DNA from: Verrucomicrobia bacterium ADurb.Bin006
GTDB taxonomy: Bacteria; Verrucomicrobiota; Verrucomicrobiia; Limisphaerales; J093
DNA length: 64,000 nt
Direction of reading: 5' to 3'
NCBI GenBank assembly: GCA_002071485.1
Contig: MWFF01000078.1
Span: 3,890 to 67,889, forward strand
A model generated the notes under the pieces. That model saw only the letters and a list, made by a program, of their open reading frames with translations, was not told the DNA's origin and searched no databases. Below are positions 1-64,000 of the stretch, one piece after another. The position numbers and the translations under genes are program-made. Every line of letters begins with the position of its first letter. Within the stretch, counting starts at the first letter, position 1.

Positions 1-1
1 C

Positions 2-598
2 GTGTTCTGCTCCGCGCCGTTTAGCGGCGGGCATCTCAATCCCGCCGTCACGGTGGCGATGGTCGCGGCCGGGAAGCTGGCGGGTGGCCAGGTGGCCGGT
101 TATCTCCTTGCTCAGATGCTGGGGGGCGTGCTGGGTGGGAATCTGGTGTTTCTGTTCTACCGCGAGCACTTCAAAGCCACGGACAACGCCGACCTCAAGC
201 TGGCCTCCTTTTGCACCGCGCCGAATATTCGGCGCCTGCCTCAGGCCTTCTTCTGCGAGACTCTCGGGACATTCCTGCTGGTCCTGCCGGTGTTTCTGAT
301 GACCGATCCGACGGTGAAGATTCCGTCGGCTGCCGGAGCCGTGGCCGAGATTCCCGTTGGCCTCGGCACATTGGGCGCGCTTCCGGTTGCCCTGCTCGTG
401 TTCGGCATCGGTTTGTCCTTGGGCGGCACGACCGGCTATGCCATCAATCCGGCACGCGATCTCGGCCCGCGCATTGCCCACGCTCTGTTGCCGGTGCCAG
501 GCAAGCGGGACAGCGATTGGAATTACGCATGGGTCCCCGTCCTCGGACCGCTCGCCGGGGGCCTGCTCGCGGCGATGGTCAACGCCTGGCTGCGCTGA
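2..598 (+). CDS. glpF: MIP-family channel (aquaglyceroporin, GlpF-like); the 5' end is cut by the window edge
   Basis: Both MIP signature loops are present (GGHLNPAVT near the start, YAINPARDLGPR later) with hydrophobic helices between them. TGA stop at 596-598. Confidence 0.85.
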   Translation: MFCSAPFSGGHLNPAVTVAMVAAGKLAGGQVAGYLLAQMLGGVLGGNLVFLFYREHFKATDNADLKLASFCTAPNIRRLPQAFFCETLGTFLLVLPVFLMTDPTVKIPSAAGAVAEIPVGLGTLGALPVALLVFGIGLSLGGTTGYAINPARDLGPRIAHALLPVPGKRDSDWNYAWVPVLGPLAGGLLAAMVNAWLR

Positions 599-906
599 CG
601 CGAAAATCAAGGTGTCGCGCAGTTCCCAGGAGTTCGCGGACGCTCCCGGTACGACAACGCTGTCGCCCAACGCCGGAGGGCTGATCGAATCAGGCGATCC
701 AGGAGGTTCTGTTTCTCAGGGTCTGCGCGCGAGGTGAACCGCGAAGAACGTCAGGAGCGGCGTGCAGATCACGTGCAGCCAATGGAGAAGTGTACAGATG
801 GCGACACAAAGCTTCGCGGAGTCGGACACCCGATTGCGGGCAGCGGTGCGAAACGTCCGGGCTTGCTGGAACGGCCATGCCGGTCTAAAGGTGGAGCCAG
901 CACTCG

Positions 907-2067
907 ATGAATGTCTTCAACGGGATTATCATCCTGGCCGCGTTTGGCGCCGTCAGCGCCGACCGCAGTCTCGCCGGCCAGGTCGATTGGGACCGGCCGG
1001 CAGCGGCCGCCTACCTGGATGATCGAGTCGATCTCTGGATCGACCGCGCCACACAACTCCAAACCGGCGAAAGCAAGCTGGCCTGCGTTTCATGCCACAC
1101 GGTGGTCCCTTATTTGTTGGTTCGTCCCGCCCTGCGCAAGGCGATGCAGACCGTCAAGCCAACTTCGCAGGAGGCCCGGCTCCTCGACAACGTCGTCCGC
1201 CGAGTCGAGACCTGCTGGAATCGTGGCTCCATAACCGATCACGAGAACGCGGGTCACGACGGGACGGAGGAGGTTTTGAACGCGCTCATCCTGGCCCGAC
1301 GGGATGCCGCTGAGGAGAAACAGCAAGCCAGCGATGCCACACGCGCGGCCTTTCGCCGGCTCTGGGAAACACAGCGCTCCGACGGAGCCTGGGATTGGAT
1401 GGATTTCGCGCAGGAGCCGGATGAATCTGCCGCAGCGCGGTTTTACGGGGCTGCCCTGGCGGCTCTCGCGGTGGGCACCGTGCCTCCGCTTTCGGGCTCA
1501 AGCGAGGGCTATTCTGCATACCGCGAGGGGAATCTGCGTGGTTATCTCCGTCAAAACCATCGCCAGCAAAACCTCTACAATCGGGTCTGGCTGTCGTTGG
1601 CGTCGGCGCGCTGGCCAGGCCTGCTCACCTGGACAGAGCAGGAAGAACTGATCGCCGAACTGCGGCGGAAACAGAATCGGGACGGAGGTTGGTCGCTCTA
1701 TGGTTTGGGACCGTGGCGGTGGTCCAAGACCAGTCCACCCTTCGAGCCCTCCGAAAAGCTCGATTGGCCGCTGCTGGAGCAATCGGATGGCTATGCAACG
1801 GGTTTGATCATTTACGCGCTGCTCGAGGCGCGCGTGCCGCCCACCGATGCGGCTCTCGTACGAGCGGCACGATGGCTCAGGAGCAATCAGCAGGCGATCC
1901 TGGTGGACGGGTATCGCTGGAAATGCTGGCAAGCGCCCTCCCTCAACCGCGTTTACGAGCCCGGAAGCTCCCACGGCGGCACCTGGGAGCGAATGATGAT
2001 GTCCGACCTGGCAACCGCGTTCGCCGCCTTGGCCCTTGTCACGCTCGACCAAGAACCTGGGCGTTGA
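907..2067 (+). CDS. Secreted protein with one CxxCH motif and prenyltransferase/squalene-cyclase-type repeats; function unknown
   Basis: 386-aa ORF starting at ATG. Signal-like N-terminus MNVFNGIIILAAFGAVSA. One CVSCH motif. Two QxxDGxW repeats (QRSDGAWDW, QNRDGGWS). Confidence 0.6.
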   Translation: MNVFNGIIILAAFGAVSADRSLAGQVDWDRPAAAAYLDDRVDLWIDRATQLQTGESKLACVSCHTVVPYLLVRPALRKAMQTVKPTSQEARLLDNVVRRVETCWNRGSITDHENAGHDGTEEVLNALILARRDAAEEKQQASDATRAAFRRLWETQRSDGAWDWMDFAQEPDESAAARFYGAALAALAVGTVPPLSGSSEGYSAYREGNLRGYLRQNHRQQNLYNRVWLSLASARWPGLLTWTEQEELIAELRRKQNRDGGWSLYGLGPWRWSKTSPPFEPSEKLDWPLLEQSDGYATGLIIYALLEARVPPTDAALVRAARWLRSNQQAILVDGYRWKCWQAPSLNRVYEPGSSHGGTWERMMMSDLATAFAALALVTLDQEPGR

Positions 2068-2357
2068 GTCGTTCGGGAAGCCGTGGTCTCGACTTGACGA
2101 GTAAACGGGTCGGGAACCCGTTCGGATCGAGGATGTAACAGAAAAGTTGCGAAAGCCATCGATTTTCCTTGCAACCACAACCCATTGTATTAGCTTCTCC
2201 CAGCTTGCCCAACTAAATGGGGTTTCTTGCTTTGCCTGTGCATCGCAAAGCCCTTGGTTTGGCGGGCAATTTTGCTCTTTGGGAAAGGTGTCGGGCGTTG
2301 TCCCGGCGCAGCCCGAGTTGTAGACTTTCACCGATCAAATCGAACCAGCCAATAGCC

Positions 2358-5300
2358 ATGATTGCCGCCCGCGAAGAACTTGTTAAGCCCCCGGCCTCGC
2401 CGTCCGCGCGCCGGCGCAGCGCGCGTCCCTCCCCGTCACGTTTCGTGTCCGATAGGCGCGTTGCGCCGAGGCGGCTGCGGATCGAGCGTTTTTTCAGCGA
2501 TCCGAAGGTCAAGCCGTTCGATCAAATCGAGTGGGAGAAGCGGACGGCGGAGATCACGGATGACACGCGCAAGGTGATCTTCAACCAGGAGGGGGTCGAG
2601 GTGCCCAAGGCGTGGTCGCCTTTGGCCACGAAGGTGGTCTGCTCGAAGTACTTTTACGGCGATCCGCAGAAGTCGGAGGAACGCGAGTATTCGGTCAAGC
2701 AGTTGATCCATCGGGTGACACGGACGATTGCCGACTGGGGTGTGAAGGACGGTTATTTCAGCGCGGCGGACGGGGAGGTGTTTTACGACGAATTGACGTG
2801 GTTGTGTGTGAACCAGTATGGCGCCTTCAACTCGCCTGTCTGGTTCAACGTGGGTTTGTACCAGCAGTATCATGTTGGCAAGGAATCCGCGCGCGGGAAC
2901 TGGTACTACCATCGCACGCGCGGCGAGGCCGAGCGCGCGGCGACGCAGTACGAGTATCCGCAGGGCAGCGCCTGTTTCATTCAGAACGTCGAGGACAACA
3001 TGGAGAGCATCATGCATCTGGCCTACAGCGAGGCGATGCTTTTCAAATACGGATCGGGGACGGGGACCGATCTGACGCCCATCCGGTCGAGCAAGGAGAA
3101 GCTGAGCGGGGGGGGGCGGCCGAGCGGGCCACTGTCGTTCCTCAAGGTTTACGACCAGGTTGCCAACGTGGTGAAGTCGGGCGGCAAGACCCGTCGGGCG
3201 GCGAAGATGAACACGCTGCGGGACTGGCACGGGGACATCGAGGAGTTCATCGAAGCCAAGGAGAAGGAGGAGCGGAAGGCCTGGGCGCTGATCGAGCAAG
3301 GCTACGACGGTTCGTTCAATGGCAACGCCTACGCGTCGGTCATGTACCAGAACGAGAATCTGTCAGTCCGTGTCAGCGACGAGTTCATGCGGGCGGCGAT
3401 CGAGGGGCGGGAGTGGTGGACGCGGTCCGTCACGACGGGCGAGCCGCTCGAGAAGAAGGACGCGGGCCTCTTATTGGACAAGATTGCCGGGGGCACGTGG
3501 ATTTGCGGCGATCCCGGCCTCCAGTATGACGGCGCGATCCAGAAATGGCACACGTGCAAGGGGACCGAGCCGATCCACTCGACCAATCCGTGCAGCGAGT
3601 ATGTATTCCTCAACAACACGGCCTGCAATCTCGCCTCGCTGAACCTGCTCAAGTTCAAGCGCGAGGACGGCGCGTTCGACGTCGAGCGTTTCAAGGCCGC
3701 CGTGCGCATTTTCATCATCGCGCAGGAAATCCTCGTCGACAATTCGAGCTACCCCACCAAGGCCATCGCCGAAAACTCCCACATCTTCCGCTCGCTCGGC
3801 CTCGGCTACGCGAACCTGGGCTCGCTCATCATGGACGAGGGATTGCCCTACGACTCGGACGAGGCGCGGGCGCTGGCGGGCGCCGTCACGGCGATCATGA
3901 CCGGCCACGCGTATGAGCAGAGCGCCGAGATCGCCGCCATCATGGGCGCCTTTGACGGGTACCGCGACGCCCGCTGCGCGGGCGTCTCCAAGCCCAGCGC
4001 ACCCGACAACGTCGAGTCAATGCTCGGCGTCATCGAGCAGCATCGCGCCGCGGTCGAGGACATTCATCCCAGCGAAAAGTACGGGTACCTGAAAGAGTCT
4101 GCCCGCGCCTGTTGGGTCCGCGCCCTGGAGCGGGGCCGCGAGGTGGGCTATCGCAACGCTCAGGTCACCGTTCTTGCGCCGACGGGCACAATCGCGTTTC
4201 TCATGGACTGCGACACGACCGGGATCGAGCCGGACATTGCGCTGGTGAAGTACAAGCTGCTGGCCGGCGGCGGCACGCTCAAGATCGTCAACCGCACGGT
4301 CCCCGGCGGCCTGCGTTCGCTCGGGTACGGCCCGGAGGAGATTCAGAAGATCGTCGCGCACATCGAGCAGTACGACACGATCGAGGACGTGACGGTCGAG
4401 GCGTCTGGAGAACAGGGGCCGCGAGTCGTCCGCAGCGGTCTCAAGCCCGAGCACCTGTGCGTGTTCGACTGCGCGTGCAAGCCCAACCGCGGCGGGCGCA
4501 GCATTCTCGCCCTCGCGCATTTGAGCATGATGGCCGCCGCCCAGCCCTTCATCAGCGGCGCCATTTCCAAGACGGTCAACATGCCGTGTGAAACCACCGT
4601 GGCCGAGATCCGCGATGCCTACGTCCAGGCCTGGAAGATGGGCCTCAAATGCGTCGCCATCTACCGCGACGGCTCGAAGCGCTGTCAGCCGCTGAACACC
4701 AGGAAGACGACTGCCGAAGGCGAGGCCAAGACCGCGTCCGGAGCTCCAGCCGATGGCTGGGAGGCCCGGGTCAAGGAACTCGAAGCCGAGGTGGAGAAAC
4801 TCCGGACCGAGCTGCGGCGCCCGCCCCGGCGGCGGCTGCCCGAGACGCGCATGGCGGTGAACCACAAGTTCAACATCGCCGGACACGAGGGCTATCTCAA
4901 CGTCGGGTTGTTCGAGAACAACCAGCCTGGGGAACTGTTCATCACCATGGCCAAGGAAGGGTCGACCATCGGCGGCCTCATGGACACGATTGCCACCCTC
5001 ACCAGCATCGCCCTGCAGTACGGCGTGCCGCTCGCGACGCTGGTCAAGAAGTTCAGCCACCAGCGGTTCGAGCCCAGCGGCATAACCAAGAACCCCGATA
5101 TCCGCTTCGCCAGCTCGATCACCGACTACATCTTCCGCTGGCTCGCCGTCCAGTTCATCCCGGGCTATCGGGAAGAGACCTCGCCCGACCGCAACCAGCA
5201 GGAGCTGCCGATGCCCGGCCTCATCGAGGAAATCAAGAAGCGCGTCAACAGGCCCGTCCCCTACCTCCCGATCGATGATGAAGAGGCGGCATCCCTGGCC

Positions 5301-5492
5301 AAGCCATCGGAGATCGCCCATGTCGTCACCTCGACGCCGACGCCAGGTCCGATTGCGTACGCACAGACCACAACGGCCACGTTCGTCAACATGGCCGACG
5401 CGCCCCTGTGCCCGAATTGCGGGCATGTCACCGTGCGCGCCGGGGCCTGTTTCAAGTGCAACAATTGCGGCGAGAGCCTTGGGTGCAGCTAG
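2358..5492 (+). CDS. nrdJ: Adenosylcobalamin-dependent (class II) ribonucleotide reductase
   Basis: N-terminal IERFF..KPFDQIEWEKRTAEI, active-site region TNPCSEYVFLNNTACNLASLNL, and a C-terminal CPNCG...CFKCNNCG zinc ribbon. The start is ambiguous (ATG 2217, ATG 2358 or GTG 2445); 2358 was chosen. Confidence 0.9.
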   Translation: MIAAREELVKPPASPSARRRSARPSPSRFVSDRRVAPRRLRIERFFSDPKVKPFDQIEWEKRTAEITDDTRKVIFNQEGVEVPKAWSPLATKVVCSKYFYGDPQKSEEREYSVKQLIHRVTRTIADWGVKDGYFSAADGEVFYDELTWLCVNQYGAFNSPVWFNVGLYQQYHVGKESARGNWYYHRTRGEAERAATQYEYPQGSACFIQNVEDNMESIMHLAYSEAMLFKYGSGTGTDLTPIRSSKEKLSGGGRPSGPLSFLKVYDQVANVVKSGGKTRRAAKMNTLRDWHGDIEEFIEAKEKEERKAWALIEQGYDGSFNGNAYASVMYQNENLSVRVSDEFMRAAIEGREWWTRSVTTGEPLEKKDAGLLLDKIAGGTWICGDPGLQYDGAIQKWHTCKGTEPIHSTNPCSEYVFLNNTACNLASLNLLKFKREDGAFDVERFKAAVRIFIIAQEILVDNSSYPTKAIAENSHIFRSLGLGYANLGSLIMDEGLPYDSDEARALAGAVTAIMTGHAYEQSAEIAAIMGAFDGYRDARCAGVSKPSAPDNVESMLGVIEQHRAAVEDIHPSEKYGYLKESARACWVRALERGREVGYRNAQVTVLAPTGTIAFLMDCDTTGIEPDIALVKYKLLAGGGTLKIVNRTVPGGLRSLGYGPEEIQKIVAHIEQYDTIEDVTVEASGEQGPRVVRSGLKPEHLCVFDCACKPNRGGRSILALAHLSMMAAAQPFISGAISKTVNMPCETTVAEIRDAYVQAWKMGLKCVAIYRDGSKRCQPLNTRKTTAEGEAKTASGAPADGWEARVKELEAEVEKLRTELRRPPRRRLPETRMAVNHKFNIAGHEGYLNVGLFENNQPGELFITMAKEGSTIGGLMDTIATLTSIALQYGVPLATLVKKFSHQRFEPSGITKNPDIRFASSITDYIFRWLAVQFIPGYREETSPDRNQQELPMPGLIEEIKKRVNRPVPYLPIDDEEAASLAKPSEIAHVVTSTPTPGPIAYAQTTTATFVNMADAPLCPNCGHVTVRAGACFKCNNCGESLGCS

Positions 5493-6190
5493 CGTATCCG
5501 TTCCACCGACACGTCATCGAAGCGGATCGGGGTATCGGCGAAGGGCGAGCCCCAGAGGCTGGCGCGGCCCGGCTTGAGGGACGTGGTGTCCGTCCGCGAG
5601 ATCGTCCAGCTCGACGGAGGGGCTGTGCCTTCTTTCCAGACCTTGCCGCGGATTGTCCATTCGGTTGGATTTGTCTTGCGCACTTCGAGCTTCAGCCAGA
5701 GCCACTCGCCCGGAGCCCACTCGAACGGCACGCTGACGTGGTCCGCATCGCCGCGACACAGTTCGAGTTTCCTCTTGCCTGGGCTCACCTGCAGCCGATA
5801 GCCGCTCACGCCTCCCAGCCCGACCGCGAATGCCGGGTAACGCCGTCCGGTGTTGGTGCCATGAATCCGCGCGGTCACGCTCAGGTTGTCGATTTCGGCA
5901 GGCTGATCCGAACTGTGCGACCCCGCGCCATCCTCCCTTCCGGCCGGGCCAAAGAGAACGCCATACGTGTCGAGCGGCGTCCCCGGCAGCTCGAGGAACC
6001 TGTTGCCCGCCTCCTCGCGCACGGCGAACTTCCCGTTCAGCGCCAGCATTCCGTCGGGCAGCGTGCCGATTTCGGCCTTGGTGAAGTCGTTTCGATAGAG
6101 CACGGCGGACTCTCCGGCGCGGGCATGGGGAGAGCCACCGATGAAAGCCAGGATGAACAGCAGTCCCAAGAGCCGCGTCTCGAGGATCAT
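5489..6190 (-). CDS. Secreted hypothetical protein (beta-rich, possibly a lectin-like fold)
   Basis: Trimmed to ATG 6190, which gives a clean signal peptide MILETRLLGLLFILAFIGGSPHARA. The 361-aa ORF-track version would run into the neighbouring permease gene. I can name no motif. Confidence 0.55.
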   Translation of the reverse strand: MILETRLLGLLFILAFIGGSPHARAGESAVLYRNDFTKAEIGTLPDGMLALNGKFAVREEAGNRFLELPGTPLDTYGVLFGPAGREDGAGSHSSDQPAEIDNLSVTARIHGTNTGRRYPAFAVGLGGVSGYRLQVSPGKRKLELCRGDADHVSVPFEWAPGEWLWLKLEVRKTNPTEWTIRGKVWKEGTAPPSSWTISRTDTTSLKPGRASLWGSPFADTPIRFDDVSVERIR

Positions 6191-6318
6191 GACGCGGCAT
6201 GGACCGAGACCGGCGGGCTGTGCTGCAAATGGGCCAGGCCGGCGTCCGGGCGGGCGGGCGGCAACAACGCGTCGATGGTCACGTCCGAGTTTTGTCATAG
6301 GCGCAGTCTCCAGCGGAA

Positions 6319-9300
6319 TCATTGGTTGTTTCGCAGCATTTCGAGCGCGTTGCCGCGAAGAGCGGTCAGTGTCGCCAGCCAGGTCCAGACAAAGCCGTTG
6401 AGGAGCACCCCAGCCAGTGTCCAGGCCAGTGTCCAGTAGGGCACCTCGGTGCCGGGGCCGAGCACCGAAGGCAGGACCGCCACAAAGGCGGCGCAGACGC
6501 CGACGGCGAGGCCGGCGGCCAGCAGGACCCCGTGCTCGATGATCACGAGTCGGCGCAAGGGGCTGCGTTCCCACCCCACCGCCAGGAGGAGGGCATACTC
6601 GCCGCGCCGTTCGAGCACGTTGCGCAACACCACCACGCCTAGCCCGAGGCTGCCCAGGAGCAGCCCGAGTCCGCCCAACACCTGGAACGTCCCGAGGTAA
6701 GTGTTCTGCACGGCGTTGAACGCCGCCAGCCGTTCGCTGGCCGGCGTCAGTTCCAATCCCAGATCCTGCAACCCCCGGGTGAGTTCGGAGGAGACCTGGT
6801 CGATGCGGTTCGAGGGGGTGTCGATCAGGAACATGCGGTACCCCGCCACGCCCGGGAAGCGTTTCACGAACTCGTTCTCGGCGATGATCAGGTTCCCTTG
6901 CAGGATCGAGTTGGCGACCGCAGCCACAAGCCGGATTCGAAACGGCCGACCCCGTTCGTCCACGAGCGGGATCGTGTCGCCGACCTTCTTGCCCAGGGCC
7001 CAGACGACCGAGGCCTGGTCGCCGATCGCGGGAACCGTGTCATCGTCCGAAATCCCATCGACCGCGGCTCCGTCGGAGTCGGCGCGCGTTCTGGACACGA
7101 GCAGGTTCCACCCTTCGAATCGAGACAATCCCTTCGCCGCTTGGGCGAACGTGAAGGCGCTGCGTTTGGCCAACAAGCCGGGTGCGACGCCGAGAATCCT
7201 CGGTTCCTGGGCGCGATTCAGATTCAGGCAACTGGCCTCGTCGCCCTCGCGCACCCGGAACGGAACTACCGACATGCCTTCGAGACGGGCTGCGTCCAGT
7301 CCATAGACCTCGCGCGCCCGCTCGCTCTCGAGGTCATGGAGGACCGGCTGGGTCGATTGGCCGATGAGTGCAAAGCCGCCCGTGCCTGAAGACCGCTGCT
7401 GAGCGTTCTGGACGGCATCGAGGCGGAAGACGCCGATGGCCGCGACGAGGAAGCTGCCGGAAGCCAGCAGGCCGATGACTGCCAGGCTGCGGCGCCGGCG
7501 CCGCGTTGCGCCGCGCACCGCGAGGCTCGATCGGGTCAGCCTGGTTTTGGCGCTGGTGGCTGCCAGGCGTACCAGCCAGCCGGCGCAGGCGCACAGCCCT
7601 GCAACCAACAGCAACGCGCCCGCTGCAAAGAACAGTCCGGCTGACTGCTTTTCACCCCGCTGCCAGCCCCAGAAGGCGAGTCCAAGGGCCAGGGCGGTCG
7701 CGGCAAGGGCGCAGATGACTTGCAGTTGTCCTGGGGCGCTGATCCGGGACACAACAGGCGTGAGAGAACCTCCGGCGTCTGACATCGGACTCTCAGCCTG
7801 TCGTTGCGTCGGGCATTGCGCGCCGGACACCGGGTCGCCGAAGTTGTTCGAGTCCTGATCCCATTGCGCGCCGCCGGCCAGAAGGGCGCGTGCGGGCTGG
7901 GCGGCCTGGTGTCTGAGGGCGAACCACATGGCCACGACCGTGACCAGGATCGATGCCGCCACGCCCAGCAGAATCGTGGGCGTGTGAAGATGAAAGCTCA
8001 GCGTGGCGCCGCCTACCGCCTGGTTCCAGACGGTCGAGAGGCCCTTCAGCATGGCCTGGGCGTAGAGCGTTGCCCCCTTCGCGCCGAGGATCGCGCCCAC
8101 GAACGCCACCAGGCCGCCTTCCCACAAAAGCAGACGCCGCACCTGGCCGGGCCGGAAACCGAGTGCGAGCAGGGTTCCGACTTCCGTTGCGCGCGTCTCG
8201 ACGCCGAACGTGAAGAGCAATGCCACCAGCAGCAGCGCCGCCGCGATGAGGAAGAAGCTCAAACCGAGGAACAGTTGACCGAAATCCTGCGAGTGAGCGC
8301 TGGCCGCCAACGCCTCGTCGCGCACGGGACGGAACGTCATCCCGAACGCGCCGGGCGCCAGCCCTTGAGACAGGACAGAACCGAGGTTGGCGATCGGGAT
8401 CGGATCGGCGCTCGATCGGGTGACGCCGAGCCCACCAGGTGCGTTGGCGGCCGCGCCGCTCGGGCGGGCCACCGCGAAGCGAATTGCAGTCAGGTCGCCA
8501 AAGCGATTCGCCCAGAGCTTCTGTCCGGTTGCCAGGGTGATAAAGGCTTTTGGCGTGCCGCGGTGCAATTGCCAGTATTCCTCGTCCTTGGGACGGATGC
8601 GGTCGTTCTGGATGGGCAGGCCAGTGTCCCAATCCCGGCAGTTGTCGGCATCGGTCATGCCGGGGAAATCGGGCATGAGCGAGCGATCGATGCCGGGCGT
8701 GTTCATCTCGTAGATGCCCTTGATCCGGAACTGGGCGGTTTGCTCGATCAGGTCACGCCGGGTGCCCATGACGTAGTACGCCAGTGTCAGCGTGTCGCCG
8801 GCCTTGGCTTCGAGATCGTCGGCCAGCCATCGACTGATCAGAATCTCGCCGTCAGCCAACTCGCCCGGGAGCAGTGGCCCTGCCGCCGCGGTGACCATCG
8901 AATACGGCGTGGCGCGGTCTCCGACCCGAAGTTCATTGACGAAGTAGGTGAGCAAACCGGCCGATTCCATCTTCGGCATCAACCGGGCCGCGTTGGTGTT
9001 CGCGAGAATCGCAGGCACAGCCTCGTCCAGAAGCGGATCGAGGAAGACCCGGCGGCTGCGCAATTCGGCGACTCGGCTCCCCGCTGCCAACCGCAACTCC
9101 AACTCGGCGTCGTCCAGGCGCCAGCGTTGGCGGAGTCCGAGGTTCATGGCGGCAGTGACATTGGTGAAGACGCTGGTGGGCACGAATCCGCCGCCCGGCA
9201 GCATGGGCAGAGGCTGCGTCGAGGTGTCGAGCGATCCGGCCACGAACAGATTCGCCCGGCCAACGGCATCGACGCGCGCCTGGAGTTCGGCCATTGACAC

Positions 9301-9954
9301 AAACGCGTTGAAAGGAGGCGTCTGGTTTGCGGCGAGACTGAACCGCCCTAACTGGTCGTCCGAGAGAACCGCGTCGACCCGGAGACGCAGGGCGACGGTC
9401 GCGTCCTCTTCGGTCGCCATGGGGGCGTCGCGCGAGAGGGCCGAGGGTTTCTGGACGCGCAGAAGCAGCTCGTCGCCCGCTTCCACGCGCAGTTGGCGGG
9501 CCAAGGGTTGGTTGAGCAGCACGCTGCCGGGGGGTATGGCACCGCGAACGAACGGTTTCTCCGCCAACTTCCAAAACCGGACATCGACGCCATGCACCAA
9601 GACCTGATTGGCGCGCGCCGCGCCTTCGCCCGCGACCGCAATGGCCGGAAGTTGCAGGACCGGCGCGGCGACCACCTGCCGGCTGGGCAGGCCGAGGCGG
9701 TGCTGGATGGACGCGACCGCGCCCGGCCCCGACCCGAACAGGTCGGCGCGACAAAGCCGGTCGCCCGTGGACATGGCCGTCTCGATCCGGCCCAGGCGCA
9801 GCAGCGCCAGTTGCCGAAGACTCGAGCGGACGGAATCGCCGACGATCAATGCGCCGATGAGAACCGCGGATGCGACGGCAGTGCCTGCCAGCGCGCCGAG
9901 GTGAGAGCGGACGTGGTGGGCGAAACTGCGGAGAATGAGTCGACGCGCGGTCAT
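6319..9954 (-). CDS. ABC transporter permease with duplicated FtsX/MacB-type domains
   Basis: 1,211 aa. ATG 9954 overlaps the ATPase stop (ATGA). It has an N-terminal TM helix, large extracytoplasmic segments and two clusters of TM helices (mid-protein and C-terminal), as in MacB/LolCE-like permeases. Confidence 0.85.
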   Translation of the reverse strand: MTARRLILRSFAHHVRSHLGALAGTAVASAVLIGALIVGDSVRSSLRQLALLRLGRIETAMSTGDRLCRADLFGSGPGAVASIQHRLGLPSRQVVAAPVLQLPAIAVAGEGAARANQVLVHGVDVRFWKLAEKPFVRGAIPPGSVLLNQPLARQLRVEAGDELLLRVQKPSALSRDAPMATEEDATVALRLRVDAVLSDDQLGRFSLAANQTPPFNAFVSMAELQARVDAVGRANLFVAGSLDTSTQPLPMLPGGGFVPTSVFTNVTAAMNLGLRQRWRLDDAELELRLAAGSRVAELRSRRVFLDPLLDEAVPAILANTNAARLMPKMESAGLLTYFVNELRVGDRATPYSMVTAAAGPLLPGELADGEILISRWLADDLEAKAGDTLTLAYYVMGTRRDLIEQTAQFRIKGIYEMNTPGIDRSLMPDFPGMTDADNCRDWDTGLPIQNDRIRPKDEEYWQLHRGTPKAFITLATGQKLWANRFGDLTAIRFAVARPSGAAANAPGGLGVTRSSADPIPIANLGSVLSQGLAPGAFGMTFRPVRDEALAASAHSQDFGQLFLGLSFFLIAAALLLVALLFTFGVETRATEVGTLLALGFRPGQVRRLLLWEGGLVAFVGAILGAKGATLYAQAMLKGLSTVWNQAVGGATLSFHLHTPTILLGVAASILVTVVAMWFALRHQAAQPARALLAGGAQWDQDSNNFGDPVSGAQCPTQRQAESPMSDAGGSLTPVVSRISAPGQLQVICALAATALALGLAFWGWQRGEKQSAGLFFAAGALLLVAGLCACAGWLVRLAATSAKTRLTRSSLAVRGATRRRRRSLAVIGLLASGSFLVAAIGVFRLDAVQNAQQRSSGTGGFALIGQSTQPVLHDLESERAREVYGLDAARLEGMSVVPFRVREGDEASCLNLNRAQEPRILGVAPGLLAKRSAFTFAQAAKGLSRFEGWNLLVSRTRADSDGAAVDGISDDDTVPAIGDQASVVWALGKKVGDTIPLVDERGRPFRIRLVAAVANSILQGNLIIAENEFVKRFPGVAGYRMFLIDTPSNRIDQVSSELTRGLQDLGLELTPASERLAAFNAVQNTYLGTFQVLGGLGLLLGSLGLGVVVLRNVLERRGEYALLLAVGWERSPLRRLVIIEHGVLLAAGLAVGVCAAFVAVLPSVLGPGTEVPYWTLAWTLAGVLLNGFVWTWLATLTALRGNALEMLRNNQ

Positions 9955-10655
9955 GGGTCACGCGGGCGGTCCAGCCGCCCGTCGCGCAATTCGAGCATAC
10001 GCTCCATCTTGCCGGCCAGGCTCAGGGCGTGGGTGACAACGATCAGAGTCACGCGCGTTTCGCGGTTCAGATCGAGCAGCATCTGGCCCAGTTGATCGGC
10101 CGAAACCCGGTCCAGGGCGCCGGTCGGCTCGTCCGCCAGCAGGAGCTGAGGCTCGTTGATCAGCGCCCGCACAACCGCCACCCGCTGGCGTTCGCCCCCG
10201 GACAATTGTCCCGGGCGATGTTTGAGGCGCTGGCCCAGGCCCACGCGTTCGAGCAGGCGCCGGGCGCGGTCCGGCGCGCCATCGCGGATGACCTCGTTGT
10301 TGGTGGCGAGGGTCGGCACCAGCACATTCTCGAATACGGTGCATTGCGGCAGGAGGTAATGCGCCTGAAAGACGAATCCGATGCACCGGTTGCGCAGGGC
10401 CGCCAGCGCGGCGCCCCGCACCTGGCTCAGATTCCGTCCCTCGAGTTCGATGGTTCCCGACGAGGGGGTGTCGAGCGTGCCGATGATGCTCAACAGGGTG
10501 CTCTTGCCCGAGCCGGACGGCCCGACGATCGCTAGCGATTCGCCCCGCTCGACCGTCAGGTCGATGCCGGCCAGGACCGACACCGATGCGTCGCCGACGC
10601 CGGCAAAGCGCTTGGTGACGTTGATCAGTCTGAGCAATGGATCGGCAGGCGCCAT
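9951..10655 (-). CDS. ABC transporter ATP-binding protein (MacB/LolD type)
   Basis: Walker A GPSGSGKST, signature LSGGERQRV, Walker B LLLADEPTGALD, H-loop VTHA. Confidence 0.92.
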   Translation of the reverse strand: MAPADPLLRLINVTKRFAGVGDASVSVLAGIDLTVERGESLAIVGPSGSGKSTLLSIIGTLDTPSSGTIELEGRNLSQVRGAALAALRNRCIGFVFQAHYLLPQCTVFENVLVPTLATNNEVIRDGAPDRARRLLERVGLGQRLKHRPGQLSGGERQRVAVVRALINEPQLLLADEPTGALDRVSADQLGQMLLDLNRETRVTLIVVTHALSLAGKMERMLELRDGRLDRPRDP

Positions 10656-10747
10656 ACGGGACTCAAGGTAGTTGAGCGCGTTCGAGATTCAACCCAGTTT
10701 CAGCGAGCCTCCGCCTCAGACCGACGAGGGGCGTCACCCATTCGCGC

Positions 10748-11425
10748 TTGTTGGGCTTCGACGACGGTTTGTGGACTTCGACGCCTCGCCAAGCGGCGCC
10801 GCTGCGCGCCAAAGCCGCAACCAAAGCCTCTTCTCACTTCCGCTACAATGCCAAGGACCTGATCCCAGAGCCGGATGCCCAGCAGCAGGCGGTCTTCGAT
10901 CAGGGGCACGGAGTGGGCGCGTTGACCAAAGAGCTCTACCCGGACGGGGTCGAGGTCGGCGAGAACATCACAGATTTGGAGGAGACCGTCCGCCTGACGC
11001 GAGAGGCGCTCCGAACCCGCAAGCCGCTGTTCGAGGCTGCGCTCGACGACCAGTTCAAGGTCATCCGGCGACCCCAACACCCCGACGTTCGGATCGGCCC
11101 CCAGTGCCGCGATCCCTACCCCTGTCCGCTCCAGGACCGGTGTTCGGGTTTTCTGCCCCTACAGAGCGTGCTCGATCTGTACCGTGGCACGAAGAAGGGC
11201 TTCGGTCTGCTCGACCTGGGTGTGACGTTGCTGAAGGACATTCCCGACGACACCAAGTTAACGACCAGTCAGGCGATTCAGAAGGCGACCGCCATCTCCG
11301 GCCGACCGCACGTCAACCATCACGCGCTCGCGGGATTCCTGAGCGGGCTGGAATACCCGCTACACTTCTTGGGTTTTGAGACCTTCGGCACGGCGACGAG
11401 CCGGAAGTTAGACGTTTCACGTTGA
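10748..11425 (+). pseudogene. Decayed remnant of a DUF2779-family (Cas4-like PD-(D/E)XK nuclease + DUF2779) gene
   Basis: TTG-initiated 225-aa ORF. It keeps family-like blocks PEPDAQQQAVFDQGHGVG, the Cys cluster IGPQCRDPYPCPLQDRC and YPLHFLGFETFGTA. The segment between FEAAL and the Cys cluster (the nuclease core) is missing. The ORF stops a few codons into the DUF2779 domain. Confidence 0.45.
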
Positions 11426-11515
11426 GCGTTTCTGCGCGTCTCGTGTTCCCCAGGCAGCATCTTGCGGAGGCCGCATCTCACGCGGAAGTCCAAGCCTTGG
11501 TTCATCGTCCCGGAA

Positions 11516-12607
11516 ATGGCATCCTACCCTTCGATGTACCGCGTGATCGCCCATCTGGATATGGACGCGTTTTTCGCCTCGATCGAGCAGCGCGATGATC
11601 CGGCCTTGCGCGGTAAGCCGGTCATCGTCGGCGCCCCGCCCACACAGCGAGGTGTCGTCTGCGCCGCCAGCTACGAGGCGCGCAAGTTCGGCGTCCGCTC
11701 CGCCATGCCCAGCGCCACCGCCGGTCGCCTCTGCCCCAAAGGCGTCTTCGTCCGCCCCAGAATGGACCGATACAAGGAGGAGTCCGGCTTCATTCTCAAG
11801 ATCATGGCCGATACGGGCGCGGTGATCGAACCGATGTCCATCGACGAGGCGTACCTCGACTTGTCCGCGCGCTGTCATGGGGAGGACGCCGACGCCTCCC
11901 TGCTCTCGTGCGTGCCCATCGCCCGCCAGTTGAAGGAGCGCATCCGGTCGGAACGCGGCTTGACGGCGACTGTCGGCATCGCCTCCAACAAGCTCCTGGC
12001 CAAGATCGCCAGCGACTTCGAGAAGCCGGACGGGCTCACCGTGGTTTCCGAACGGGACAAGGTCCAGTTCCTCCGTCCGCTGCCGGCGCGCGTCCTGTAT
12101 GGCGTGGGCCGAGTCACGGAGCAGGTGCTGCTGCGAGTTGGCATCCGGACGGTTGGCGACTTACAGGATTACAGCGGCGACCTGAGGGCGCTGGTCGGGT
12201 CATTTGGCCCGAAGCTGAAGCAGTTCGCGGTGGGTGAGGATGACCGTCCGCTGGAGCTCGGCGACGAGGTCAAAAGCATCAGTGGGGAGGAGACGTTCTT
12301 GCAGGACACCGAGGACCGGGGCGTACTCCGGGCGTGTCTGCGGGAGCAAGCGGCGGAGATCGCGGCCAAGCTCAAGCGGCGTCGCCTGGCCGCACACACG
12401 ATTCAGGTCAAGGTACGGTACGGCGACTTCACGACCCTGACTCGCCAACTCACGGTCGAGGAACCCGTCAGCGAACCCAAGGACATCTACCGACTTGCGT
12501 GTTTCCTCTTGGGGCGCCAGCGGCTCGTATCGCGTCCGCTGCGGCTGCTGGGCTTAAGCGCCAGCAACCTGCGCGAGCCGACGGCACAGCAGTTGACCTT
12601 TTGGTAG
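11516..12607 (+). CDS. dinB: DNA polymerase IV (Y-family)
   Basis: IAHLDMDAFFASIEQRDDP, SIDEAYLDLS, GIASNKLLAKIASDFEKPDG. Start taken at ATG 11516 (alternatives 11462 and 11534). Confidence 0.9.
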   Translation: MASYPSMYRVIAHLDMDAFFASIEQRDDPALRGKPVIVGAPPTQRGVVCAASYEARKFGVRSAMPSATAGRLCPKGVFVRPRMDRYKEESGFILKIMADTGAVIEPMSIDEAYLDLSARCHGEDADASLLSCVPIARQLKERIRSERGLTATVGIASNKLLAKIASDFEKPDGLTVVSERDKVQFLRPLPARVLYGVGRVTEQVLLRVGIRTVGDLQDYSGDLRALVGSFGPKLKQFAVGEDDRPLELGDEVKSISGEETFLQDTEDRGVLRACLREQAAEIAAKLKRRRLAAHTIQVKVRYGDFTTLTRQLTVEEPVSEPKDIYRLACFLLGRQRLVSRPLRLLGLSASNLREPTAQQLTFW

Positions 12608-12943
12608 GCGTGGCCGCTTCTCGAGCGGCACGCAGTTGCGTTCAACCTCATCTGCTGGAACCAGCGAGCCAAAGCCCCCCAGCCCTTCGGGGCGGGGCGG
12701 CACCGGGTCATCTGCGTCGTTCCTCGGTCGGTCGAGTATCTCAGGGGATACACTCCCTCCCTCGGGCCTTGCATCTGGCCCGGTGGCGCTCCCGCCAAAA
12801 TCGGGAGTGATTTTTGCACAGACCCTAAACGCGGCTGCAGCAGCGCAGGGAAGATCAGGCAGAGCAGCACCCCCAAATCGCGAGGGAAAATGAATAATCG
12901 CAGTGCGCGATTCGAGCGCGCGATCGAGCCGCGCCCTTCGTTT

Positions 12944-13507
12944 TCACGGACCGCCAGGCGAACGCGCGACGGTTTTTTCGAGTTCGAAATAAATGCCGTC
13001 GTACATATTCCACAGGAAATAACGCAGCGCGTTCCGGAACGGCAGCATGTTCCTGAACCGATGGCGCCAAGTCGTGCTATCGGCATAGAGCCTCACCTCG
13101 CGGAGCACGAACCGGATGCTCGAGTAAAAGTTGTAGGGGTGGTCTTCGATGAAGTAATTCAGGCTGTGCTCGGTGAAGAAGTGCTTGTGCGTTGGATCCT
13201 GCAGCGCCCAGTCTGTCTTGGCGTAAGGAACATAGATTCGCAGCCGACCCCCGGGACGCAGGACACGGTGGAATTCGGCCATCACCCGCGGGATATCATC
13301 CAGATGCTCGAGGACATTATCGAGCAGGATCTCATCCGCAACCTCCGCATCGAACGGGTACGGAACCACATCGAGATCGAAGCGACGATCCGCCCGGACG
13401 TGAGGCGAGATGTCGCAGTTCACGTAGTCCGGCAGGTATTTCCGTCCGCAACCCAGGTTGATCTTCAAGCTTGAGAGAATTCTAGGGTCGCCCAGGCCAT
13501 CCATCAA
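12944..13507 (-). CDS. Class I SAM-dependent methyltransferase
   Basis: Motif I INLGCGRKYL, then LLDNVLEHL and VLRPGGRLRIYVPY (Methyltransf_11-like layout). Confidence 0.8.
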   Translation of the reverse strand: MMDGLGDPRILSSLKINLGCGRKYLPDYVNCDISPHVRADRRFDLDVVPYPFDAEVADEILLDNVLEHLDDIPRVMAEFHRVLRPGGRLRIYVPYAKTDWALQDPTHKHFFTEHSLNYFIEDHPYNFYSSIRFVLREVRLYADSTTWRHRFRNMLPFRNALRYFLWNMYDGIYFELEKTVARSPGGP

Positions 13508-13873
13508 GGCGAATCAGATGCGCGCGGCGCGCGAGCGCACGAGCGCCAGGACATTCCAGATGACCAGTGCCCCCAGGATCAGCGCCCCGGCCACGATCCC
13601 GACCGCGAGAATACCGGCTGCAATCGACCCGCCTGAATCGCAAACGACGGGCACAACGACGGCCGCCGCGCCCAACACGATCACGTAGCGCCCTGACCCG
13701 GACCGATCGCGGATTCGCAAGCGAAGGATGCCACGCGCGCCCGCTCCGCTCAACGTTGGTGGCGATTCGACCCGCACGGTGCCGGTCCCGACGCCAAAAA
13801 TCTCCGCCGGCCAAAAAGGAGTGCGCCCCAAAATCGGTTGCCAGCGCACCGCAGGGCGGCATAGGCTCTCGCC

Positions 13874-15304
13874 ATGCGCCTTCCCGTCGTCTTCCTGCTC
13901 GTTCTGGCCTCCGGCGCCGCATGGGCCGCCGCGCCGATCGCGCTGCATCCGGCAAACCCCCACTATTTTCTCTGGCGCGGCCAGCCCACCGTTCTCATCA
14001 CATCCGGCGAGCATTACGGCGCGCTCTTGAACCGGGACTTTAATTTCCGGACGTACTTTGACACACTGGCGAAGGACGGTCTGAATAACACGCGCACTTT
14101 TAGCGGTGCTTACTGCGAGCCCCAGGGCGCATTCAACATTGCCCGCAACACTCTCGCGCCGCAGGCGGGCGCCCTGCTCTGTCCCTGGGCGCGCAGCGGC
14201 GAACCGGGCTACGCCAACGGCGGCAACAAGTTCGACCTGACGCGTTGGGACGACGCCTATTTCGCGCGGCTCGATCAGCTCCTCGAATACGCATCGAGCC
14301 GAGGCGTTGTGGTGGAACTGAACCTGTTCTGTCCGTTCTACGAAGAATCGATGTGGGCGCTCAGCCCGATGAACGCCCGCAACAATGTGAACGGCGTCGG
14401 CGCCGTCGCGCGAACCAATGTGTACACCCTCGACCGCCACGGCGGGCTCTTGGGTGTCCAGGAAGCCATGGTTCGAAGAATTGTCCAAGCGGTCCAGAAA
14501 CACGACAATCTCTACTACGAAATCTGCAACGAGCCGTACTTCGGCGGCGTGACCAAGGAATGGCAGCACCGCATCGCCGACGTCATCCAAGCGGCCGAGC
14601 GGGACCTGAAGACCCGCCACCTGATCTCGATGAACATCGCCAACGGCCAGGCCACGGTGGAACAACCACACCCCGCCGTCTCGATCTTCAACTTCCACTA
14701 CGCCTATCCGCCCGACGCCGTCGCCCTCAACTTCGGCCTCGATCGAGTCATCGGGGACAACGAAACCGGTTTCCGCGGCACGAACGACCTGCCCTATCGG
14801 GTCGAGGCCTGGAGTTTCCTCATGGCGGGCGGCGGGCTCTTCAACCACCTGGATTACTCGTTTGCGGTCGGGCACGAGGACGGAACATTCGTCTACGGAG
14901 AGAAGCAGCCGGGCGGTGGCAACCCAGTGTTTCGAAAACAGATGAAGATTCTCGGCGATTTCCTGCGCGGCTTCGACTTCATCCGCATGAAACCAGACAC
15001 AGCGGTCATCGCTGGAGGCGTGCCGGCTCGCCACCGCGCGTATGCCCTGGGCCAGCCGAACGAAGCCTGGGCGGTCTACCTCGCACGTGACACCAAAGAC
15101 AAACAGGCGCCAACCGGCCCGCAAAACGCGACGCTCGCGCTCGAACTGCCGCCCGGCGCCTATTCCGTCGAGTGGCTCGATCCGAAGACGAACAGGCGCG
15201 AGTCAAAGAGAATCGAGGTCAAGGCCGGCAGCGGCCCCGCGCGGCTGCCAACCCCGGCCTTCGAGGAGGATATCGCGCTGGCTGTTCGAAACCTGAGACC
15301 CTAA
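13874..15304 (+). CDS. Secreted TIM-barrel glycoside hydrolase (GH5-clan / GH140-like)
   Basis: Signal peptide MRLPVVFLLVLASGAAWAAAP. The acid/base-type motif YYEICNEPYFGG and a later DNETGF are consistent with clan GH-A catalytic glutamates. Confidence 0.7.
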   Translation: MRLPVVFLLVLASGAAWAAAPIALHPANPHYFLWRGQPTVLITSGEHYGALLNRDFNFRTYFDTLAKDGLNNTRTFSGAYCEPQGAFNIARNTLAPQAGALLCPWARSGEPGYANGGNKFDLTRWDDAYFARLDQLLEYASSRGVVVELNLFCPFYEESMWALSPMNARNNVNGVGAVARTNVYTLDRHGGLLGVQEAMVRRIVQAVQKHDNLYYEICNEPYFGGVTKEWQHRIADVIQAAERDLKTRHLISMNIANGQATVEQPHPAVSIFNFHYAYPPDAVALNFGLDRVIGDNETGFRGTNDLPYRVEAWSFLMAGGGLFNHLDYSFAVGHEDGTFVYGEKQPGGGNPVFRKQMKILGDFLRGFDFIRMKPDTAVIAGGVPARHRAYALGQPNEAWAVYLARDTKDKQAPTGPQNATLALELPPGAYSVEWLDPKTNRRESKRIEVKAGSGPARLPTPAFEEDIALAVRNLRP

Positions 15305-16380
15305 GGCCCGACGCGCAACGCCGCGGCCTGTGCCTTCAACGCCAATTCCGCGGCGAGGAATGTGTGGCGCTGTGTCATCGCCGTCTGAGTGCGATCGAGA
15401 CAATCGCGAATCAACTGCCCGAAGTAGGGAAACCCGACTTTACCGTGGACAGCCAGGTGATGCTCGCCCCGCTGGTCCACCAGGTAGACATGATCGCCTT
15501 CGGGATCGCGCGCGATGTCGAGGTACTTTCGCAACTCGATGTAACCGTCGGTGCCGACAATCATGGTTCGGCCGTCGCCCCACGAACCGAGACCGGCGGG
15601 CGTAAACCAATCCACGCGGAAATAGAAGGTGGCGCCCGTGTCGGCCAGCAGTGTGGCGTCGCCGAAATCCTCGAACTCGGGATGCTCCGGGCAACTGTAG
15701 TTGCCGATCTTGCTGTGGAGCACACGGGCCTCTTGCGCCGAGGCGTAGTGGAGGAATTGCTCGATTTGATGGCTGCCCAGATCAACCAGAATCCCGCCGT
15801 ATTGGGCCGGATCCCAGAACCACGGGGGGCGGTTTGGGGCGTTCAGACGATGCGGCCCCAGGCCAAGCACCTGCACCACACGGCCAATGGCCCCATCCTC
15901 GATGAGCCGTTCGGCGTACACCGCGGCCTCGACGTGAAGACGCTCGGCATAGTACACGGCGAAAATCCGCCCGGTCTCGGCACTCTTGCGCCGGGCCGCC
16001 TCGAGCGCATCGATCGACGTAAACGGCGGCTTGTCCGTGAAGTAGTCCTTGCCGTGATCCATCACCCGCACCCCCAGCGGACCCCGCGCGCAAGGAACGC
16101 ACGCGCTGCAGACAAGCTGGACCTGAGCATCATCAAGAATCTGCTGCTCGCTGCCTGCCGGCCTGACCCCCGGATACGTCCGGCAAAACTGCTCGACCTT
16201 CTTCGGGTCGGGATCGAAGACCCAAGCCAATTCGCCCCCGGCCTCGATCAAGCCGTTGCACTCGCCATAGATGTGCCCGTGGTCGAGCCCGATGGCCGCA
16301 AAACGGAACTCGCCGGGTTCGCATACAGCTTTTGCCTGCCCCTTGGGGGCATAGTTCATGCCGTCGGATTTCTGTTGCAT
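15301..16380 (-). CDS. Gfo/Idh/MocA family oxidoreductase (no signal peptide)
   Basis: Rossmann start FRFAAIGLDHGHIYG, an EKP-like DKPPFT, and a C-terminal alpha/beta domain typical of the family. Confidence 0.8.
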   Translation of the reverse strand: MQQKSDGMNYAPKGQAKAVCEPGEFRFAAIGLDHGHIYGECNGLIEAGGELAWVFDPDPKKVEQFCRTYPGVRPAGSEQQILDDAQVQLVCSACVPCARGPLGVRVMDHGKDYFTDKPPFTSIDALEAARRKSAETGRIFAVYYAERLHVEAAVYAERLIEDGAIGRVVQVLGLGPHRLNAPNRPPWFWDPAQYGGILVDLGSHQIEQFLHYASAQEARVLHSKIGNYSCPEHPEFEDFGDATLLADTGATFYFRVDWFTPAGLGSWGDGRTMIVGTDGYIELRKYLDIARDPEGDHVYLVDQRGEHHLAVHGKVGFPYFGQLIRDCLDRTQTAMTQRHTFLAAELALKAQAAALRVGP

Positions 16381-16547
16381 GGATGATCGCGGTTAGTCTT
16401 TTCACGGTCGCTATACAGAGCGTCATAAGTCCGTGACGCCGAGTCGGGCGACCCAGCCTACAGGGATTTGCAGGCCGCGTGCCCTCATGCGGCGAGACTT
16501 TTGACGTTGTGCACAGACCCTTAGCCCCGGCGGCGGTTGGAGTGAGA

Positions 16548-17705
16548 TCATCTCCCAAAATCCCGCCCAAAGGTGATGTCGTTTGTGGCGAAGTTTGCAA
16601 CGCTCTTGGTCTTTTCGTGGAACCGCCGGGCGTGTTCGAGAATGCCGGCGCGCGTGTAGAACGGGGCGTCCGCGGACAGGGGCAGAACAACCCGCCGTTC
16701 GCTGTGGCCCGACTGATAGATCGCGCTGATCAACTCGATGGCCTGGCGTCCTTGCACGCCATCGACAAGCAGCGCCTCGCGCCCCTCGATCGCCTCGAGG
16801 AAGTTGTCAATCTGCCCCTCGTGCCCCTCGTGGTCCACCACAGGCAAGGCGTCGTAGAACGCCTGGATCTCAGACGCCGTCTCCGCATTCTCATCCGGAA
16901 AACCGTTCTCTCTGGGCTGCATGGCCTTGACCTGCCACGGGACCGCGACCTTGGCGCGCGCGCCCTGAAACGCCAGTTGCTGTTCCTCGCCGTGATGGAC
17001 CAGCGAGGCCGTGATCTGCCCGACACTCCCGTTAGGATAGCCGAGGATGCTGGTCGAGAAATCCTCGGTCTCCGAGTTGGTGTGCGCCAGATTCAGCGAC
17101 ACCGATTGCACCCAACTCGGGACACCCATCATCCAGAGGAAGAGATCGATGTGATGAACGGCGTGGTTCATGGTGCAGCCGCCGCCCTCCTTCTCCCATG
17201 TCCCCCGCCACCACAGGTCGTAATAGTTGCCCCCGCGCCACCAAAAGGAATCCACCTGGCCGTGCAGGACGCTGCCGACGAGACCCGATTCGAGGACGCG
17301 CTTGAGCCTCATCATCGAAGTCTTGAAGCGATTCTGGGCCACTACGGACAAGACCCGCCCGCTCGATTTGGCGGCCTCGAGCATCGCATCGCACTCTTCG
17401 AGACAGGTAGCCATCGGTTTCTCGACCAGCACGTGCTTGCCGGCCCGCAGCAGATCGACAGTTGCCTTGGCATGCTCGAAGGGCGGCAGACAGACGGACG
17501 CAGCGTCGAAGTCCGCTCCGTCGAGCGCGGCGGTGAGATCATTGTATAGGCCCGCCGCCAGCCCGTGCTTCGCCACCTTCTCCGCGGCCTTCTCGATGTA
17601 GAGGTCCACGACCGCAACAATCCGGCAACGCTCCCTGAACTTCAGGTAGGATTGGATGTGCGAGTCGGCGATGGCGCCGGCGCCCAGAATGGCAATCTTG
17701 ATCAT
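16548..17705 (-). CDS. Gfo/Idh/MocA family oxidoreductase (no signal peptide)
   Basis: MIKIAILGAGAIADSHIQ Rossmann motif and the VLVEKPMA motif. Confidence 0.85.
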   Translation of the reverse strand: MIKIAILGAGAIADSHIQSYLKFRERCRIVAVVDLYIEKAAEKVAKHGLAAGLYNDLTAALDGADFDAASVCLPPFEHAKATVDLLRAGKHVLVEKPMATCLEECDAMLEAAKSSGRVLSVVAQNRFKTSMMRLKRVLESGLVGSVLHGQVDSFWWRGGNYYDLWWRGTWEKEGGGCTMNHAVHHIDLFLWMMGVPSWVQSVSLNLAHTNSETEDFSTSILGYPNGSVGQITASLVHHGEEQQLAFQGARAKVAVPWQVKAMQPRENGFPDENAETASEIQAFYDALPVVDHEGHEGQIDNFLEAIEGREALLVDGVQGRQAIELISAIYQSGHSERRVVLPLSADAPFYTRAGILEHARRFHEKTKSVANFATNDITFGRDFGR

Positions 17706-17855
17706 ATGAGTTCAATGGGATTGTTCTCCTGAGAAGAGACATCCCCTGGGCAGTCTTTGTCGCTGCCTTGAATGAGGATGAGGGCAAGGACCACGTTTAG
17801 GGTTCACGGGTGGCGCTGACATCCAGTGTCTCACGGCTCAAACGAAACCGCAGAC

Positions 17856-18905
17856 CTATCCGCTCCAGGACGCGCCCTCCGTGCGCGCCGCTTCGAGCAG
17901 CGCCGCCACATTCTCGCCCGGTGTGCCCGGCGACACCCCGCCTCCAGCGGACAGCAGCAGACGACGCCGCCCGCCATGGGCGGCCATGCACTCGAGCGCC
18001 TTCGATCGCACCGTGTCGGGCGTGCCCTGGGCGAGGACCTCGAGCGGCGGCACATTCCCCATCAGACAGAGATCGGGGCCGGTTAAAGCGCGCACCTTTG
18101 CCAAGGGCTGCTCATGCGTGAAATTGAAGATGTGCGCACCCAGGGCGCCAACGTGGCGATAGGACACAGGGTTGTTGGTGTCGTTGTGGAACAGCTTGAG
18201 CGCCCCCGGGAACGCGTCGAACACCTCCTTGAGATACGGGTGGGCGAACGCCAGGTAGTCCTTTTCTGAGACGAAGCCCGCGATGTCATCGAGCATCAGC
18301 ACGCCTTCCACGTCGTGCAGCGCGTCCGCTTGCGCCTGCAGCCAGTTGCGGGCCGTCGTCGCGGTGATCCGCAGCAGACGATGCGCGGCGCCGGGATCCA
18401 GACGCAACGCCAGGAGAAAGGCGCTCACGCCCACCAGGTGTGTCGCCAAAGTCAACGGGCCCCTCGCGGCAACGATCTTGATCAGGTGCCCAGCCTCCCT
18501 GACCCGCGGCTCGGCCCGGCGATAGTAATTGAGCACCAGGGGCAGCAACCCGTCAGTGAGCGGATTGGGCGGCGCCACACCCTCGATAGCATCCAGCGAA
18601 TCGCAGAGCGGGTGCGCCGCGGGCGGACGGTCCGGATAAAAACTCACCTTGCAGCCGAACGCGCTCGGTTCGGTCGCCATCCCCATCTCGACCCAGAAGC
18701 CCGGGATGAAAATCGCCTCGGGAAAACGCCGCTCGACCTCGAGATTCGCATCGAGCCACACCTCGGGCACCGTGAGAAAATCGAGCGTCGAAAGGCCCAG
18801 ATAACCCGGTATCCACGGGCTGTCGACGATCAAAGCGACCTGTGTGTGGCCGACGTCTTCGCCGCGGGCGCAACGGCGAAGCACTTCCCATTGCGCCTGG
18901 TTCAC
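17856..18905 (-). CDS. Uroporphyrinogen-decarboxylase (URO-D) family protein, non-HemE type
   Basis: TIM-barrel URO-D/MtaA-like sequence (VALIVDSPWIPGYLG ... MLDDIAGFVS ... LFHNDTN). Start trimmed to GTG 18903-18905, which overlaps the upstream stop (GTGA). Confidence 0.7.
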   Translation of the reverse strand: MNQAQWEVLRRCARGEDVGHTQVALIVDSPWIPGYLGLSTLDFLTVPEVWLDANLEVERRFPEAIFIPGFWVEMGMATEPSAFGCKVSFYPDRPPAAHPLCDSLDAIEGVAPPNPLTDGLLPLVLNYYRRAEPRVREAGHLIKIVAARGPLTLATHLVGVSAFLLALRLDPGAAHRLLRITATTARNWLQAQADALHDVEGVLMLDDIAGFVSEKDYLAFAHPYLKEVFDAFPGALKLFHNDTNNPVSYRHVGALGAHIFNFTHEQPLAKVRALTGPDLCLMGNVPPLEVLAQGTPDTVRSKALECMAAHGGRRRLLLSAGGGVSPGTPGENVAALLEAARTEGASWSG

Positions 18906-20233
18906 ATCGGCTCGGGCAACACCCACGGTTTGCGACGCTCGCGATCGAGATACTGATTCGCGTCCTTGTCGTCCGGAAAGACCTCCTTGACCGGATCCCA
19001 CTTCAACCGGCGCCCGGCCCAGCGGGCGATGTTGCCGAGGTGACACACGGTGGCCGAGCGATGGCCGGTCTCGACGTCGGCGATCGGCCTGGCGCGGCTC
19101 TTGATGCAGTCGAGCCAGTTCTTCATGTGGCTCTGGTTGCCGCCACCCGGTTGGCTGCGCAGCGCCTCGACCATCAACTCCTCGGGATTCGACTCGAACA
19201 CGCCTCGATCAATCTTCACCTCGCCCTTCTCGCCCTGGAACAGCGCGCCGCCATCAGGCCCGTTGCCCAGTTCCATGACAATGTCGCCGGCGTATCGGAA
19301 GAAGACCTTGGGCACACTGCAGACCTTGTCCCCTCGAGCCTTGGGTTCCGCCTCGGTGTACGTGGGCGGATCGAACTTCGGGCCCTCGACCCAGACCTCG
19401 ATCGGGCCGCTTTCGTCCATCCCCAGCGCCCATTGCACCTGGTCAAATCCATGCGCCCCCCATCCGGTCATCTCGCCGCCCGAGAACGGACGAAACGAGA
19501 GCCAGCCGGGATTGGCTCGCGGCAGAAACAAATCCTTGTTGTACGGCACGACCGGCGCAGGTCCGCACCACATGTCCCAATCGAGCTCGCCAGGCACCGG
19601 TTGAGCCGGCAGCCTTCCCTCCCAGGGCGTGGGATAATTGTGGGCGATGACGCGTTTGATCTTGCCAAGCTTGCCGGTCCGGATGAACTCGCACCCGATG
19701 CGGTTGCGGCTCATCGACCGCTGCTGGCTGCCGACCTGGAAAACGCGATTGTACTTCCGCGCAGCCTGAACGATCAGCCGCCCCTCGCGAATGGTGAGCG
19801 ACATCGGCTTCTCGGCGTACACATCCTTCCCCGCCTGGCAGGAGTGAATGCAGATCGGGCCGCGCCACTGTTCCGGCGTCGCCGTGATCACCGCATCCAC
19901 GTCCTTCAATTCCAGCAGACGCCGATAATCCTGAAAGGCCTGACCGCCATGTTTGGCCGTGACGGCTTGCGCGCGGCCCAGGTGGACGTCCGCCACGGCG
20001 ACCAGCCGCGCCGCCGGCAGACGCAGCATCTCCTGGAGCAGGCCCCCGGCCTGCCGGCCCATCCCGATGAAGCCGATGCCGATCCGATCGTTGGCGCCGG
20101 CCCCCGCCTCAGCGGCCAACACACCCGAACGCAACAGCAACGGAAACGTAGCCGCTCCTGAAGCAAGCATGCCGCCGCGTGCCAGAAAGCGTCGACGCGA
20201 CAATGCGGGGGAAGACCCAGAACTTGATTTCAT
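18902..20233 (-). CDS. Tat-signal Gfo/Idh/MocA oxidoreductase (periplasmic; possibly GH109-like)
   Basis: Start trimmed to ATG 20233: MKSSSGSSPALSRRRFLARGG is a twin-arginine leader. Then IGFIGMGRQ (Rossmann) and YAEKPMS. The C-terminal HRSATVCHLGNIA...LKWDP block is shared with the paralogue at 20617-21978. Confidence 0.85.
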   Translation of the reverse strand: MKSSSGSSPALSRRRFLARGGMLASGAATFPLLLRSGVLAAEAGAGANDRIGIGFIGMGRQAGGLLQEMLRLPAARLVAVADVHLGRAQAVTAKHGGQAFQDYRRLLELKDVDAVITATPEQWRGPICIHSCQAGKDVYAEKPMSLTIREGRLIVQAARKYNRVFQVGSQQRSMSRNRIGCEFIRTGKLGKIKRVIAHNYPTPWEGRLPAQPVPGELDWDMWCGPAPVVPYNKDLFLPRANPGWLSFRPFSGGEMTGWGAHGFDQVQWALGMDESGPIEVWVEGPKFDPPTYTEAEPKARGDKVCSVPKVFFRYAGDIVMELGNGPDGGALFQGEKGEVKIDRGVFESNPEELMVEALRSQPGGGNQSHMKNWLDCIKSRARPIADVETGHRSATVCHLGNIARWAGRRLKWDPVKEVFPDDKDANQYLDRERRKPWVLPEPM

Positions 20234-20298
20234 AAGAGCATTATGGCGGTGAATCGTGCCAACGAACAGCGGAAAAACCAAGAACCTGCTCGTTCGTT

Positions 20299-20503
20299 GC
20301 GGTGCATCCGACAGTTGTCGGTATTCTGTCGCCCGGTGAGGGCACCGGGCCTGCAACGGATGGAGACTCCCGCTATAGGCCGCGTGCCCTGCCTGCGCCG
20401 CAAAGCGCAGCGGTCTGTCTGCCGTGTCGGGCACGGCTTAGGCAGGCGCGGCAGGCAGGCCCGATGCGGCGCAAACTCCATTCCCACCGACAACTTACAG
20501 ATG
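20299..20503 (+). repeat. Intergenic repeat family A, copy 1 (about 205 nt, structured)
   Basis: Aligns along its whole length with 26979-27166 in the same orientation. The conserved hairpins are GCCCGGTG-AGGG-CACCGGGC (20331-20350) and GCCGTG-TCGGG-CACGGC (20421-20437). Confidence 0.7.
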
Positions 20504-20513
20504 TACCGTACTC

Positions 20514-20555
20514 GTTGAACGTTGAACGTTGAGCGCTGGGCGCTGGGCTTTGAAC
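20514..20555 (+). repeat. Heptanucleotide tandem array (6 units)
   Basis: GTTGAAC GTTGAAC GTTGAGC GCTGGGC GCTGGGC TTTGAAC, read directly from the sequence. Confidence 0.6.
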
Positions 20556-20561
20556 CTTCCC

Positions 20562-20609
20562 GGTTGATGGTCTGCGTCCGCATTCAACCGCTGCATGTCA
20601 ACGCTTGCC
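20562..20609 (-). repeat. Intergenic repeat family B, copy 1 (inverted relative to the other copies)
   Basis: The reverse complement TGGCAAGCGTTGACATGCAGCGGTTGAATGCGGACGCAGACCATCAACC aligns with 42670-42716 and 38360-38406. Confidence 0.6.
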
Positions 20610-20616
20610 ATCGTCT

Positions 20617-21978
20617 TCAAATGGACCAAGGCGCGCGGAGCGGGCGATCGAGCAAACGGTTGGCAGCGTCGTCGTCGAACCGTTCGCGCACCGGGTCCCA
20701 CTTGAGCTTTAGTCCCAGCTTGATCGCAATCAGCCCCAGGTGACACATCGTGTTGGTCCGATGGCCGACTTCAGCGGGAATCAGCGTCGGCGTTCGCCTC
20801 TTCACCGATCGGATGAAGTCGATCTTCTCGCTGATCAACGGGAGGCGCAGGTCGTTTGGCCCGAACGGTTCATCTAGAATCGCCTTGGGCTGCGCCTCGA
20901 CTCCCTTGTTCCAGACTGCCTCGATCCACCCGTCGTCGCCCTCGAAGCGAACAGCCGGGCGCCCGCTCATGCAGTACTCGAGTTCGACCCCGTCGGCGTA
21001 CCGATAGATCACGGTGAACTCGCGCAATACATCTGACAGACCGCCGGGCGGATGAAACTCACCGCATCCTTCCACCTCGACCGGCCCCGTCAATTCGCTG
21101 TTGTGGCCCCATTGGACAATATCGAGCAGATGCGTGCCCCAGTTCCCGATGATCCCGTCGCAGTAGTCCTGAATGATCATCCAACCGGGACGCGCCGAGA
21201 GGTTGTTGCGGGTGTGAACCCGCTTCTCCGTGTAGGGCGCTTCGGGCGCCGGGCCAAGCCACAGGCTGTAGTCCAGGTCGGCCGGCACGGGCATCGTCGG
21301 CTGGGCGGGCACAGGGTCCGCCTCCTTTGGAACCTCGGCGCGGATGCGCCGCACGCGCCCGATCCGGCCGTTCCGGACACACTCGCACAGCCGACGAAAG
21401 TCGCCCGAGAATCGGACCTCGGTGTCCGTGCGGAAAATCCGGTTGTGTTTGACCATCGCGTCGCTGATGGCGCGCCCCTGCGCAATCGACAGAGACATCG
21501 GTTTCTCGAGTGCCACGTCCTTGCCGGCACGCGCGGCATCGATCGCCATGATCGCGTGCCAATGGTCGGGCGTCGATATCATGACCGCGTCGATGTCGCT
21601 GCGGGCCAAGATGTTGCGGAACGCGCGGGCGATCATGCATCCCTTGTACGAACCGCGCCTCGTTTGCGCGGCGTAGTACTCCTCGACCCGTTTGCGACCC
21701 TCTTCGAGCCGCCAGGCATCCACATCGCACACCGCAACCACCTGGGTGTCGGGCGACGCCAGGAACGGCAGCAGATTGGCGTGATAGGCCTGCCGCCCCA
21801 TGCCGATCATCCCCATCGTAATCCGCTCGTTGGGCGCCGCGCGATCGGTCGCGCCCAAGGCGGCCCGGGGAAGGAACCTCAGGCCGGCCCAGGCGGCAGC
21901 GCCGGTCCGGACCGTTGCGCACAGGAAACTCCGTCGAGTCGCAGACCCGAAGTGTGGGACGATCTTGAGACGACTCAT
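20617..21978 (-). CDS. Tat-signal Gfo/Idh/MocA oxidoreductase (periplasmic; possibly GH109-like)
   Basis: Start trimmed to ATG 21978: [23 protein letters not shown] is a twin-arginine leader. Then MGMIGMGRQ and ALEKPMS. The C-terminal HRTNTMCHLGLIA...LKWDP block is present. Confidence 0.85.
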   Translation of the reverse strand: MSRLKIVPHFGSATRRSFLCATVRTGAAAWAGLRFLPRAALGATDRAAPNERITMGMIGMGRQAYHANLLPFLASPDTQVVAVCDVDAWRLEEGRKRVEEYYAAQTRRGSYKGCMIARAFRNILARSDIDAVMISTPDHWHAIMAIDAARAGKDVALEKPMSLSIAQGRAISDAMVKHNRIFRTDTEVRFSGDFRRLCECVRNGRIGRVRRIRAEVPKEADPVPAQPTMPVPADLDYSLWLGPAPEAPYTEKRVHTRNNLSARPGWMIIQDYCDGIIGNWGTHLLDIVQWGHNSELTGPVEVEGCGEFHPPGGLSDVLREFTVIYRYADGVELEYCMSGRPAVRFEGDDGWIEAVWNKGVEAQPKAILDEPFGPNDLRLPLISEKIDFIRSVKRRTPTLIPAEVGHRTNTMCHLGLIAIKLGLKLKWDPVRERFDDDAANRLLDRPLRAPWSI

Positions 21979-22985
21979 AAGGTTGAGGGTTGGGATTGGT
22001 CTGAGGCGCGTCTCGCCAGGCACTCGCGAATCAGGCGCACGTTCCCGGGCGGGGTCTCGAAGGGCAAGGCACCCGTGCCAATTAGGCAGTTGGACCGGTC
22101 CCCGATGATTTCGAGAACGCGATCCACCCCCGCGTGTATCCGTTCGAGTTCGGACGAAGCGACCACGCCCGGATCGAGATTGACACGGACGCGAACGTGG
22201 GGATGGGTCCGGGCCACCGACTCGACGAAACGTTTTTGGTCCGTTTCCACATTGCAGGCCAGGTAGGTCGTCCCCGTGGCGAGCAAATCGGCGAGAATCG
22301 GGTATGTGTTTCCCCCCATGATGCAGGGAACGGGGTGTCCCAGACACTCGGCGGCCAGATTGAGGATGCGTCGCAACGCCGGCAACTCGATCTGGTGAAA
22401 CTGCCTCGGCGAAAGAAGCGGCGGCGCGGCGGCCGATTCGAAAAACGCAACGTCGAGGCCGGCCTCCGCGATCGCGCGACAGAACCCGGCCTGGTTCTCG
22501 GCCAACCGAAGCAGCAGGCGCGCAGTGGCCTCGGGCCGCAGGATCGCATCCTCACAAAGTCGGGTGATGCCGCGCAGGTTAAAGGCGATGCTGAAAGGCC
22601 CGGCAACCGGAATGCGAACATCGGCCTCTGGGAATTCCCGTCTCAGACGCTGCCCGACAGCGAGGACCATGGGGATGCGTCCCGCGCAGGCAGGGTCAAA
22701 AGGCGGCAGGTCATGACCATCCTCAGGACAGCCGAGCAATGGCTGGCGGATTGCGGGGATGGCATCGTCCTCGACAACCTCGACGCGCGCGCCGTATGCC
22801 TCGGCTTCGAGGTTGTAGATGTCGATGCCGACCGCGATCACCTGCTGCCGATACTCGAGATAAGCTGCGCGATGGGCCTCGAAGAGCAGTCCCGCATCCC
22901 TCGAAACCTCCCACGGCGTTCGTCCCACGAAGCGAGCGGCGTGCTCGTAGACGACCGGAGTAAACGGAATGCGCGACCGCATCAC
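21975..22985 (-). CDS. Uroporphyrinogen-decarboxylase (URO-D) family protein, non-HemE type
   Basis: 336 aa with the URO-D/MtaA-like layout. Its stop overlaps the downstream ATG (ATGA at 21975-21978). It has no signal peptide. Confidence 0.7.
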
Positions 22986-23722
22986 GGTCTAGGTCGGAGC
23001 CGGGCAATGTTCTTCTCGATGTCGGGTCCCAGGTCTTCCTGGTAGAAGTACGCATCCCGATCCCCGCCGGGGCTCCAGCTATGGATGAAAAGCATCTTGT
23101 CGAATCGAATCCACCGCGCCGAGCCGTCCATGGTCAGCACGTTGCCGCCATCCGGGATTCCGCCCCGCCCGCGATGCGGCGGCATGTCCTTGAATGCGCT
23201 GTCGCGGCCTCCGCCCCACTTGCCGTCGATCTTCATCACGGCATCCGCCGCCAGCGCCCAGGTCGGCTGCGAGATCGAGGCTCTGATCGGGCTGCGGGAG
23301 TTGAACGTGCCCGCGGGGTTGATCCATTTCGGAATGCCGCCGAAGTACTGGTAACCGATGACCCACTGCGGGTATTCGGCTTCGTAGGTTGGGAATGTGG
23401 GACGATTGGGGCAGGTCCAGATCTGGCTGACGGTGCTGTTCGTCGTGATGGTCAAGCCGATCGTTGCCGCCGCGCCCCGTTCGGGCGGATTGAGGCAGAT
23501 TTGCACCTCGCCATTCCGGGCCTCGATCACCAGATCGTTGTTGTCCCCGGCGTAAACTGTCATCCCAATCCCAATCTGGCGCAGATTGTTGAGGCATTTG
23601 GCACGCTTGCCGTTCTCCTTCGCCCGAGACAGGGCTGGCAACAGAAGACCGGCAAGAATCGCGATAATCGCAATCACCACCAGCAACTCGATCAGAGTGA
23701 AGGCTCCCTTAACTGGTTTCAT
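22982..23722 (-). CDS. Prepilin-type N-terminal cleavage/methylation protein of the HX9DG family (pseudopilin-like)
   Basis: [36 protein letters not shown] is a class III signal. The C-terminal [22 protein letters not shown] is the H-X9-DG region. There is a 4-nt overlap with the next gene. Confidence 0.85.
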
Positions 23723-23754
23723 AGCACCAATATGTTTCTCCGCTGCGTGGGAGA

Positions 23755-23800
23755 GAGAGCATTGACTTCAACGACTTAATGCATACCGGGACCATGAACC
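23755..23800 (+). repeat. Intergenic repeat family B, copy 2
   Basis: GCATTGACTTCAACGACTTAATGCATACCGGGACCATGAACC aligns with the B copies at 38360 and 42670. It lies 35-80 nt upstream of the HX9DG gene start. Confidence 0.55.
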
Positions 23801-23805
23801 AAAAC

Positions 23806-23854
23806 GGAGAACGGACAACGGACAACGTCCAACTCTCAACTCTCAACTCTCAAC
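23806..23854 (+). repeat. Heptanucleotide tandem array (7 units)
   Basis: GGAGAAC GGACAAC GGACAAC GTCCAAC TCTCAAC TCTCAAC TCTCAAC, immediately after B copy 2. Confidence 0.7.
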
Positions 23855-23916
23855 TCGTCTTGATTCTCCGCCGGCGCCTGGGGTTCGTCACCCCGGGCGC
23901 CGAGCATCCTCGGTCT

Positions 23917-26841
23917 CTACCTTCTGGCTCGATAAAACTTCTGAGCGCCACTCGCCGAAATGGTCAGCGGGCTGGTCTCGGCCACATCCGTCCACGGCCC
24001 CGTCAACTGGTCAGCCGCCGTCAGGATGCCTGTGAAGGTGAGAACCACGTTGGCGCCTTGGATGGCAATGCTGACTTCGGGCGTGCCACCTTGGTTGAAG
24101 GGGACGGGTTCGGTGGCGTTGTAGCCCGACTTGCTGATGAAGAAGTCGTCGAACCAGAGGCTGGCCGCCGTGTTGTTGCCCGTGACAAACAGCTTGTCGA
24201 GGTCCGGCATCATCGGGCCGAGCACCGGGTCCGGCGTCAAGGCGTCGCGGTCGCTCAGGTAGTCCTTCCACAGCTCGGTCCGTTCCTCTGCGCCATCCTT
24301 CTTGATGTAGACCGAGAAGATGTCGTAGGGCGAAACAGGATCGTTCATCGGCTCGTTCTTGATGTCGATCCAGACCGAGTAGAGCGCGCCCGTCTCGAGC
24401 GGGTCGGTGGCGTATTCGATAGCCCCGCCCACGTAATTGATGACGCCCAGGAACCAGGGAGGCGCGGCCGTGTCGAAGTTGGCGTGGAGCACCGGGCCAA
24501 TGTTGCTGGTGGTGTCGCCCTGGCTGCGGATGTTCTTGTCCGTCAGGCCGATCACATGGCGAAGGGCCGCCGTGGGCAGCGGTTCCCGGACCAGGATGCG
24601 GAAGAAGAGAGTGCGCTCCTGACCTTCGGTGATCTTGAGCGAGCCGATGGGGAGCACGACCGCGCTATCGGTGGTCCGGACGCTGAGCATGTGGTTGCCG
24701 TTCAGGTTCTCGACTTGGGCGTACTCGCCGCGGGTGTCGCTCCACCAGGCGGTGCGCGAGATGGGGCCCGGGCTGTGCTCGTCGAAGTTGTCCAGCGCCG
24801 CCCAGTTGGCCTCGACTCCTTTGAGGACCGTCACCGTCGTCCGGGCGCTCAGTTGCTCCTCACCCCGTTTGATGGTCAATGTGTAGGTGGTCGTGGCTGT
24901 CGGCGTCACGCTGACGCTCCCCGCCCCGGAGACGCTCATCGAGGTGACATCGCCGACGCCGTTGTCGATGAGTATCTGCTCGGCCGTTCTCCGGACATCC
25001 CAGCGCAACCTGACGGAATCGCCTTCGACCACTTCCGGCATGCTCGAGGTGAACGCGCTGATCACGAGGGGTTGGAAGTTGGGAGGCGGGTCGGGCATGG
25101 GGGCCGTCGCCAGGAGTTGCGCCTCGGCCGCCGTCAGCCCGCGGTTCCACACGATCACATCGTCGATCTGTCCCGTGAACCAGGCCGAGCTGGTGTTGCG
25201 CAGGATGCCGCCAATGGTCGTCGTGTCGAGGGTGAGAGGTCGCACGGGATCCGGCTTCATCGTGTCCAGCACACCGTCGATGTAAAGGTGCGCGGTCGTC
25301 ACGCCTCCGCCCAAATCGCGCTGCGTGTAGAGGATGTGATGCCAGTCGCCGTCAAAGGCGATACCGGCCGAGTGATGATGATCGCCTACCGTGCCACCGG
25401 TATCGGTCCGAATGTAGATGTCCACACTGCCGTCGGTGCCGCCATTATGCGTGCCGATGTTGAAGAGGGGGTTGGCGTTCTTGGTGGAACCTTCCGCGAA
25501 AACGCGTCGGTCGGTCTGGATGCTGTAGTCGCCCTTGGCCCACAGCGACACCGAGAAGTCGGGGTGCTGATATATGGGCAGGCCTTCGGCCGGGTTGTTG
25601 ATGCGCTGCAGCAACGTCTGACGCGCGGCATCGAATTGGAAGCAGTTGCCCCACTTGCCCGGGACCACGTCGGCGGCGGTCAGGTTGACCAATTCCATGT
25701 CGTATTCGCTGACGATGTCGTAAGTCTTGTTCCCTTGGACATCGTCAAGCCGCCACAGCGAGACAACCTGACTCGTCAAATTCGGTTCGGGTAGCGGATT
25801 GACGACCAGCGTGGCGGCGGCAGACACCGTCGATCCTTCGATGTTGGTGACCCTGAGCTTGTAGTCGCCAGAGTCTGCAACCTGGAGGTCCGTCAGCACC
25901 AGGGTGGCCGACGTGGCGTCTGCGATCTCGTTCTCTCCCTTCAACCACTGGTAGGTCAGGGGCCGCACCCCGGCCGCCCCGGCTGTCAACGTGAAAGAGT
26001 CGCCAACGCGGAGTTTGGACGAACCGACCGGATCCAGGGTGATGAAGGGGCCGAAAGCAGGCACCGGGGTCTGAATGCCGTTGTTCATCACGTCCTGGAT
26101 TTCTTCCATGCTCAGCGCCCGTTCCCAGACCGCGACTTCGTCGATCGTCCCGGCGAAGCGGGCTCCGATGTTCGAACCATTGCCGCGAACGATGGCACCG
26201 ATCGAGAGCGTGTCCTGGATCGGATTCGCCTCGCGAGTATACCTCGCCGTCATCGTGTTGGTGCCGTCCAGATAGAGCGTCACCGCACCCGAGACGTCGA
26301 CCAAGGCCACGTGATGCCACGTGTTGTCAAACGCGGTGCCGGGGGAGTGCTGGTGATTCAACTGCACCCCGCCCGTGCTGTTGCGAAAGAAGAGGTCGAT
26401 CGTACCGTCCGCGCCCGCGTTATGGGTGCCAATATTCACGAGCGGATCGTTGTCGCCGAGGAGGCTGTTGCTCTCAGAAAAGACGCGCCGGTCGCTCTGC
26501 TTGGCCGCTCCCTTAACCCAGAACATGACGGTGAAGCTCGCTGCCTTCGAGATGGGCAGCCGGTCCGTCTCCTCGCCGTACATGGTTAGGTAGGCGTACT
26601 GCGACGTCCCATCGAACTGGAAGGCGTTTCCGCGCTTGCCCGGCACGACGCCGGATGTGTCAAACCAGTTGACGGTGTTCAGGTCATATCCGGAAACCAG
26701 GTCGGCTGTGGTGGTCAGATCCGCCGAAATGGCGTCCAGCGGCCAGTAGGAGACCAGGCCCTGACGCACATCGGCGGCAAGGAGAACAGCGCTGCCGAGC
26801 CAGGCGACCATGCATCCGGCAATGAGTTGAGAGGTTTTCAT
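23917..26841 (-). CDS. Large secreted LamG / Ig-like multidomain protein
   Basis: Start trimmed to ATG 26841 (MKTSQLIAGCMVAWLGSAVLLA signal peptide). Two LamG-type modules (LVSYWPLD...GNAFQFDG and SLWRLDD...GNCFQFDA) are each followed by an Ig-like module (LTYQWLK...SGDYKLRVTN). Confidence 0.75.
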   Translation of the reverse strand: MKTSQLIAGCMVAWLGSAVLLAADVRQGLVSYWPLDAISADLTTTADLVSGYDLNTVNWFDTSGVVPGKRGNAFQFDGTSQYAYLTMYGEETDRLPISKAASFTVMFWVKGAAKQSDRRVFSESNSLLGDNDPLVNIGTHNAGADGTIDLFFRNSTGGVQLNHQHSPGTAFDNTWHHVALVDVSGAVTLYLDGTNTMTARYTREANPIQDTLSIGAIVRGNGSNIGARFAGTIDEVAVWERALSMEEIQDVMNNGIQTPVPAFGPFITLDPVGSSKLRVGDSFTLTAGAAGVRPLTYQWLKGENEIADATSATLVLTDLQVADSGDYKLRVTNIEGSTVSAAATLVVNPLPEPNLTSQVVSLWRLDDVQGNKTYDIVSEYDMELVNLTAADVVPGKWGNCFQFDAARQTLLQRINNPAEGLPIYQHPDFSVSLWAKGDYSIQTDRRVFAEGSTKNANPLFNIGTHNGGTDGSVDIYIRTDTGGTVGDHHHSAGIAFDGDWHHILYTQRDLGGGVTTAHLYIDGVLDTMKPDPVRPLTLDTTTIGGILRNTSSAWFTGQIDDVIVWNRGLTAAEAQLLATAPMPDPPPNFQPLVISAFTSSMPEVVEGDSVRLRWDVRRTAEQILIDNGVGDVTSMSVSGAGSVSVTPTATTTYTLTIKRGEEQLSARTTVTVLKGVEANWAALDNFDEHSPGPISRTAWWSDTRGEYAQVENLNGNHMLSVRTTDSAVVLPIGSLKITEGQERTLFFRILVREPLPTAALRHVIGLTDKNIRSQGDTTSNIGPVLHANFDTAAPPWFLGVINYVGGAIEYATDPLETGALYSVWIDIKNEPMNDPVSPYDIFSVYIKKDGAEERTELWKDYLSDRDALTPDPVLGPMMPDLDKLFVTGNNTAASLWFDDFFISKSGYNATEPVPFNQGGTPEVSIAIQGANVVLTFTGILTAADQLTGPWTDVAETSPLTISASGAQKFYRARR

Positions 26842-26978
26842 GGGTTGGGTTCTTATGGGAGTATAGTGATGTTGTGTCACATGACTTGAATTCAGGCTGG
26901 TTTCGCAGCGAGTTTGCTACATGACCATCGAGGCGGCAAGCGTTTATTCTCAACGTTTCATTCTCAGCCTCGTCGAGC

Positions 26979-27166
26979 GCGGTGCACCTGACAGTTCTCG
27001 ATGTTCTCTCGCCCGGTGAGGCATCGGGCCTTCAACGGATGGAGATTGCCGGAGGGGCGACCGCAAAGCGCAGCGGCCTGTCTGCCGTGTCGGGCACGGC
27101 ACAGGCAGGCGCGGCAGGTAGGCCCCACGCGGCGCAGGCTCGGTTTTCACCGACAACCTCCAGATG
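26979..27166 (+). repeat. Intergenic repeat family A, copy 2 (about 188 nt)
   Basis: Aligns with 20299-20503. The blocks CAACGGATGGAGA, CCGCAAAGCGCAGCGG, CTGTCTGCCGTGTCGGGCACGGC, AGGCAGGCGCGGCAGG and CACCGACAAC..CAGATG are all conserved. Confidence 0.7.
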
Positions 27167-27190
27167 CACTGCCACCCACAAACCTCGAAC

Positions 27191-28876
27191 TCAGTACAAG
27201 GCGCCCTTAGGTGTCCGGTATGCCTTGCCCGACGGGGCTCGGGGCGGGGCATTGGTCGGCTTCGACTTGAATGCGGATCGCAACAGCCAATGCCGCTTGA
27301 AACCCTGAATCAACTCGTCAGTGTGGAGCAGGAGCGCCTGCAGCGTCCCGACGAAGTTGGTATTGGCTTCGACCTGGGTGTTGAGGTTGCTGATGATGAT
27401 GCTCAGGCTCTGAAGCGGGGGCTGCATCTGCGTCATCAGTAGTGTCAGATTGGTGTTGGCCGCGGCGAGCATCACGCCCGCATCGGCAAGGATGGCGCTG
27501 ACGTTTGTGAGGGCGTCGTTGGCGTTGGTCAGGGTGACCAACGTCTGCGCATGAAGATCGGCCGGCAGCAACCAGCGCCCCAGGGCGCCGTCGGCGTTGG
27601 TCAGATTGGCGCTGATGACGGTCAGATTGGTGACCAACGGTTGCGCCTGAACCACAAGCAGATCGGCATTTGCCGTCAGATCCAGGGCCTTGTCGAGTAT
27701 CTGGGCCACTTGATTGGTCAGGGCGAACACGCTGGGCAAGGCCGCCTCCGTCTCGCGCACCAGAAGATCCAGCCGATCCGACAACGTCGGCGTCTCATCG
27801 GGTGGAAGCCAGTAGGGCCTGGTGCTGGCCGTGTGCGGTTCGTACCGGCTGGTCTGGAGGTTCCACGAGTAGGTCACCTGCTTGGTCCGGGCCTGGCGGT
27901 CAACCACCCGAATCCGCGGCACCGACGCATCGATCAGCCTCTCGAGAAGATCCCGGTCCAACGGCACAAGCGGCGTGGCGAACCGGCGCGTCCGGTTGAT
28001 TTCCTGCGGATAGGCCTGTTCGAGGAGCAGGCGATTGACGCGAAAGACTTCCTCTCCCTGCGGAGGCGGATCGAGCAAACGCCGCGTCTCCTCTGTCAGC
28101 GCCACTCCGTCAAAAGCAGCCGCATCGTAAAGCAACGGCCCCTCGATGAGGCGTGTGAATTCCTCGACCAATGCCAGTTGCAGGGGGCGCAACTCGCGAG
28201 CCGCCCCCTTGTACCGGACCACCACATCCCGGTTCGCCTCGTCGAATCGCGCCAGGAGATGCCGCGTGAGCCGGTTGGTGCCGTCCTGCAGACGAGCCAC
28301 GAGGGCGGCCAGATCGCCGATGTCCTCCAAAACGAATGACGGAGCAAGCAGCTTGCGCGTGACAACCGGCAATTCAAGGACATCGAGGAACAGTTTGTCT
28401 TTGAGATCGGGCAGGGCGAGGGCATGTTGCGGCGTCTGCTCGCTGACTTGCCAGACGATGTGGGTGGGGACGTAGTTGGTGCCCTTCGTCACCTCGACAG
28501 TGCGCTTCCCCAGAAAATCGGAACTCACCCGCGCCTTCGATCCGGCCGTCCAGAGATACCCGAAATACGGGGCTCGGACCGAGAATTGGACATAGACGTT
28601 GTAGACCCCGTCGGGGCTCTCGGTGTCGATCAGGGTGATCTCGCCAACGTCGAATCCCATCAGCTTCACCGGATCGCCCACCTTGAGGCCGGCAGCGCTG
28701 TACAGGCTGGTGCAGTACTCGACCTTGGTCACCAGCCAACCCTTGCGCTTCGCCGTCTGGTACACATAGTACACAAAGCCGGCCACCAGAAGCAGCGTCG
28801 CCAGGAAAACAAACAACCCAACCGCTCGCTCCACGCGACCCAGACGCGTCCGCAGTTGAGGCGTAAGATCCTGCAC
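27191..28876 (-). CDS. MlaD/MCE-domain protein with a long helical C-terminal region
   Basis: N-terminal TM helix AVGLFVFLATLLLVAGFVYYVY, then an MCE-type beta-barrel (GLKVGDPVKLMGFDVGEITLI) and an Asn/Leu/Thr-rich helical tail. GTG start at 28876. Confidence 0.75.
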   Translation of the reverse strand: MQDLTPQLRTRLGRVERAVGLFVFLATLLLVAGFVYYVYQTAKRKGWLVTKVEYCTSLYSAAGLKVGDPVKLMGFDVGEITLIDTESPDGVYNVYVQFSVRAPYFGYLWTAGSKARVSSDFLGKRTVEVTKGTNYVPTHIVWQVSEQTPQHALALPDLKDKLFLDVLELPVVTRKLLAPSFVLEDIGDLAALVARLQDGTNRLTRHLLARFDEANRDVVVRYKGAARELRPLQLALVEEFTRLIEGPLLYDAAAFDGVALTEETRRLLDPPPQGEEVFRVNRLLLEQAYPQEINRTRRFATPLVPLDRDLLERLIDASVPRIRVVDRQARTKQVTYSWNLQTSRYEPHTASTRPYWLPPDETPTLSDRLDLLVRETEAALPSVFALTNQVAQILDKALDLTANADLLVVQAQPLVTNLTVISANLTNADGALGRWLLPADLHAQTLVTLTNANDALTNVSAILADAGVMLAAANTNLTLLMTQMQPPLQSLSIIISNLNTQVEANTNFVGTLQALLLHTDELIQGFKRHWLLRSAFKSKPTNAPPRAPSGKAYRTPKGALY

Positions 28877-28879
28877 TCG

Positions 28880-30061
28880 CTAGAAATTCCGCCCGGGCAT
28901 TTCGAGCGTCGTCGGCGAGTAGATCGTCCGGGGAGCCGCGGTCCCCGTGTTGCGATCCGCACTGGCGGTGGCAGGCAGCACGCTTCGCACGGGACTCATG
29001 TCGATCAGCGGGCGGCGCTGGGCCGCTGGGCGCGAGTTCACGCCGCCAATCGTGTCGACAAACTCCAGCTTCGGGCCCGCGTCAAAGCCCGGGGCGGGGC
29101 GAGCGACTACCGGATTCAGCTCCCGTCGGGTGGGATCCGCAATCACGCCGATCAAATCCATCGATTCCACCATACTCTCGTTCGGGCCGGATTCGGAGAG
29201 AACCGAGGCCACGCCGGCACGCGAGGCCGCCGGCTTTTCATCGGTCGGCAGACCGATTCCCAACATGCGCCGAAACTGCTCGATCCGCGCCTCGGCCCCT
29301 CCCACCGGCTTCGCACCCGGGGGCATGGTCGTGAGATTGAGGCTGTCGCGAACCAAATCCCGCCGGCTATTGCTGTCGAGCGCGTCGCCCAAAGTGCCGA
29401 GAATCGAGCTCCTCGATGGAGTGTCCGAAAACAACACCCCTGTGCGCTCCCGGTCGATCGAGAGCGGGGCGAAGCCGTCGAACTCCGTTGACCCGAAAGC
29501 CTGGAAAGGCTGGAAACGCGGTGTCAATTCGCCCCTGTTCATCCGCTCGCTTGGCATTGGATCGAGCTTGACCGGCGAGCGGCTCTGCTTGGCGTCGGCC
29601 TTCTCCTTGCTGAAGTACGCCTCCCAGAAATTCATGGGCCGGTCGCTCTGCTCGCCAAATTTCTCGAAATCAACGCCGGACCGGACCCCGAAGGCCCGGA
29701 AGGCATTGTCTTTGTTGAGATCGAGATTCTTCCCCGGATCGAGAATCCAGTTGCTCCGCGCGTCGCGAAGCCGTCGCGAGTCCACGCTGGGCGACAGGCT
29801 CGATGGCGGGGCAAACGGAATCGCCCTGACGCCCTCAAGAGAACTGCCTCCCATCCGCGGCGCATCCACGCGCCGCTGGAACATGGGAGTCGGCACCGCC
29901 ACATCCACGCGCGCGCCACCCTTGCCCTCGTCTTCACTGTCTGAAAAGGTGACCTTGTCAGGCGCGCCCGGAACCTCGGCAGCCCAACCGGCGGCGGCTA
30001 CAGCCCCCACCACGAGGCCGAGCACCGCCCCGCGCAAACCCGATGTCACCTGTCGATTCAT
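28880..30061 (-). CDS. Hypothetical secreted protein, largely low-complexity
   Basis: 393-aa ORF starting at ATG, with a signal-like AVLGLVVGAVAAAGWAAE. It packs tightly between dnaE and the MlaD-like gene. No recognisable domain. Confidence 0.5.
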   Translation of the reverse strand: MNRQVTSGLRGAVLGLVVGAVAAAGWAAEVPGAPDKVTFSDSEDEGKGGARVDVAVPTPMFQRRVDAPRMGGSSLEGVRAIPFAPPSSLSPSVDSRRLRDARSNWILDPGKNLDLNKDNAFRAFGVRSGVDFEKFGEQSDRPMNFWEAYFSKEKADAKQSRSPVKLDPMPSERMNRGELTPRFQPFQAFGSTEFDGFAPLSIDRERTGVLFSDTPSRSSILGTLGDALDSNSRRDLVRDSLNLTTMPPGAKPVGGAEARIEQFRRMLGIGLPTDEKPAASRAGVASVLSESGPNESMVESMDLIGVIADPTRRELNPVVARPAPGFDAGPKLEFVDTIGGVNSRPAAQRRPLIDMSPVRSVLPATASADRNTGTAAPRTIYSPTTLEMPGRNF

Positions 30062-30144
30062 GTCCTGCTCAATTCTTACGCCCGAAGAGGAAGACCGTCA
30101 AAGGGCTTTTCCCGCCCATTCGACCCCAAATCGGGCTGTTTCGT

Positions 30145-33100
30145 TCATTCGCCGTTGACGCCGGAGGTCTCGCTGCGCTCCCACCGCCGCGCCGCGCGGG
30201 GCGGCGCCGTGCGATCGATCTTGGCGTAGTAGGTATTCTCGCCGAAAAGCGCGTCGGCGGCCCGCTGAAGGGCAAGCGAAGGCGTGACACGATAGCGATC
30301 GTGCGCCTCGATGAAGACCAGCTCGCCCGCCGGGTGGATCAGGCACAGGAACAGGGGGCAACGGCCCGCGTGGTCAGTGGCCAGCGCCCGCGCCTTCTCG
30401 AGACGCTCGGCATTCAGATGCGCCGTGTGGAGCCGGAAATGCACCTGTTCGGTGTAGCGCTGCGGGGCGTCATCGAGCAGGATCACCTCATGCGCAAAGA
30501 CCTTCGGCTTCTCGTCGGTCGTGTTCACCTCGCCCACAACCAGCACGGCTGTGTTGGGCTGAAGCAACGCCTTGTGTTTCTCGTAGCTCTCGTTCAAGCA
30601 GACCAGTTGCATCGATCCGGTCAAGTCCTCGATCGTGGCCAATGCGTACGGTTTGTTCGTCTTTTTCGAAATGCCGTGCTGCGCCACGGTGATCAGCCCT
30701 CCAATCCGGGTCATCGTCCGGTGCGGCAACTGGGCCAGCACACTCGAAGTCGCCAGGGCGAACTGCTGCAGAAGATCCGCGTAAGGCGTCAGCGGATGGC
30801 CCGAGACATAAAACCCAAGCAGTTCCTTCTCCGCCGCCAGCAGTTCGCTCTGCGGCCATTCCTGCACCCTGGCGATGCTCTCGCCCAGCGCAGCCGGCTG
30901 GTCTTCGAGCAAACCGAAAAGCGAGGTCTGCCCGCGGGCGCGGTCTTGGGCCGCGCTCGCCGCCCGCGCCAATGCCCCGTCGATTGCCGCCCACAGGGTC
31001 GCCCGCGTCTCGCCGAACGTGTCGCAGGCTCCCGATTTCACCAGAGCCTCGAGGACCTTGCGATTGACTGCCCGGAGGTCCACGCGATCGCAAAGGTCGG
31101 CCAGCGACTCAAATGCCCCCCCTTCCTCCCGGGCCTTGAGAATGCTCGCCACGGCCATCTCGCCAACGCCCTTGATCGCCGCAAGACCGAATCGGATCGA
31201 CTTGCGCCCGCCCGCGTCTTCGTCGCGCCCGCCGGGAGCGAAGTGAATCTGGCTCTCGTTCACGTCGGGTCCGAGCACCTCGATCCCAAAAGCCCGCGCC
31301 TCGCCAATGTAAAGGCTCAGCTTGTCAGTGTCCGCCATGTCGTTCGTCAACATCGCGCACAGGAACTCGACTGGATAATTGGCCTTCAGATACGCGGTCT
31401 GATACGCCACCACCGCATAGGCGGCCGCGTGCGACTTGTTGAAGCCGTAGCCGGCAAACTTCTCGAGCTGATCGAAAATCTGGTTGGCTCTGTCCGCGGC
31501 AATCCCATTCTTTTCCTTGCAGCCCCGGACGAAGATCGAACGCTGCTTGGCCATCTCCTCGGCCTTCTTCTTGCCCATGGCGCGCCGCAACAGGTCCGCC
31601 GCTCCCAGCGTGTAGCCCGCCAGCACCTGCGCCGCCTGCATGACCTGCTCCTGATACACCATTACCCCATAGGTCTCCCGGCAGAGAGGCTCGAGCAAAG
31701 GATGCGCATACTCGATCGCCGTCTCCCCGTGCCGCCTCCGGATAAAGTCAGGGATCAGGTCCATCGGCCCCGGACGATACAGCGCGATCAACGCCGTGAT
31801 GTGCTCGATCGAACTGATCTGGAACTTCCGGCACAGGTCGCGCATGCGGTCCGATTCCAATTGGAACACGCCCAATGTGTTGGCCTTGTTCAGGAGGTCA
31901 TAAGTCGCCGCGTCATCCAGCGGAAGCTGGTCGATCGGAACGGCCACCCCCTGCGTCTGCCGGACCATCTCGCACGTGTTGCGAATGACGGTCAACGTCT
32001 TTAAACCCAGAAAGTCCATCTTCAGCAGACCCAGGTCGCCGACCGGACCCATCGCGTACTGTGTCACAAGCGTCCCGTCCTCGTCCTGCTTGAGCGGCAA
32101 CAGGTCAACCAGCGGACCCGGGCCGATCACCACGCCCGCCGCATGGACCGATGCGTTGCGGGTGAGGTCTTCGAGGATGAATGCCGTCTCGAGCAACTCG
32201 CGCGTCGCCTCCTCGGTCTCGAACGCCTGCTTCAACGCCGGCGACTGCTTCAGAGCCTTCTCGAGGGTCATCTTCAACTCGTTCGGCACCATCTTCGCCA
32301 GCCGATCGCATTCGCCATAGTTTAACCCCATCACCCGCCCTACATCCCGAATCACCGATTTTGCCCCCATCGTGCCGAAAGTAATGATCTGCGCGACCGC
32401 CTCCCGCCCATACTTGTTCCGCACATACTGGATCACCTCCTGCCGCCGGTCGTCCGCAAAATCAATGTCGATGTCGGGCGGATTCACCCGTTCCGGATTC
32501 AGGAACCGCTCGAATAGCAGCCCGTAACGGATCGGATCCACATTCGAGATCTCGAGCAGGTAGGTCACAATGGACCCGGACGCCGATCCGCGCGCCACAC
32601 ATGTGATCCCTTTCGCGCGGCCATACCGGACAAAATCCCCCACGATCAGGAAGTAACTGACAAACCCGGTCTTGATAATGGTCCTCAACTCGAGTTCGAG
32701 CCGGTCCAAAACCGCCTGCGCCGCCTCAACCATCGCCCCGTCCATCGCCCCTCCCCCCCCTGCGCCGCTCTCCGGATTGCCGGGCCCTCGTCCCACCGCC
32801 ACTTCTGTCTCTCCCCGACCGGCCCCCGGAGAAACGGATGCCCCTCGAGGTGTATAGGTCGGCAGCCGCGCCGGATCCTCGAGGGCCTCCAACCGGTAGC
32901 TCCCGCCCTCGATACGCGTCGTCATTCCGTACCGGACCCGCAATCCCTCGGCCAGCAGGCCGCGCAAACAATCCTCCCGCGTTTGCCCTTTAGGCGGATC
33001 GAAGGTTGGGTAGTGCAGCTTGCCGAACTGGATTTCGACGTTGCATTTCTCCGCCACCGCGACCGTGTTGCGCACCGCCTCGGGCACTTCGGCAAACAAG

Positions 33101-33870
33101 ACCTTCATCTCTTCCGCTGATCGCAGGTAGAACTGCCCCGCCTGGTAGCGCATCCGCCTGGTGTCGTCCCGCGTCGTCTGCATCCCGATGCAAATGAGGC
33201 AATCGTGGGCCTGCCAATGGTCCTTGAGGATGTAATGCACGTCATTGGTTGCCACCACCTGAAGTCCAAACTCACCGGCCCAGGCCAGAAGCTGGCGATT
33301 CACCTTTGCCTGGTCGGGCAACCCGTGGTTCTGCAGTTCGAGATAGAAATTCTCAGCCCCCAAAGTCTGCTTGAACCAGTCCACGGTCTCCCGCGCCTTG
33401 TCGATCTGATCCTGCACGATCAACTCGGGGATCTCACCCGAGAGACACCCCGAGAGGGCAATGAGTCCCTCCTTGTGTGTCGCAAGCAAGTCCTTGTCGA
33501 TGCGCGGCTTGTAATAATACCCCTCGATGTGCGCGGCCGTCACCAGCCGAATCAGATTGCTGTACCCCCTCTCGTCCTTGGCCAACAGCACAAGATGATG
33601 ATAGGCGTCACGCCCGCCGCTGACGGTCTTCTTCTCGTGCCTGCTCCCCGGCGCCACATACACCTCGCAGCCGATGATCGGTTTGATCCCCTTGGCCCGC
33701 GCCGCCAGATAGAAATCGACCACCCCGTACATCACCCCATGATCGGTGATCGCCATCGAGTGAAACTTCAACTCGTGGGCGCGCTCGATCAACCGATCCA
33801 CCCGGCACGCGCTGTCCAGCAGCGAGTACTCGGTGTGCAGATGCAAATGGACAAAATCCGCGTGCGACAT
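30145..33870 (-). CDS. dnaE: DNA polymerase III alpha subunit
   Basis: PHP domain start MSHADFVHLHLHTEYSLLDSA, polymerase core (GFVSYFLIV, MGLLKMDFLGLKTLT) and a C-terminal OB-fold region. 1,241 aa. Confidence 0.95.
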   Translation of the reverse strand: MSHADFVHLHLHTEYSLLDSACRVDRLIERAHELKFHSMAITDHGVMYGVVDFYLAARAKGIKPIIGCEVYVAPGSRHEKKTVSGGRDAYHHLVLLAKDERGYSNLIRLVTAAHIEGYYYKPRIDKDLLATHKEGLIALSGCLSGEIPELIVQDQIDKARETVDWFKQTLGAENFYLELQNHGLPDQAKVNRQLLAWAGEFGLQVVATNDVHYILKDHWQAHDCLICIGMQTTRDDTRRMRYQAGQFYLRSAEEMKVLFAEVPEAVRNTVAVAEKCNVEIQFGKLHYPTFDPPKGQTREDCLRGLLAEGLRVRYGMTTRIEGGSYRLEALEDPARLPTYTPRGASVSPGAGRGETEVAVGRGPGNPESGAGGGGAMDGAMVEAAQAVLDRLELELRTIIKTGFVSYFLIVGDFVRYGRAKGITCVARGSASGSIVTYLLEISNVDPIRYGLLFERFLNPERVNPPDIDIDFADDRRQEVIQYVRNKYGREAVAQIITFGTMGAKSVIRDVGRVMGLNYGECDRLAKMVPNELKMTLEKALKQSPALKQAFETEEATRELLETAFILEDLTRNASVHAAGVVIGPGPLVDLLPLKQDEDGTLVTQYAMGPVGDLGLLKMDFLGLKTLTVIRNTCEMVRQTQGVAVPIDQLPLDDAATYDLLNKANTLGVFQLESDRMRDLCRKFQISSIEHITALIALYRPGPMDLIPDFIRRRHGETAIEYAHPLLEPLCRETYGVMVYQEQVMQAAQVLAGYTLGAADLLRRAMGKKKAEEMAKQRSIFVRGCKEKNGIAADRANQIFDQLEKFAGYGFNKSHAAAYAVVAYQTAYLKANYPVEFLCAMLTNDMADTDKLSLYIGEARAFGIEVLGPDVNESQIHFAPGGRDEDAGGRKSIRFGLAAIKGVGEMAVASILKAREEGGAFESLADLCDRVDLRAVNRKVLEALVKSGACDTFGETRATLWAAIDGALARAASAAQDRARGQTSLFGLLEDQPAALGESIARVQEWPQSELLAAEKELLGFYVSGHPLTPYADLLQQFALATSSVLAQLPHRTMTRIGGLITVAQHGISKKTNKPYALATIEDLTGSMQLVCLNESYEKHKALLQPNTAVLVVGEVNTTDEKPKVFAHEVILLDDAPQRYTEQVHFRLHTAHLNAERLEKARALATDHAGRCPLFLCLIHPAGELVFIEAHDRYRVTPSLALQRAADALFGENTYYAKIDRTAPPRAARRWERSETSGVNGE

Positions 33871-33953
33871 GCCACCAACCTACCCCCCGCGCCAAAGCCC
33901 GCGCAAGAGCCGACACCCCCCAACTTACCCGCACACCTCACCCTGCGGGGTCA

Positions 33954-34072
33954 GCCCTTAAGAATTAAGTTTGCTGGAGAGGAGGATTGGGGTGCGATTC
34001 ACGGGAGTTCTCGGGATGACCCTGAGCCGTTTCCGCCGCTGAAGTTCACAAGGAAAGTTGATTCTTAAGGGC
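33954..34072. promoter_or_regulatory. Perfect 12-bp inverted repeat flanking 95 nt in the dnaE / thuA-like divergent promoter region
   Basis: GCCCTTAAGAAT (33954-33965) and ATTCTTAAGGGC (34061-34072). This is an AT-rich CTTAAG core in an otherwise GC-rich spacer. Confidence 0.4.
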
Positions 34073-34168
34073 CTGTCAGCGGCGGGTGGACCTCGATCCG
34101 CCAGTCTGCTACGCTCGCCCTATGAACGCAGCAACCAGGCAATCCCACGGTTCCCATTCCTTGTTAGC

Positions 34169-34900
34169 ATGAAGACATTTACCGGAGCCACGGCCCACAT
34201 CGCAGTCGCATTGTTGGCGTTCGCCCTCATCGCCGAGCCCTCGTCCCTTCGCGCTGCCGACCCGCCGATTCGCGTCCTGCTGCTCAGCGGCCAGAACAAC
34301 CACGATTGGAAAACGACCACCCCCAAACTCAAGGCCATCCTCACTAACGGCGGACACTTCGCGGTGGACGTGACCGAGCGGCCCGAGCAATGCACCGCGG
34401 AGACCCTGGCGCAATACGATCTGATTGTGAGCGATTGGAACGCCTGGGGCGACGCCAAAGTCAAAGAGTGGCCCCCTGCCATGCGGGAGGCCTTCCTGGG
34501 ATTCGTCAGCTCGGGCAAAGGCTACGTCTCGATCCACGCCGGCAGTTCCTCGTTCTACGACTGGCCCGAGTACCACCAGATCGGCGGGTTGTTCTGGAAT
34601 CTCGACGAGACCAGCCACGGCCCGCCGCACGAGTTCACGGTCGAGTTCACCCGCGATCATCCCATCACCCGGGGCCTCGAGCCGTTTAAAACCAAGGATG
34701 AACTCTGGATCAAGCCCGGTGTCCATCCCGATGCCACAGTCGTCGCCACCGGTGATCTCCAACCGCTCGCCGTAACGACCGCTCTGGGTCAGGGACGCGG
34801 TTTCGCCCTTCTGCTCGGCCATGCCGCGGAGTACATGGACACCCCCGGTTTTCAAAGGCTCCTGCGTCGCGGCGCCTGCTGGGCCGCCACGGGCAAGTGA
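34169..34900 (+). CDS. ThuA-domain protein (secreted)
   Basis: Start trimmed to ATG 34169 (MKTFTGATAHIAVALLAFALIA signal peptide). IRVLLLSGQNNHDW and VSIHAGSSSFYDWPEY are typical ThuA-like blocks. Confidence 0.8.
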   Translation: MKTFTGATAHIAVALLAFALIAEPSSLRAADPPIRVLLLSGQNNHDWKTTTPKLKAILTNGGHFAVDVTERPEQCTAETLAQYDLIVSDWNAWGDAKVKEWPPAMREAFLGFVSSGKGYVSIHAGSSSFYDWPEYHQIGGLFWNLDETSHGPPHEFTVEFTRDHPITRGLEPFKTKDELWIKPGVHPDATVVATGDLQPLAVTTALGQGRGFALLLGHAAEYMDTPGFQRLLRRGACWAATGK

Positions 34901-34966
34901 CTTCGGCGGCCAGCACCCCCGTCGCGCTCGTTTGATTCGGACGACTGACCCGATCCGGCAACCGCA

Positions 34967-37900
34967 TCAATCCGGCGTCAGCCGGATGCGGAAAGCCTTG
35001 TCGCGATCGCATACGAGTCTGCCTTCGCGGACTTCGAGTTCGGCCGCCTGGATGGCGGTATGACGATTCGAGAGGGGCGAGACGCCGTTTCGATCGGGAG
35101 CGTTCTCGGTGTAGGGATGTGTGAAGTAGATGATGTAAGCGCGCTCGCTGCACACGACAACATCCGCGTGCTTGCCGATCGTGCCGTCGCTATTCCGGCT
35201 GCCAGGCTGGTCCAGAATCTTGCCCTGGTAAGCCCAGCCGTCCAAATCGTCGGAACGGTACACGTCCAGTCCGCTGTTGGGGTCTTTGATCAGCCAGTAC
35301 CAGCCCCCGAAGCGGAAGGCCTTGGGCCCCTCGCCGTAGAGCTTCGAAACGCCCGGATCCTTGACCGGCACCCACTCGTCGAGGTCGCGGCTTTCGACGG
35401 CATAGGTCTTCGAGTCGTGTCCCTCGTCCTTGTACCACATGCGCCAGGCGCCGTCCGGCCGTCGAATCAGGGTGGGATCAATGCAGTAGTCGGACGCCAC
35501 CGGGACCCGACGCTCGAACGTCCAGCGCCACAGGTCATCGGAACTGTAATGCAGAATGTGCCGTTGCCCGCCCCAGTTCCGGTGTGTGCTGGCTGCGCCC
35601 GGCACGTAGCTGACGAACAGGTGGTACCGACCCGCATCGTCGCGGATCACGTCCGGCGCCCAGAACGAATACTCGGCATCCGAGGCCTCGAGCGTCAGCG
35701 TTCCCCGGTAGGCCCATGTCATCCCCGCGTCGCGCGACTCCGCCACACCGATCTCCGTGCCATGACACCATTCGACGCCCGGCAGATCGAGCTTGGCCCG
35801 GCGCTGCGTGTAGAGCATCCACCAGGCTTGCCGAAACGGATTCCACACCAGGACCGGATCCGCCGCGCCGTCATACACGGGATCACGATACAACGGCGCG
35901 GGCGTCACCTCGGCGCTCCCTTCAGTCTGGGCGATGGACGCCCCGATCCGATCGAGATCCACACCCATGGACTCAAATTGCGCGGCGGCATTGAGAAAAT
36001 GCGCCGTGATCCAGAAGACTGTCCATCCTTCGCTGTAGCCGCCCCGCATCCGAAAGACATCCGTCAAATCGCCGGACTGGCCAAAATTGGTCTGTTGAAT
36101 CTGCTCGCCCTGGCTGCCCTGGGCGTCAATGAGCTGGCCGCAACTGCGGAACATCACCGCCGCCAACCGTTTTAGATCCTCCCGCCCGAGATACTCGCCT
36201 ATCCGCCAGATCTCGGGCGTGAACAGAACCGCATAGACGTCCAAATGCTGGTTTTGCGCCGACACGATTGTCCAGCCCCGGGTCTTGAGCGCGTGATCGT
36301 GCAGGCGCCCGGCCGGCAGGTCGATGTCCCACAACACCGTGTAGGTCAGGGCCACGTCCAGGGCGTGGGCCGCCCAGTCGAGATAGCGCGACTCGCGAGT
36401 GAGTTCATAAACAGCCAGGAAGGCCTGGAACCCCGCCAGTGCGCCTTCCTTGTCTTCACACCGGGCGTCCAACGTCCCGCCCCAGTACGGTTCCCGCATC
36501 TCGATATGGCGTTCGGCATAGTGCTGCGCCGCCTTGACCGCCGCCCGCTGGAAGTCGGCGTTGCCAAACAGCACGGAGGCCTTGCAGAGCGGCGAGACAT
36601 AGAACGCCTCCGCCGTCGACACCGGCCGCCAATCGTCCCGCAGAATGCGGTCGGCGTGCAACGCGCTGGCCCGACGCAGGAACGATTCCCAGGAACTCGT
36701 TTGCGGCGCTCTGCCTTGCGCTTTGAGGCTGCTGGTTGACGAGGGTGCAGGGGACGAGTCGTCCCCCTTGCGGTCTTCATCGGAGGCCCCGCCGCGCTTG
36801 CCCAACTCGCGGGCCGCGAGAATCGCCCGAGCGAAATTCTCCATCGCCTGGCCCTGGGAGACGTGGTCCTGCTCCGACCACGTCTCCGATTCGGCGGTAT
36901 ACTTCAGCAGAAAGCCGTTCTCGTTGAAGGGGGCACTGGCCAGAAGGTCCATGGCGCGGGAAGCCCGATTCAAAGCAGCGGGATCGCCCAGCCTGGGCGC
37001 CAGCCAAAGCAGTGCGCTGCCCATCGCTTCCGCCTGTCCGCACCAGCCCATCACATAATGCGTCCCCTCGACGTAGTCCGGGTACATCTCGAAGCCCGGA
37101 TCGTTTGCCCGATCCCGAAATCGTGAAACCGCGAAGCGGTGCTTGTCCCGGACGATCTGGTCGAATGTCGGCAGGCCGTCGAGACTGAATGGCGGATGCA
37201 GCCGCAGGGCGGTTCGGAACGGTTGTCGGAAACCCGAACCCTGCGCGACCGACGGGCAGACCTCGATAAAGAACGTCTTCTCGATCACCGCGCCCGGCCG
37301 CAGCGTGAGCCAGGCGTCCGGATAGGGAAGGAACTTATGCTGAAGCGCTTTGACCACGCTCGGTTGGCCGTTGGCGGCGCACGGCCCTGAGAGCAACGTC
37401 AATTCCGTCCATGCCTCCAGGGCTTTCACACCCAGCGACCACCATTGATCGGCATGATGTCCTCCGCCAACACGAGAAGGCACGGTGTGCAGGGCCGCGC
37501 TGCGGAAGGAGTCCGCCGCCGCCCACTCGACACATGCAAATGGCGCGCTATAGCGATGTTCCTCGAACATCGACATGTCGCCCGGAACACCCGCGTGCAT
37601 CGCAACCGAGCCCGCTCCCGTCCGCGCCCCGGACGGGTTACCGTAATAAACAATGCCCGGAAGCAACGGCTTCGCGTTTGTCGCACCGGGAACCACCCAG
37701 CGCACCGACAGGGTGCAGCGCGGCAGCTCGGATTTGCCGCGCCAGGTGAACCGCCGCACGCCGCGCACGACATCCCCTTCTCTGCGGTACGAATCCAGAA
37801 GCTCGAGCCGACCCTGCGCCAGATCGAGTTGCCCGGACACACGAATCCAATCACCCTCGTCCCAGACCTTCGCGGCGTGGGCATGCACCCAGCCCGCCGG

Positions 37901-38197
37901 CCAGCCGTTCGTCCAGTCCGTTGCCACCGACCACAACCCTTCCTGAGGTGACTCGACAAGGATGAGATTGCCCCGGCCCACCTTGATCGCACGACCAGCG
38001 GGTATGGCGCTGAACCACACACCTTCCGGCGGCGACCCGTTGAGGGCGAGATCGCCCCGGCCCAGCCCGATCGCACGACCGGGCTCGCCGATCGGAGCCA
38101 GCGTCGCGCCCTCGGACGCCGCACCCGCTTCAAACAGCGCTGGCAGCACCCCCGCGGCAGTGAGAAGCAACGGAAGATAACGGGCACCCCAGCGCAT
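34967..38197 (-). CDS. Multidomain glycoside-hydrolase-like protein: N-terminal repeats, an alpha/alpha-barrel-like middle and a C-terminal GH43/GH32-clan beta-propeller
   Basis: Start trimmed to ATG 38197 (MRWGARYLPLLLTAAGVLPALFEA). The C-terminal YRDPVYDGAADPVLVW ... GVAESRDAGMTW ... FWAPDVIRDDAGRYHLF resembles five-bladed-propeller hydrolases. Confidence 0.7.
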   Translation of the reverse strand: MRWGARYLPLLLTAAGVLPALFEAGAASEGATLAPIGEPGRAIGLGRGDLALNGSPPEGVWFSAIPAGRAIKVGRGNLILVESPQEGLWSVATDWTNGWPAGWVHAHAAKVWDEGDWIRVSGQLDLAQGRLELLDSYRREGDVVRGVRRFTWRGKSELPRCTLSVRWVVPGATNAKPLLPGIVYYGNPSGARTGAGSVAMHAGVPGDMSMFEEHRYSAPFACVEWAAADSFRSAALHTVPSRVGGGHHADQWWSLGVKALEAWTELTLLSGPCAANGQPSVVKALQHKFLPYPDAWLTLRPGAVIEKTFFIEVCPSVAQGSGFRQPFRTALRLHPPFSLDGLPTFDQIVRDKHRFAVSRFRDRANDPGFEMYPDYVEGTHYVMGWCGQAEAMGSALLWLAPRLGDPAALNRASRAMDLLASAPFNENGFLLKYTAESETWSEQDHVSQGQAMENFARAILAARELGKRGGASDEDRKGDDSSPAPSSTSSLKAQGRAPQTSSWESFLRRASALHADRILRDDWRPVSTAEAFYVSPLCKASVLFGNADFQRAAVKAAQHYAERHIEMREPYWGGTLDARCEDKEGALAGFQAFLAVYELTRESRYLDWAAHALDVALTYTVLWDIDLPAGRLHDHALKTRGWTIVSAQNQHLDVYAVLFTPEIWRIGEYLGREDLKRLAAVMFRSCGQLIDAQGSQGEQIQQTNFGQSGDLTDVFRMRGGYSEGWTVFWITAHFLNAAAQFESMGVDLDRIGASIAQTEGSAEVTPAPLYRDPVYDGAADPVLVWNPFRQAWWMLYTQRRAKLDLPGVEWCHGTEIGVAESRDAGMTWAYRGTLTLEASDAEYSFWAPDVIRDDAGRYHLFVSYVPGAASTHRNWGGQRHILHYSSDDLWRWTFERRVPVASDYCIDPTLIRRPDGAWRMWYKDEGHDSKTYAVESRDLDEWVPVKDPGVSKLYGEGPKAFRFGGWYWLIKDPNSGLDVYRSDDLDGWAYQGKILDQPGSRNSDGTIGKHADVVVCSERAYIIYFTHPYTENAPDRNGVSPLSNRHTAIQAAELEVREGRLVCDRDKAFRIRLTPD

Positions 38198-38359
38198 GGC
38201 AATCGATTGGCGATTGCGTGGGAGACACGCCCGCAGTTGCACCGGCAGAGGCTGGATCGTTGTCATGATCAACTCCTATCCGAAACCCGTCCAACTGTCG
38301 ATGAACGCATTGCGTCCGGACCGCCATTGCCTCCGCGACCCGGACCTCAGGACTTTGTG

Positions 38360-38406
38360 GGAAGCGTTGACGTTCAACGGTTGAGTCCGGATGGGGACCA
38401 TGAGCC
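38360..38406 (+). repeat. Intergenic repeat family B, copy 3
   Basis: GGAAGCGTTGACGTTCAACGGTTGAGTCCGGATGGGGACCATGAGCC, upstream of the 34967-38197 gene. Confidence 0.6.
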
Positions 38407-38521
38407 GATGTCAGGGGGGCTTGTCTCGGAGGGCGAATCTCCGCAGGTCCCTGGTGGATCGAGACAATCACCGTCACCGATCAGGACCTCTTCCGCGACC
38501 GCGGGATCGCCAGACGGGTTA

Positions 38522-41500
38522 TCAGCCATTAGGACTGAGACCGCCCAAGGTCTGCCAGACGCCGAACCAGCGCCGGCTGTTCGAGTCGCTACCGACAACT
38601 TTCAACCGCAGGGGTTTGCCCGGGGTGACACTCGACGACGGCAGCGACAGGGTCAGCCGCCCCATCTCCGGACGCGAATTGTCGCGTTCGTACTTCAGGC
38701 TGACCGTCCGGTCGGCATTCCACCAGGCCGTGTCGGATTCGCTGATGGCGGGAATGTCGAGCACCTTTGTGTCGTCCACGTAGAGGGCGAACGTTCCCTG
38801 GGGCTCGGCGAAGTAGCCCATGCCACCTTCCCATGTGATCGCGAACACCTCATGGTGAGGGGCAGTGGCCGGCACGGGTTGGGTTTCCCAAATCAGCTCG
38901 TTCTTGCCGCGCATTGCCCGGGCCACATCGAGCTGCACGCCGTTGAGCGGCGCATGATCGTATCCGACATCGCCGGCCTCGAGCGTCCTCGACCACCCGT
39001 TCGGCGCGGGCGCGCTGGCCAGCGTCGAGACGGTTCCCCGCGGATCGAAGCGATCCGACTGCGCATAACGGATCAACCCATCCAGCAGACAGGTCCCTTC
39101 GGGATGGCCCGAGAGGAGGTCCAGCCCGAAGGTCATCAAGGCACGGCCCTGCTTGATCCGCGCCTCCGCTGCGTAGAGGTAATAGCTGTCCAGGCCTTCG
39201 CCTACGACAAACATCTCGTCCGGATGCAGCCCGGGCAGCGCAGGCAACTTCAGGCCCCTTTTGAGAATGCGAAAGGCGAGCGGGGACAAATGACCGTCGT
39301 GCGGGAAAACGCCCAGGGCGGGATGCCTCGCGAAGGCGGTGCCGACCTGTTCGCCCATCGCCCACCAACCGAGGCTGACGTTGGGGGCTCCGGTGGTCCG
39401 GTTGATCAGGAGGACGCGTTTGCCCGAGGCCAATGCCGGCTCGACATCCGGCGAGCCGAAGAACGAAACGAGCAGGGCTGCCCGCTCCGCCTCTGGATCG
39501 TCGGCGGCGACCAACCCCGAGTACAGCGGCACCAATTGGGGCAGGAGAGCTGGTGCAACCGCGATTCCGGCACCAGTCCGCGTGCCGCGTTTGGGGAAGA
39601 GCCAGAAGTCCCATTGATTGCGAATCCCTGTCTCGGCCAACGAAACGTCCAGGATCGCATGAGCTGGTTGTTGAAGATCGGAGATCACGAACTCGGCTCG
39701 AGCCAGCGACCGGACAGAACCGAGGTCCACATCACCGCCCGAGCACACTCCCTCGGCCAGCACTGACTTGTCCGCGCGCAACGTCCAAGAAACCCGTGTC
39801 TGCTTCAGAGGCTGGTCGCCGTAATGCGACACCCAGAAATCGGCCCGGATGCGGTCGCCGGCGACTGCGATACGGGCGGATGGCTCGGTAACGAGCAGGA
39901 GCACGGTGGGCGCATTAAAGACACGAAAGGCCTCTGGGGTGTAGCCGTTGGATTTCGGCTCCCAGAAGGGATCGAGAAACCCTTGCGCGCTGTAGGTGTC
40001 TCCCTGTTTCACCACCACATCGACAATGGTCCAGAAACTATAACCGTCGCAGGCGGGGTCCATGCGGGCGGCTTCCAGCCCTAGCTTCTGATAATGCCGC
40101 TGCAAAGCGTGCGCGGCGTCCTGGCAGGCGTCGCCCCAGCGCCGATCGAGCCCGGCATCTGTCAACCAATCATCGCGGGTCTCGATCGGGACGGGCGGCA
40201 ACATGACCCCGGAAAACTTCGCGGCGAGACGCGGATCCTGTTTCACCGAGAGGTTGAGGTACTCATGGGCGACAAAGGGCGCGTCGCAGGCAAAACTGCC
40301 GGGCTGCCAGGCGTTGATAGGGCCATTCCTGAAATCGGAGTTCTCGGCTGTGTTGAAAGTCCCGTCCTGGTGGAGAACCAGCCGGTCGGGATCCAGTTGT
40401 TTGACTAGCTTGTAGATCTGGATCCCCAATGGGCGTCCGAGGGTGCCTTCATTCCCCATGCAGTAGGTCGCGAGCGACACGTGACGGCGATAATGCGTGA
40501 TCAATTCCTTCAGGTCCCGGATGGGATCGAAGGTGAACGCCTCCGTCGGATAGTCGCCGTAGTACGGGAGCTCCGGTTGAACCAGCACCCCGGCCTCGTC
40601 CGCCGCCTCGAAGTACTCCGGAAGCTCGCAGTGCGTGTGGAGCCGGACGTACATGAACCCGGCCTGCCGAGCGGTCCGGAAGTGCCTGAGATGCTCCTCG
40701 CGAGACGCCGGCGAGACCAAAGTGAGCGGGTAAACAAAGTCGTCGCCATAGCCGCGAATAAAGCATGGCGTGTTGTTGAAGTAGAAGCGATCGCCGCGCA
40801 CCTCGAACTTGCGAACCCCGAACCGCTCCGCCCAGCCGTGGACCGGACGGTCTCCGTCACACAGGAGAATCTCGGCGCGATACAGCGCGGGGGATTCGGG
40901 TGACCAGGGTTGAAAGCGCGTCAACGGAATCGAGCAGATCACCTCGGCCGATTTCAGCCGCGGATCGAAAACAACCTCCCGATCGCCTTCACCCGCCGCC
41001 TGGCCGTCGCTTGTCCTGAGAGTCACCCGCAATCTCGGCTGTTCCAGCGTGCAAACGCCGTTCTCGCAGGCCACGGTGGCATGGACCTCGGCCGTCTGGT
41101 TGTCGAAATCGCCGCGGACCCACGCGTAATCGATCCGGGTGTCGGGGGTGGCCTCCAATTCGACATCGCGGTAGAGGCCGCCAAACCGGTGCGTGCTGCT
41201 GAAGAGGCCCTTTCGGCTGGGCGGCACATTGTTCACCTCAGCCACAATGACGGCCTGGCTTCCCGCCTCGACCAGGTCGGTGATGTCATACTTGTACGTG
41301 CCGCAGTAGTTGTCCACGCAGGCGACGGGTGTCCGGTTGACCCAGAACCAGCCCTGAGAACGCACGCCGCCCACCTTGAGCCAGACCCGCTGCCCGCGCC
41401 ACGCTTCGGGAATGGCGACTGTCTTGCGATACCACGCGTCCCCCCGGTAAACCGCGCGCAGCGGCTTCGCACAATGATCCCACTTGCAGTCCCAGGAATC

Positions 41501-41821
41501 CCCCATGCCAGGCGCCCCCACCCCCTGCGCTTCCCAACACCCGGGAACCTGAATCGTACGCGCATCGGGCCACGGCTGGGCGTAGAAGGCGTTCCAGCCC
41601 GGATGACGCAGCGGGGCCACCGGGCGCGTGGTGAATTCCCATTCGCCACGGAGCGAAAGCACGGATTGCAGCGGCGACGCGACCGCGGGATTCACCACGG
41701 CCGGCAATGCCGCCCGCCCGCCCCAGGTGTCGACGCCAGTCAGCCAGCCATCCTCCCCCCCGGCCTGGACGCCATTGCGCCAGAGACTCGACGCGAGGCA
41801 GACAAGGGCAACGATCCTCAT
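38522..41821 (-). CDS. Glycoside hydrolase family 2-like protein with extra C-terminal domains
   Basis: Start trimmed to ATG 41821 (MRIVALVCLASSLW). GH2 sugar-binding-type block YRGDAWYRKTVAIPEAWRGQRVWLKVGGV...VWVN, and a TIM-barrel block FMYVRLHTHCELPEYFEAADEAGVLV. Confidence 0.8.
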   Translation of the reverse strand: MRIVALVCLASSLWRNGVQAGGEDGWLTGVDTWGGRAALPAVVNPAVASPLQSVLSLRGEWEFTTRPVAPLRHPGWNAFYAQPWPDARTIQVPGCWEAQGVGAPGMGDSWDCKWDHCAKPLRAVYRGDAWYRKTVAIPEAWRGQRVWLKVGGVRSQGWFWVNRTPVACVDNYCGTYKYDITDLVEAGSQAVIVAEVNNVPPSRKGLFSSTHRFGGLYRDVELEATPDTRIDYAWVRGDFDNQTAEVHATVACENGVCTLEQPRLRVTLRTSDGQAAGEGDREVVFDPRLKSAEVICSIPLTRFQPWSPESPALYRAEILLCDGDRPVHGWAERFGVRKFEVRGDRFYFNNTPCFIRGYGDDFVYPLTLVSPASREEHLRHFRTARQAGFMYVRLHTHCELPEYFEAADEAGVLVQPELPYYGDYPTEAFTFDPIRDLKELITHYRRHVSLATYCMGNEGTLGRPLGIQIYKLVKQLDPDRLVLHQDGTFNTAENSDFRNGPINAWQPGSFACDAPFVAHEYLNLSVKQDPRLAAKFSGVMLPPVPIETRDDWLTDAGLDRRWGDACQDAAHALQRHYQKLGLEAARMDPACDGYSFWTIVDVVVKQGDTYSAQGFLDPFWEPKSNGYTPEAFRVFNAPTVLLLVTEPSARIAVAGDRIRADFWVSHYGDQPLKQTRVSWTLRADKSVLAEGVCSGGDVDLGSVRSLARAEFVISDLQQPAHAILDVSLAETGIRNQWDFWLFPKRGTRTGAGIAVAPALLPQLVPLYSGLVAADDPEAERAALLVSFFGSPDVEPALASGKRVLLINRTTGAPNVSLGWWAMGEQVGTAFARHPALGVFPHDGHLSPLAFRILKRGLKLPALPGLHPDEMFVVGEGLDSYYLYAAEARIKQGRALMTFGLDLLSGHPEGTCLLDGLIRYAQSDRFDPRGTVSTLASAPAPNGWSRTLEAGDVGYDHAPLNGVQLDVARAMRGKNELIWETQPVPATAPHHEVFAITWEGGMGYFAEPQGTFALYVDDTKVLDIPAISESDTAWWNADRTVSLKYERDNSRPEMGRLTLSLPSSSVTPGKPLRLKVVGSDSNSRRWFGVWQTLGGLSPNG

Positions 41822-42097
41822 ACAGGCCTGGGAGCTGGTACGCGGGGCGCCGGGGCCCGGACAACCCTTTGCGAAGGCGTTCATGGGCGCAGGCTGCGGT
41901 GAGCCGGCGCCAACGTCAAGAAGCGTGAGAGACACCGGAGAACAACCGTGATTGCCTGCCGCGCAGCCAACCTTTGTCGAAACCTCCGTTGCCCCCACAC
42001 AAATCAAGGCGGTGTAATCGCGGCTGGGCCGGGAACAAGGAGCAAAGCACTGGGATAGGTTGACCGATGCGATGAAATGTGGGACTTTTCCAGCGTC

Positions 42098-42625
42098 ATG
42101 AAATGGACTCCGCGCCTGGCGCTCGTGTGCGTGGTCGGCGGCTGGCTCTGTCCTGAGACCTTGCCTGCCGGCTGGATCGACATCCTCCCCGGACGTAGCT
42201 GGACTGCCCAATTCTACGGTGCGCGGCGCTATGTCAAACCGATCGCCCCTCAGACCCAACTGGCCACACCGCCGGCGACTCTCTCTCCAACACCCCCGCC
42301 TCTGCTGGGCACGACCCCGCCCGCCCGACCCCAGACCAACACGGTCGACGCAGAGATTCTCAAGAAACAGACAGATCAGAAGGCCGAGACTCTTAAAAGA
42401 ACCATCGAGTTCCAGAAGAAACGAGCCGAACAGGGGTCAGCCGTCGCCCAATTCGACCTTGGCAAGCGATATCTGACGGGTGACGGCCTCGAGAAGAATC
42501 TTCAGGAAGCCAGGAAATGGTTCGAGGCGGCTGCCAAGCAAGGCCACGCAGGAGCCGCAGCCAGGATCGAGGAAGTGGGAAAGCTCGAAGCCGCGGCGAC
42601 CAAAAAAGCCGAGCCAAGCCCATAG
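42098..42625 (+). CDS. Sel1-repeat (TPR-like) secreted protein
   Basis: Signal-like MKWTPRLALVCVVGGWLC. The Sel1 repeat is AEQGSAVAQFDLGKRYLTGDGLEKNLQEARKWFEAAAKQGHAGA. Confidence 0.75.
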   Translation: MKWTPRLALVCVVGGWLCPETLPAGWIDILPGRSWTAQFYGARRYVKPIAPQTQLATPPATLSPTPPPLLGTTPPARPQTNTVDAEILKKQTDQKAETLKRTIEFQKKRAEQGSAVAQFDLGKRYLTGDGLEKNLQEARKWFEAAAKQGHAGAAARIEEVGKLEAAATKKAEPSP

Positions 42626-42669
42626 CCCGGATCGATCCCAGGCTGCGCGCTGAACCAGACCCTAATCGT

Positions 42670-42716
42670 GGAAGCGTTGACATTCACCGATTGAATGCGG
42701 ACCGGGACCATGAACC
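42670..42716 (+). repeat. Intergenic repeat family B, copy 4
   Basis: GGAAGCGTTGACATTCACCGATTGAATGCGGACCGGGACCATGAACC. It contains the hairpin CATTCA-CCGAT-TGAATG. Confidence 0.6.
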
Positions 42717-42728
42717 GGTTTGTCGCCG

Positions 42729-42808
42729 TCCCGCATTGCGGGATGAGTCGGCGCGGATTCCTGCCTCCGACGGAGCGAGATGGCGCGGACTGATCCCGCG
42801 TTGCGGGA
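42729..42808. promoter_or_regulatory. Pair of near-identical 15-nt palindromes in a convergent spacer (hairpins or operator-like sites)
   Basis: TCCCGC-ATT-GCGGGA at 42729-42743 and TCCCGC-GTT-GCGGGA at 42794-42808. Confidence 0.35.
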
Positions 42809-42953
42809 CGGCTACGGAACCTGCAGTGCCTCGTGGAACTCGGCCCTCCGACTTCTGGTTACAACTGCGCCGCTTCCGGCTCTCCAAAGAGGAATTTGGC
42901 GGACGCTGTGCATCCGGCCTGCCGCCAACCCCAACTTCCCGCACCGGCGCGCC

Positions 42954-43361
42954 TCAGTGCCCGCAACTGCAGCCCTGGCCGCACCCGGCAAAATCGTCCT
43001 CTTCAGGCACGCGACCGAGTTCCATCGCCTTCATGACATAGCGGCCGACGGTCTCATGGACCCGTTGCATCTGCTGTTGGGCTTCCAGGAATCCGCGGAT
43101 CACACCATTCTGCATGATGGTCTCCCGCTCCTGCTCGAAGGCCTCGATTTCCTCGCGTGTCAACTGAGCACCCTGCTGCTGCTTGTATTGCAGGTCCTGC
43201 CCCTTGTTGGCGAGGCTGTGGTACCGGGAGCGCGCATCATCGTCAGCCAGAAACGTCTCGACGTCCCGCCGCATGGCAAGGAAATCAGTCTGGTTGATGA
43301 TGGTCTCGCACAGTTCGCGTGTCTTGGTGAGAACCGGTCCGTTATCAAGGTTAGAATGCAT
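42954..43361 (-). CDS. YlbF/YmcA-like helical protein with a C-terminal Cys/His cluster
   Basis: Start trimmed to ATG 43361. It has helical, Gln/Glu-rich YlbF-like composition (TRELCETIINQTDFLAMRRDVETFLADDDA) and ends in GCGQGCSCGH. Confidence 0.6.
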   Translation of the reverse strand: MHSNLDNGPVLTKTRELCETIINQTDFLAMRRDVETFLADDDARSRYHSLANKGQDLQYKQQQGAQLTREEIEAFEQERETIMQNGVIRGFLEAQQQMQRVHETVGRYVMKAMELGRVPEEDDFAGCGQGCSCGH

Positions 43362-43595
43362 GTCGTGTTCTTTCAAATCGGTGAAAGTAGACCAGACCTG
43401 CCTTTCCACAAGTCATTTCCGGTCTTTATCCAAAACCTATCGCTAAAAGTAGGGACAGATCACACGCGTATGGCTTACCGTCGGGGTTGTAGGCGGAAGC
43501 CGCGGTCTGCCAGATCTTGCCGTCCGCACAGACCCTAAGGGGAGAACGGAAAGATGCAGTCCCTTGTTTCTCCGGTGGTCCACCCTGAATTCGCT

Positions 43596-44003
43596 CTACG
43601 GATCAGAGCGTCCGGCGGCCTCAGGCTGATAGATCACCTTCTCGACCCGCAGACGCACAGGCCCGGCCGGGACCTCCCACTCGAACTCGTCACCCTCGCG
43701 CTGGCCGAGCATGGCGGTGCCGATGGGCGCGAGCACGGAGATGCGCCCTGCCTCGTAATCAGCCCGGTCCGGAAAGACCAGCGTGTAGGTCATCACGTCG
43801 TCGGTTAGCAGTTCGCGCAACTGCGCCGTCGAGTTCATCGTGATGATGTCCTGCGGGATATCCTCGGGGGCGACCACCCGGGCGCGATCGAGTTCGGCGG
43901 CCAGTTTCTCGAGGGCCTCACCAGCGTTCTTCTGGCGGGCCAGCAGCGCCTGAAGGCGGGCCATGTCGGCCGTGGTTACATAAATCGTCCGGTCGTCTGA
44001 CAT
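43596..44003 (-). CDS. rnk: GreA/GreB-family protein (Rnk-like)
   Basis: 135 aa. An N-terminal coiled segment is followed by a GreA C-terminal-like domain (ISVLAPIGTAMLGQREGDEFEWEVPAG). Confidence 0.8.
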   Translation of the reverse strand: MSDDRTIYVTTADMARLQALLARQKNAGEALEKLAAELDRARVVAPEDIPQDIITMNSTAQLRELLTDDVMTYTLVFPDRADYEAGRISVLAPIGTAMLGQREGDEFEWEVPAGPVRLRVEKVIYQPEAAGRSDP

Positions 44004-44043
44004 AATGGTGTTTAGGTCCGAGCCCTCTCGCTATCCTGGGAGT

Positions 44044-44094
44044 GGCTTGCAATCGCAGTGGGCATAGTAATTCCTTCCGCCTCGATTGCAAGCC
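44044..44094 (-). terminator. Long hairpin between the end of the T2SS operon and the rnk-like start (candidate terminator or regulatory stem)
   Basis: Perfect 12-bp arms GGCTTGCAATCG (44044-44055) and CGATTGCAAGCC (44083-44094) with a 27-nt loop. No U-tract follows. Confidence 0.35.
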
Positions 44095-44140
44095 AGTCTG
44101 ATCGAATCCCGGGTCTCGAAGATTCGTCCCGCATCCGCAT

Positions 44141-44665
44141 TCAATACGCGGACGCGGTGATCGAGCTGGGAGCCGACGTCACGGGCTCGGCCTTGTGCGG
44201 GTGGTAGCGAGCGATGATCGTGACGCGATCGGATGGCAGCGATCGGGGCATCCAGCTCAGAACCAGGCGATAGCCCGTCCCTAGCACCGTGGTGAACTCG
44301 TTATGGGCCAGTTCGGCCGGGGTGAATGTCCAGCGATGGAACGGCATCGGCAAAGCGGCTGGGCTGGGCGTGCCTTCATAGGCGATCAGTTCGAGTGTGC
44401 CGGATCGGAGAGGCATGGCGCGCGGGCTCGATCGGCTTGTGGCAAAGAGCTTCACCACCACGCCGTCCGCACCCGGTCTGCGGTCCAGATTGACCGCGAC
44501 CGGCAGCCCGAGGAGGTTCAACTCGTCGATGGCCGACGAGGAAGCCGCGCGGGGCGTCTTGCTGTTGGTGACGCAGCCGCAGAGGGCCACGGCAAGCAGG
44601 CAGGCCGCGCAAGCCCCCGCGGCTCGCCGCAGGCCGTTATGAATTCCGAATTGGATCGATATCAT
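44141..44665 (-). CDS. Lipoprotein of unknown function directly downstream of the secretin (pilotin candidate)
   Basis: ATG start. Lipobox LLAVALCGC followed by VTNSK. 174 aa with no other motif. Confidence 0.65.
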   Translation of the reverse strand: MISIQFGIHNGLRRAAGACAACLLAVALCGCVTNSKTPRAASSSAIDELNLLGLPVAVNLDRRPGADGVVVKLFATSRSSPRAMPLRSGTLELIAYEGTPSPAALPMPFHRWTFTPAELAHNEFTTVLGTGYRLVLSWMPRSLPSDRVTIIARYHPHKAEPVTSAPSSITASAY

Positions 44666-44725
44666 TCGTGAGAATTGCTGTTTCTTCGTTGAGAACGCGG
44701 GGCACCCATGAAACGCTAACTCTCC

Positions 44726-47700
44726 TCACTGCGGAGTCTGGCTTTCGAGGGTTTTCGGGGGCAGCAGAGGATCGAGCACACGGCGCTGAAGCGGATCGCG
44801 CTGGAACTCGCCCTGGATGGTCGATCCCCGGAGTTCCTCTTCGGTGAAGGTCTGGGCGTCGAAGCTTCTGCCCTCGCCTTCTCCCTTGAGCAGGATTTGC
44901 GGGGTCAGAACAACGAGCAGTTCTTTGCGGGTTTGGCCTTTGCTCTTGCTGCGGAACAGGACCCCCAGACCCGGGATGTCTCCCAGAAGAGGCACCTTCT
45001 TGGTTCGCTCGTCATCAATGGTCCCGATCAGCCCGCCGATCAGGACCGACTGCCCGCTCTTGACGGTCACGGTCGTGGTGGCGGTGCGCTGGTTGATGAT
45101 CGGCAAGTCCTCCCCCTTCGAGATGGTGACCTTCGAACTCGAGAGATCCGAGATGCTCGGCGCCACGTCCATCTTCACGTAGCCGTCGGGACTGATCCGC
45201 GGGGTGACGGTGAGCATGACACCGACGTCCCGGTACTCGATGGCGCTGACCGTTCCGCCCTGCGGAGTGACCTGGGTGCTTTGGACGACCGGGACGCTTT
45301 GGCCGATGTTGATCGTGGCCTCCTGGTTGTCGGCAGTGAGAATCTGGGGGCGGCTCAACACCTCGAGCCGGCCCTGGTTCTGGAGGGCGCGCACCAGAAA
45401 CCGGTAATTGCTGCCGGTGACGGAAGACCAGTACCCGCCGTAGTCCTGGAGGAGCTCCCGCTGTCCAAAATCCGTCCCGGTGCTCACCACAGGGTCGGTG
45501 TCGGACGTGTAGTCCCATTCCACGCCTAGTTGGGTGGTCGAGTCGAGCGTGACCTCGGCAAGCAGGACCTGGATGAGCACTTGCGGCTGGGGTTGATCGA
45601 GTTCCTCGACCAGTCCCTGGACTTCCTTGAAGTAGCGCGGGCTGGCGGAGATCAGGAGGCTGTTGCTGTTGGTCTCCGACACGATGCTGACTTCGCGGTC
45701 GAGGATGTTCTGCGCGGTGCCCACGCCGGAGGGGCCGAGGATCGACATGATCCGCTGGAGATCCTGCTGGAGGAAGGTGCGCAGGGAAGCCTCGACGGCC
45801 TGCGAGCGCGCGTTCTTGAGCCGGTACACCTTGGCCGTGCGCTCCTGCGCCGGCGTGGAATCGAGGGTGGCGATGATTTGCGTGGCGAGGGCGACGTAGT
45901 GTTCCGTGCCGCCCACCAGCAGGCTGTTGGTTCGGAAGTCGACGGTTACCGAAAGGGCGTCTTCCTGGGCGGATCCGACCACCGCGCCGATGGCTTCGGC
46001 CGGCGCCTCGCCCTCGGGACCGGTCGCGTCCGTCGTGGCAGGCATGACGTATTGCACCGACTGCTGGCCGGCGCCCGCGGCGCCGACCCGCTGGAGACGG
46101 AACAGGCTGGTGAGGACCTGGGCCATCTGACGGGCATCGGCGTTTTTCAGATGAAACACCTTGATCTGCGCCATCGTGGGGGCCGTGGCGTCGAGGTGCG
46201 AGATGACCTCGCTGAGCAGCGCCATGTAATCGAGCGGGGCGGACACCACCAGCGAATTCGCCCGAGAATCGGGCACGATCAAAATGCCTTCCTTGAGCGC
46301 GCTGGTGATCAGCCGCTCGCCTTCCTGTGTTTTGGTGATGAACTGGAGCAGGGACTGCCGGTTCGGACTGGCCTCGGTAAGGGCGCGGGGATTGTTGTTC
46401 AGCACGTTGTTGAGCACCAGGGCCATCTCGACGGCACGCCCGTTCTGCAACGGGAAAATGCGGATTTCAGCCACACGCGCCACCTGGTCCGTGTCGAGCT
46501 TCTTGACGAGGTCGGCGATGCGTTTGAGATCCGTCTCGCCGGCCGAGACGATGATGGCATTGAGGCGCTCGTCGACATCGAGCACCACCGGGACCAGCGC
46601 GGCGCCCGGAGCCGCCCCGGCGCCCGCACTGCCCCTGAAGAGCGACTGGAGGGTCTGTTGCACGCGCCGCGCGTCTGCCTTGGCCATCTGAAACACCTGG
46701 ACCTGCGCGCCGCCGGCCGGCTGCTCGGTATCGAGCTTCTCGATGAGCGAGGCGACCATGGCAAGATCGTCATCGGACGCCCCGATGATCAGGGCGTTGG
46801 CCCAGCCGTCGGCAATGACGGTCACCGGTTCGGGCGGCTGGCCCTGGATGCGGGGGGGGCGGTTGGTGAAGAGGCGCTGGAGTGTGGCCTGCAGCTTCGT
46901 GGCGGTGGTGTGACGCAGTTCATACACCCGGAAGTTGGTGCGCGCCATTGCCGTATCGGTGTCGAGTTGCTCGATCATTCGCTCCACGGCGTCGAAACTC
47001 TCCTTGCCGCCGGTGATCAGGAGCGTGTTGGTGCGGTCGTCGGCCGTGACAGTGACCGGGGCGGACCGCTGGGCGGCGCCCACGGCGGTCTCGCTGGCGC
47101 GTCGGGCGCGGAAGAACTGTTCGAGCACCGTGGCCAGGTGCGAGGCGCGCGCGCGCTTGAGTGCGAAGAGGCGGATATCGCTGGCCCCGGTGAAATCGGC
47201 GGTATCGAGTTGACGGATGAGTTCCTTGACGATCAGGAGATTCTCGGGGCTGGCCGAGACGATCAGCGTGTTCGAGCGCGGATCGGTGGCCAGGGCGAGC
47301 GCGTCACGCCGGCTGCGGCGCCCGCCTTCAACCGCCAAACCCGGGCGGTAGAGGCCCTGATCGAGCAGCGACCGCAACAGGGTCGAGACACGCTGCACAT
47401 CCGCATGTTCGAGCGTGAAGGTCTCGATGAGGCCTCCGGTGGCCACTGGCTCGGCATCGAGCTTGGCCACCAACTCGCGCACCAACTCGAGGTTCGGCTT
47501 GCTGGCCGAGATGACCAGCGCATTGCTGAGGGTGTCCGCCTCGACCTCGACGCGATCCGAAGGCGCGGGCTGCTGGCCGACGGGCGTCATGCTCCGAAGC
47601 CGGGCGGCGAACACGCTGCGGATTGTGACCGCCACGCGGGCCGAGTCGTTGTACTCCAAGCCGAGGACGCTCAGTTCCACCGACGGGTTCTCCGGCGGGC

Positions 47701-50700
47701 GGTCGAGCTTGACCAGCAGGGCGTCGATGGCCTGGTTGTCGTCCACCCCGGCGGCGACCAGGAGGCTGTTGCTGCGCGGATCGGCCAGGATGACGGGCCG
47801 GTTGCGCTGCATGTCGGGCGTCCGTGCGGCTTGATAGCGCCGGTTGAAAAGGTCGCTCAGCGTTGTCGCGAGCGTCCCGGCATCGGAGTGCTCCAGGGGA
47901 ATCAGCCGCACCTGGCCGACGAGCGAGGTGCCCGGCTGATCCAACTGCGCCACCAGCGTCTGGACAAGATCGAAGCCGTCCGGACCGCCGCTGATCAGCA
48001 AGCTGTTGCTCCGGGCATCGGGAATCACGGCCACGCGCGAGGATGGGCCCATCCGGCGCCCTCCGCCCCGGGGTCGGGCCCGTTCATCGAGCAGTCGCTG
48101 GAGGGATGAGGCGATGGTTGTGGCGTCGGCATGGGTGAGGGGGAGGATGCGGATGCCGCGCAGGTCGTCGGGCAGTTCGCGATCAAGTTGCTCGACAAGT
48201 TCGGCGATGCGTTCGAGGGCCTTGGCGGCGCCCGCGGCGAGCAGCGTGTTGGTCCGCTCGTCAACCGACACGTTCGCCCGGTCCTCGGGGCGGGGGCGTC
48301 CGGCGCCCGCGGCGCGGGTGGACAGGTCATTGAGCACCTGCAGGATGCTCGAGGCGTCCGCATGGGTGAGGGGGAACACGCGAAGCGATTCCGCCCCGGC
48401 GGCGGAGGGCGTGTCGAGGAGCGCGACGACGGCGGCGAGGGCATCGAGGTTTCCGGGTGTCGAGCCGATGACGAGCCGGTTCCCACCCTCGGCATTGGGT
48501 TGGGCCGGGTCAGCCACGATCTTGATCGGCTGGGTCAGATCCAGACCGATCGGACGCCCCTGGGCATCGAGCAGTTTCAAGCGGCTGATCTGCTCCTGCA
48601 ATTGGCGGGCTTCGGCGCTCAGTTCGCTCGAGGCATCGGGGCGCAAGACGCTCTTCATCAGCCCCGCCACCGCGGGCGCCTGCGCGTGCTTCAGATCGAG
48701 CGTCCGCAGCTCGATCTCGGCGAACTCGGACGACGTGTCCAACTCGTGGATCAAGGCCTCGATACGGTCCAGCACGCTCTGCCGGCCGACCAGGAAGATG
48801 CCCCGGCTGCGCGGATCGCCCGCAATGGCCGCCGGCTCGCCCGGACGCGCGCTGGTCAACTGGGTCAGCATCTGGCGAAGGAGCGGCAACACCCGTTCGG
48901 GCGTCACGTGCTCGAGGGGCACAAGGCGGTGCGCCAGTTCCGCCGTCAATCCGCCCTCGTCCAATTGCTCGATGATCGATTCGAGCAAAGCGAAATCCGC
49001 CGGACGCGCGCGCACGATGACGCTGTGCGTGCGCGATTCCGCAACCACGGCGACCTTCGGCGCGACGACCTGCGGCTGGCCCTGAGAGCGCCCCTGGTTG
49101 TCGACACGCCCCCCGCCTTGACTCTCGGCCTCTCTGCGCCCGTCCGCGCCCCGTCGGGGCGTGGCGCCGCCCGGCTGGCCCGCCTGTCCCTGAGCTTGCG
49201 TCGGAACCGGCTTGAACAATTCGTTCAGCACGCGCGCGACCACGACGGGGTCGGCTTCCTTGAGGCGGAACTGGCGTATCTCGAACTCCGGCGAGGCGAT
49301 CGAGGCCGAAAGCTGATAAACAAGTGAACTGATGTGATCCAGCTCGTAGGCCGGACCCGAGGCGATCAGCGCGTTGGCCGCCTTGTCCACGGCGATGACC
49401 ACCTCCGGAGGGGCCGCCGGCGACGGAGGGGCGTCCGGGGCCGCCGGCGCGTCGGGTCGGGTGGGTGTGGCGGCAGGCGCGTTGGTGACGGGGGAGAGAG
49501 AGGGAGCCGGACGTGGCGTTGGGCTGGGCAATCGGTCGACGAGCCGGACCTGTCCCTCGTTGAGCTGCGAGTAGAGGTTGGTCAGCATGGCGGCCATGCG
49601 CTCGACCGGGACGTCGGTCAGGGGGATCATTCGGACCTGGAGGCTGGTGTCGCGGGCGGCTTCATCGAGCTTCAGCACGACGCTCTCGATTTCGAGAAGA
49701 TCGGCGGGCTTGGCAACGATGGTCAGCGAGTTCGAAAACGAATCGGGCTCGATGAGCGGCCGTTCGGCCCGGGGGCGCTCGGCGAAGAGGGCCTCGGCCT
49801 TCAGCGCCACGTCAAAGGCCCGCGCGTTCTTCAGCCAGTAAAATTGCACCTGGCGATCCGAGTGTTGCGGCGCCTGGTCGAGCGTGACAAGAAGTTGCTC
49901 CACCAGCTTGAACGAGTCCGCCGAGCCCGACACCAGCAGCGAGTTCGTCCGCTCGTCAGCCGCAATCGTGACGGTGCTGTCCCGCTGGAACCGATTGCCG
50001 AAACGCGGGCGCGCCCGCGAGAGCCCCTCGATCAACTGCGTGAGCACGCGGCTCAACTCGCGCGCACTGCCGTGCTCGAGCTGGAAGACCCGCGTCTCGA
50101 TCTGGTCGGAAGGACTGTCTTGGTCGAGTTCCCGAATCAAGGCGGCAATCCTCTGCACTTCGGCTTCCGGGCCGCTGAGCAGCAGGCTGCGCCCACCCGG
50201 CACGGCCGTCACGCTCACCCGCGGCGCGGTGTTGGGCGGACTCTGCGTGGCGAGCGTTTGCGTCACCGCGGCGGCCACCGCCTCGGGCTGGGCCTTCTCG
50301 ACCCGCACCGTCTGGATGCTTGCGGCGTCCTCGCTGCGGGGCGAATCGAGGGTGCGAATGAGCTGGGTGGCCAGCGCGAGCTTCTCCGGGGACGCCTGCA
50401 CGACGACCGCGTTGAGCGCCGGCGCGGCGGCCACGCGGACCTCGCCCGAACCGGTCCCGCCCCGCCAGCCGCGCGAGCTGCGCCAACGTTGACTGGCGTC
50501 TCCCAAGAGCATGGACTGCAGAACCTCGACCACCTGGGCCGGATCGCCATGCTGGAGGCGGAAGGTGCGGATTTGCGACGCCGCCGCTGCGGCCGCGCGC
50601 AAATCGTCAAGGACCTTCTCGATCCTCTCGAACTGGTCGGCCGTGGCCGCCACCATCAGCAGTTCCGAGCCGCTGTCGATCTCGAACCGCGGCGCCGGCG

Positions 50701-53443
50701 GTGCGGCCGACATCGGTTGATCCCAGCGACGGCGGGATTCCGACGGGTCGGCGAAGATGCGGTTGAGGGCCTCCGCCAGCTCGACGGATCGCCCCTCCGG
50801 CAGTGCGTAGGTGCGCACCTCGATCCCCCCAAGCGTGGGCGGGACATCGAGGGCCTGCACAGTCTCACGCAGCCGATCGATCATCGACTCGCCAGCCTCG
50901 ATCACCAGCGCACGGTCGTCCGGGGCCGCCGTGAGCGCGATCCGCGTGTCCGGATCGGAACTGCGCATCTGCGGGTAGAACATCTGCGTGACCATCGCCG
51001 CGATCGACGCCGCCGAGTTGCGGTCGATCGGCAGGATTTCCAACTTGCGCCCGCCCGCGAGCCCGGCCTCGTCTAGCCGGTTGATGATGTCCTCGACCAG
51101 TTCGAGCTGGGAGTCGGGAGCCGACACAACCACGCAATTGCTCCGTTCTTCAGCGGCGGCCGCCACGTAGCCTGCCCCGCCGCCGCGGCGGCGCGATTCG
51201 TACCCGCCCATTGTGCTCAGGACCATGTTGGCCACCTGCCGCGCATCGGCGTTCTTCAGCTTGAAGACTCGGGTGCTTTGGGGGGTCGGGACGCTGTCGA
51301 GTTGGGCGACGAGGGTCTCGACGCGGTCGAGCGCCTCCGCCGTGCCGGCGAGCAGCAGCCGGTTGCCCACGGGCGAGGACTGCACCTGGACGCGCCCGAA
51401 CGGGCTGGCGCCCCGGCCGTCACGCCCAAACTGATACAGCGCCTCGTTCAACATCGGGGCCAGGGCCTGCGCCGATCCCGACTTGACCTCGACGACGCGC
51501 GTTTCAATGCCTCCGGCCGCGGCGGCCGTATCGAGTGTTCGCACCGCCTCCTCGAGCCGGGCCATCATCGACTCGTCGGCTTCGAGCACGAGGGCGCGGT
51601 CATTGGGCGCCGGAGCGAGCGCGACGCGCTGGGTGGGATCGTACGAGTTGACTTGGGGGGCGAACAACCGCGCGAGCGTGCCGGCGACCGTGGCGGCCGA
51701 GTTGTTGGTGAGTTCGAGGATTTTCAATTGCCGCCCGCCGACCGCGCCCACCGCCTCGAGCTGTTCGATCACCTGCTCGATCATCTTCATCTGGCCTTCC
51801 GAAGCCGCGACGATCAGCGAGTTGCTGCGATCGTCCGCGGCAGCCAGCACTGCACCGCCGCCGCCGCGGCGGCGCCAGTCGTATCCGCCCATCGCGCCCA
51901 TGATCAGGCCCGCGACGCGGCCGGCGTTTGCCTGGCGCAGCTTGAACACGCGCGTCACTTCGGCCGGCGCGCTCACCGTGTCGAGTTGCTCGATCAGGCG
52001 CAGGACGTCGTCGAGGGCGGCCGGGGCGCCGGTCAGCAGTATCCGGTTCCCCATCGGCGCGGCCTGGATTCGCACCTGGCTCATTGGATTCGGGCCGGGT
52101 GTGTCCCGAGTCAGATCGGTCAGGGCATCGCGGAGCATCGGCGTCAAAGCCTGGGCGGATCCCGACTTGAGATCCACCACGCGCAGTTCTCGCTGCGGCG
52201 TCGAACGGTCGGGGGCCTTCTCCGCGGGCGTCTCCTGAGTGGACGGATCGAGACGGCGAATGAGCGCGGTGATGGCGTCGAGTTGCCCAATGGCCGGCGC
52301 CGTCACAATCAGCCGGTTGCTGGTCCGATCGGTGATCACCTTGGCGCGGGTGTCGCTCTCGCGCCCGCGATCGCCTCGCCCAGCGACGCCCGGGATCGCC
52401 TGGCGGACCATTTCGGCCAGTTCCTCGACGGGCATTTGTGGGTAGAACACCTTGATTTCGCTCGCGGCGGCGCCCGCATCGCTCTCGAAACGGGCAATCA
52501 GGTCGCCGGCCATGTCGATCCGTTCCGACGGCCCGAACAGCACCAGCGTGTTCGAGGCCTCGGCAAAAATCGCGGTCACGTAATCGGTGGGGTCGGGCGG
52601 CAGCACTTCGTAGGCCTTGCGCTGCTCGTTGAACACGGTCCGCTTCGGGGCCGTGGCGATGCCGAACGTGCGGTTCAACAGGTCGCTCATCAACGTGCCG
52701 GACACGTTGCGCAGGGCGAACGTCTTGACCTGCCGCTGGACCGGCGAGGCCGTGTCCACCTGGTCGAGCAATTGCCGGACGCGCTGGATGTTCGCAAGGC
52801 GATCGGTGATGATCAGCCCGCGCCCGCGCGAGAGCGACGCCACGGAACCGGCTGACGAAAGCATGGCGCTGATGGGCTGCGAGAGTTCGCCCGCATCCAG
52901 ATTCTTGAGATCCAACACAACCGTGACGAGTTCGCCGGGGCGCACATCGCCAACGTTCTCGAGCCCGCGGATCAGCTTGAGCGGCATTTGGGACAACGCC
53001 TTGAAGGGAACCAGGCGCAGGTAACGGTCGTCTTCGATCAACATGACGCTCTTGGTCGCCAGGATCAGGTTCAACGTGTCCAGCGCCTCCCCGTATGTGT
53101 AGGGCTTCGGATCCGAAAACGTCAGCGCGCCTTCTACAACCGTGTCGGCGATCAACGGCTTGCCGGCCATCTGGCAGAAGCGCTGGATCGCCTCGGAATA
53201 AGGCATGCCGGCAAAGTCAAACCGGATGCCGGCCGCGTCGGGCGGCGCGTTCGTCGCTGTGCCCGATGGCGGGGTGACGGAGGCCGGCGTCGCGGCGCCG
53301 GCATCGATCGGGACGGCGTCCGGCGCCGAGTTTGTGGCCGGGACAGGCGTGTCGGCGCCCGCGCCGTCGGCCGCCAGCGGTCGCAGCGGCGCCAGGCTAG
53401 AGAGAGCCAAACAGACCAAACAGATGCAGTGATCGAGTCTCAT
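44726..53443 (-). CDS. gspD: Giant T2SS-type secretin (GspD family), 2,905 aa, with about 29 tandem Secretin_N-type modules
   Basis: Signal peptide, then an N0-like block (IRFDFAGMPYSEAIQRFCQMAGKPLI). Repeated modules follow the pattern hRhFxLxxxxA ... D.RSNSLhh.A ... h..hh..LD. The C-terminal secretin domain reads LLAEVTLD ... GGLIGTIDDERTKKVPLLGDIPGLGVLFRSK. Its ATG overlaps the upstream stop (ATGA). Confidence 0.9.
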   Translation of the reverse strand: MRLDHCICLVCLALSSLAPLRPLAADGAGADTPVPATNSAPDAVPIDAGAATPASVTPPSGTATNAPPDAAGIRFDFAGMPYSEAIQRFCQMAGKPLIADTVVEGALTFSDPKPYTYGEALDTLNLILATKSVMLIEDDRYLRLVPFKALSQMPLKLIRGLENVGDVRPGELVTVVLDLKNLDAGELSQPISAMLSSAGSVASLSRGRGLIITDRLANIQRVRQLLDQVDTASPVQRQVKTFALRNVSGTLMSDLLNRTFGIATAPKRTVFNEQRKAYEVLPPDPTDYVTAIFAEASNTLVLFGPSERIDMAGDLIARFESDAGAAASEIKVFYPQMPVEELAEMVRQAIPGVAGRGDRGRESDTRAKVITDRTSNRLIVTAPAIGQLDAITALIRRLDPSTQETPAEKAPDRSTPQRELRVVDLKSGSAQALTPMLRDALTDLTRDTPGPNPMSQVRIQAAPMGNRILLTGAPAALDDVLRLIEQLDTVSAPAEVTRVFKLRQANAGRVAGLIMGAMGGYDWRRRGGGGAVLAAADDRSNSLIVAASEGQMKMIEQVIEQLEAVGAVGGRQLKILELTNNSAATVAGTLARLFAPQVNSYDPTQRVALAPAPNDRALVLEADESMMARLEEAVRTLDTAAAAGGIETRVVEVKSGSAQALAPMLNEALYQFGRDGRGASPFGRVQVQSSPVGNRLLLAGTAEALDRVETLVAQLDSVPTPQSTRVFKLKNADARQVANMVLSTMGGYESRRRGGGAGYVAAAAEERSNCVVVSAPDSQLELVEDIINRLDEAGLAGGRKLEILPIDRNSAASIAAMVTQMFYPQMRSSDPDTRIALTAAPDDRALVIEAGESMIDRLRETVQALDVPPTLGGIEVRTYALPEGRSVELAEALNRIFADPSESRRRWDQPMSAAPPAPRFEIDSGSELLMVAATADQFERIEKVLDDLRAAAAAASQIRTFRLQHGDPAQVVEVLQSMLLGDASQRWRSSRGWRGGTGSGEVRVAAAPALNAVVVQASPEKLALATQLIRTLDSPRSEDAASIQTVRVEKAQPEAVAAAVTQTLATQSPPNTAPRVSVTAVPGGRSLLLSGPEAEVQRIAALIRELDQDSPSDQIETRVFQLEHGSARELSRVLTQLIEGLSRARPRFGNRFQRDSTVTIAADERTNSLLVSGSADSFKLVEQLLVTLDQAPQHSDRQVQFYWLKNARAFDVALKAEALFAERPRAERPLIEPDSFSNSLTIVAKPADLLEIESVVLKLDEAARDTSLQVRMIPLTDVPVERMAAMLTNLYSQLNEGQVRLVDRLPSPTPRPAPSLSPVTNAPAATPTRPDAPAAPDAPPSPAAPPEVVIAVDKAANALIASGPAYELDHISSLVYQLSASIASPEFEIRQFRLKEADPVVVARVLNELFKPVPTQAQGQAGQPGGATPRRGADGRREAESQGGGRVDNQGRSQGQPQVVAPKVAVVAESRTHSVIVRARPADFALLESIIEQLDEGGLTAELAHRLVPLEHVTPERVLPLLRQMLTQLTSARPGEPAAIAGDPRSRGIFLVGRQSVLDRIEALIHELDTSSEFAEIELRTLDLKHAQAPAVAGLMKSVLRPDASSELSAEARQLQEQISRLKLLDAQGRPIGLDLTQPIKIVADPAQPNAEGGNRLVIGSTPGNLDALAAVVALLDTPSAAGAESLRVFPLTHADASSILQVLNDLSTRAAGAGRPRPEDRANVSVDERTNTLLAAGAAKALERIAELVEQLDRELPDDLRGIRILPLTHADATTIASSLQRLLDERARPRGGGRRMGPSSRVAVIPDARSNSLLISGGPDGFDLVQTLVAQLDQPGTSLVGQVRLIPLEHSDAGTLATTLSDLFNRRYQAARTPDMQRNRPVILADPRSNSLLVAAGVDDNQAIDALLVKLDRPPENPSVELSVLGLEYNDSARVAVTIRSVFAARLRSMTPVGQQPAPSDRVEVEADTLSNALVISASKPNLELVRELVAKLDAEPVATGGLIETFTLEHADVQRVSTLLRSLLDQGLYRPGLAVEGGRRSRRDALALATDPRSNTLIVSASPENLLIVKELIRQLDTADFTGASDIRLFALKRARASHLATVLEQFFRARRASETAVGAAQRSAPVTVTADDRTNTLLITGGKESFDAVERMIEQLDTDTAMARTNFRVYELRHTTATKLQATLQRLFTNRPPRIQGQPPEPVTVIADGWANALIIGASDDDLAMVASLIEKLDTEQPAGGAQVQVFQMAKADARRVQQTLQSLFRGSAGAGAAPGAALVPVVLDVDERLNAIIVSAGETDLKRIADLVKKLDTDQVARVAEIRIFPLQNGRAVEMALVLNNVLNNNPRALTEASPNRQSLLQFITKTQEGERLITSALKEGILIVPDSRANSLVVSAPLDYMALLSEVISHLDATAPTMAQIKVFHLKNADARQMAQVLTSLFRLQRVGAAGAGQQSVQYVMPATTDATGPEGEAPAEAIGAVVGSAQEDALSVTVDFRTNSLLVGGTEHYVALATQIIATLDSTPAQERTAKVYRLKNARSQAVEASLRTFLQQDLQRIMSILGPSGVGTAQNILDREVSIVSETNSNSLLISASPRYFKEVQGLVEELDQPQPQVLIQVLLAEVTLDSTTQLGVEWDYTSDTDPVVSTGTDFGQRELLQDYGGYWSSVTGSNYRFLVRALQNQGRLEVLSRPQILTADNQEATINIGQSVPVVQSTQVTPQGGTVSAIEYRDVGVMLTVTPRISPDGYVKMDVAPSISDLSSSKVTISKGEDLPIINQRTATTTVTVKSGQSVLIGGLIGTIDDERTKKVPLLGDIPGLGVLFRSKSKGQTRKELLVVLTPQILLKGEGEGRSFDAQTFTEEELRGSTIQGEFQRDPLQRRVLDPLLPPKTLESQTPQ

Positions 53444-54444
53444 GGTAGAACCGGGTGTGTGGGAATCGGGTGAAGCGTCGCCGGAAGTTCTTCCGGCGCC
53501 AGTAGGCGTCGGTCAGCCAGGGTCTGACCCGGCTCGACCGCCCAGTAGTTGGTGTCGATCCGCCAGATGAGGCGGCTGTAGCTGATCAGGCCGGCCTTGC
53601 CGGGCACGGGCTGCGGGCGGTAGTCCACCGCCGCCACCTCGCCGTCGAGCAGTTCATCGCCGGGCCGGCGGACAACCAGCCGCTGTTGCCGCGCGTCGAA
53701 CAGGTGCACCTCCGGTTGCCCGTCCCACGAAGAGAGCGAGACGATCCGCAAATGCGGCTGTTCCGACTCAGGCGTCGGCGCACCCGCAGGCGGCGGATTC
53801 GCGGCGCGCTCCTGGGGCGAGTGTGGACGGAAGAGATCGCGCTGCGTGATTGCGTCGTATCGCCGGCGCAGGGGCGCATCGAGGCTCAGTTCCGCCTCGG
53901 GGATCGCGGCCTCGATCTCGACCGCCGGCAGGAATACCAATGTCGCATACCGAAACCGAATCCGCGTACGGTCGCCTTCATTGGCGGGAGACAGCGAGAG
54001 ACCCTCGATCCGTTGCAGCCGCGGCTCGCTCTGCAACAGAAAGAGCAAATCCAGCAAACGCGCCAGAGACCCCTCCCCCTGCACGGACCATCCCACCTCC
54101 TCCGCGCCCGGCAGGCGGCGGCGTCCGACGGGGACGCGGGTGAAATCGGCTTCGCGCAAGCCCACGCGCACGATCTGGGCCGTCAACAAGGCTCCAAGTC
54201 GCGCCTCCGCCTCCGCGGCCTGGCTGGCGAACAGCCGGGCGGCGCCGGCCCGCACTTCGGTGTCCGCCTTCAGAAAGGCCTGTCTCTCCTTCTGCAGCGA
54301 TTTCAACCGCGATTCGAGCGCCAGAATCTGCCCATCGAGAGTGCGCAGGGGACGATTGATCGCAGCCCTCAGCACAAAACCCATGGCCAGCAGCCCGGCC
54401 ACGCCCAACGCCGCCCAGGCAAGAAGTCGGACCCGCTTATTCAC
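53440..54444 (-). CDS. Bitopic inner-membrane T2SS component: PilO/GspM-like N-terminal half, PilP/GspC-HR-like C-terminal half (tentative)
   Basis: Start trimmed to GTG 54444, preceded by GGAAGGAGG. TM helix LLAWAALGVAGLLAMGFVL, a coiled coil (LALESRLKSLQKERQAFL), then a beta-rich C-terminus (LRIVSLSSWDGQPEVHLFDARQQRLVV). Confidence 0.6.
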   Translation of the reverse strand: MNKRVRLLAWAALGVAGLLAMGFVLRAAINRPLRTLDGQILALESRLKSLQKERQAFLKADTEVRAGAARLFASQAAEAEARLGALLTAQIVRVGLREADFTRVPVGRRRLPGAEEVGWSVQGEGSLARLLDLLFLLQSEPRLQRIEGLSLSPANEGDRTRIRFRYATLVFLPAVEIEAAIPEAELSLDAPLRRRYDAITQRDLFRPHSPQERAANPPPAGAPTPESEQPHLRIVSLSSWDGQPEVHLFDARQQRLVVRRPGDELLDGEVAAVDYRPQPVPGKAGLISYSRLIWRIDTNYWAVEPGQTLADRRLLAPEELPATLHPIPTHPVLP

Positions 54445-56317
54445 GCCAGCCTCCTTCCGGACGGCGTCGACGCATTCGCGGCTCACCCCCCGCCTGGGAT
54501 CCACGCTGCTCCCTCCAGGCCCCCGATGCCGGCGCCGCAGCCGGAACGGCGCCCGGTGGTGCGCCGTGAGAGGCCTCAGCCGGCGGCGCGGGTGACGCAG
54601 CCGGCGGCGCGGGTAACGCAACCTGGGGTGTGGGAGCCGCAGCCTGGGGCGTGGGAGCCGACGCCGCGGCCTCAGAGGCGGCGGGGGAATGGGGTGGACG
54701 CGATTCGACCGCGAGGGCATCGAGATTGTTTGTGATCGCGGTTGGGATGCCCAGTTCGAGGTTCGCCTGGAACCGGAATCCGAAGCGGTCCATCGCCGGC
54801 ATGATGGCGGGCGCCTTGACCTGGTAGCCGGCAGAACGCAGCGTTTCCAACAGGCGATCCACAGTCTCACCGCCGCGGACCTTGACCGCGAGGTTGAGCG
54901 TGTTGCGGGCGCTTGCCGAAAGCGCGGTCACATAGAGATCCCGACTGGGCGGCAGCAGGGCGCTCAAGACAGTCAGGTGATCGAGCCAGTTGCGCCCGGT
55001 CTCCGACCATTCGGCGAGGGTCCGGGCCTGGTTGCGGACATGCCGGTAGGCGGCGAGGTTCTTGGACCCGAGCGTGATCTGTTCCTGCAGTTGGGCGCGG
55101 TGCCGCTCCCGGGCCCCTATCCACCGCGCCCGCAGGCCGGCAGCCGCCAGCAGAACCGCCAGAATCGCCGCCACAATACCCAATTGCCGCGCGCGCCGGT
55201 TGTCACGCGCGACCGGAGGGCGCTTGGGATTCAGAAGATCGATCGGCAACCCCTCGGGTTCGAGCGCGCCCAGGGCGAGACCGATGGCCGGCAGCGCATG
55301 GGTCGGCGACTCGGCGTTGTCGGACGCCTCACTCCACGGCCCCGCGGGCTCGAGAACCTCGGCCTGCACCCCCAACTGGCTCGCCAGCGCCTGCGCCAGG
55401 CCCGGCTCGGCGCCGGTCGACCCCGTCACAAGGCAACGCCCGATCGGATGGTGATCCGCAACGCCTTCGTAGCTGTGCAGGCTGCGCACAACCTCGGTCA
55501 ATACCGATTCGGCCGTTGGCTCGACCAGCGCGGGCCCAGGTCCCCGCGCGGGCCCCGCGCCTGCCGCCAAGGCCCCAACCTGGCTGAACACCAACGCGCC
55601 CTCGAACAACACGTCGAACAGGACTTCGCGTCGATGGACAGAGATCAGGGCGACACACCCTTGCGTCGTTCGAGAATCCAGGCATTGCGCTGCGCGCGCG
55701 CTCGCCATCGACCGCAGTCCCAAGCCCGCCAGCTTCACTCCCGCCGCTTTGGCCAGGGACTGGTAGTGCTCAACCGTGTCGCGTCGGACCACGGCGGCCA
55801 GCACGCGGACCGGGGTCGCCGCCCCTTGCGGGCCCGGGCGGTCCGGCGCGGTCGGCTCAGCCTGCAGGGAGGCTGGATGCTTCAGAGTTCTGAAATCGAT
55901 CACAGCTTCGTCGAGACCGAACGGCAAGTCGCGCTGCAGTCGCAGATGCACCATCGCCGCGATCTCCGCCTCGCGTTCGGCCGGCGGCAAGTCGAGAGTC
56001 CGCAGCATCACCCGCGCGCGCGGCACCCCCATGACCACGGCGCCAGGGCGAATTCCAGCGCGCGCCAGCGCGGCGGCAAACACCGGACCCGAAACCGACC
56101 CCGTCTCCGAATCGGCGTCCGGCGGCCGATCCAGTGGAACAGCGGCATGCCGGACAACCCGGGGCTCTCCGCTGCGCGACGCCGCCTGCACCACCTCGAG
56201 GAAGCCCCCTTCGAGATCGAGGGCCGTGATGCTGGTGCGCCGACTCCGGCGCGACGCTGTCGGCCGGTTCAAACGGGCCGCAAGACCAGTCCAGATGTGA
56301 TCGAGGTTGAGCGCCAT
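54437..56317 (-). CDS. GspL-like protein built as a PilM (actin-like) - TM - PilN-like fusion with a Pro/Ala-rich tail
   Basis: N-terminal ITALDLEGGFLEVV...VVMGVPRARVMLRTLDLPP is a PilM-type fold. TM helix LGIVAAILAVLLAAAGL. Periplasmic PilN-like region. The C-terminal tail is APTPQAAAPTPQVALPAPPAASPAPPAE. Confidence 0.7.
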   Translation of the reverse strand: MALNLDHIWTGLAARLNRPTASRRSRRTSITALDLEGGFLEVVQAASRSGEPRVVRHAAVPLDRPPDADSETGSVSGPVFAAALARAGIRPGAVVMGVPRARVMLRTLDLPPAEREAEIAAMVHLRLQRDLPFGLDEAVIDFRTLKHPASLQAEPTAPDRPGPQGAATPVRVLAAVVRRDTVEHYQSLAKAAGVKLAGLGLRSMASARAAQCLDSRTTQGCVALISVHRREVLFDVLFEGALVFSQVGALAAGAGPARGPGPALVEPTAESVLTEVVRSLHSYEGVADHHPIGRCLVTGSTGAEPGLAQALASQLGVQAEVLEPAGPWSEASDNAESPTHALPAIGLALGALEPEGLPIDLLNPKRPPVARDNRRARQLGIVAAILAVLLAAAGLRARWIGARERHRAQLQEQITLGSKNLAAYRHVRNQARTLAEWSETGRNWLDHLTVLSALLPPSRDLYVTALSASARNTLNLAVKVRGGETVDRLLETLRSAGYQVKAPAIMPAMDRFGFRFQANLELGIPTAITNNLDALAVESRPPHSPAASEAAASAPTPQAAAPTPQVALPAPPAASPAPPAEASHGAPPGAVPAAAPASGAWREQRGSQAGGEPRMRRRRPEGGWRE

Positions 56318-56327
56318 GACTCAAGAC

Positions 56328-57872
56328 TCACCACGCCAGCCGCCCACCCGCACTCGTTGTCGACACGCCCCCCGCGCCTCCGTTTTCCAGCACCGCCAGC
56401 GGCACCGGGAATCCGAACCGCGTCAGATCCCGCAGGGCGGCGACACGCGGCGGATGCGGCGCCGTGTCCACCATGACGCTCAACACCCGATAGCGCCCGG
56501 ACGGCACGGCATAACCCAGGCAGCGGAAGCTGAATTGGAGGCTGCGCGTGGTCAGGTGCGGAACAATCTGCTTGAACTCCTCGGCGGTCACCAGGCCGCG
56601 CCGATACAGCCACGCGGGTGTGCGCGCTTCGTCCGCCGTGAGACCGGGCCGCGTCGCGAGGATCGCGTCCGCCAGGGCCTCGCCCACAAACGGAATCGCG
56701 ATCAGAACCGCGCGCGGCGCCGTGTTCACATTGATCAGCCCTTCAAGTCGCGCGGCATTGGTCGTGGTGCACTGGTCCAACACGACGGACAATTCCTCGC
56801 GTCCAATGCCCGAGCGCAGACGCTGCGGGCGGCCCTCGGCATCCTGAAACTCGCCTTCGGCTTCGAGCAATGCGGCCACGTGGGAAAGCGCCTGGCCGGC
56901 GCGGCGCAGGGCCGCTACGTAATCGAGTGTCGCCTGAGGCAGGCCGCTCTTCGAGAGGTCGGCCTTGGCATCGTTGAGATTGATGCGCGGCTGCCCATCG
57001 CTGTTGACGTTCAGGTCGTAGCTGATCGTCGTGAGATGCTGCTGCAAACCCCGATCCAACTGGCCGTCCGCATTGTCCAGCGGCTTGCGCGTCTCCCCGT
57101 CGTCCTCGTTCGGGTCCAACCGAAGGTTGTAGTTCGCGTCCTCCCCGTAAAGCAACTGACTGCTCAACCCTGCCGCGGCAAACCACTCCTCGATGGATGG
57201 GACCGGGCTGGCCGACGCCGCCGGGATCGAAGGCGCAGCCTCCGACGGCTGCCCCTCCGATACCGGTGCCCCCGACAGCCGGGTCTCGTCCGACCGCGCG
57301 TCCGGCGGCAGATCGTTCGCACCCGCCCGACCAGAGACGTCCGGGGCCCATGATGCAGCTCTCGGGCCGTTCGTCCGCGGCGCGGTTTCGGATCGCGGGA
57401 CGGCGCCCGCAAGCGCCGCGGCGAGCTTCGCATCGAGCCCCGGCAGCTTTCCGAGCCATGCGGGATCGTGATGTCGCACCGACAGCTTGGACGCTTCGTC
57501 CGTCAAACCGAACCGCACCTCGGCGCCCAGGGAATCCGAGGCCGAGTACACCGTGAAAAACCACTGGTCATCGCCGTCCTGCTTCACAAACTGATGCTGG
57601 AACATCGCCGGGTTATCCTCCCACCCCATCCAGTCGCCCCCTGGATCCGTCGCCACGGCCAGCGCCCGGGCCACCCCGCTCATGGCCGCCGCCCAGGCCT
57701 GCTCGCGCTGGACACTCGCAGTGTGGGCGGCGGCCTCGGACCGCATCGCGTAGAGAACACTCGCCGCCAGCATCGAACTGAGCAACACGACCACCAACAC
57801 GATCAGCAGAACAAAGCCCCCTGATCGCCACGGCCTCGCTCGGTCTTTGCGCGGATAGCAGTGCGTCTTCAC
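56328..57872 (-). CDS. gspK: T2SS minor pseudopilin GspK-like
   Basis: N-terminal hydrophobic GGFVLLIVLVVVLLSSMLAASVLYAM with no conserved Glu+5. The C-terminal helix-hairpin-helix is INVNTAPRAVLIAIPFVGEALADAI. GTG start overlaps the gspJ-like stop. Confidence 0.75.
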   Translation of the reverse strand: MKTHCYPRKDRARPWRSGGFVLLIVLVVVLLSSMLAASVLYAMRSEAAAHTASVQREQAWAAAMSGVARALAVATDPGGDWMGWEDNPAMFQHQFVKQDGDDQWFFTVYSASDSLGAEVRFGLTDEASKLSVRHHDPAWLGKLPGLDAKLAAALAGAVPRSETAPRTNGPRAASWAPDVSGRAGANDLPPDARSDETRLSGAPVSEGQPSEAAPSIPAASASPVPSIEEWFAAAGLSSQLLYGEDANYNLRLDPNEDDGETRKPLDNADGQLDRGLQQHLTTISYDLNVNSDGQPRINLNDAKADLSKSGLPQATLDYVAALRRAGQALSHVAALLEAEGEFQDAEGRPQRLRSGIGREELSVVLDQCTTTNAARLEGLINVNTAPRAVLIAIPFVGEALADAILATRPGLTADEARTPAWLYRRGLVTAEEFKQIVPHLTTRSLQFSFRCLGYAVPSGRYRVLSVMVDTAPHPPRVAALRDLTRFGFPVPLAVLENGGAGGVSTTSAGGRLAW

Positions 57873-58765
57873 CGGCCACCCTCCGGGGTCATCCCCCCGT
57901 TCACGCTCCCCGATTCATAGTCGTCGGCGACGGCTGGAGCCGCGCTCGAAGCGAGCCCCGCCGGAATCGCAATCACTCGCCGAAACACCTCCTCGGGCAG
58001 CGTGTCCGAGGCGGCATCCGACGGAACCGGCTCGAGGGCGAGCGTCACCTCGATGCCGCGGGGCAGATGGGAACCGGACCACGAGTCCTGCCACTGCGCG
58101 CCATCCCAATAGCGCAGGCGCAAATAGCGAAGTTCGGGAATGGTCAGCGGCGGCGCGCCCGCGCTCGGGAACGAGGTGGTGATGCGTGTGCCCTCTTCCT
58201 CGACGCTCGCAGTCTCGACCGCCCACACGTCGTTGGTGTCAGGCGGTTCCGACGACTCCTCCACAACGCCCGTTTCCGCCGGGTCTGTTTCCACAGAGTC
58301 CGGCTCCGGTTCTCCCGATCCAGAGGCGGCGGGCGTCACCACGGTCTCCGTCCGAATCAATCCCCCCGCTGCACTCGATTCCTCGGACGCGCGCATGGCA
58401 TAGCGAATCCGACGGAGCAGAACCGGGGTTGACACAGGGGCGTCGTCGTCGACCGCTGCCACATTGCCCGATTCGGGAAGCTCGCACTGAAGGAACTCGA
58501 TCTCTTGAGAGCTGCCGCGGAGACTGTCGGGCTGCGCGCTGGCCGTCCGCAGCTCCGTTCCCAGGCGGTCCATGCACAGACGCACGGCGGCCAGTCCCGT
58601 GGCCGAGTCGAGCGTGCTGTCCCGGAGCAGGGCGGCCTGCTGGTAGTAGTAAAGGACGACGATCAGCAGGCCGATGGCAATCGACAGGGCCAACAACACC
58701 TCGAGAAGCGTAAACGCCCCGGCACCCAGCGGCACAGCCCGCACACGAAGCGGTCTCATCCTCAC
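57869..58765 (-). CDS. gspJ: T2SS minor pseudopilin (GspJ-like by position)
   Basis: Prepilin-type N-terminus GAGAFTLLEVLLALSIAIGLLIVVLYYY. The start is either GTG 58765 or ATG 58759. Confidence 0.6.
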   Translation of the reverse strand: MRMRPLRVRAVPLGAGAFTLLEVLLALSIAIGLLIVVLYYYQQAALLRDSTLDSATGLAAVRLCMDRLGTELRTASAQPDSLRGSSQEIEFLQCELPESGNVAAVDDDAPVSTPVLLRRIRYAMRASEESSAAGGLIRTETVVTPAASGSGEPEPDSVETDPAETGVVEESSEPPDTNDVWAVETASVEEEGTRITTSFPSAGAPPLTIPELRYLRLRYWDGAQWQDSWSGSHLPRGIEVTLALEPVPSDAASDTLPEEVFRRVIAIPAGLASSAAPAVADDYESGSVNGGMTPEGGR

Positions 58766-59193
58766 GGCGCCTCCCCTGACTCCGAAACGAGAATCGTCGT
58801 CAAGCGTTGGACCATGGGCGGCGTCTCGCCGCGCACGATGACCGTCACCAGTTGCAATCCGGCTGCGTTCTCGGTTCCGAACGTGTACGGGCCCACCTCG
58901 ATCTCACAGGTCCATTGATCGAAGGGGGCCTCGAAAGATTCCGGCCCTGCGGCCTGCGCAGCCCGCAGTCCCATCTGAATCTCGGAGATCACGGATGCGG
59001 CAAGATCCAGCGCGTGGGTCTGCGCCCGCAATCGGATCGTGCGCTCGACGGCGGCGTTCAAGCCGCCAGTGACGATCGCCGCGGCGACCACAAACAAACC
59101 GAGGGCGAGCAGGACCTCGAGGAGGACCGCCCCGCGCCCGGAGCGCGGCTCCCGCCCGGGCTGAGTCTGGTCCGCCGGTCCAGGCAACTGCAT
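58762..59193 (-). CDS. gspI: T2SS minor pseudopilin (GspI-like by size and position)
   Basis: Start trimmed to ATG 59193. GRGAVLLEVLLALGLFVVAAAIV is a pseudopilin helix. 143 aa. Confidence 0.55.
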   Translation of the reverse strand: MQLPGPADQTQPGREPRSGRGAVLLEVLLALGLFVVAAAIVTGGLNAAVERTIRLRAQTHALDLAASVISEIQMGLRAAQAAGPESFEAPFDQWTCEIEVGPYTFGTENAAGLQLVTVIVRGETPPMVQRLTTILVSESGEAP

Positions 59194-59207
59194 GCGCGCC
59201 CCATAGG

Positions 59208-59930
59208 TCAAGGAGCCGAGGGCCCGAGGATCGTATGGGCGACCGAGGCCGGCTCCAAGGGTTGCGCCTCGGCGGTTCTGCTCCCAACCAGGCCAAGGCT
59301 CTCGGGATTCACTCCCTCGCGCGCCGTGCTGCCGCTCAGTCCGTTCCACTTCACCAACATCAGGCGCGGATCGTTGATGTCCGTCGAGCCGACGAGAATC
59401 TCCGCCGAATCGGACGATCCATCGGGATAGAACGTGATCGACGGCCATTCCTCGACCGCCCCAAACGCAGGAGCCCCGGGAGGTTCGGACGCCGGCGCCG
59501 ACATGTCCCATGCGTCCCGAGCGGCTGGCGGGTGGGCGGACGGGGACGCCGGCTCGATCAAGCGCACATGCTCGATGCGCACGTGCTCGGTCACGGACTG
59601 GGCCAGCGCGGCGGTGGACTGCCTTTGGACGAAGACACCGGGATCTTGCAGAGGCTCGGGCTCCCAACGCACCGCGATCGCCGCGCGGCTGGCCGGCTGG
59701 GCTTCCGATGCCGCCTGGATCTGGAGTTGGTGCCGCCGCCCCTGTTGGGCGGCTTCGGCGCGGGCAAACCGCAGCAGCGTCTCGAGCTGTCCGACCCCTT
59801 CGTCGAGCCGCGCTCCCTGCGCCAGCGGCGCCACATTCATGACAGCCGCGCCGGTGAACAGCAGCACCAAGAGCACCACGAGCAGCAACTCGAGGAGCGT
59901 GTAACCCGCCTGGCAGTTGGTCTTTGACAC
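59208..59930 (-). CDS. gspH: T2SS minor pseudopilin (GspH/FimT-like by position)
   Basis: Start trimmed to GTG 59930. QAGYTLLELLLVVLLVLLFTGAAV is a prepilin-type N-terminus. Confidence 0.55.
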   Translation of the reverse strand: MSKTNCQAGYTLLELLLVVLLVLLFTGAAVMNVAPLAQGARLDEGVGQLETLLRFARAEAAQQGRRHQLQIQAASEAQPASRAAIAVRWEPEPLQDPGVFVQRQSTAALAQSVTEHVRIEHVRLIEPASPSAHPPAARDAWDMSAPASEPPGAPAFGAVEEWPSITFYPDGSSDSAEILVGSTDINDPRLMLVKWNGLSGSTAREGVNPESLGLVGSRTAEAQPLEPASVAHTILGPSAP

Positions 59931-59940
59931 GTACGGCAGC

Positions 59941-60471
59941 CTATCTCGGCGTTGTCTCGAGCACACTCCGGGAGTCCAGGTTCTCGTCCGCCGTGGTTTC
60001 CAGCACCAGATCGTCTTCGGTGTTCGCCTGGCCGTCCGGTCCCATTGAAAACAGGCGGTAAGGGAGGCCGTTGGTCTGGCCCGTGCGCGCGATGTCCTGC
60101 AATTCGTAAACCACCTGATTGCCCCAGGCATCCAACAGTTTCGTGCCGGGTTTGATGTAGGGCCCCTGCCAGCGCTCGCTGAGTTGTTCGTTCTCGAACT
60201 GCGGTCTGACCAGCAGCGCCCCCAATCCCCCCTCCTCCTCGGTCGGATAGTGCCCCACATTCATGCGGTACGTGTCGAGCGAGGTTTGCACCTGCGTCAA
60301 TAACAGCCGCGTCGTGTTCCGCTCCGCCCCCGCCTGCTGCGGCAGCACAAACGTCACCAACGCCGCCGCCAGCATCATGATAATGACGATCACCAGCAGA
60401 ACTTCGATGAGCGTGAAACCCACCGGGGCCCGCACTGGCGCGATTCGCCCGGCCAGATTGCGCGTCTTCAT
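59941..60471 (-). CDS. gspG: T2SS major pseudopilin
   Basis: VGFTLIEVLLVIVIIMMLAAAL is a class III signal. The GspG core is DTYRMNVGHYPT...WQGPYI...LDAWGN...Y...GPDG. Confidence 0.9.
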   Translation of the reverse strand: MKTRNLAGRIAPVRAPVGFTLIEVLLVIVIIMMLAAALVTFVLPQQAGAERNTTRLLLTQVQTSLDTYRMNVGHYPTEEEGGLGALLVRPQFENEQLSERWQGPYIKPGTKLLDAWGNQVVYELQDIARTGQTNGLPYRLFSMGPDGQANTEDDLVLETTADENLDSRSVLETTPR

Positions 60472-60536
60472 AGGAGCAGAGTATTTTACCGAGAATAGAC
60501 GCCGTCAAACCTGTTTGCATTCAGCTCATCCTCCCG

Positions 60537-61742
60537 TCAGGACGCCCGCCCGAGGTTGCTGGCCATCGTGAATATGGGCAGGAGCAAACCCAGCGCCAGA
60601 ATCCCGATCGCCATCGCAACCAGACAGAGAATGAGCGGTTCGAGCAAACGCACCACCTGGTCCACCTGCCGGTTGGTCCGCCGCTCGACCGTGTCCGCAA
60701 TCTTCAACAACACCTTGTCCAGACGATTCGATTCCTCCGCCACCCGGATCATCGCCAGAATCTGCTCGGGAAACAGGTTGCCCACCCGCAATGGCTCCGT
60801 CAGCGGGCGCCCCCCACGCACGCTCTCCATCGCATCGGCTATGCGGTCGCCCAAGAGCCTCGACCCGGTCGCCCCGCGGCTGATCGAGAGGGCTTGCAGC
60901 AGGGGAACGCCATTGGCCAAAAGCGTGCCCAGAATCCGACAAAACCGTGTGATGGCCAGAAGCCTCAGCGCCGTGCCGACAACCGGCACGCGCAGGCGCC
61001 ACTCCTCGTACCAGCGCCGCCCGCGCTCGCTCGACAGCGCCCCCCAGACCAGGGCCCCAAGGCCCGCCCCGGCCGCCAGCGCCAAATACCAATACCCGCG
61101 CAACACCCCGCTCAGCCAAAGGACCAGCTCCGTCGGCAACGGCTTGCGCGCGTCGCCCAGCAGCGGCTCGAACCGCGGCACGAAGAAGAGCAGCGCGCCG
61201 ACCAGGACCAGCGTGCCCACGCCGGCAAGCAACGCCGGATAAATCAGCGCCCCGATTACTTTGCTGCGCAATTCGTCCAGTCGCTCGAGAAAGCCCGAGA
61301 GGCTCTGCAGAACCTCCTCGAGAAAACTCGCCCGCTCCCCTGCCTGCACCATCGCGGTGTGCAACGGCGGAAAGGCCTCCGGATGCTCCCGCAAGGCCTC
61401 CGTGAGCGACTTGCCGTCCGCGACCGCCGCCCGCACCTCCCGCAACAAACCGGCCAGACGCGCGCTGACCGTCGACTTGACCAGCGAATCGAGCGCGCGC
61501 AGCATCGGCACCCCGGCCCCGATCAAATCCGCCAACTGCCCGTACATGATCCCCACGTCCCGGGTGCGGACCCGCCCCCGCGCCGCCTGCCGGCCGGCCG
61601 CATCCGAACCGTTCCGCAACGCCAGCGGAAAGAGATTCCGTTCGTCCAGGATTCGCAGGGCCGTCGCCTCGCTCTCGGCCGACAACACGCCGGTGACGGT
61701 CTCGCCCGCGGCGGTCTTGGCGGTGTACTGGAAATCGGCCAT
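60537..61742 (-). CDS. gspF: T2SS inner-membrane platform protein
   Basis: 401 aa with two GspF-type repeats (MYGQLADLIGAGVPMLRALDSL and FCRILGTLLANGVPLLQALSIS) and three TM segments. Confidence 0.9.
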   Translation of the reverse strand: MADFQYTAKTAAGETVTGVLSAESEATALRILDERNLFPLALRNGSDAAGRQAARGRVRTRDVGIMYGQLADLIGAGVPMLRALDSLVKSTVSARLAGLLREVRAAVADGKSLTEALREHPEAFPPLHTAMVQAGERASFLEEVLQSLSGFLERLDELRSKVIGALIYPALLAGVGTLVLVGALLFFVPRFEPLLGDARKPLPTELVLWLSGVLRGYWYLALAAGAGLGALVWGALSSERGRRWYEEWRLRVPVVGTALRLLAITRFCRILGTLLANGVPLLQALSISRGATGSRLLGDRIADAMESVRGGRPLTEPLRVGNLFPEQILAMIRVAEESNRLDKVLLKIADTVERRTNRQVDQVVRLLEPLILCLVAMAIGILALGLLLPIFTMASNLGRAS

Positions 61743-61758
61743 GCGCCTCCTCGATGCC

Positions 61759-63426
61759 TCACACCGCCGTGCAGGTCACTACCTCGTCCACCGTGGTCAC
61801 CCCCTGGCGCACCTTGATCCAGCCGTCTTCCCGCAGCAGGCGCAACCCGTCCTCCCGGCCGGCCCGGATGAGTTCGGGCGGTGGACGGCGGTGCAGGATG
61901 CACTCGGCCAGCGGCTCGTTGATCGTGAGCAGTTCGTAGAGCCCCGTTCGCCCGCGGAACCCGGTGCCGCGGCAGGCTTCGCATCCGGCCCCGCGATGGA
62001 GGACATCGCCCGGCCTCCAGCCCAGATCCTCGGGCAGGGTCCGCGGATCCGCCGGATCGGTCGTCCTGCACTTCGGACAAATCGTCCGCACCAGGCGCTG
62101 GGCCATCGCGCCGATCAGCGTGCTGCTCACCAAATACGGCTCGACCCCCATATCGAGCAGCCGCATCGGCGCCGACGCCGCATCGTTCGTGTGCAGGGTG
62201 GACAACACCAGGTGGCCGGTCAGCGCGGCCGCAATCGCGGCCCGCGCCGTCTCGAGGTCGCGAATCTCACCGATCATAAGCACGTCCGGATCGTGACGCA
62301 GGATGGCGCGCAGCCCGCGCTCGAAAGTCATCCCGACCTGCGGATCGACCGGGATTTGATTCACGCCGCGCAGATGGTACTCGACCGGATCCTCGACGGT
62401 GAGCACCTTGATCTCGGAGTTCACCAGGGCGTTGAGCGCCGCATAGAGCGTCGTCGTCTTGCCGCTGCCCGTGGGCCCCGTCACCAGCAGGATCCCGTGC
62501 GGACGCCGGATCAGGCCCTGAAACCGGCTGAACGTGGCGTCGTCCATCCCCAGTTGCGTCAGCGTGAAGAGCACGCTCGACTTGTCGAGCAGACGCATCA
62601 CGATGCCCTCGCCAAAAAGCATCGGGATCACGCTCACACGCACGTCGATCTGGCGCCCGCCCACACTGAACTCGATGCGCCCGTCCTGAGGCACCCGCCG
62701 CTCCGCAATGTTCAGGTTGGCCAGAATCTTGAGCCGGCTGATGATCGCCGCCTGGAACCGGTGAATCTGCGGAGGCATCGAGGCCTCGTGCAGCACCCCG
62801 TCGATCCGATAGCGGATCGACAGCTCGTGCTCGTACGGCTCGATGTGGATGTCGCTCGCCCGCTCGTTCACCGCCTCGATGATGATCTCGTTCACCAGCT
62901 TGATGACGCTCGCCTCCTGCGCCATCTCGAGCAAATCCTCGCTCGTCGCCGATTCCGCCGACACCCCCCCCCCCCCCCCCCCCCCCATCTCGTCAATCGT
63001 GTCGCCCCCGACCCCATAGTGCGCCTTGATCAGCTTGTCGATCTCCTCCGCCGCCGCAAGCACCGGGCGCACCTCGAGCCCGGTCAGCAGTCGCGCCTCG
63101 TCCAGCGCGCTCATGTCAAACGCGTCGCTGGTCGCCACCTCGATCGCCCCGTCCGCCTGGCCGATTGGAAACACACGCTTGCGAAACACGAGCTTCGCGG
63201 GGAGCAGCCGCAGCACCTCCTGGCCGACGCTCAACTGCGACAGGTCCGCCACCTTGAGCTTGAGATGTTCTCCCAACGCACCCAGAAGCTCCCGCTCGCT
63301 CAGGTACTCGAGCCGCACGATCGCCCGGTCCAGACGCAATCCCTCCGCCTGCTGCAAACGCAGCACGTCGGCCATTTGCTCGGCCGTCAGCAGCCCGTTT
63401 CGCACGAGGACGTCGGTGATTCGCAT
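61759..63426 (-). CDS. gspE: T2SS ATPase
   Basis: Start trimmed to ATG 63426. It has an N-terminal MshEN-like domain, Walker A GPTGSGKTTT, MIGEIRDLETA, His box LTGHLVLSTLHTN and a tetracysteine CPKC...CEAC. Confidence 0.92.
   Translation of the reverse strand: MRITDVLVRNGLLTAEQMADVLRLQQAEGLRLDRAIVRLEYLSERELLGALGEHLKLKVADLSQLSVGQEVLRLLPAKLVFRKRVFPIGQADGAIEVATSDAFDMSALDEARLLTGLEVRPVLAAAEEIDKLIKAHYGVGGDTIDEMGGGGGGGVSAESATSEDLLEMAQEASVIKLVNEIIIEAVNERASDIHIEPYEHELSIRYRIDGVLHEASMPPQIHRFQAAIISRLKILANLNIAERRVPQDGRIEFSVGGRQIDVRVSVIPMLFGEGIVMRLLDKSSVLFTLTQLGMDDATFSRFQGLIRRPHGILLVTGPTGSGKTTTLYAALNALVNSEIKVLTVEDPVEYHLRGVNQIPVDPQVGMTFERGLRAILRHDPDVLMIGEIRDLETARAAIAAALTGHLVLSTLHTNDAASAPMRLLDMGVEPYLVSSTLIGAMAQRLVRTICPKCRTTDPADPRTLPEDLGWRPGDVLHRGAGCEACRGTGFRGRTGLYELLTINEPLAECILHRRPPPELIRAGREDGLRLLREDGWIKVRQGVTTVDEVVTCTAV
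62964..62986 (-). repeat. 23-nt homopolymer (C23 on the + strand = G23 in the gspE sense strand)
   Basis: Counted directly: 7+10+6 consecutive C. It is in frame and encodes M-GGGGGGG-V in the GspE interdomain linker. Confidence 0.95.
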
Positions 63427-64000
63427 GGTCTCTCCCGGGCGCACGGGGCCAAGCCGCCCCGGTGAGCCTGCACTCTGAGCGCGCCGCGGACAGTAATGTT
63501 GACGCATCCAGCAACGGCGCGATTCATCTAGGACGCCATGAACCAGACCCTTATCTCGTCCAGGGTGCGGGGAAATCGTCCGTGTGCGCGGAAGAACAGC
63601 AACAGAACAGCACGGCGAACGGCAATCTGTTCGACTGGCTCTTGGCCGCGATGAGAGGCTCATCCGTCGCTGGCCACGGAAGTGGGCTTGTGTGGTTCCT
63701 GCCCATAGCACGATGAGGAGGCTGGCCAACCAGTCGCTGAACCGCCGCTCAGTCTCTCCGTTTCGGGCGCGCCGGTTTAATCGGACGCCAGATTCGATGC
63801 CGGTGCTCCCGCGCCTGTGGGACGGCGGTCGGTGAGCTCGTTCGCCATGTTCACACCTGGGGCGGGCATGGGCGTGGTGGAACGGATTTGGCGATTGTCA
63901 TCGAGCGGGGCCGGAACTAGCGTAACTGCATGATTTGGCGTTAGCATGGGCAACACCGTGCGGATCGAATTGCTGCCGTTGGGCCGAAGATTGACGGTCG

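What the first reader, a model, noticed from the sequence alone, without database searches (positions are those of the whole stretch)
44726..53443. 2,905-aa secretin with about 29 tandem N-domain modules
The ORF in the gspD position is uninterrupted for 2,905 codons. Only its last ~285 aa (44729-45583) look like the canonical secretin barrel (GGLIG...VPLLGDIPGLGVLFR). Upstream I can segment by eye one N0-like module and about 29 consecutive modules of 65-110 aa. Each has the Secretin_N/NolW-like pattern: a strand like IRVFxLxHAxA, then D.RSNSLhh.A, then a helix ending in h..LD. As far as I know, characterised T2SS, T3SS and T4P secretins carry only a handful of such ring-forming modules and are well under 1,000 aa. 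If these modules stack as rings, as N1-N3 do in solved GspD/InvG structures, the periplasmic vestibule would be many times longer than any described. That would be far longer than an ordinary diderm periplasm. This suggests adaptation to the unusual PVC cell envelope, or a conduit with a different architecture.
Basis: partly seen in the sequence, partly recalled or inferred. Interest (0 to 1): 0.9.

Follow-up and report, generated by a model that had tools for sequence, protein, structure and literature searches.

The report
Giant 29-ring type II secretin
This gene encodes an outer-membrane secretion pore whose periplasmic part has 29 ring-building domains in a row rather than the usual three to six, and hundreds of uncultured Verrucomicrobiota carry even longer versions that no searchable paper describes.

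Summary
Window 44726-53443 (-) is one uninterrupted 2,905-codon gene. It encodes a signal peptide, a GspD-like N0 domain, 29 back-to-back Secretin_N modules (aa 163-2617, linkers almost always 9 aa), a secretin barrel and a short helical tail. It is the last large gene of a complete type II secretion operon (gspE-F-G-H-I-J-K-L-M-D-lipoprotein).

It is not an assembly artefact. The modules are only about 24-28% identical to each other and there are no long near-identical DNA repeats. An independent genome has the same length at 96.8% identity, with dN/dS 0.11. Long-read, hybrid and closed genomes carry 35-47-module versions.

It is not unique. At least 415 species-level genomes, nearly all Limisphaerales/Verrucomicrobiota MAGs, encode relatives. 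The complete ones examined have 24-56 modules (up to 5,532 aa), so this one is a short member. Modules 1-3 and 12-29 have one-to-one counterparts across the family. The count varies between them, often by duplication of three-module units.

I found no paper describing such secretins; six rings in Thermus PilQ is called "exceptional". Whether the modules stack into a tube of about 100 nm is inferred, not shown, because monomer AlphaFold did not resolve how the modules sit relative to each other. I rate it a new variant of a known kind, interest 0.75.

The parts
44726..53443 (-). Giant secretin gene: 2,905 codons plus stop, 311 kDa precursor
   Evidence: Its ATG overlaps the stop codon of the upstream gene (ATGA), which suggests translational coupling.
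53369..53443 (-). Signal peptide (aa 1-25), likely cleaved after PLAA|DG. This is an ordinary signal peptide, not a lipobox.
   Evidence: Read directly from the translation; this is an inference.
53231..53368 (-). Pro/Ala/Thr-rich linker (aa 26-71) between the signal peptide and N0
   Evidence: Read from the translation.
52964..53230 (-). N0-like domain (aa ~72-160)
   Evidence: phmmer alignment to N0-N3 of ETEC GspD 5zdh/3ezj at E 4e-7. There are many invariant columns in aa 81-160 across 14 family members.
45593..52957 (-). Array of 29 consecutive Secretin_N (beta-alpha-beta-beta-alpha) modules, aa 163-2617, with linkers almost always 9 aa
   Evidence: Pfam finds 25 stretches and my own HMM finds 29. 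AF2 secondary structure agrees, as do the Foldseek matches.
50843..52183 (-). Duplicated three-module unit: modules 4-5-6 (aa 421-639) and 7-8-9 (aa 649-867). The paired modules are 48-55% identical. This is the part of the array whose copy number varies between relatives.
   Evidence: The matching DNA repeats are only 70-74% identical (D4 and D6).
45593..47908 (-). Barrel-proximal modules 21-29 (aa 1846-2617). Each has its own counterpart across the family. Modules 27 and 28 carry insertions of 25-40 aa.
   Evidence: Identity to positional counterparts is 58-70%, against 28% between modules within the protein. Invariant columns are listed.
44891..45592 (-). Secretin pore domain (aa 2618-2851), which contains Pfam Secretin at aa 2686-2851
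   Evidence: The best PDB sequence matches are T2SS GspD 6i1x, 5wq7 and 6hcg at E 1e-40 to 1e-43. Foldseek gives E 6e-25 to 5zdh.
44729..44890 (-). C-terminal tail (aa 2852-2905) with predicted short helices. It resembles an S-domain and could be a pilotin-binding site.
   Evidence: AF2 places helices at model residues 536-563 with low confidence. Residues T2867, L2871, S2874, D2883, L2890 and P2895 are conserved. The function is inferred.
44141..44665 (-). 174-aa predicted lipoprotein (signal peptide ending ...ALCG|C), found directly downstream of the secretin in 72 of the 75 related loci with a detectable neighbour. Candidate pilotin.
   Evidence: It has no Pfam or NCBIfam match, so the role is inferred.
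53440..54444 (-). 334-aa bitopic protein. Its N-terminal half resembles GspM and it has a C-terminal extension of about 170 aa with no match.
   Evidence: NF040576 GspM/XpsM at E 2.9e-7, below the curated cutoff. Its size stays within about 326-347 aa in loci with 24-55 modules, apart from one partial match.
54437..56317 (-). 626-aa GspL-like protein: a PilM actin-like domain, one transmembrane helix and a periplasmic domain
   Evidence: Pfam PilM_2 at E 5e-19, TIGR01175, and the sequence itself.
56328..60471 (-). Pseudopilin genes: gspK-like 56328-57872, gspJ-like 57869-58765, gspI-like 58762-~59250, gspH-like 59208-~59930, gspG 59941-60471. The exact start codons of gspH and gspI are uncertain.
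   Evidence: GspG TIGR01710 scores 89.0 bits against a cutoff of 88.85. The GspH, I, J and K matches are below cutoff. The gene order is the same in L001 and L083.
60537..63729 (-). gspF (60537-61742) and gspE (61759-63729). GspE has an N-terminal MshEN domain.
   Evidence: Pfam T2SSF and T2SSE plus MshEN. TIGR02120 and TIGR02533 are the best NCBIfam hits; both score below their curated cutoffs (319 vs 424 and 616 vs 630 bits).

Best explanation
This is the outer-membrane secretin (GspD) of a complete type II secretion system in an uncultured Limisphaerales (Verrucomicrobiota) bacterium. The protein has a signal peptide, an N0 domain, 29 ring-building N-domains joined by 9-residue linkers, the pore-forming secretin domain and a short tail. 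Like other secretins it most likely assembles into a 12-15-mer, about 4.6 MDa for 15 copies. Each N-domain position probably forms one ring. The rings would stack into a closed periplasmic tube roughly 90-120 nm long, assuming 3-4 nm per ring. N0 sits at the inner end, where it can dock on the inner-membrane GspL/GspM platform. The pseudopilus (GspG-K) would push folded exoproteins through the tube. The length is best explained as a way to bridge the enlarged periplasm ('paryphoplasm') reported for this verrucomicrobial lineage. Lineages adjust the length by duplicating or losing modules, often three at a time, in the part of the array near N0. What is shown: the domain architecture, the operon, the family, purifying selection, and the one-to-one correspondence of modules between relatives. 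What is inferred: multimerisation, ring stacking, tube length, periplasm spanning and the cargo. My confidence that this is a T2SS secretin with about 29 N-domains is about 0.95. My confidence in the stacked-tube mechanism is about 0.5; the confidence figure given for this explanation refers to the whole statement including the mechanism.
For: - **Architecture:** Pfam Secretin_N in 25 stretches plus one Secretin domain; 29 modules with my own HMM; GspD equivalog at 957 bits; N0 aligned to solved GspD.
- **Pore domain:** closest to solved T2SS GspD by sequence and by fold.
- **Module fold:** beta-alpha-beta-beta-alpha at pLDDT 79, with best PDB hits in secretin N-domains.
- **Operon:** GspE, F, G, H, I, J, K, L-like and M-like genes lie directly upstream on the same strand. 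The gene order is the same in L001 and L083.
- **Real and selected:** no long high-identity DNA repeats. The window gene aligns without gaps to L003 at 96.8% aa identity, with dN/dS 0.11 in the array and 0.09 in the barrel. Complete 35-47-module genes occur in a closed chromosome (L034) and in assemblies whose record names indicate long-read or hybrid methods (L006, L035, L016, L027, L056).
- **A defined structure rather than interchangeable beads:** modules 1-3 and 21-29 are 58-74% identical to their positional counterparts in relatives. Modules within the protein are only about 28% identical to each other.
- **Linkers:** linker length is almost invariant at 9 aa across the family. It is close to the 7-8-aa N1-N2 and N2-N3 linkers that I read off the ETEC GspD and ExeD alignments.
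- **Precedent:** the six stacked N-rings of Thermus PilQ span its wide periplasm, and that complex is 350 A long (PMC5745081).
- **Envelope:** strain Ellin514 (subdivision 3, Pedosphaera) shows a paryphoplasm by electron microscopy (PMC2647929).
Against: - No multimer model or image exists. Monomer AF2 gave pTM 0.37-0.41, and its inter-module geometry did not superpose on solved GspD (TM about 0.3, rmsd above 20 A). Stacking is therefore untested.
- Module number ranges from 24 to 56 between species, and from 29 to 35 among relatives 66-77% identical. Meanwhile the inner-membrane partners stay the same size. A rigid tube would then require very different membrane spacings in related organisms.
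- No GspC homologue, the usual N0 partner, was detected in the operon.
- A pseudopilus would have to work over about 100 nm or more, which has not been described for a native T2SS.
- The width of the periplasm in the actual host is unknown.
- A paryphoplasm was also reported in verrucomicrobial subdivisions where I did not look for giant secretins.
Confidence: 0.5

Rival explanations
1. Only part of the array forms the channel. The barrel-proximal, individually conserved modules would form a vestibule of roughly normal or moderate length. The variable N0-proximal modules would form a flexible, extensible or folded-back tether, or an outer sleeve or cage, that lets N0 find the inner-membrane platform across a periplasm of variable width.
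For: Copy-number variation is confined to the region between modules 3 and 12, and those units are recent duplicates. The inner-membrane partners do not scale with module number. AF2 finds no confident inter-module packing (pTM 0.41). In solved secretins the N0-N2 rings are often disordered, as noted in PMC5745081.
Against: The 7-10-aa linker is also kept in the duplicated units of the window protein. Modules 12-20 are also collinear across the family. The whole array is under the same purifying selection as the barrel, dN/dS 0.11. A 9-aa linker leaves little room for folding back.
Confidence: 0.3
2. The machine is not a classical protein-secreting T2SS. The secretin would serve a pilus, a DNA-uptake system or a polymer 'nozzle', with the long tube guiding a filament or polysaccharide.
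For: Secretins of the GspD/PilQ family were reported to be needed for slime secretion through nozzle-like structures (PMC12475490). The long Thermus PilQ serves pili and DNA uptake. GspE here carries an MshEN domain, as in the MSHA pilus ATPase. PilB and PilC models also score well.
Against: The best models for every component are T2SS ones. GspD scores above its cutoff and GspG just reaches its cutoff. GspE, GspF and GspK have T2SS models as their best hits. A full G-H-I-J-K pseudopilin set is present. The Pfam and NCBIfam scans showed no AMIN domain in the secretin, and no PilT was found among the operon genes scanned. The top PDB matches are T2SS secretins.
Confidence: 0.1
3. The array mainly has a structural role. 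It would act as an envelope strut or spacer that fixes or measures the distance between the outer and inner membranes, or as a periplasmic scaffold. Secretion would be secondary.
For: The complex is very large (4.6 MDa for 15 copies). Module number differs between lineages as a ruler would. The gene is conserved across the order.
Against: The gene always sits inside a complete T2SS operon with conserved partners. The pore domain and gate region are as conserved as in working secretins. No peptidoglycan-binding or other structural domain was found in the Pfam and NCBIfam scans.
Confidence: 0.08
4. The gene is an artefact: a repeat-driven assembly expansion, a chimera or a decaying pseudogene.
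For: Repeat-rich genes in short-read metagenomes are a known risk. Several related contigs are truncated at the gene.
Against: Modules average 24% identity with a maximum of 55%. The longest DNA repeat is 98 nt at 70% identity. A database protein cluster 96% identical and also 2,905 aa long comes from four further contigs. The gene in genome L003 is 96.8% identical with no gaps, and dN/dS is 0.11. Complete genes occur in a closed chromosome and in long-read or hybrid MAGs.
Confidence: 0.01

Closest known systems
T2SS secretin GspD/PulD/EpsD/XcpQ (PDB 5wq7, 5zdh, 6hcg, 6i1x, 5wln)
   Same: It has an N0 domain, beta-alpha-beta-beta-alpha N-domains joined by short linkers, a C-terminal secretin pore domain and a short C-terminal tail. 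It is encoded at the end of a gspE-M operon. These are the best sequence and fold matches.
   Different: The solved proteins have three N-domains after N0 and chains of about 620-660 aa. This protein has 29 and is 2,905 aa, and relatives reach 56 modules and 5,532 aa. No GspC was detected. The adjacent lipoprotein matches no known pilotin family.
Thermus thermophilus PilQ (PMC5745081)
   Same: The periplasmic part is lengthened by adding N-domain rings. There are six (N0-N5) and the complex is 350 A long. The authors interpret this as spanning a wide periplasm.
   Different: PilQ serves type IV pili and DNA uptake. It is 757 aa, a 13-mer, and has an unusual N0. Six rings is already called exceptional, and the protein here has five times as many.
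Deinococcus radiodurans secretin DR_0774 (PDB 8co1) and Myxococcus xanthus PilQ (3jc8, 901 aa)
   Same: These are among the longest secretin chains with solved structures that matched the query, and they share the secretin pore domain.
   Different: They are 740-901 aa. From my own knowledge, not tested here, the extra length in M. xanthus PilQ comes from AMIN domains rather than from dozens of N-domains.
T3SS secretins InvG/MxiD (5tcq, 6q14, 6rwk)
   Same: They share the secretin pore and ring-building N-domains.
   Different: They belong to the injectisome, have few N-domains, and score far lower (E 1e-15 to 1e-17 by sequence). The operon here is a T2SS operon.

Membership tests
Secretin superfamily | C-terminal secretin pore domain (Pfam PF00263) | tested here: met
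   PF00263 at E 2e-51, aa 2686-2851. PDB secretins match at E down to 2e-43. Foldseek gives E 6e-25.
Secretin superfamily | One or more periplasmic Secretin_N (beta-alpha-beta-beta-alpha) domains N-terminal to the pore | tested here: met
   Pfam finds 25 stretches and my own HMM finds 29 modules. AF2 secondary structure and Foldseek matches agree.
Secretin superfamily | Assembles into a 12-15-mer gated channel in the outer membrane | not testable with these tools
   Only monomer AlphaFold was available.
T2SS GspD (TIGR02517 equivalog) | Score above the curated whole-protein cutoff | tested here: met
   957 bits against a cutoff of 351. The score is inflated by 15 matched stretches. The best stretch covers model positions 159-592 on aa 2424-2853.
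T2SS GspD | N-terminal N0 domain | tested here: met
   aa 72-400 align to N0-N3 of ETEC GspD at E 4e-7. No Pfam N0 model passed E 0.01 for this protein. PF21305 is precomputed on many homologues.
T2SS GspD | Encoded with GspE, GspF, the pseudopilins GspG-K and GspL/M | tested here: met
   Only GspG reaches its curated cutoff. The matches for GspE, F, H, I, J, K, L and M are below cutoff but lie in the canonical gene order, which is conserved in L001 and L083.
T2SS GspD | GspC partner (HR domain) that binds N0 | tested here: not met
   No GspC-like match was found among the operon ORFs that I scanned. The unmatched C-terminal half of the 334-aa GspM-like protein could take this role, but I did not test that.
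T2SS GspD | S-domain plus a pilotin lipoprotein | tested here: inconclusive
   There is a conserved helical tail and a conserved adjacent lipoprotein. Neither matches a known S-domain or pilotin model.
T4P secretin PilQ (TIGR02515) | AMIN domains and a pilM-N-O-P-Q operon context | tested here: not met
   The Pfam and NCBIfam scans showed no AMIN domain. The operon has gspG-K pseudopilins and a fused PilM-type GspL rather than pilMNOP. TIGR02515 scores 391 bits, but only its C-terminal pore part gives the best match.

The most novel reading that the evidence does not exclude
A whole order of Verrucomicrobiota (Limisphaerales/Pedosphaerales) builds the longest secretion conduits known. These would be closed protein tubes of 25-57 stacked rings, about 90-220 nm long and 4-9 MDa, running from the inner-membrane T2SS platform across a greatly enlarged periplasm to the outer membrane. 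The number of modules would be an evolvable, genetically encoded ruler for periplasm width. That would turn the long-disputed PVC 'paryphoplasm' question into something readable from genomes and testable by cryo-ET.
Probability: 0.4. Interest if true: 0.88.

Novelty: new variant of a known kind. Interest (0 to 1): 0.75.

Why it matters
Secretins are among the best-studied bacterial outer-membrane machines. Every structural model of type II, type III and type IV-pilus systems assumes a vestibule of three to six rings that fits a periplasm of 25-40 nm.

A family with 25-57 rings would force several questions. How does a pseudopilus or its cargo travel 100-200 nm? How is such a multi-megadalton complex assembled and gated? 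What is the real envelope geometry of Verrucomicrobiota, a long-running controversy in PVC cell biology?

The family also offers a natural series of length variants. Relatives with 24, 29, 32, 35 and up to 56 modules have otherwise identical operons. That is an unusually clean system for testing whether ring number tracks membrane spacing.

These bacteria are abundant polysaccharide degraders in soil, freshwater and bioreactors, and two large ORFs downstream in this window have glycoside-hydrolase-domain matches. The system is therefore probably their main route for exporting enzymes, though this is an inference.

Tried and rejected
- **Assembly artefact or pseudogene.** Rejected. The modules are divergent, there are no long DNA repeats, independent and long-read assemblies agree, and dN/dS is 0.11.
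- **AlphaFold2 monomer models.** I modelled aa 2328-2905 and modules 21-24 hoping to read the inter-module geometry. The domain folds were confirmed. However, pTM was 0.37-0.41 and global TM to solved GspD was about 0.3, so the models say nothing about stacking.
- **Do inner-membrane partners lengthen with the secretin?** They do not. This neither proves nor disproves a long tube.
- **Search for a cultured carrier.** I used a second homology search seeded with the contig labelled 'Pedosphaera parvula' (L064). All 120 listed hits were metagenomic or MAG proteins, and none was named from an isolate.
- **Literature.** Eight searches found no description of giant secretins. The 'giant genes' preprint concerns other proteins. 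The library holds only open-access papers and bioRxiv, so a paper in a subscription journal could have been missed.
- **Downstream lipoprotein and GspM-like C-terminal half.** Pfam and NCBIfam scans found no family for either.
- **Simple C-terminal anchoring of modules.** This failed for modules 12-20, because some relatives have one or two extra or missing modules there. The best-hit mapping is the reliable one.
Full report
**Observation**

The minus-strand ORF at 44726-53443 is uninterrupted for 2,905 codons. Pfam reports Secretin_N in 25 separate stretches (E 9e-271) and one Secretin domain at aa 2686-2851. NCBIfam's GspD equivalog TIGR02517 scores 957 bits against a cutoff of 351.

I built an HMM from the best module and iterated it on the protein itself. 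It resolved 29 consecutive modules from aa 163 to 2617, each significant on its own (E 1e-11 to 1e-27). The modules are 62-109 aa long. The linkers between HMM envelopes are 8-10 aa, nearly always 9, apart from two near the N-terminus of 15 and 20 aa.

Ahead of the array lie a signal peptide, a Pro/Ala/Thr-rich stretch of about 45 aa, and an N0-like domain. Together with the first modules, N0 aligns to N0-N3 of ETEC GspD (5zdh, 3ezj) at E 4e-7. After module 29 come 288 aa holding the pore domain and a short tail. Their best solved relatives are T2SS secretins: 6i1x at 2e-43, 5wq7 at 1e-40 and 6hcg at 7e-40.

**Is the gene real?**

- The modules are old and divergent. Mean pairwise identity is 24% over HMM match columns and 28% by pairwise alignment. 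The maximum is 55%, between modules 4/7, 5/8 and 6/9.
- The longest direct DNA repeat in the gene is 98 nt at 70% identity. Repeat-driven misassembly is therefore not plausible.
- A database protein cluster 96% identical and also 2,905 aa long comes from four further contigs.
- The genome contig L003 aligns to the window gene without a single gap at 96.8% amino-acid identity. dN/dS is 0.11 overall, 0.11 in the array and 0.09 in the barrel. The array is thus under the same purifying selection as the pore.
- Complete genes of the same kind occur in a closed 7.9-Mb chromosome (OZ260084.1, L034, 46 modules). They also occur in assemblies whose record names indicate long-read or hybrid methods: L006 with 35 modules, L035 with 44, and L016, L027 and L056 with 43-47.

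**Genomic context**

The gene is the last large gene of a T2SS operon on the minus strand:

- gspE at 61759-63729, with an N-terminal MshEN domain
- gspF at 60537-61742
- gspG at 59941-60471 (TIGR01710 89.0 bits, cutoff 88.85)
- gspH-, I-, J- and K-like pseudopilin genes at 56328-59930
- a 626-aa PilM-type GspL-like protein at 54437-56317
- a 334-aa bitopic protein at 53440-54444, whose N-terminal half resembles GspM (E 3e-7)
- the secretin, whose ATG overlaps the previous stop codon
- a 174-aa predicted lipoprotein at 44141-44665

The same gene order is found next to a 29-module relative (L001) and a 45-module relative (L083).

**The family**

This protein is not a singleton.

- The first homology search listed 120 proteins of 1,644-4,934 aa. 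The shortest appears truncated: it has no Secretin domain and its array runs to its last residue. The other 119 are 2,476-4,934 aa and carry 24-54 modules by my HMM.
- A scan of one genome per GTDB species found 415 contigs encoding a relative. The best 80 are almost all MAGs labelled Verrucomicrobiota, Verrucomicrobiales, Limisphaerales or Pedosphaera. Those with complete ORFs have 24-55 modules.
- An exhaustive HMMER search of 50%-identity cluster representatives, using only the last 478 aa, returned mostly proteins of 2,000-5,532 aa among the top 150, with up to 56 modules. Length is close to 79 aa per module plus 836 aa.
- The closest genomes to the window, at 96-97% identity, are Verrucomicrobiota MAGs, one from an anaerobic membrane bioreactor (L003) and one labelled RA.bin27 (L007).
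- Public annotation calls these proteins 'type II secretion system protein D', 'secretin N-terminal domain-containing protein' or 'hypothetical protein'.

**Anatomy across the family**

Mapping each window module to its best match in relatives with 24, 35, 45 and 54 modules gives a collinear picture.

- Modules 1-3 always map to modules 1-3.
- Modules 12-29 map in order onto the C-proximal part of the relatives' arrays, and the last nine or so correspond one-to-one. A few modules are gained or lost around modules 18-23.
- The number of modules changes mainly between modules 3 and 12.

In that variable zone the units are recent duplicates, often in threes. The window has two copies of the 4-5-6 triplet, the 24-module relative has one, and the 35- and 54-module relatives have many. 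Similarity peaks at offsets of 3, 6 and 9 modules.

Modules 1-3 and 21-29 are 58-74% identical to their positional counterparts in eight relatives. Modules within the protein are only about 28% identical to each other. So most modules have individual, position-specific sequences that are conserved across the order. That is what one expects of parts with fixed neighbours in a defined structure. It is not what one expects of interchangeable beads.

The neighbouring proteins do not scale with the secretin. Across loci with 24-55 modules, the GspL-like protein stays at about 550-650 aa (a few estimates reach about 700), the GspM-like protein at about 326-347 aa and the lipoprotein at 168-190 aa. 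A few truncated or partial matches fall outside these ranges.

**Structure prediction**

- AlphaFold2 of modules 21-24, with a 30-sequence alignment, gave mean pLDDT 79 and four clean beta-alpha-beta-beta-alpha units. pTM was only 0.41.
- Its best PDB matches are the N-domain parts of ExeD, GspD, PulD and XcpQ, at E down to 3e-9.
- The model of aa 2328-2905 was poorer (pLDDT 60, pTM 0.37). It still matched T2SS secretins at E 6e-25 to 4e-23.
- In both cases global TM-scores were about 0.3 with rmsd above 20 A.

The fold of the parts is confirmed. How the modules are arranged relative to each other is not.

**How it most likely works**

By analogy with solved secretins, each N-domain position forms one ring in a 12-15-mer and the rings stack coaxially. 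The 9-aa linkers here are close to the 7-8-aa N1-N2 and N2-N3 linkers that I read off the ETEC GspD and ExeD alignments. That is consistent with the same connection between rings.

The Thermus PilQ complex, with six rings plus the barrel, is 350 A long (PMC5745081). That suggests roughly 3-4 nm per ring. Thirty rings would then give about 90-120 nm, and 57 rings about 170-230 nm (this is an inference). A 15-mer would weigh 4.6 MDa.

N0 is retained and well conserved at the far end. This suggests it still docks on the inner-membrane platform, so the tube would bridge the whole periplasm. Electron microscopy of strain Ellin514, which belongs to verrucomicrobial subdivision 3 and the genus Pedosphaera, showed a ribosome-free paryphoplasm between an outer and an inner membrane (PMC2647929). 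As I recall it, not re-read here beyond its title, genomic work reinterpreted that outer membrane as a true outer membrane (PMC3422733, title listed). That would make the paryphoplasm an enlarged periplasm.

I put the identity of the protein, a T2SS secretin with about 29 N-domains, at about 0.95. I put the stacked-tube, periplasm-spanning mechanism at about 0.5.

**Rivals**

- The main rival (about 0.3) is that only the barrel-proximal, individually conserved modules form the channel. The variable N0-proximal modules would then form a flexible or extensible tether or sleeve. The constant size of the partners and the rapid changes in module number among close relatives fit this somewhat better. 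The conserved linkers and the uniform selection argue against it.
- A role for a pilus, DNA uptake or a polymer 'nozzle' (about 0.1) is conceivable given PMC12475490 and Thermus PilQ. However, every component scores best as T2SS.
- A mainly structural strut role (about 0.08) is not excluded.
- An artefact is effectively refuted.

**Comparison with what is known**

The protein passes the tests for the secretin superfamily and for GspD that can be run here. These are the pore domain, N0, N-domains, operon context and the TIGR02517 cutoff. No GspC was detected. The S-domain and pilotin question is open: there is a conserved helical tail and a conserved adjacent lipoprotein, but neither matches a known model.

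The difference from known secretins is quantitative but extreme. The array has about ten times the three N-domains of classical GspD and five times the number of rings in the 'exceptionally long' Thermus PilQ. Among the PDB matches, the longest secretin chain is 901 aa.

Eight full-text searches found no paper describing such secretins. The library covers only open-access papers and bioRxiv.

**Verdict**

It is not a unique oddity of this window. It is a short member of a large, uncharacterised, order-wide family that already sits in public databases under routine names. I classify it as a new variant of a known kind, interest 0.75. The most novel reading still open is tubes of 100-200 nm acting as a genetically encoded ruler of an enlarged PVC periplasm. 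I give that about 0.4 probability.

Noticed in passing
window 44141-44665 (-): A 174-aa ORF lies directly downstream of the secretin and has a lipoprotein-type signal peptide (...AVALCG|C). It matches no Pfam or NCBIfam family. A homologue of 168-190 aa is present downstream of the secretin in 72 of the 75 related loci with a detectable neighbour. It may be a new pilotin family.
   Followed up: partly
window 53440-54444 (-): This 334-aa bitopic protein has an N-terminal half that weakly resembles GspM (E 3e-7, below cutoff). Its C-terminal ~170 aa match nothing. Since no GspC was found, this extension is a candidate for the partner that contacts N0.
   Followed up: partly
window 61759-63729 (-), GspE aa ~103-240: The T2SS ATPase carries an N-terminal MshEN domain (Pfam E 9e-19). 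It also nearly matches the MshE-type c-di-GMP-binding motif (NF053729, 37.6 bits against a cutoff of 38). This hints that secretion is controlled by c-di-GMP.
   Followed up: no
window 45593-46462 (-), modules 27 and 28 (aa 2328-2529): These two modules carry insertions of 25-40 aa between helix 1 and strand 2. The module 27 insertion is strongly conserved across the family (SPNRQSLLQFI...). AlphaFold modelled both at pLDDT below 50. They could be lumen-facing gate loops. The insertions in modules 15, 16 and 18 are low-complexity and not conserved.
   Followed up: partly
loci L021, L022, L024, L033, L037, L042, L062, L065, L070, L073, L076, L080, L081, L082: Contigs carrying Limisphaerales-type giant secretins are deposited under unrelated names: Akkermansia muciniphila or Akkermansia sp., Klebsiella pneumoniae, Cyanophyceae, Proteobacteria, Methylomirabilota and Kapaibacterium. 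These look like mislabelled or contaminated bins rather than real occurrences outside the order.
   Followed up: no
window 45530-48109 (+) and other plus-strand ORFs inside the secretin gene: Long ORFs of up to 859 aa run antisense to the secretin gene. They are most likely shadow ORFs of a 63-70% GC coding region, not genes.
   Followed up: no
window 34967-38272 (-) and 38522-42259 (-): Two large ORFs (1,101 and 1,245 aa) lie a few kb downstream of the operon on the same strand. They have glycoside-hydrolase matches: GH43/BNR, and the GH2 sugar-binding and GH2 domains. They are possible T2SS cargo.
   Followed up: no
window 23779-26880: A 987-aa minus-strand ORF with Laminin_G_3 and Ig domains overlaps almost completely with a 671-aa plus-strand ORF. 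Only the minus-strand ORF was scanned, so the plus-strand one was not assessed.
   Followed up: no
window 2217-5492 (+) and 30145-33870 (-): Housekeeping genes are present: a class II (B12-dependent) ribonucleotide reductase with a TSCPD domain, and the DNA polymerase III alpha subunit. The window is therefore chromosomal rather than a mobile element.
   Followed up: no
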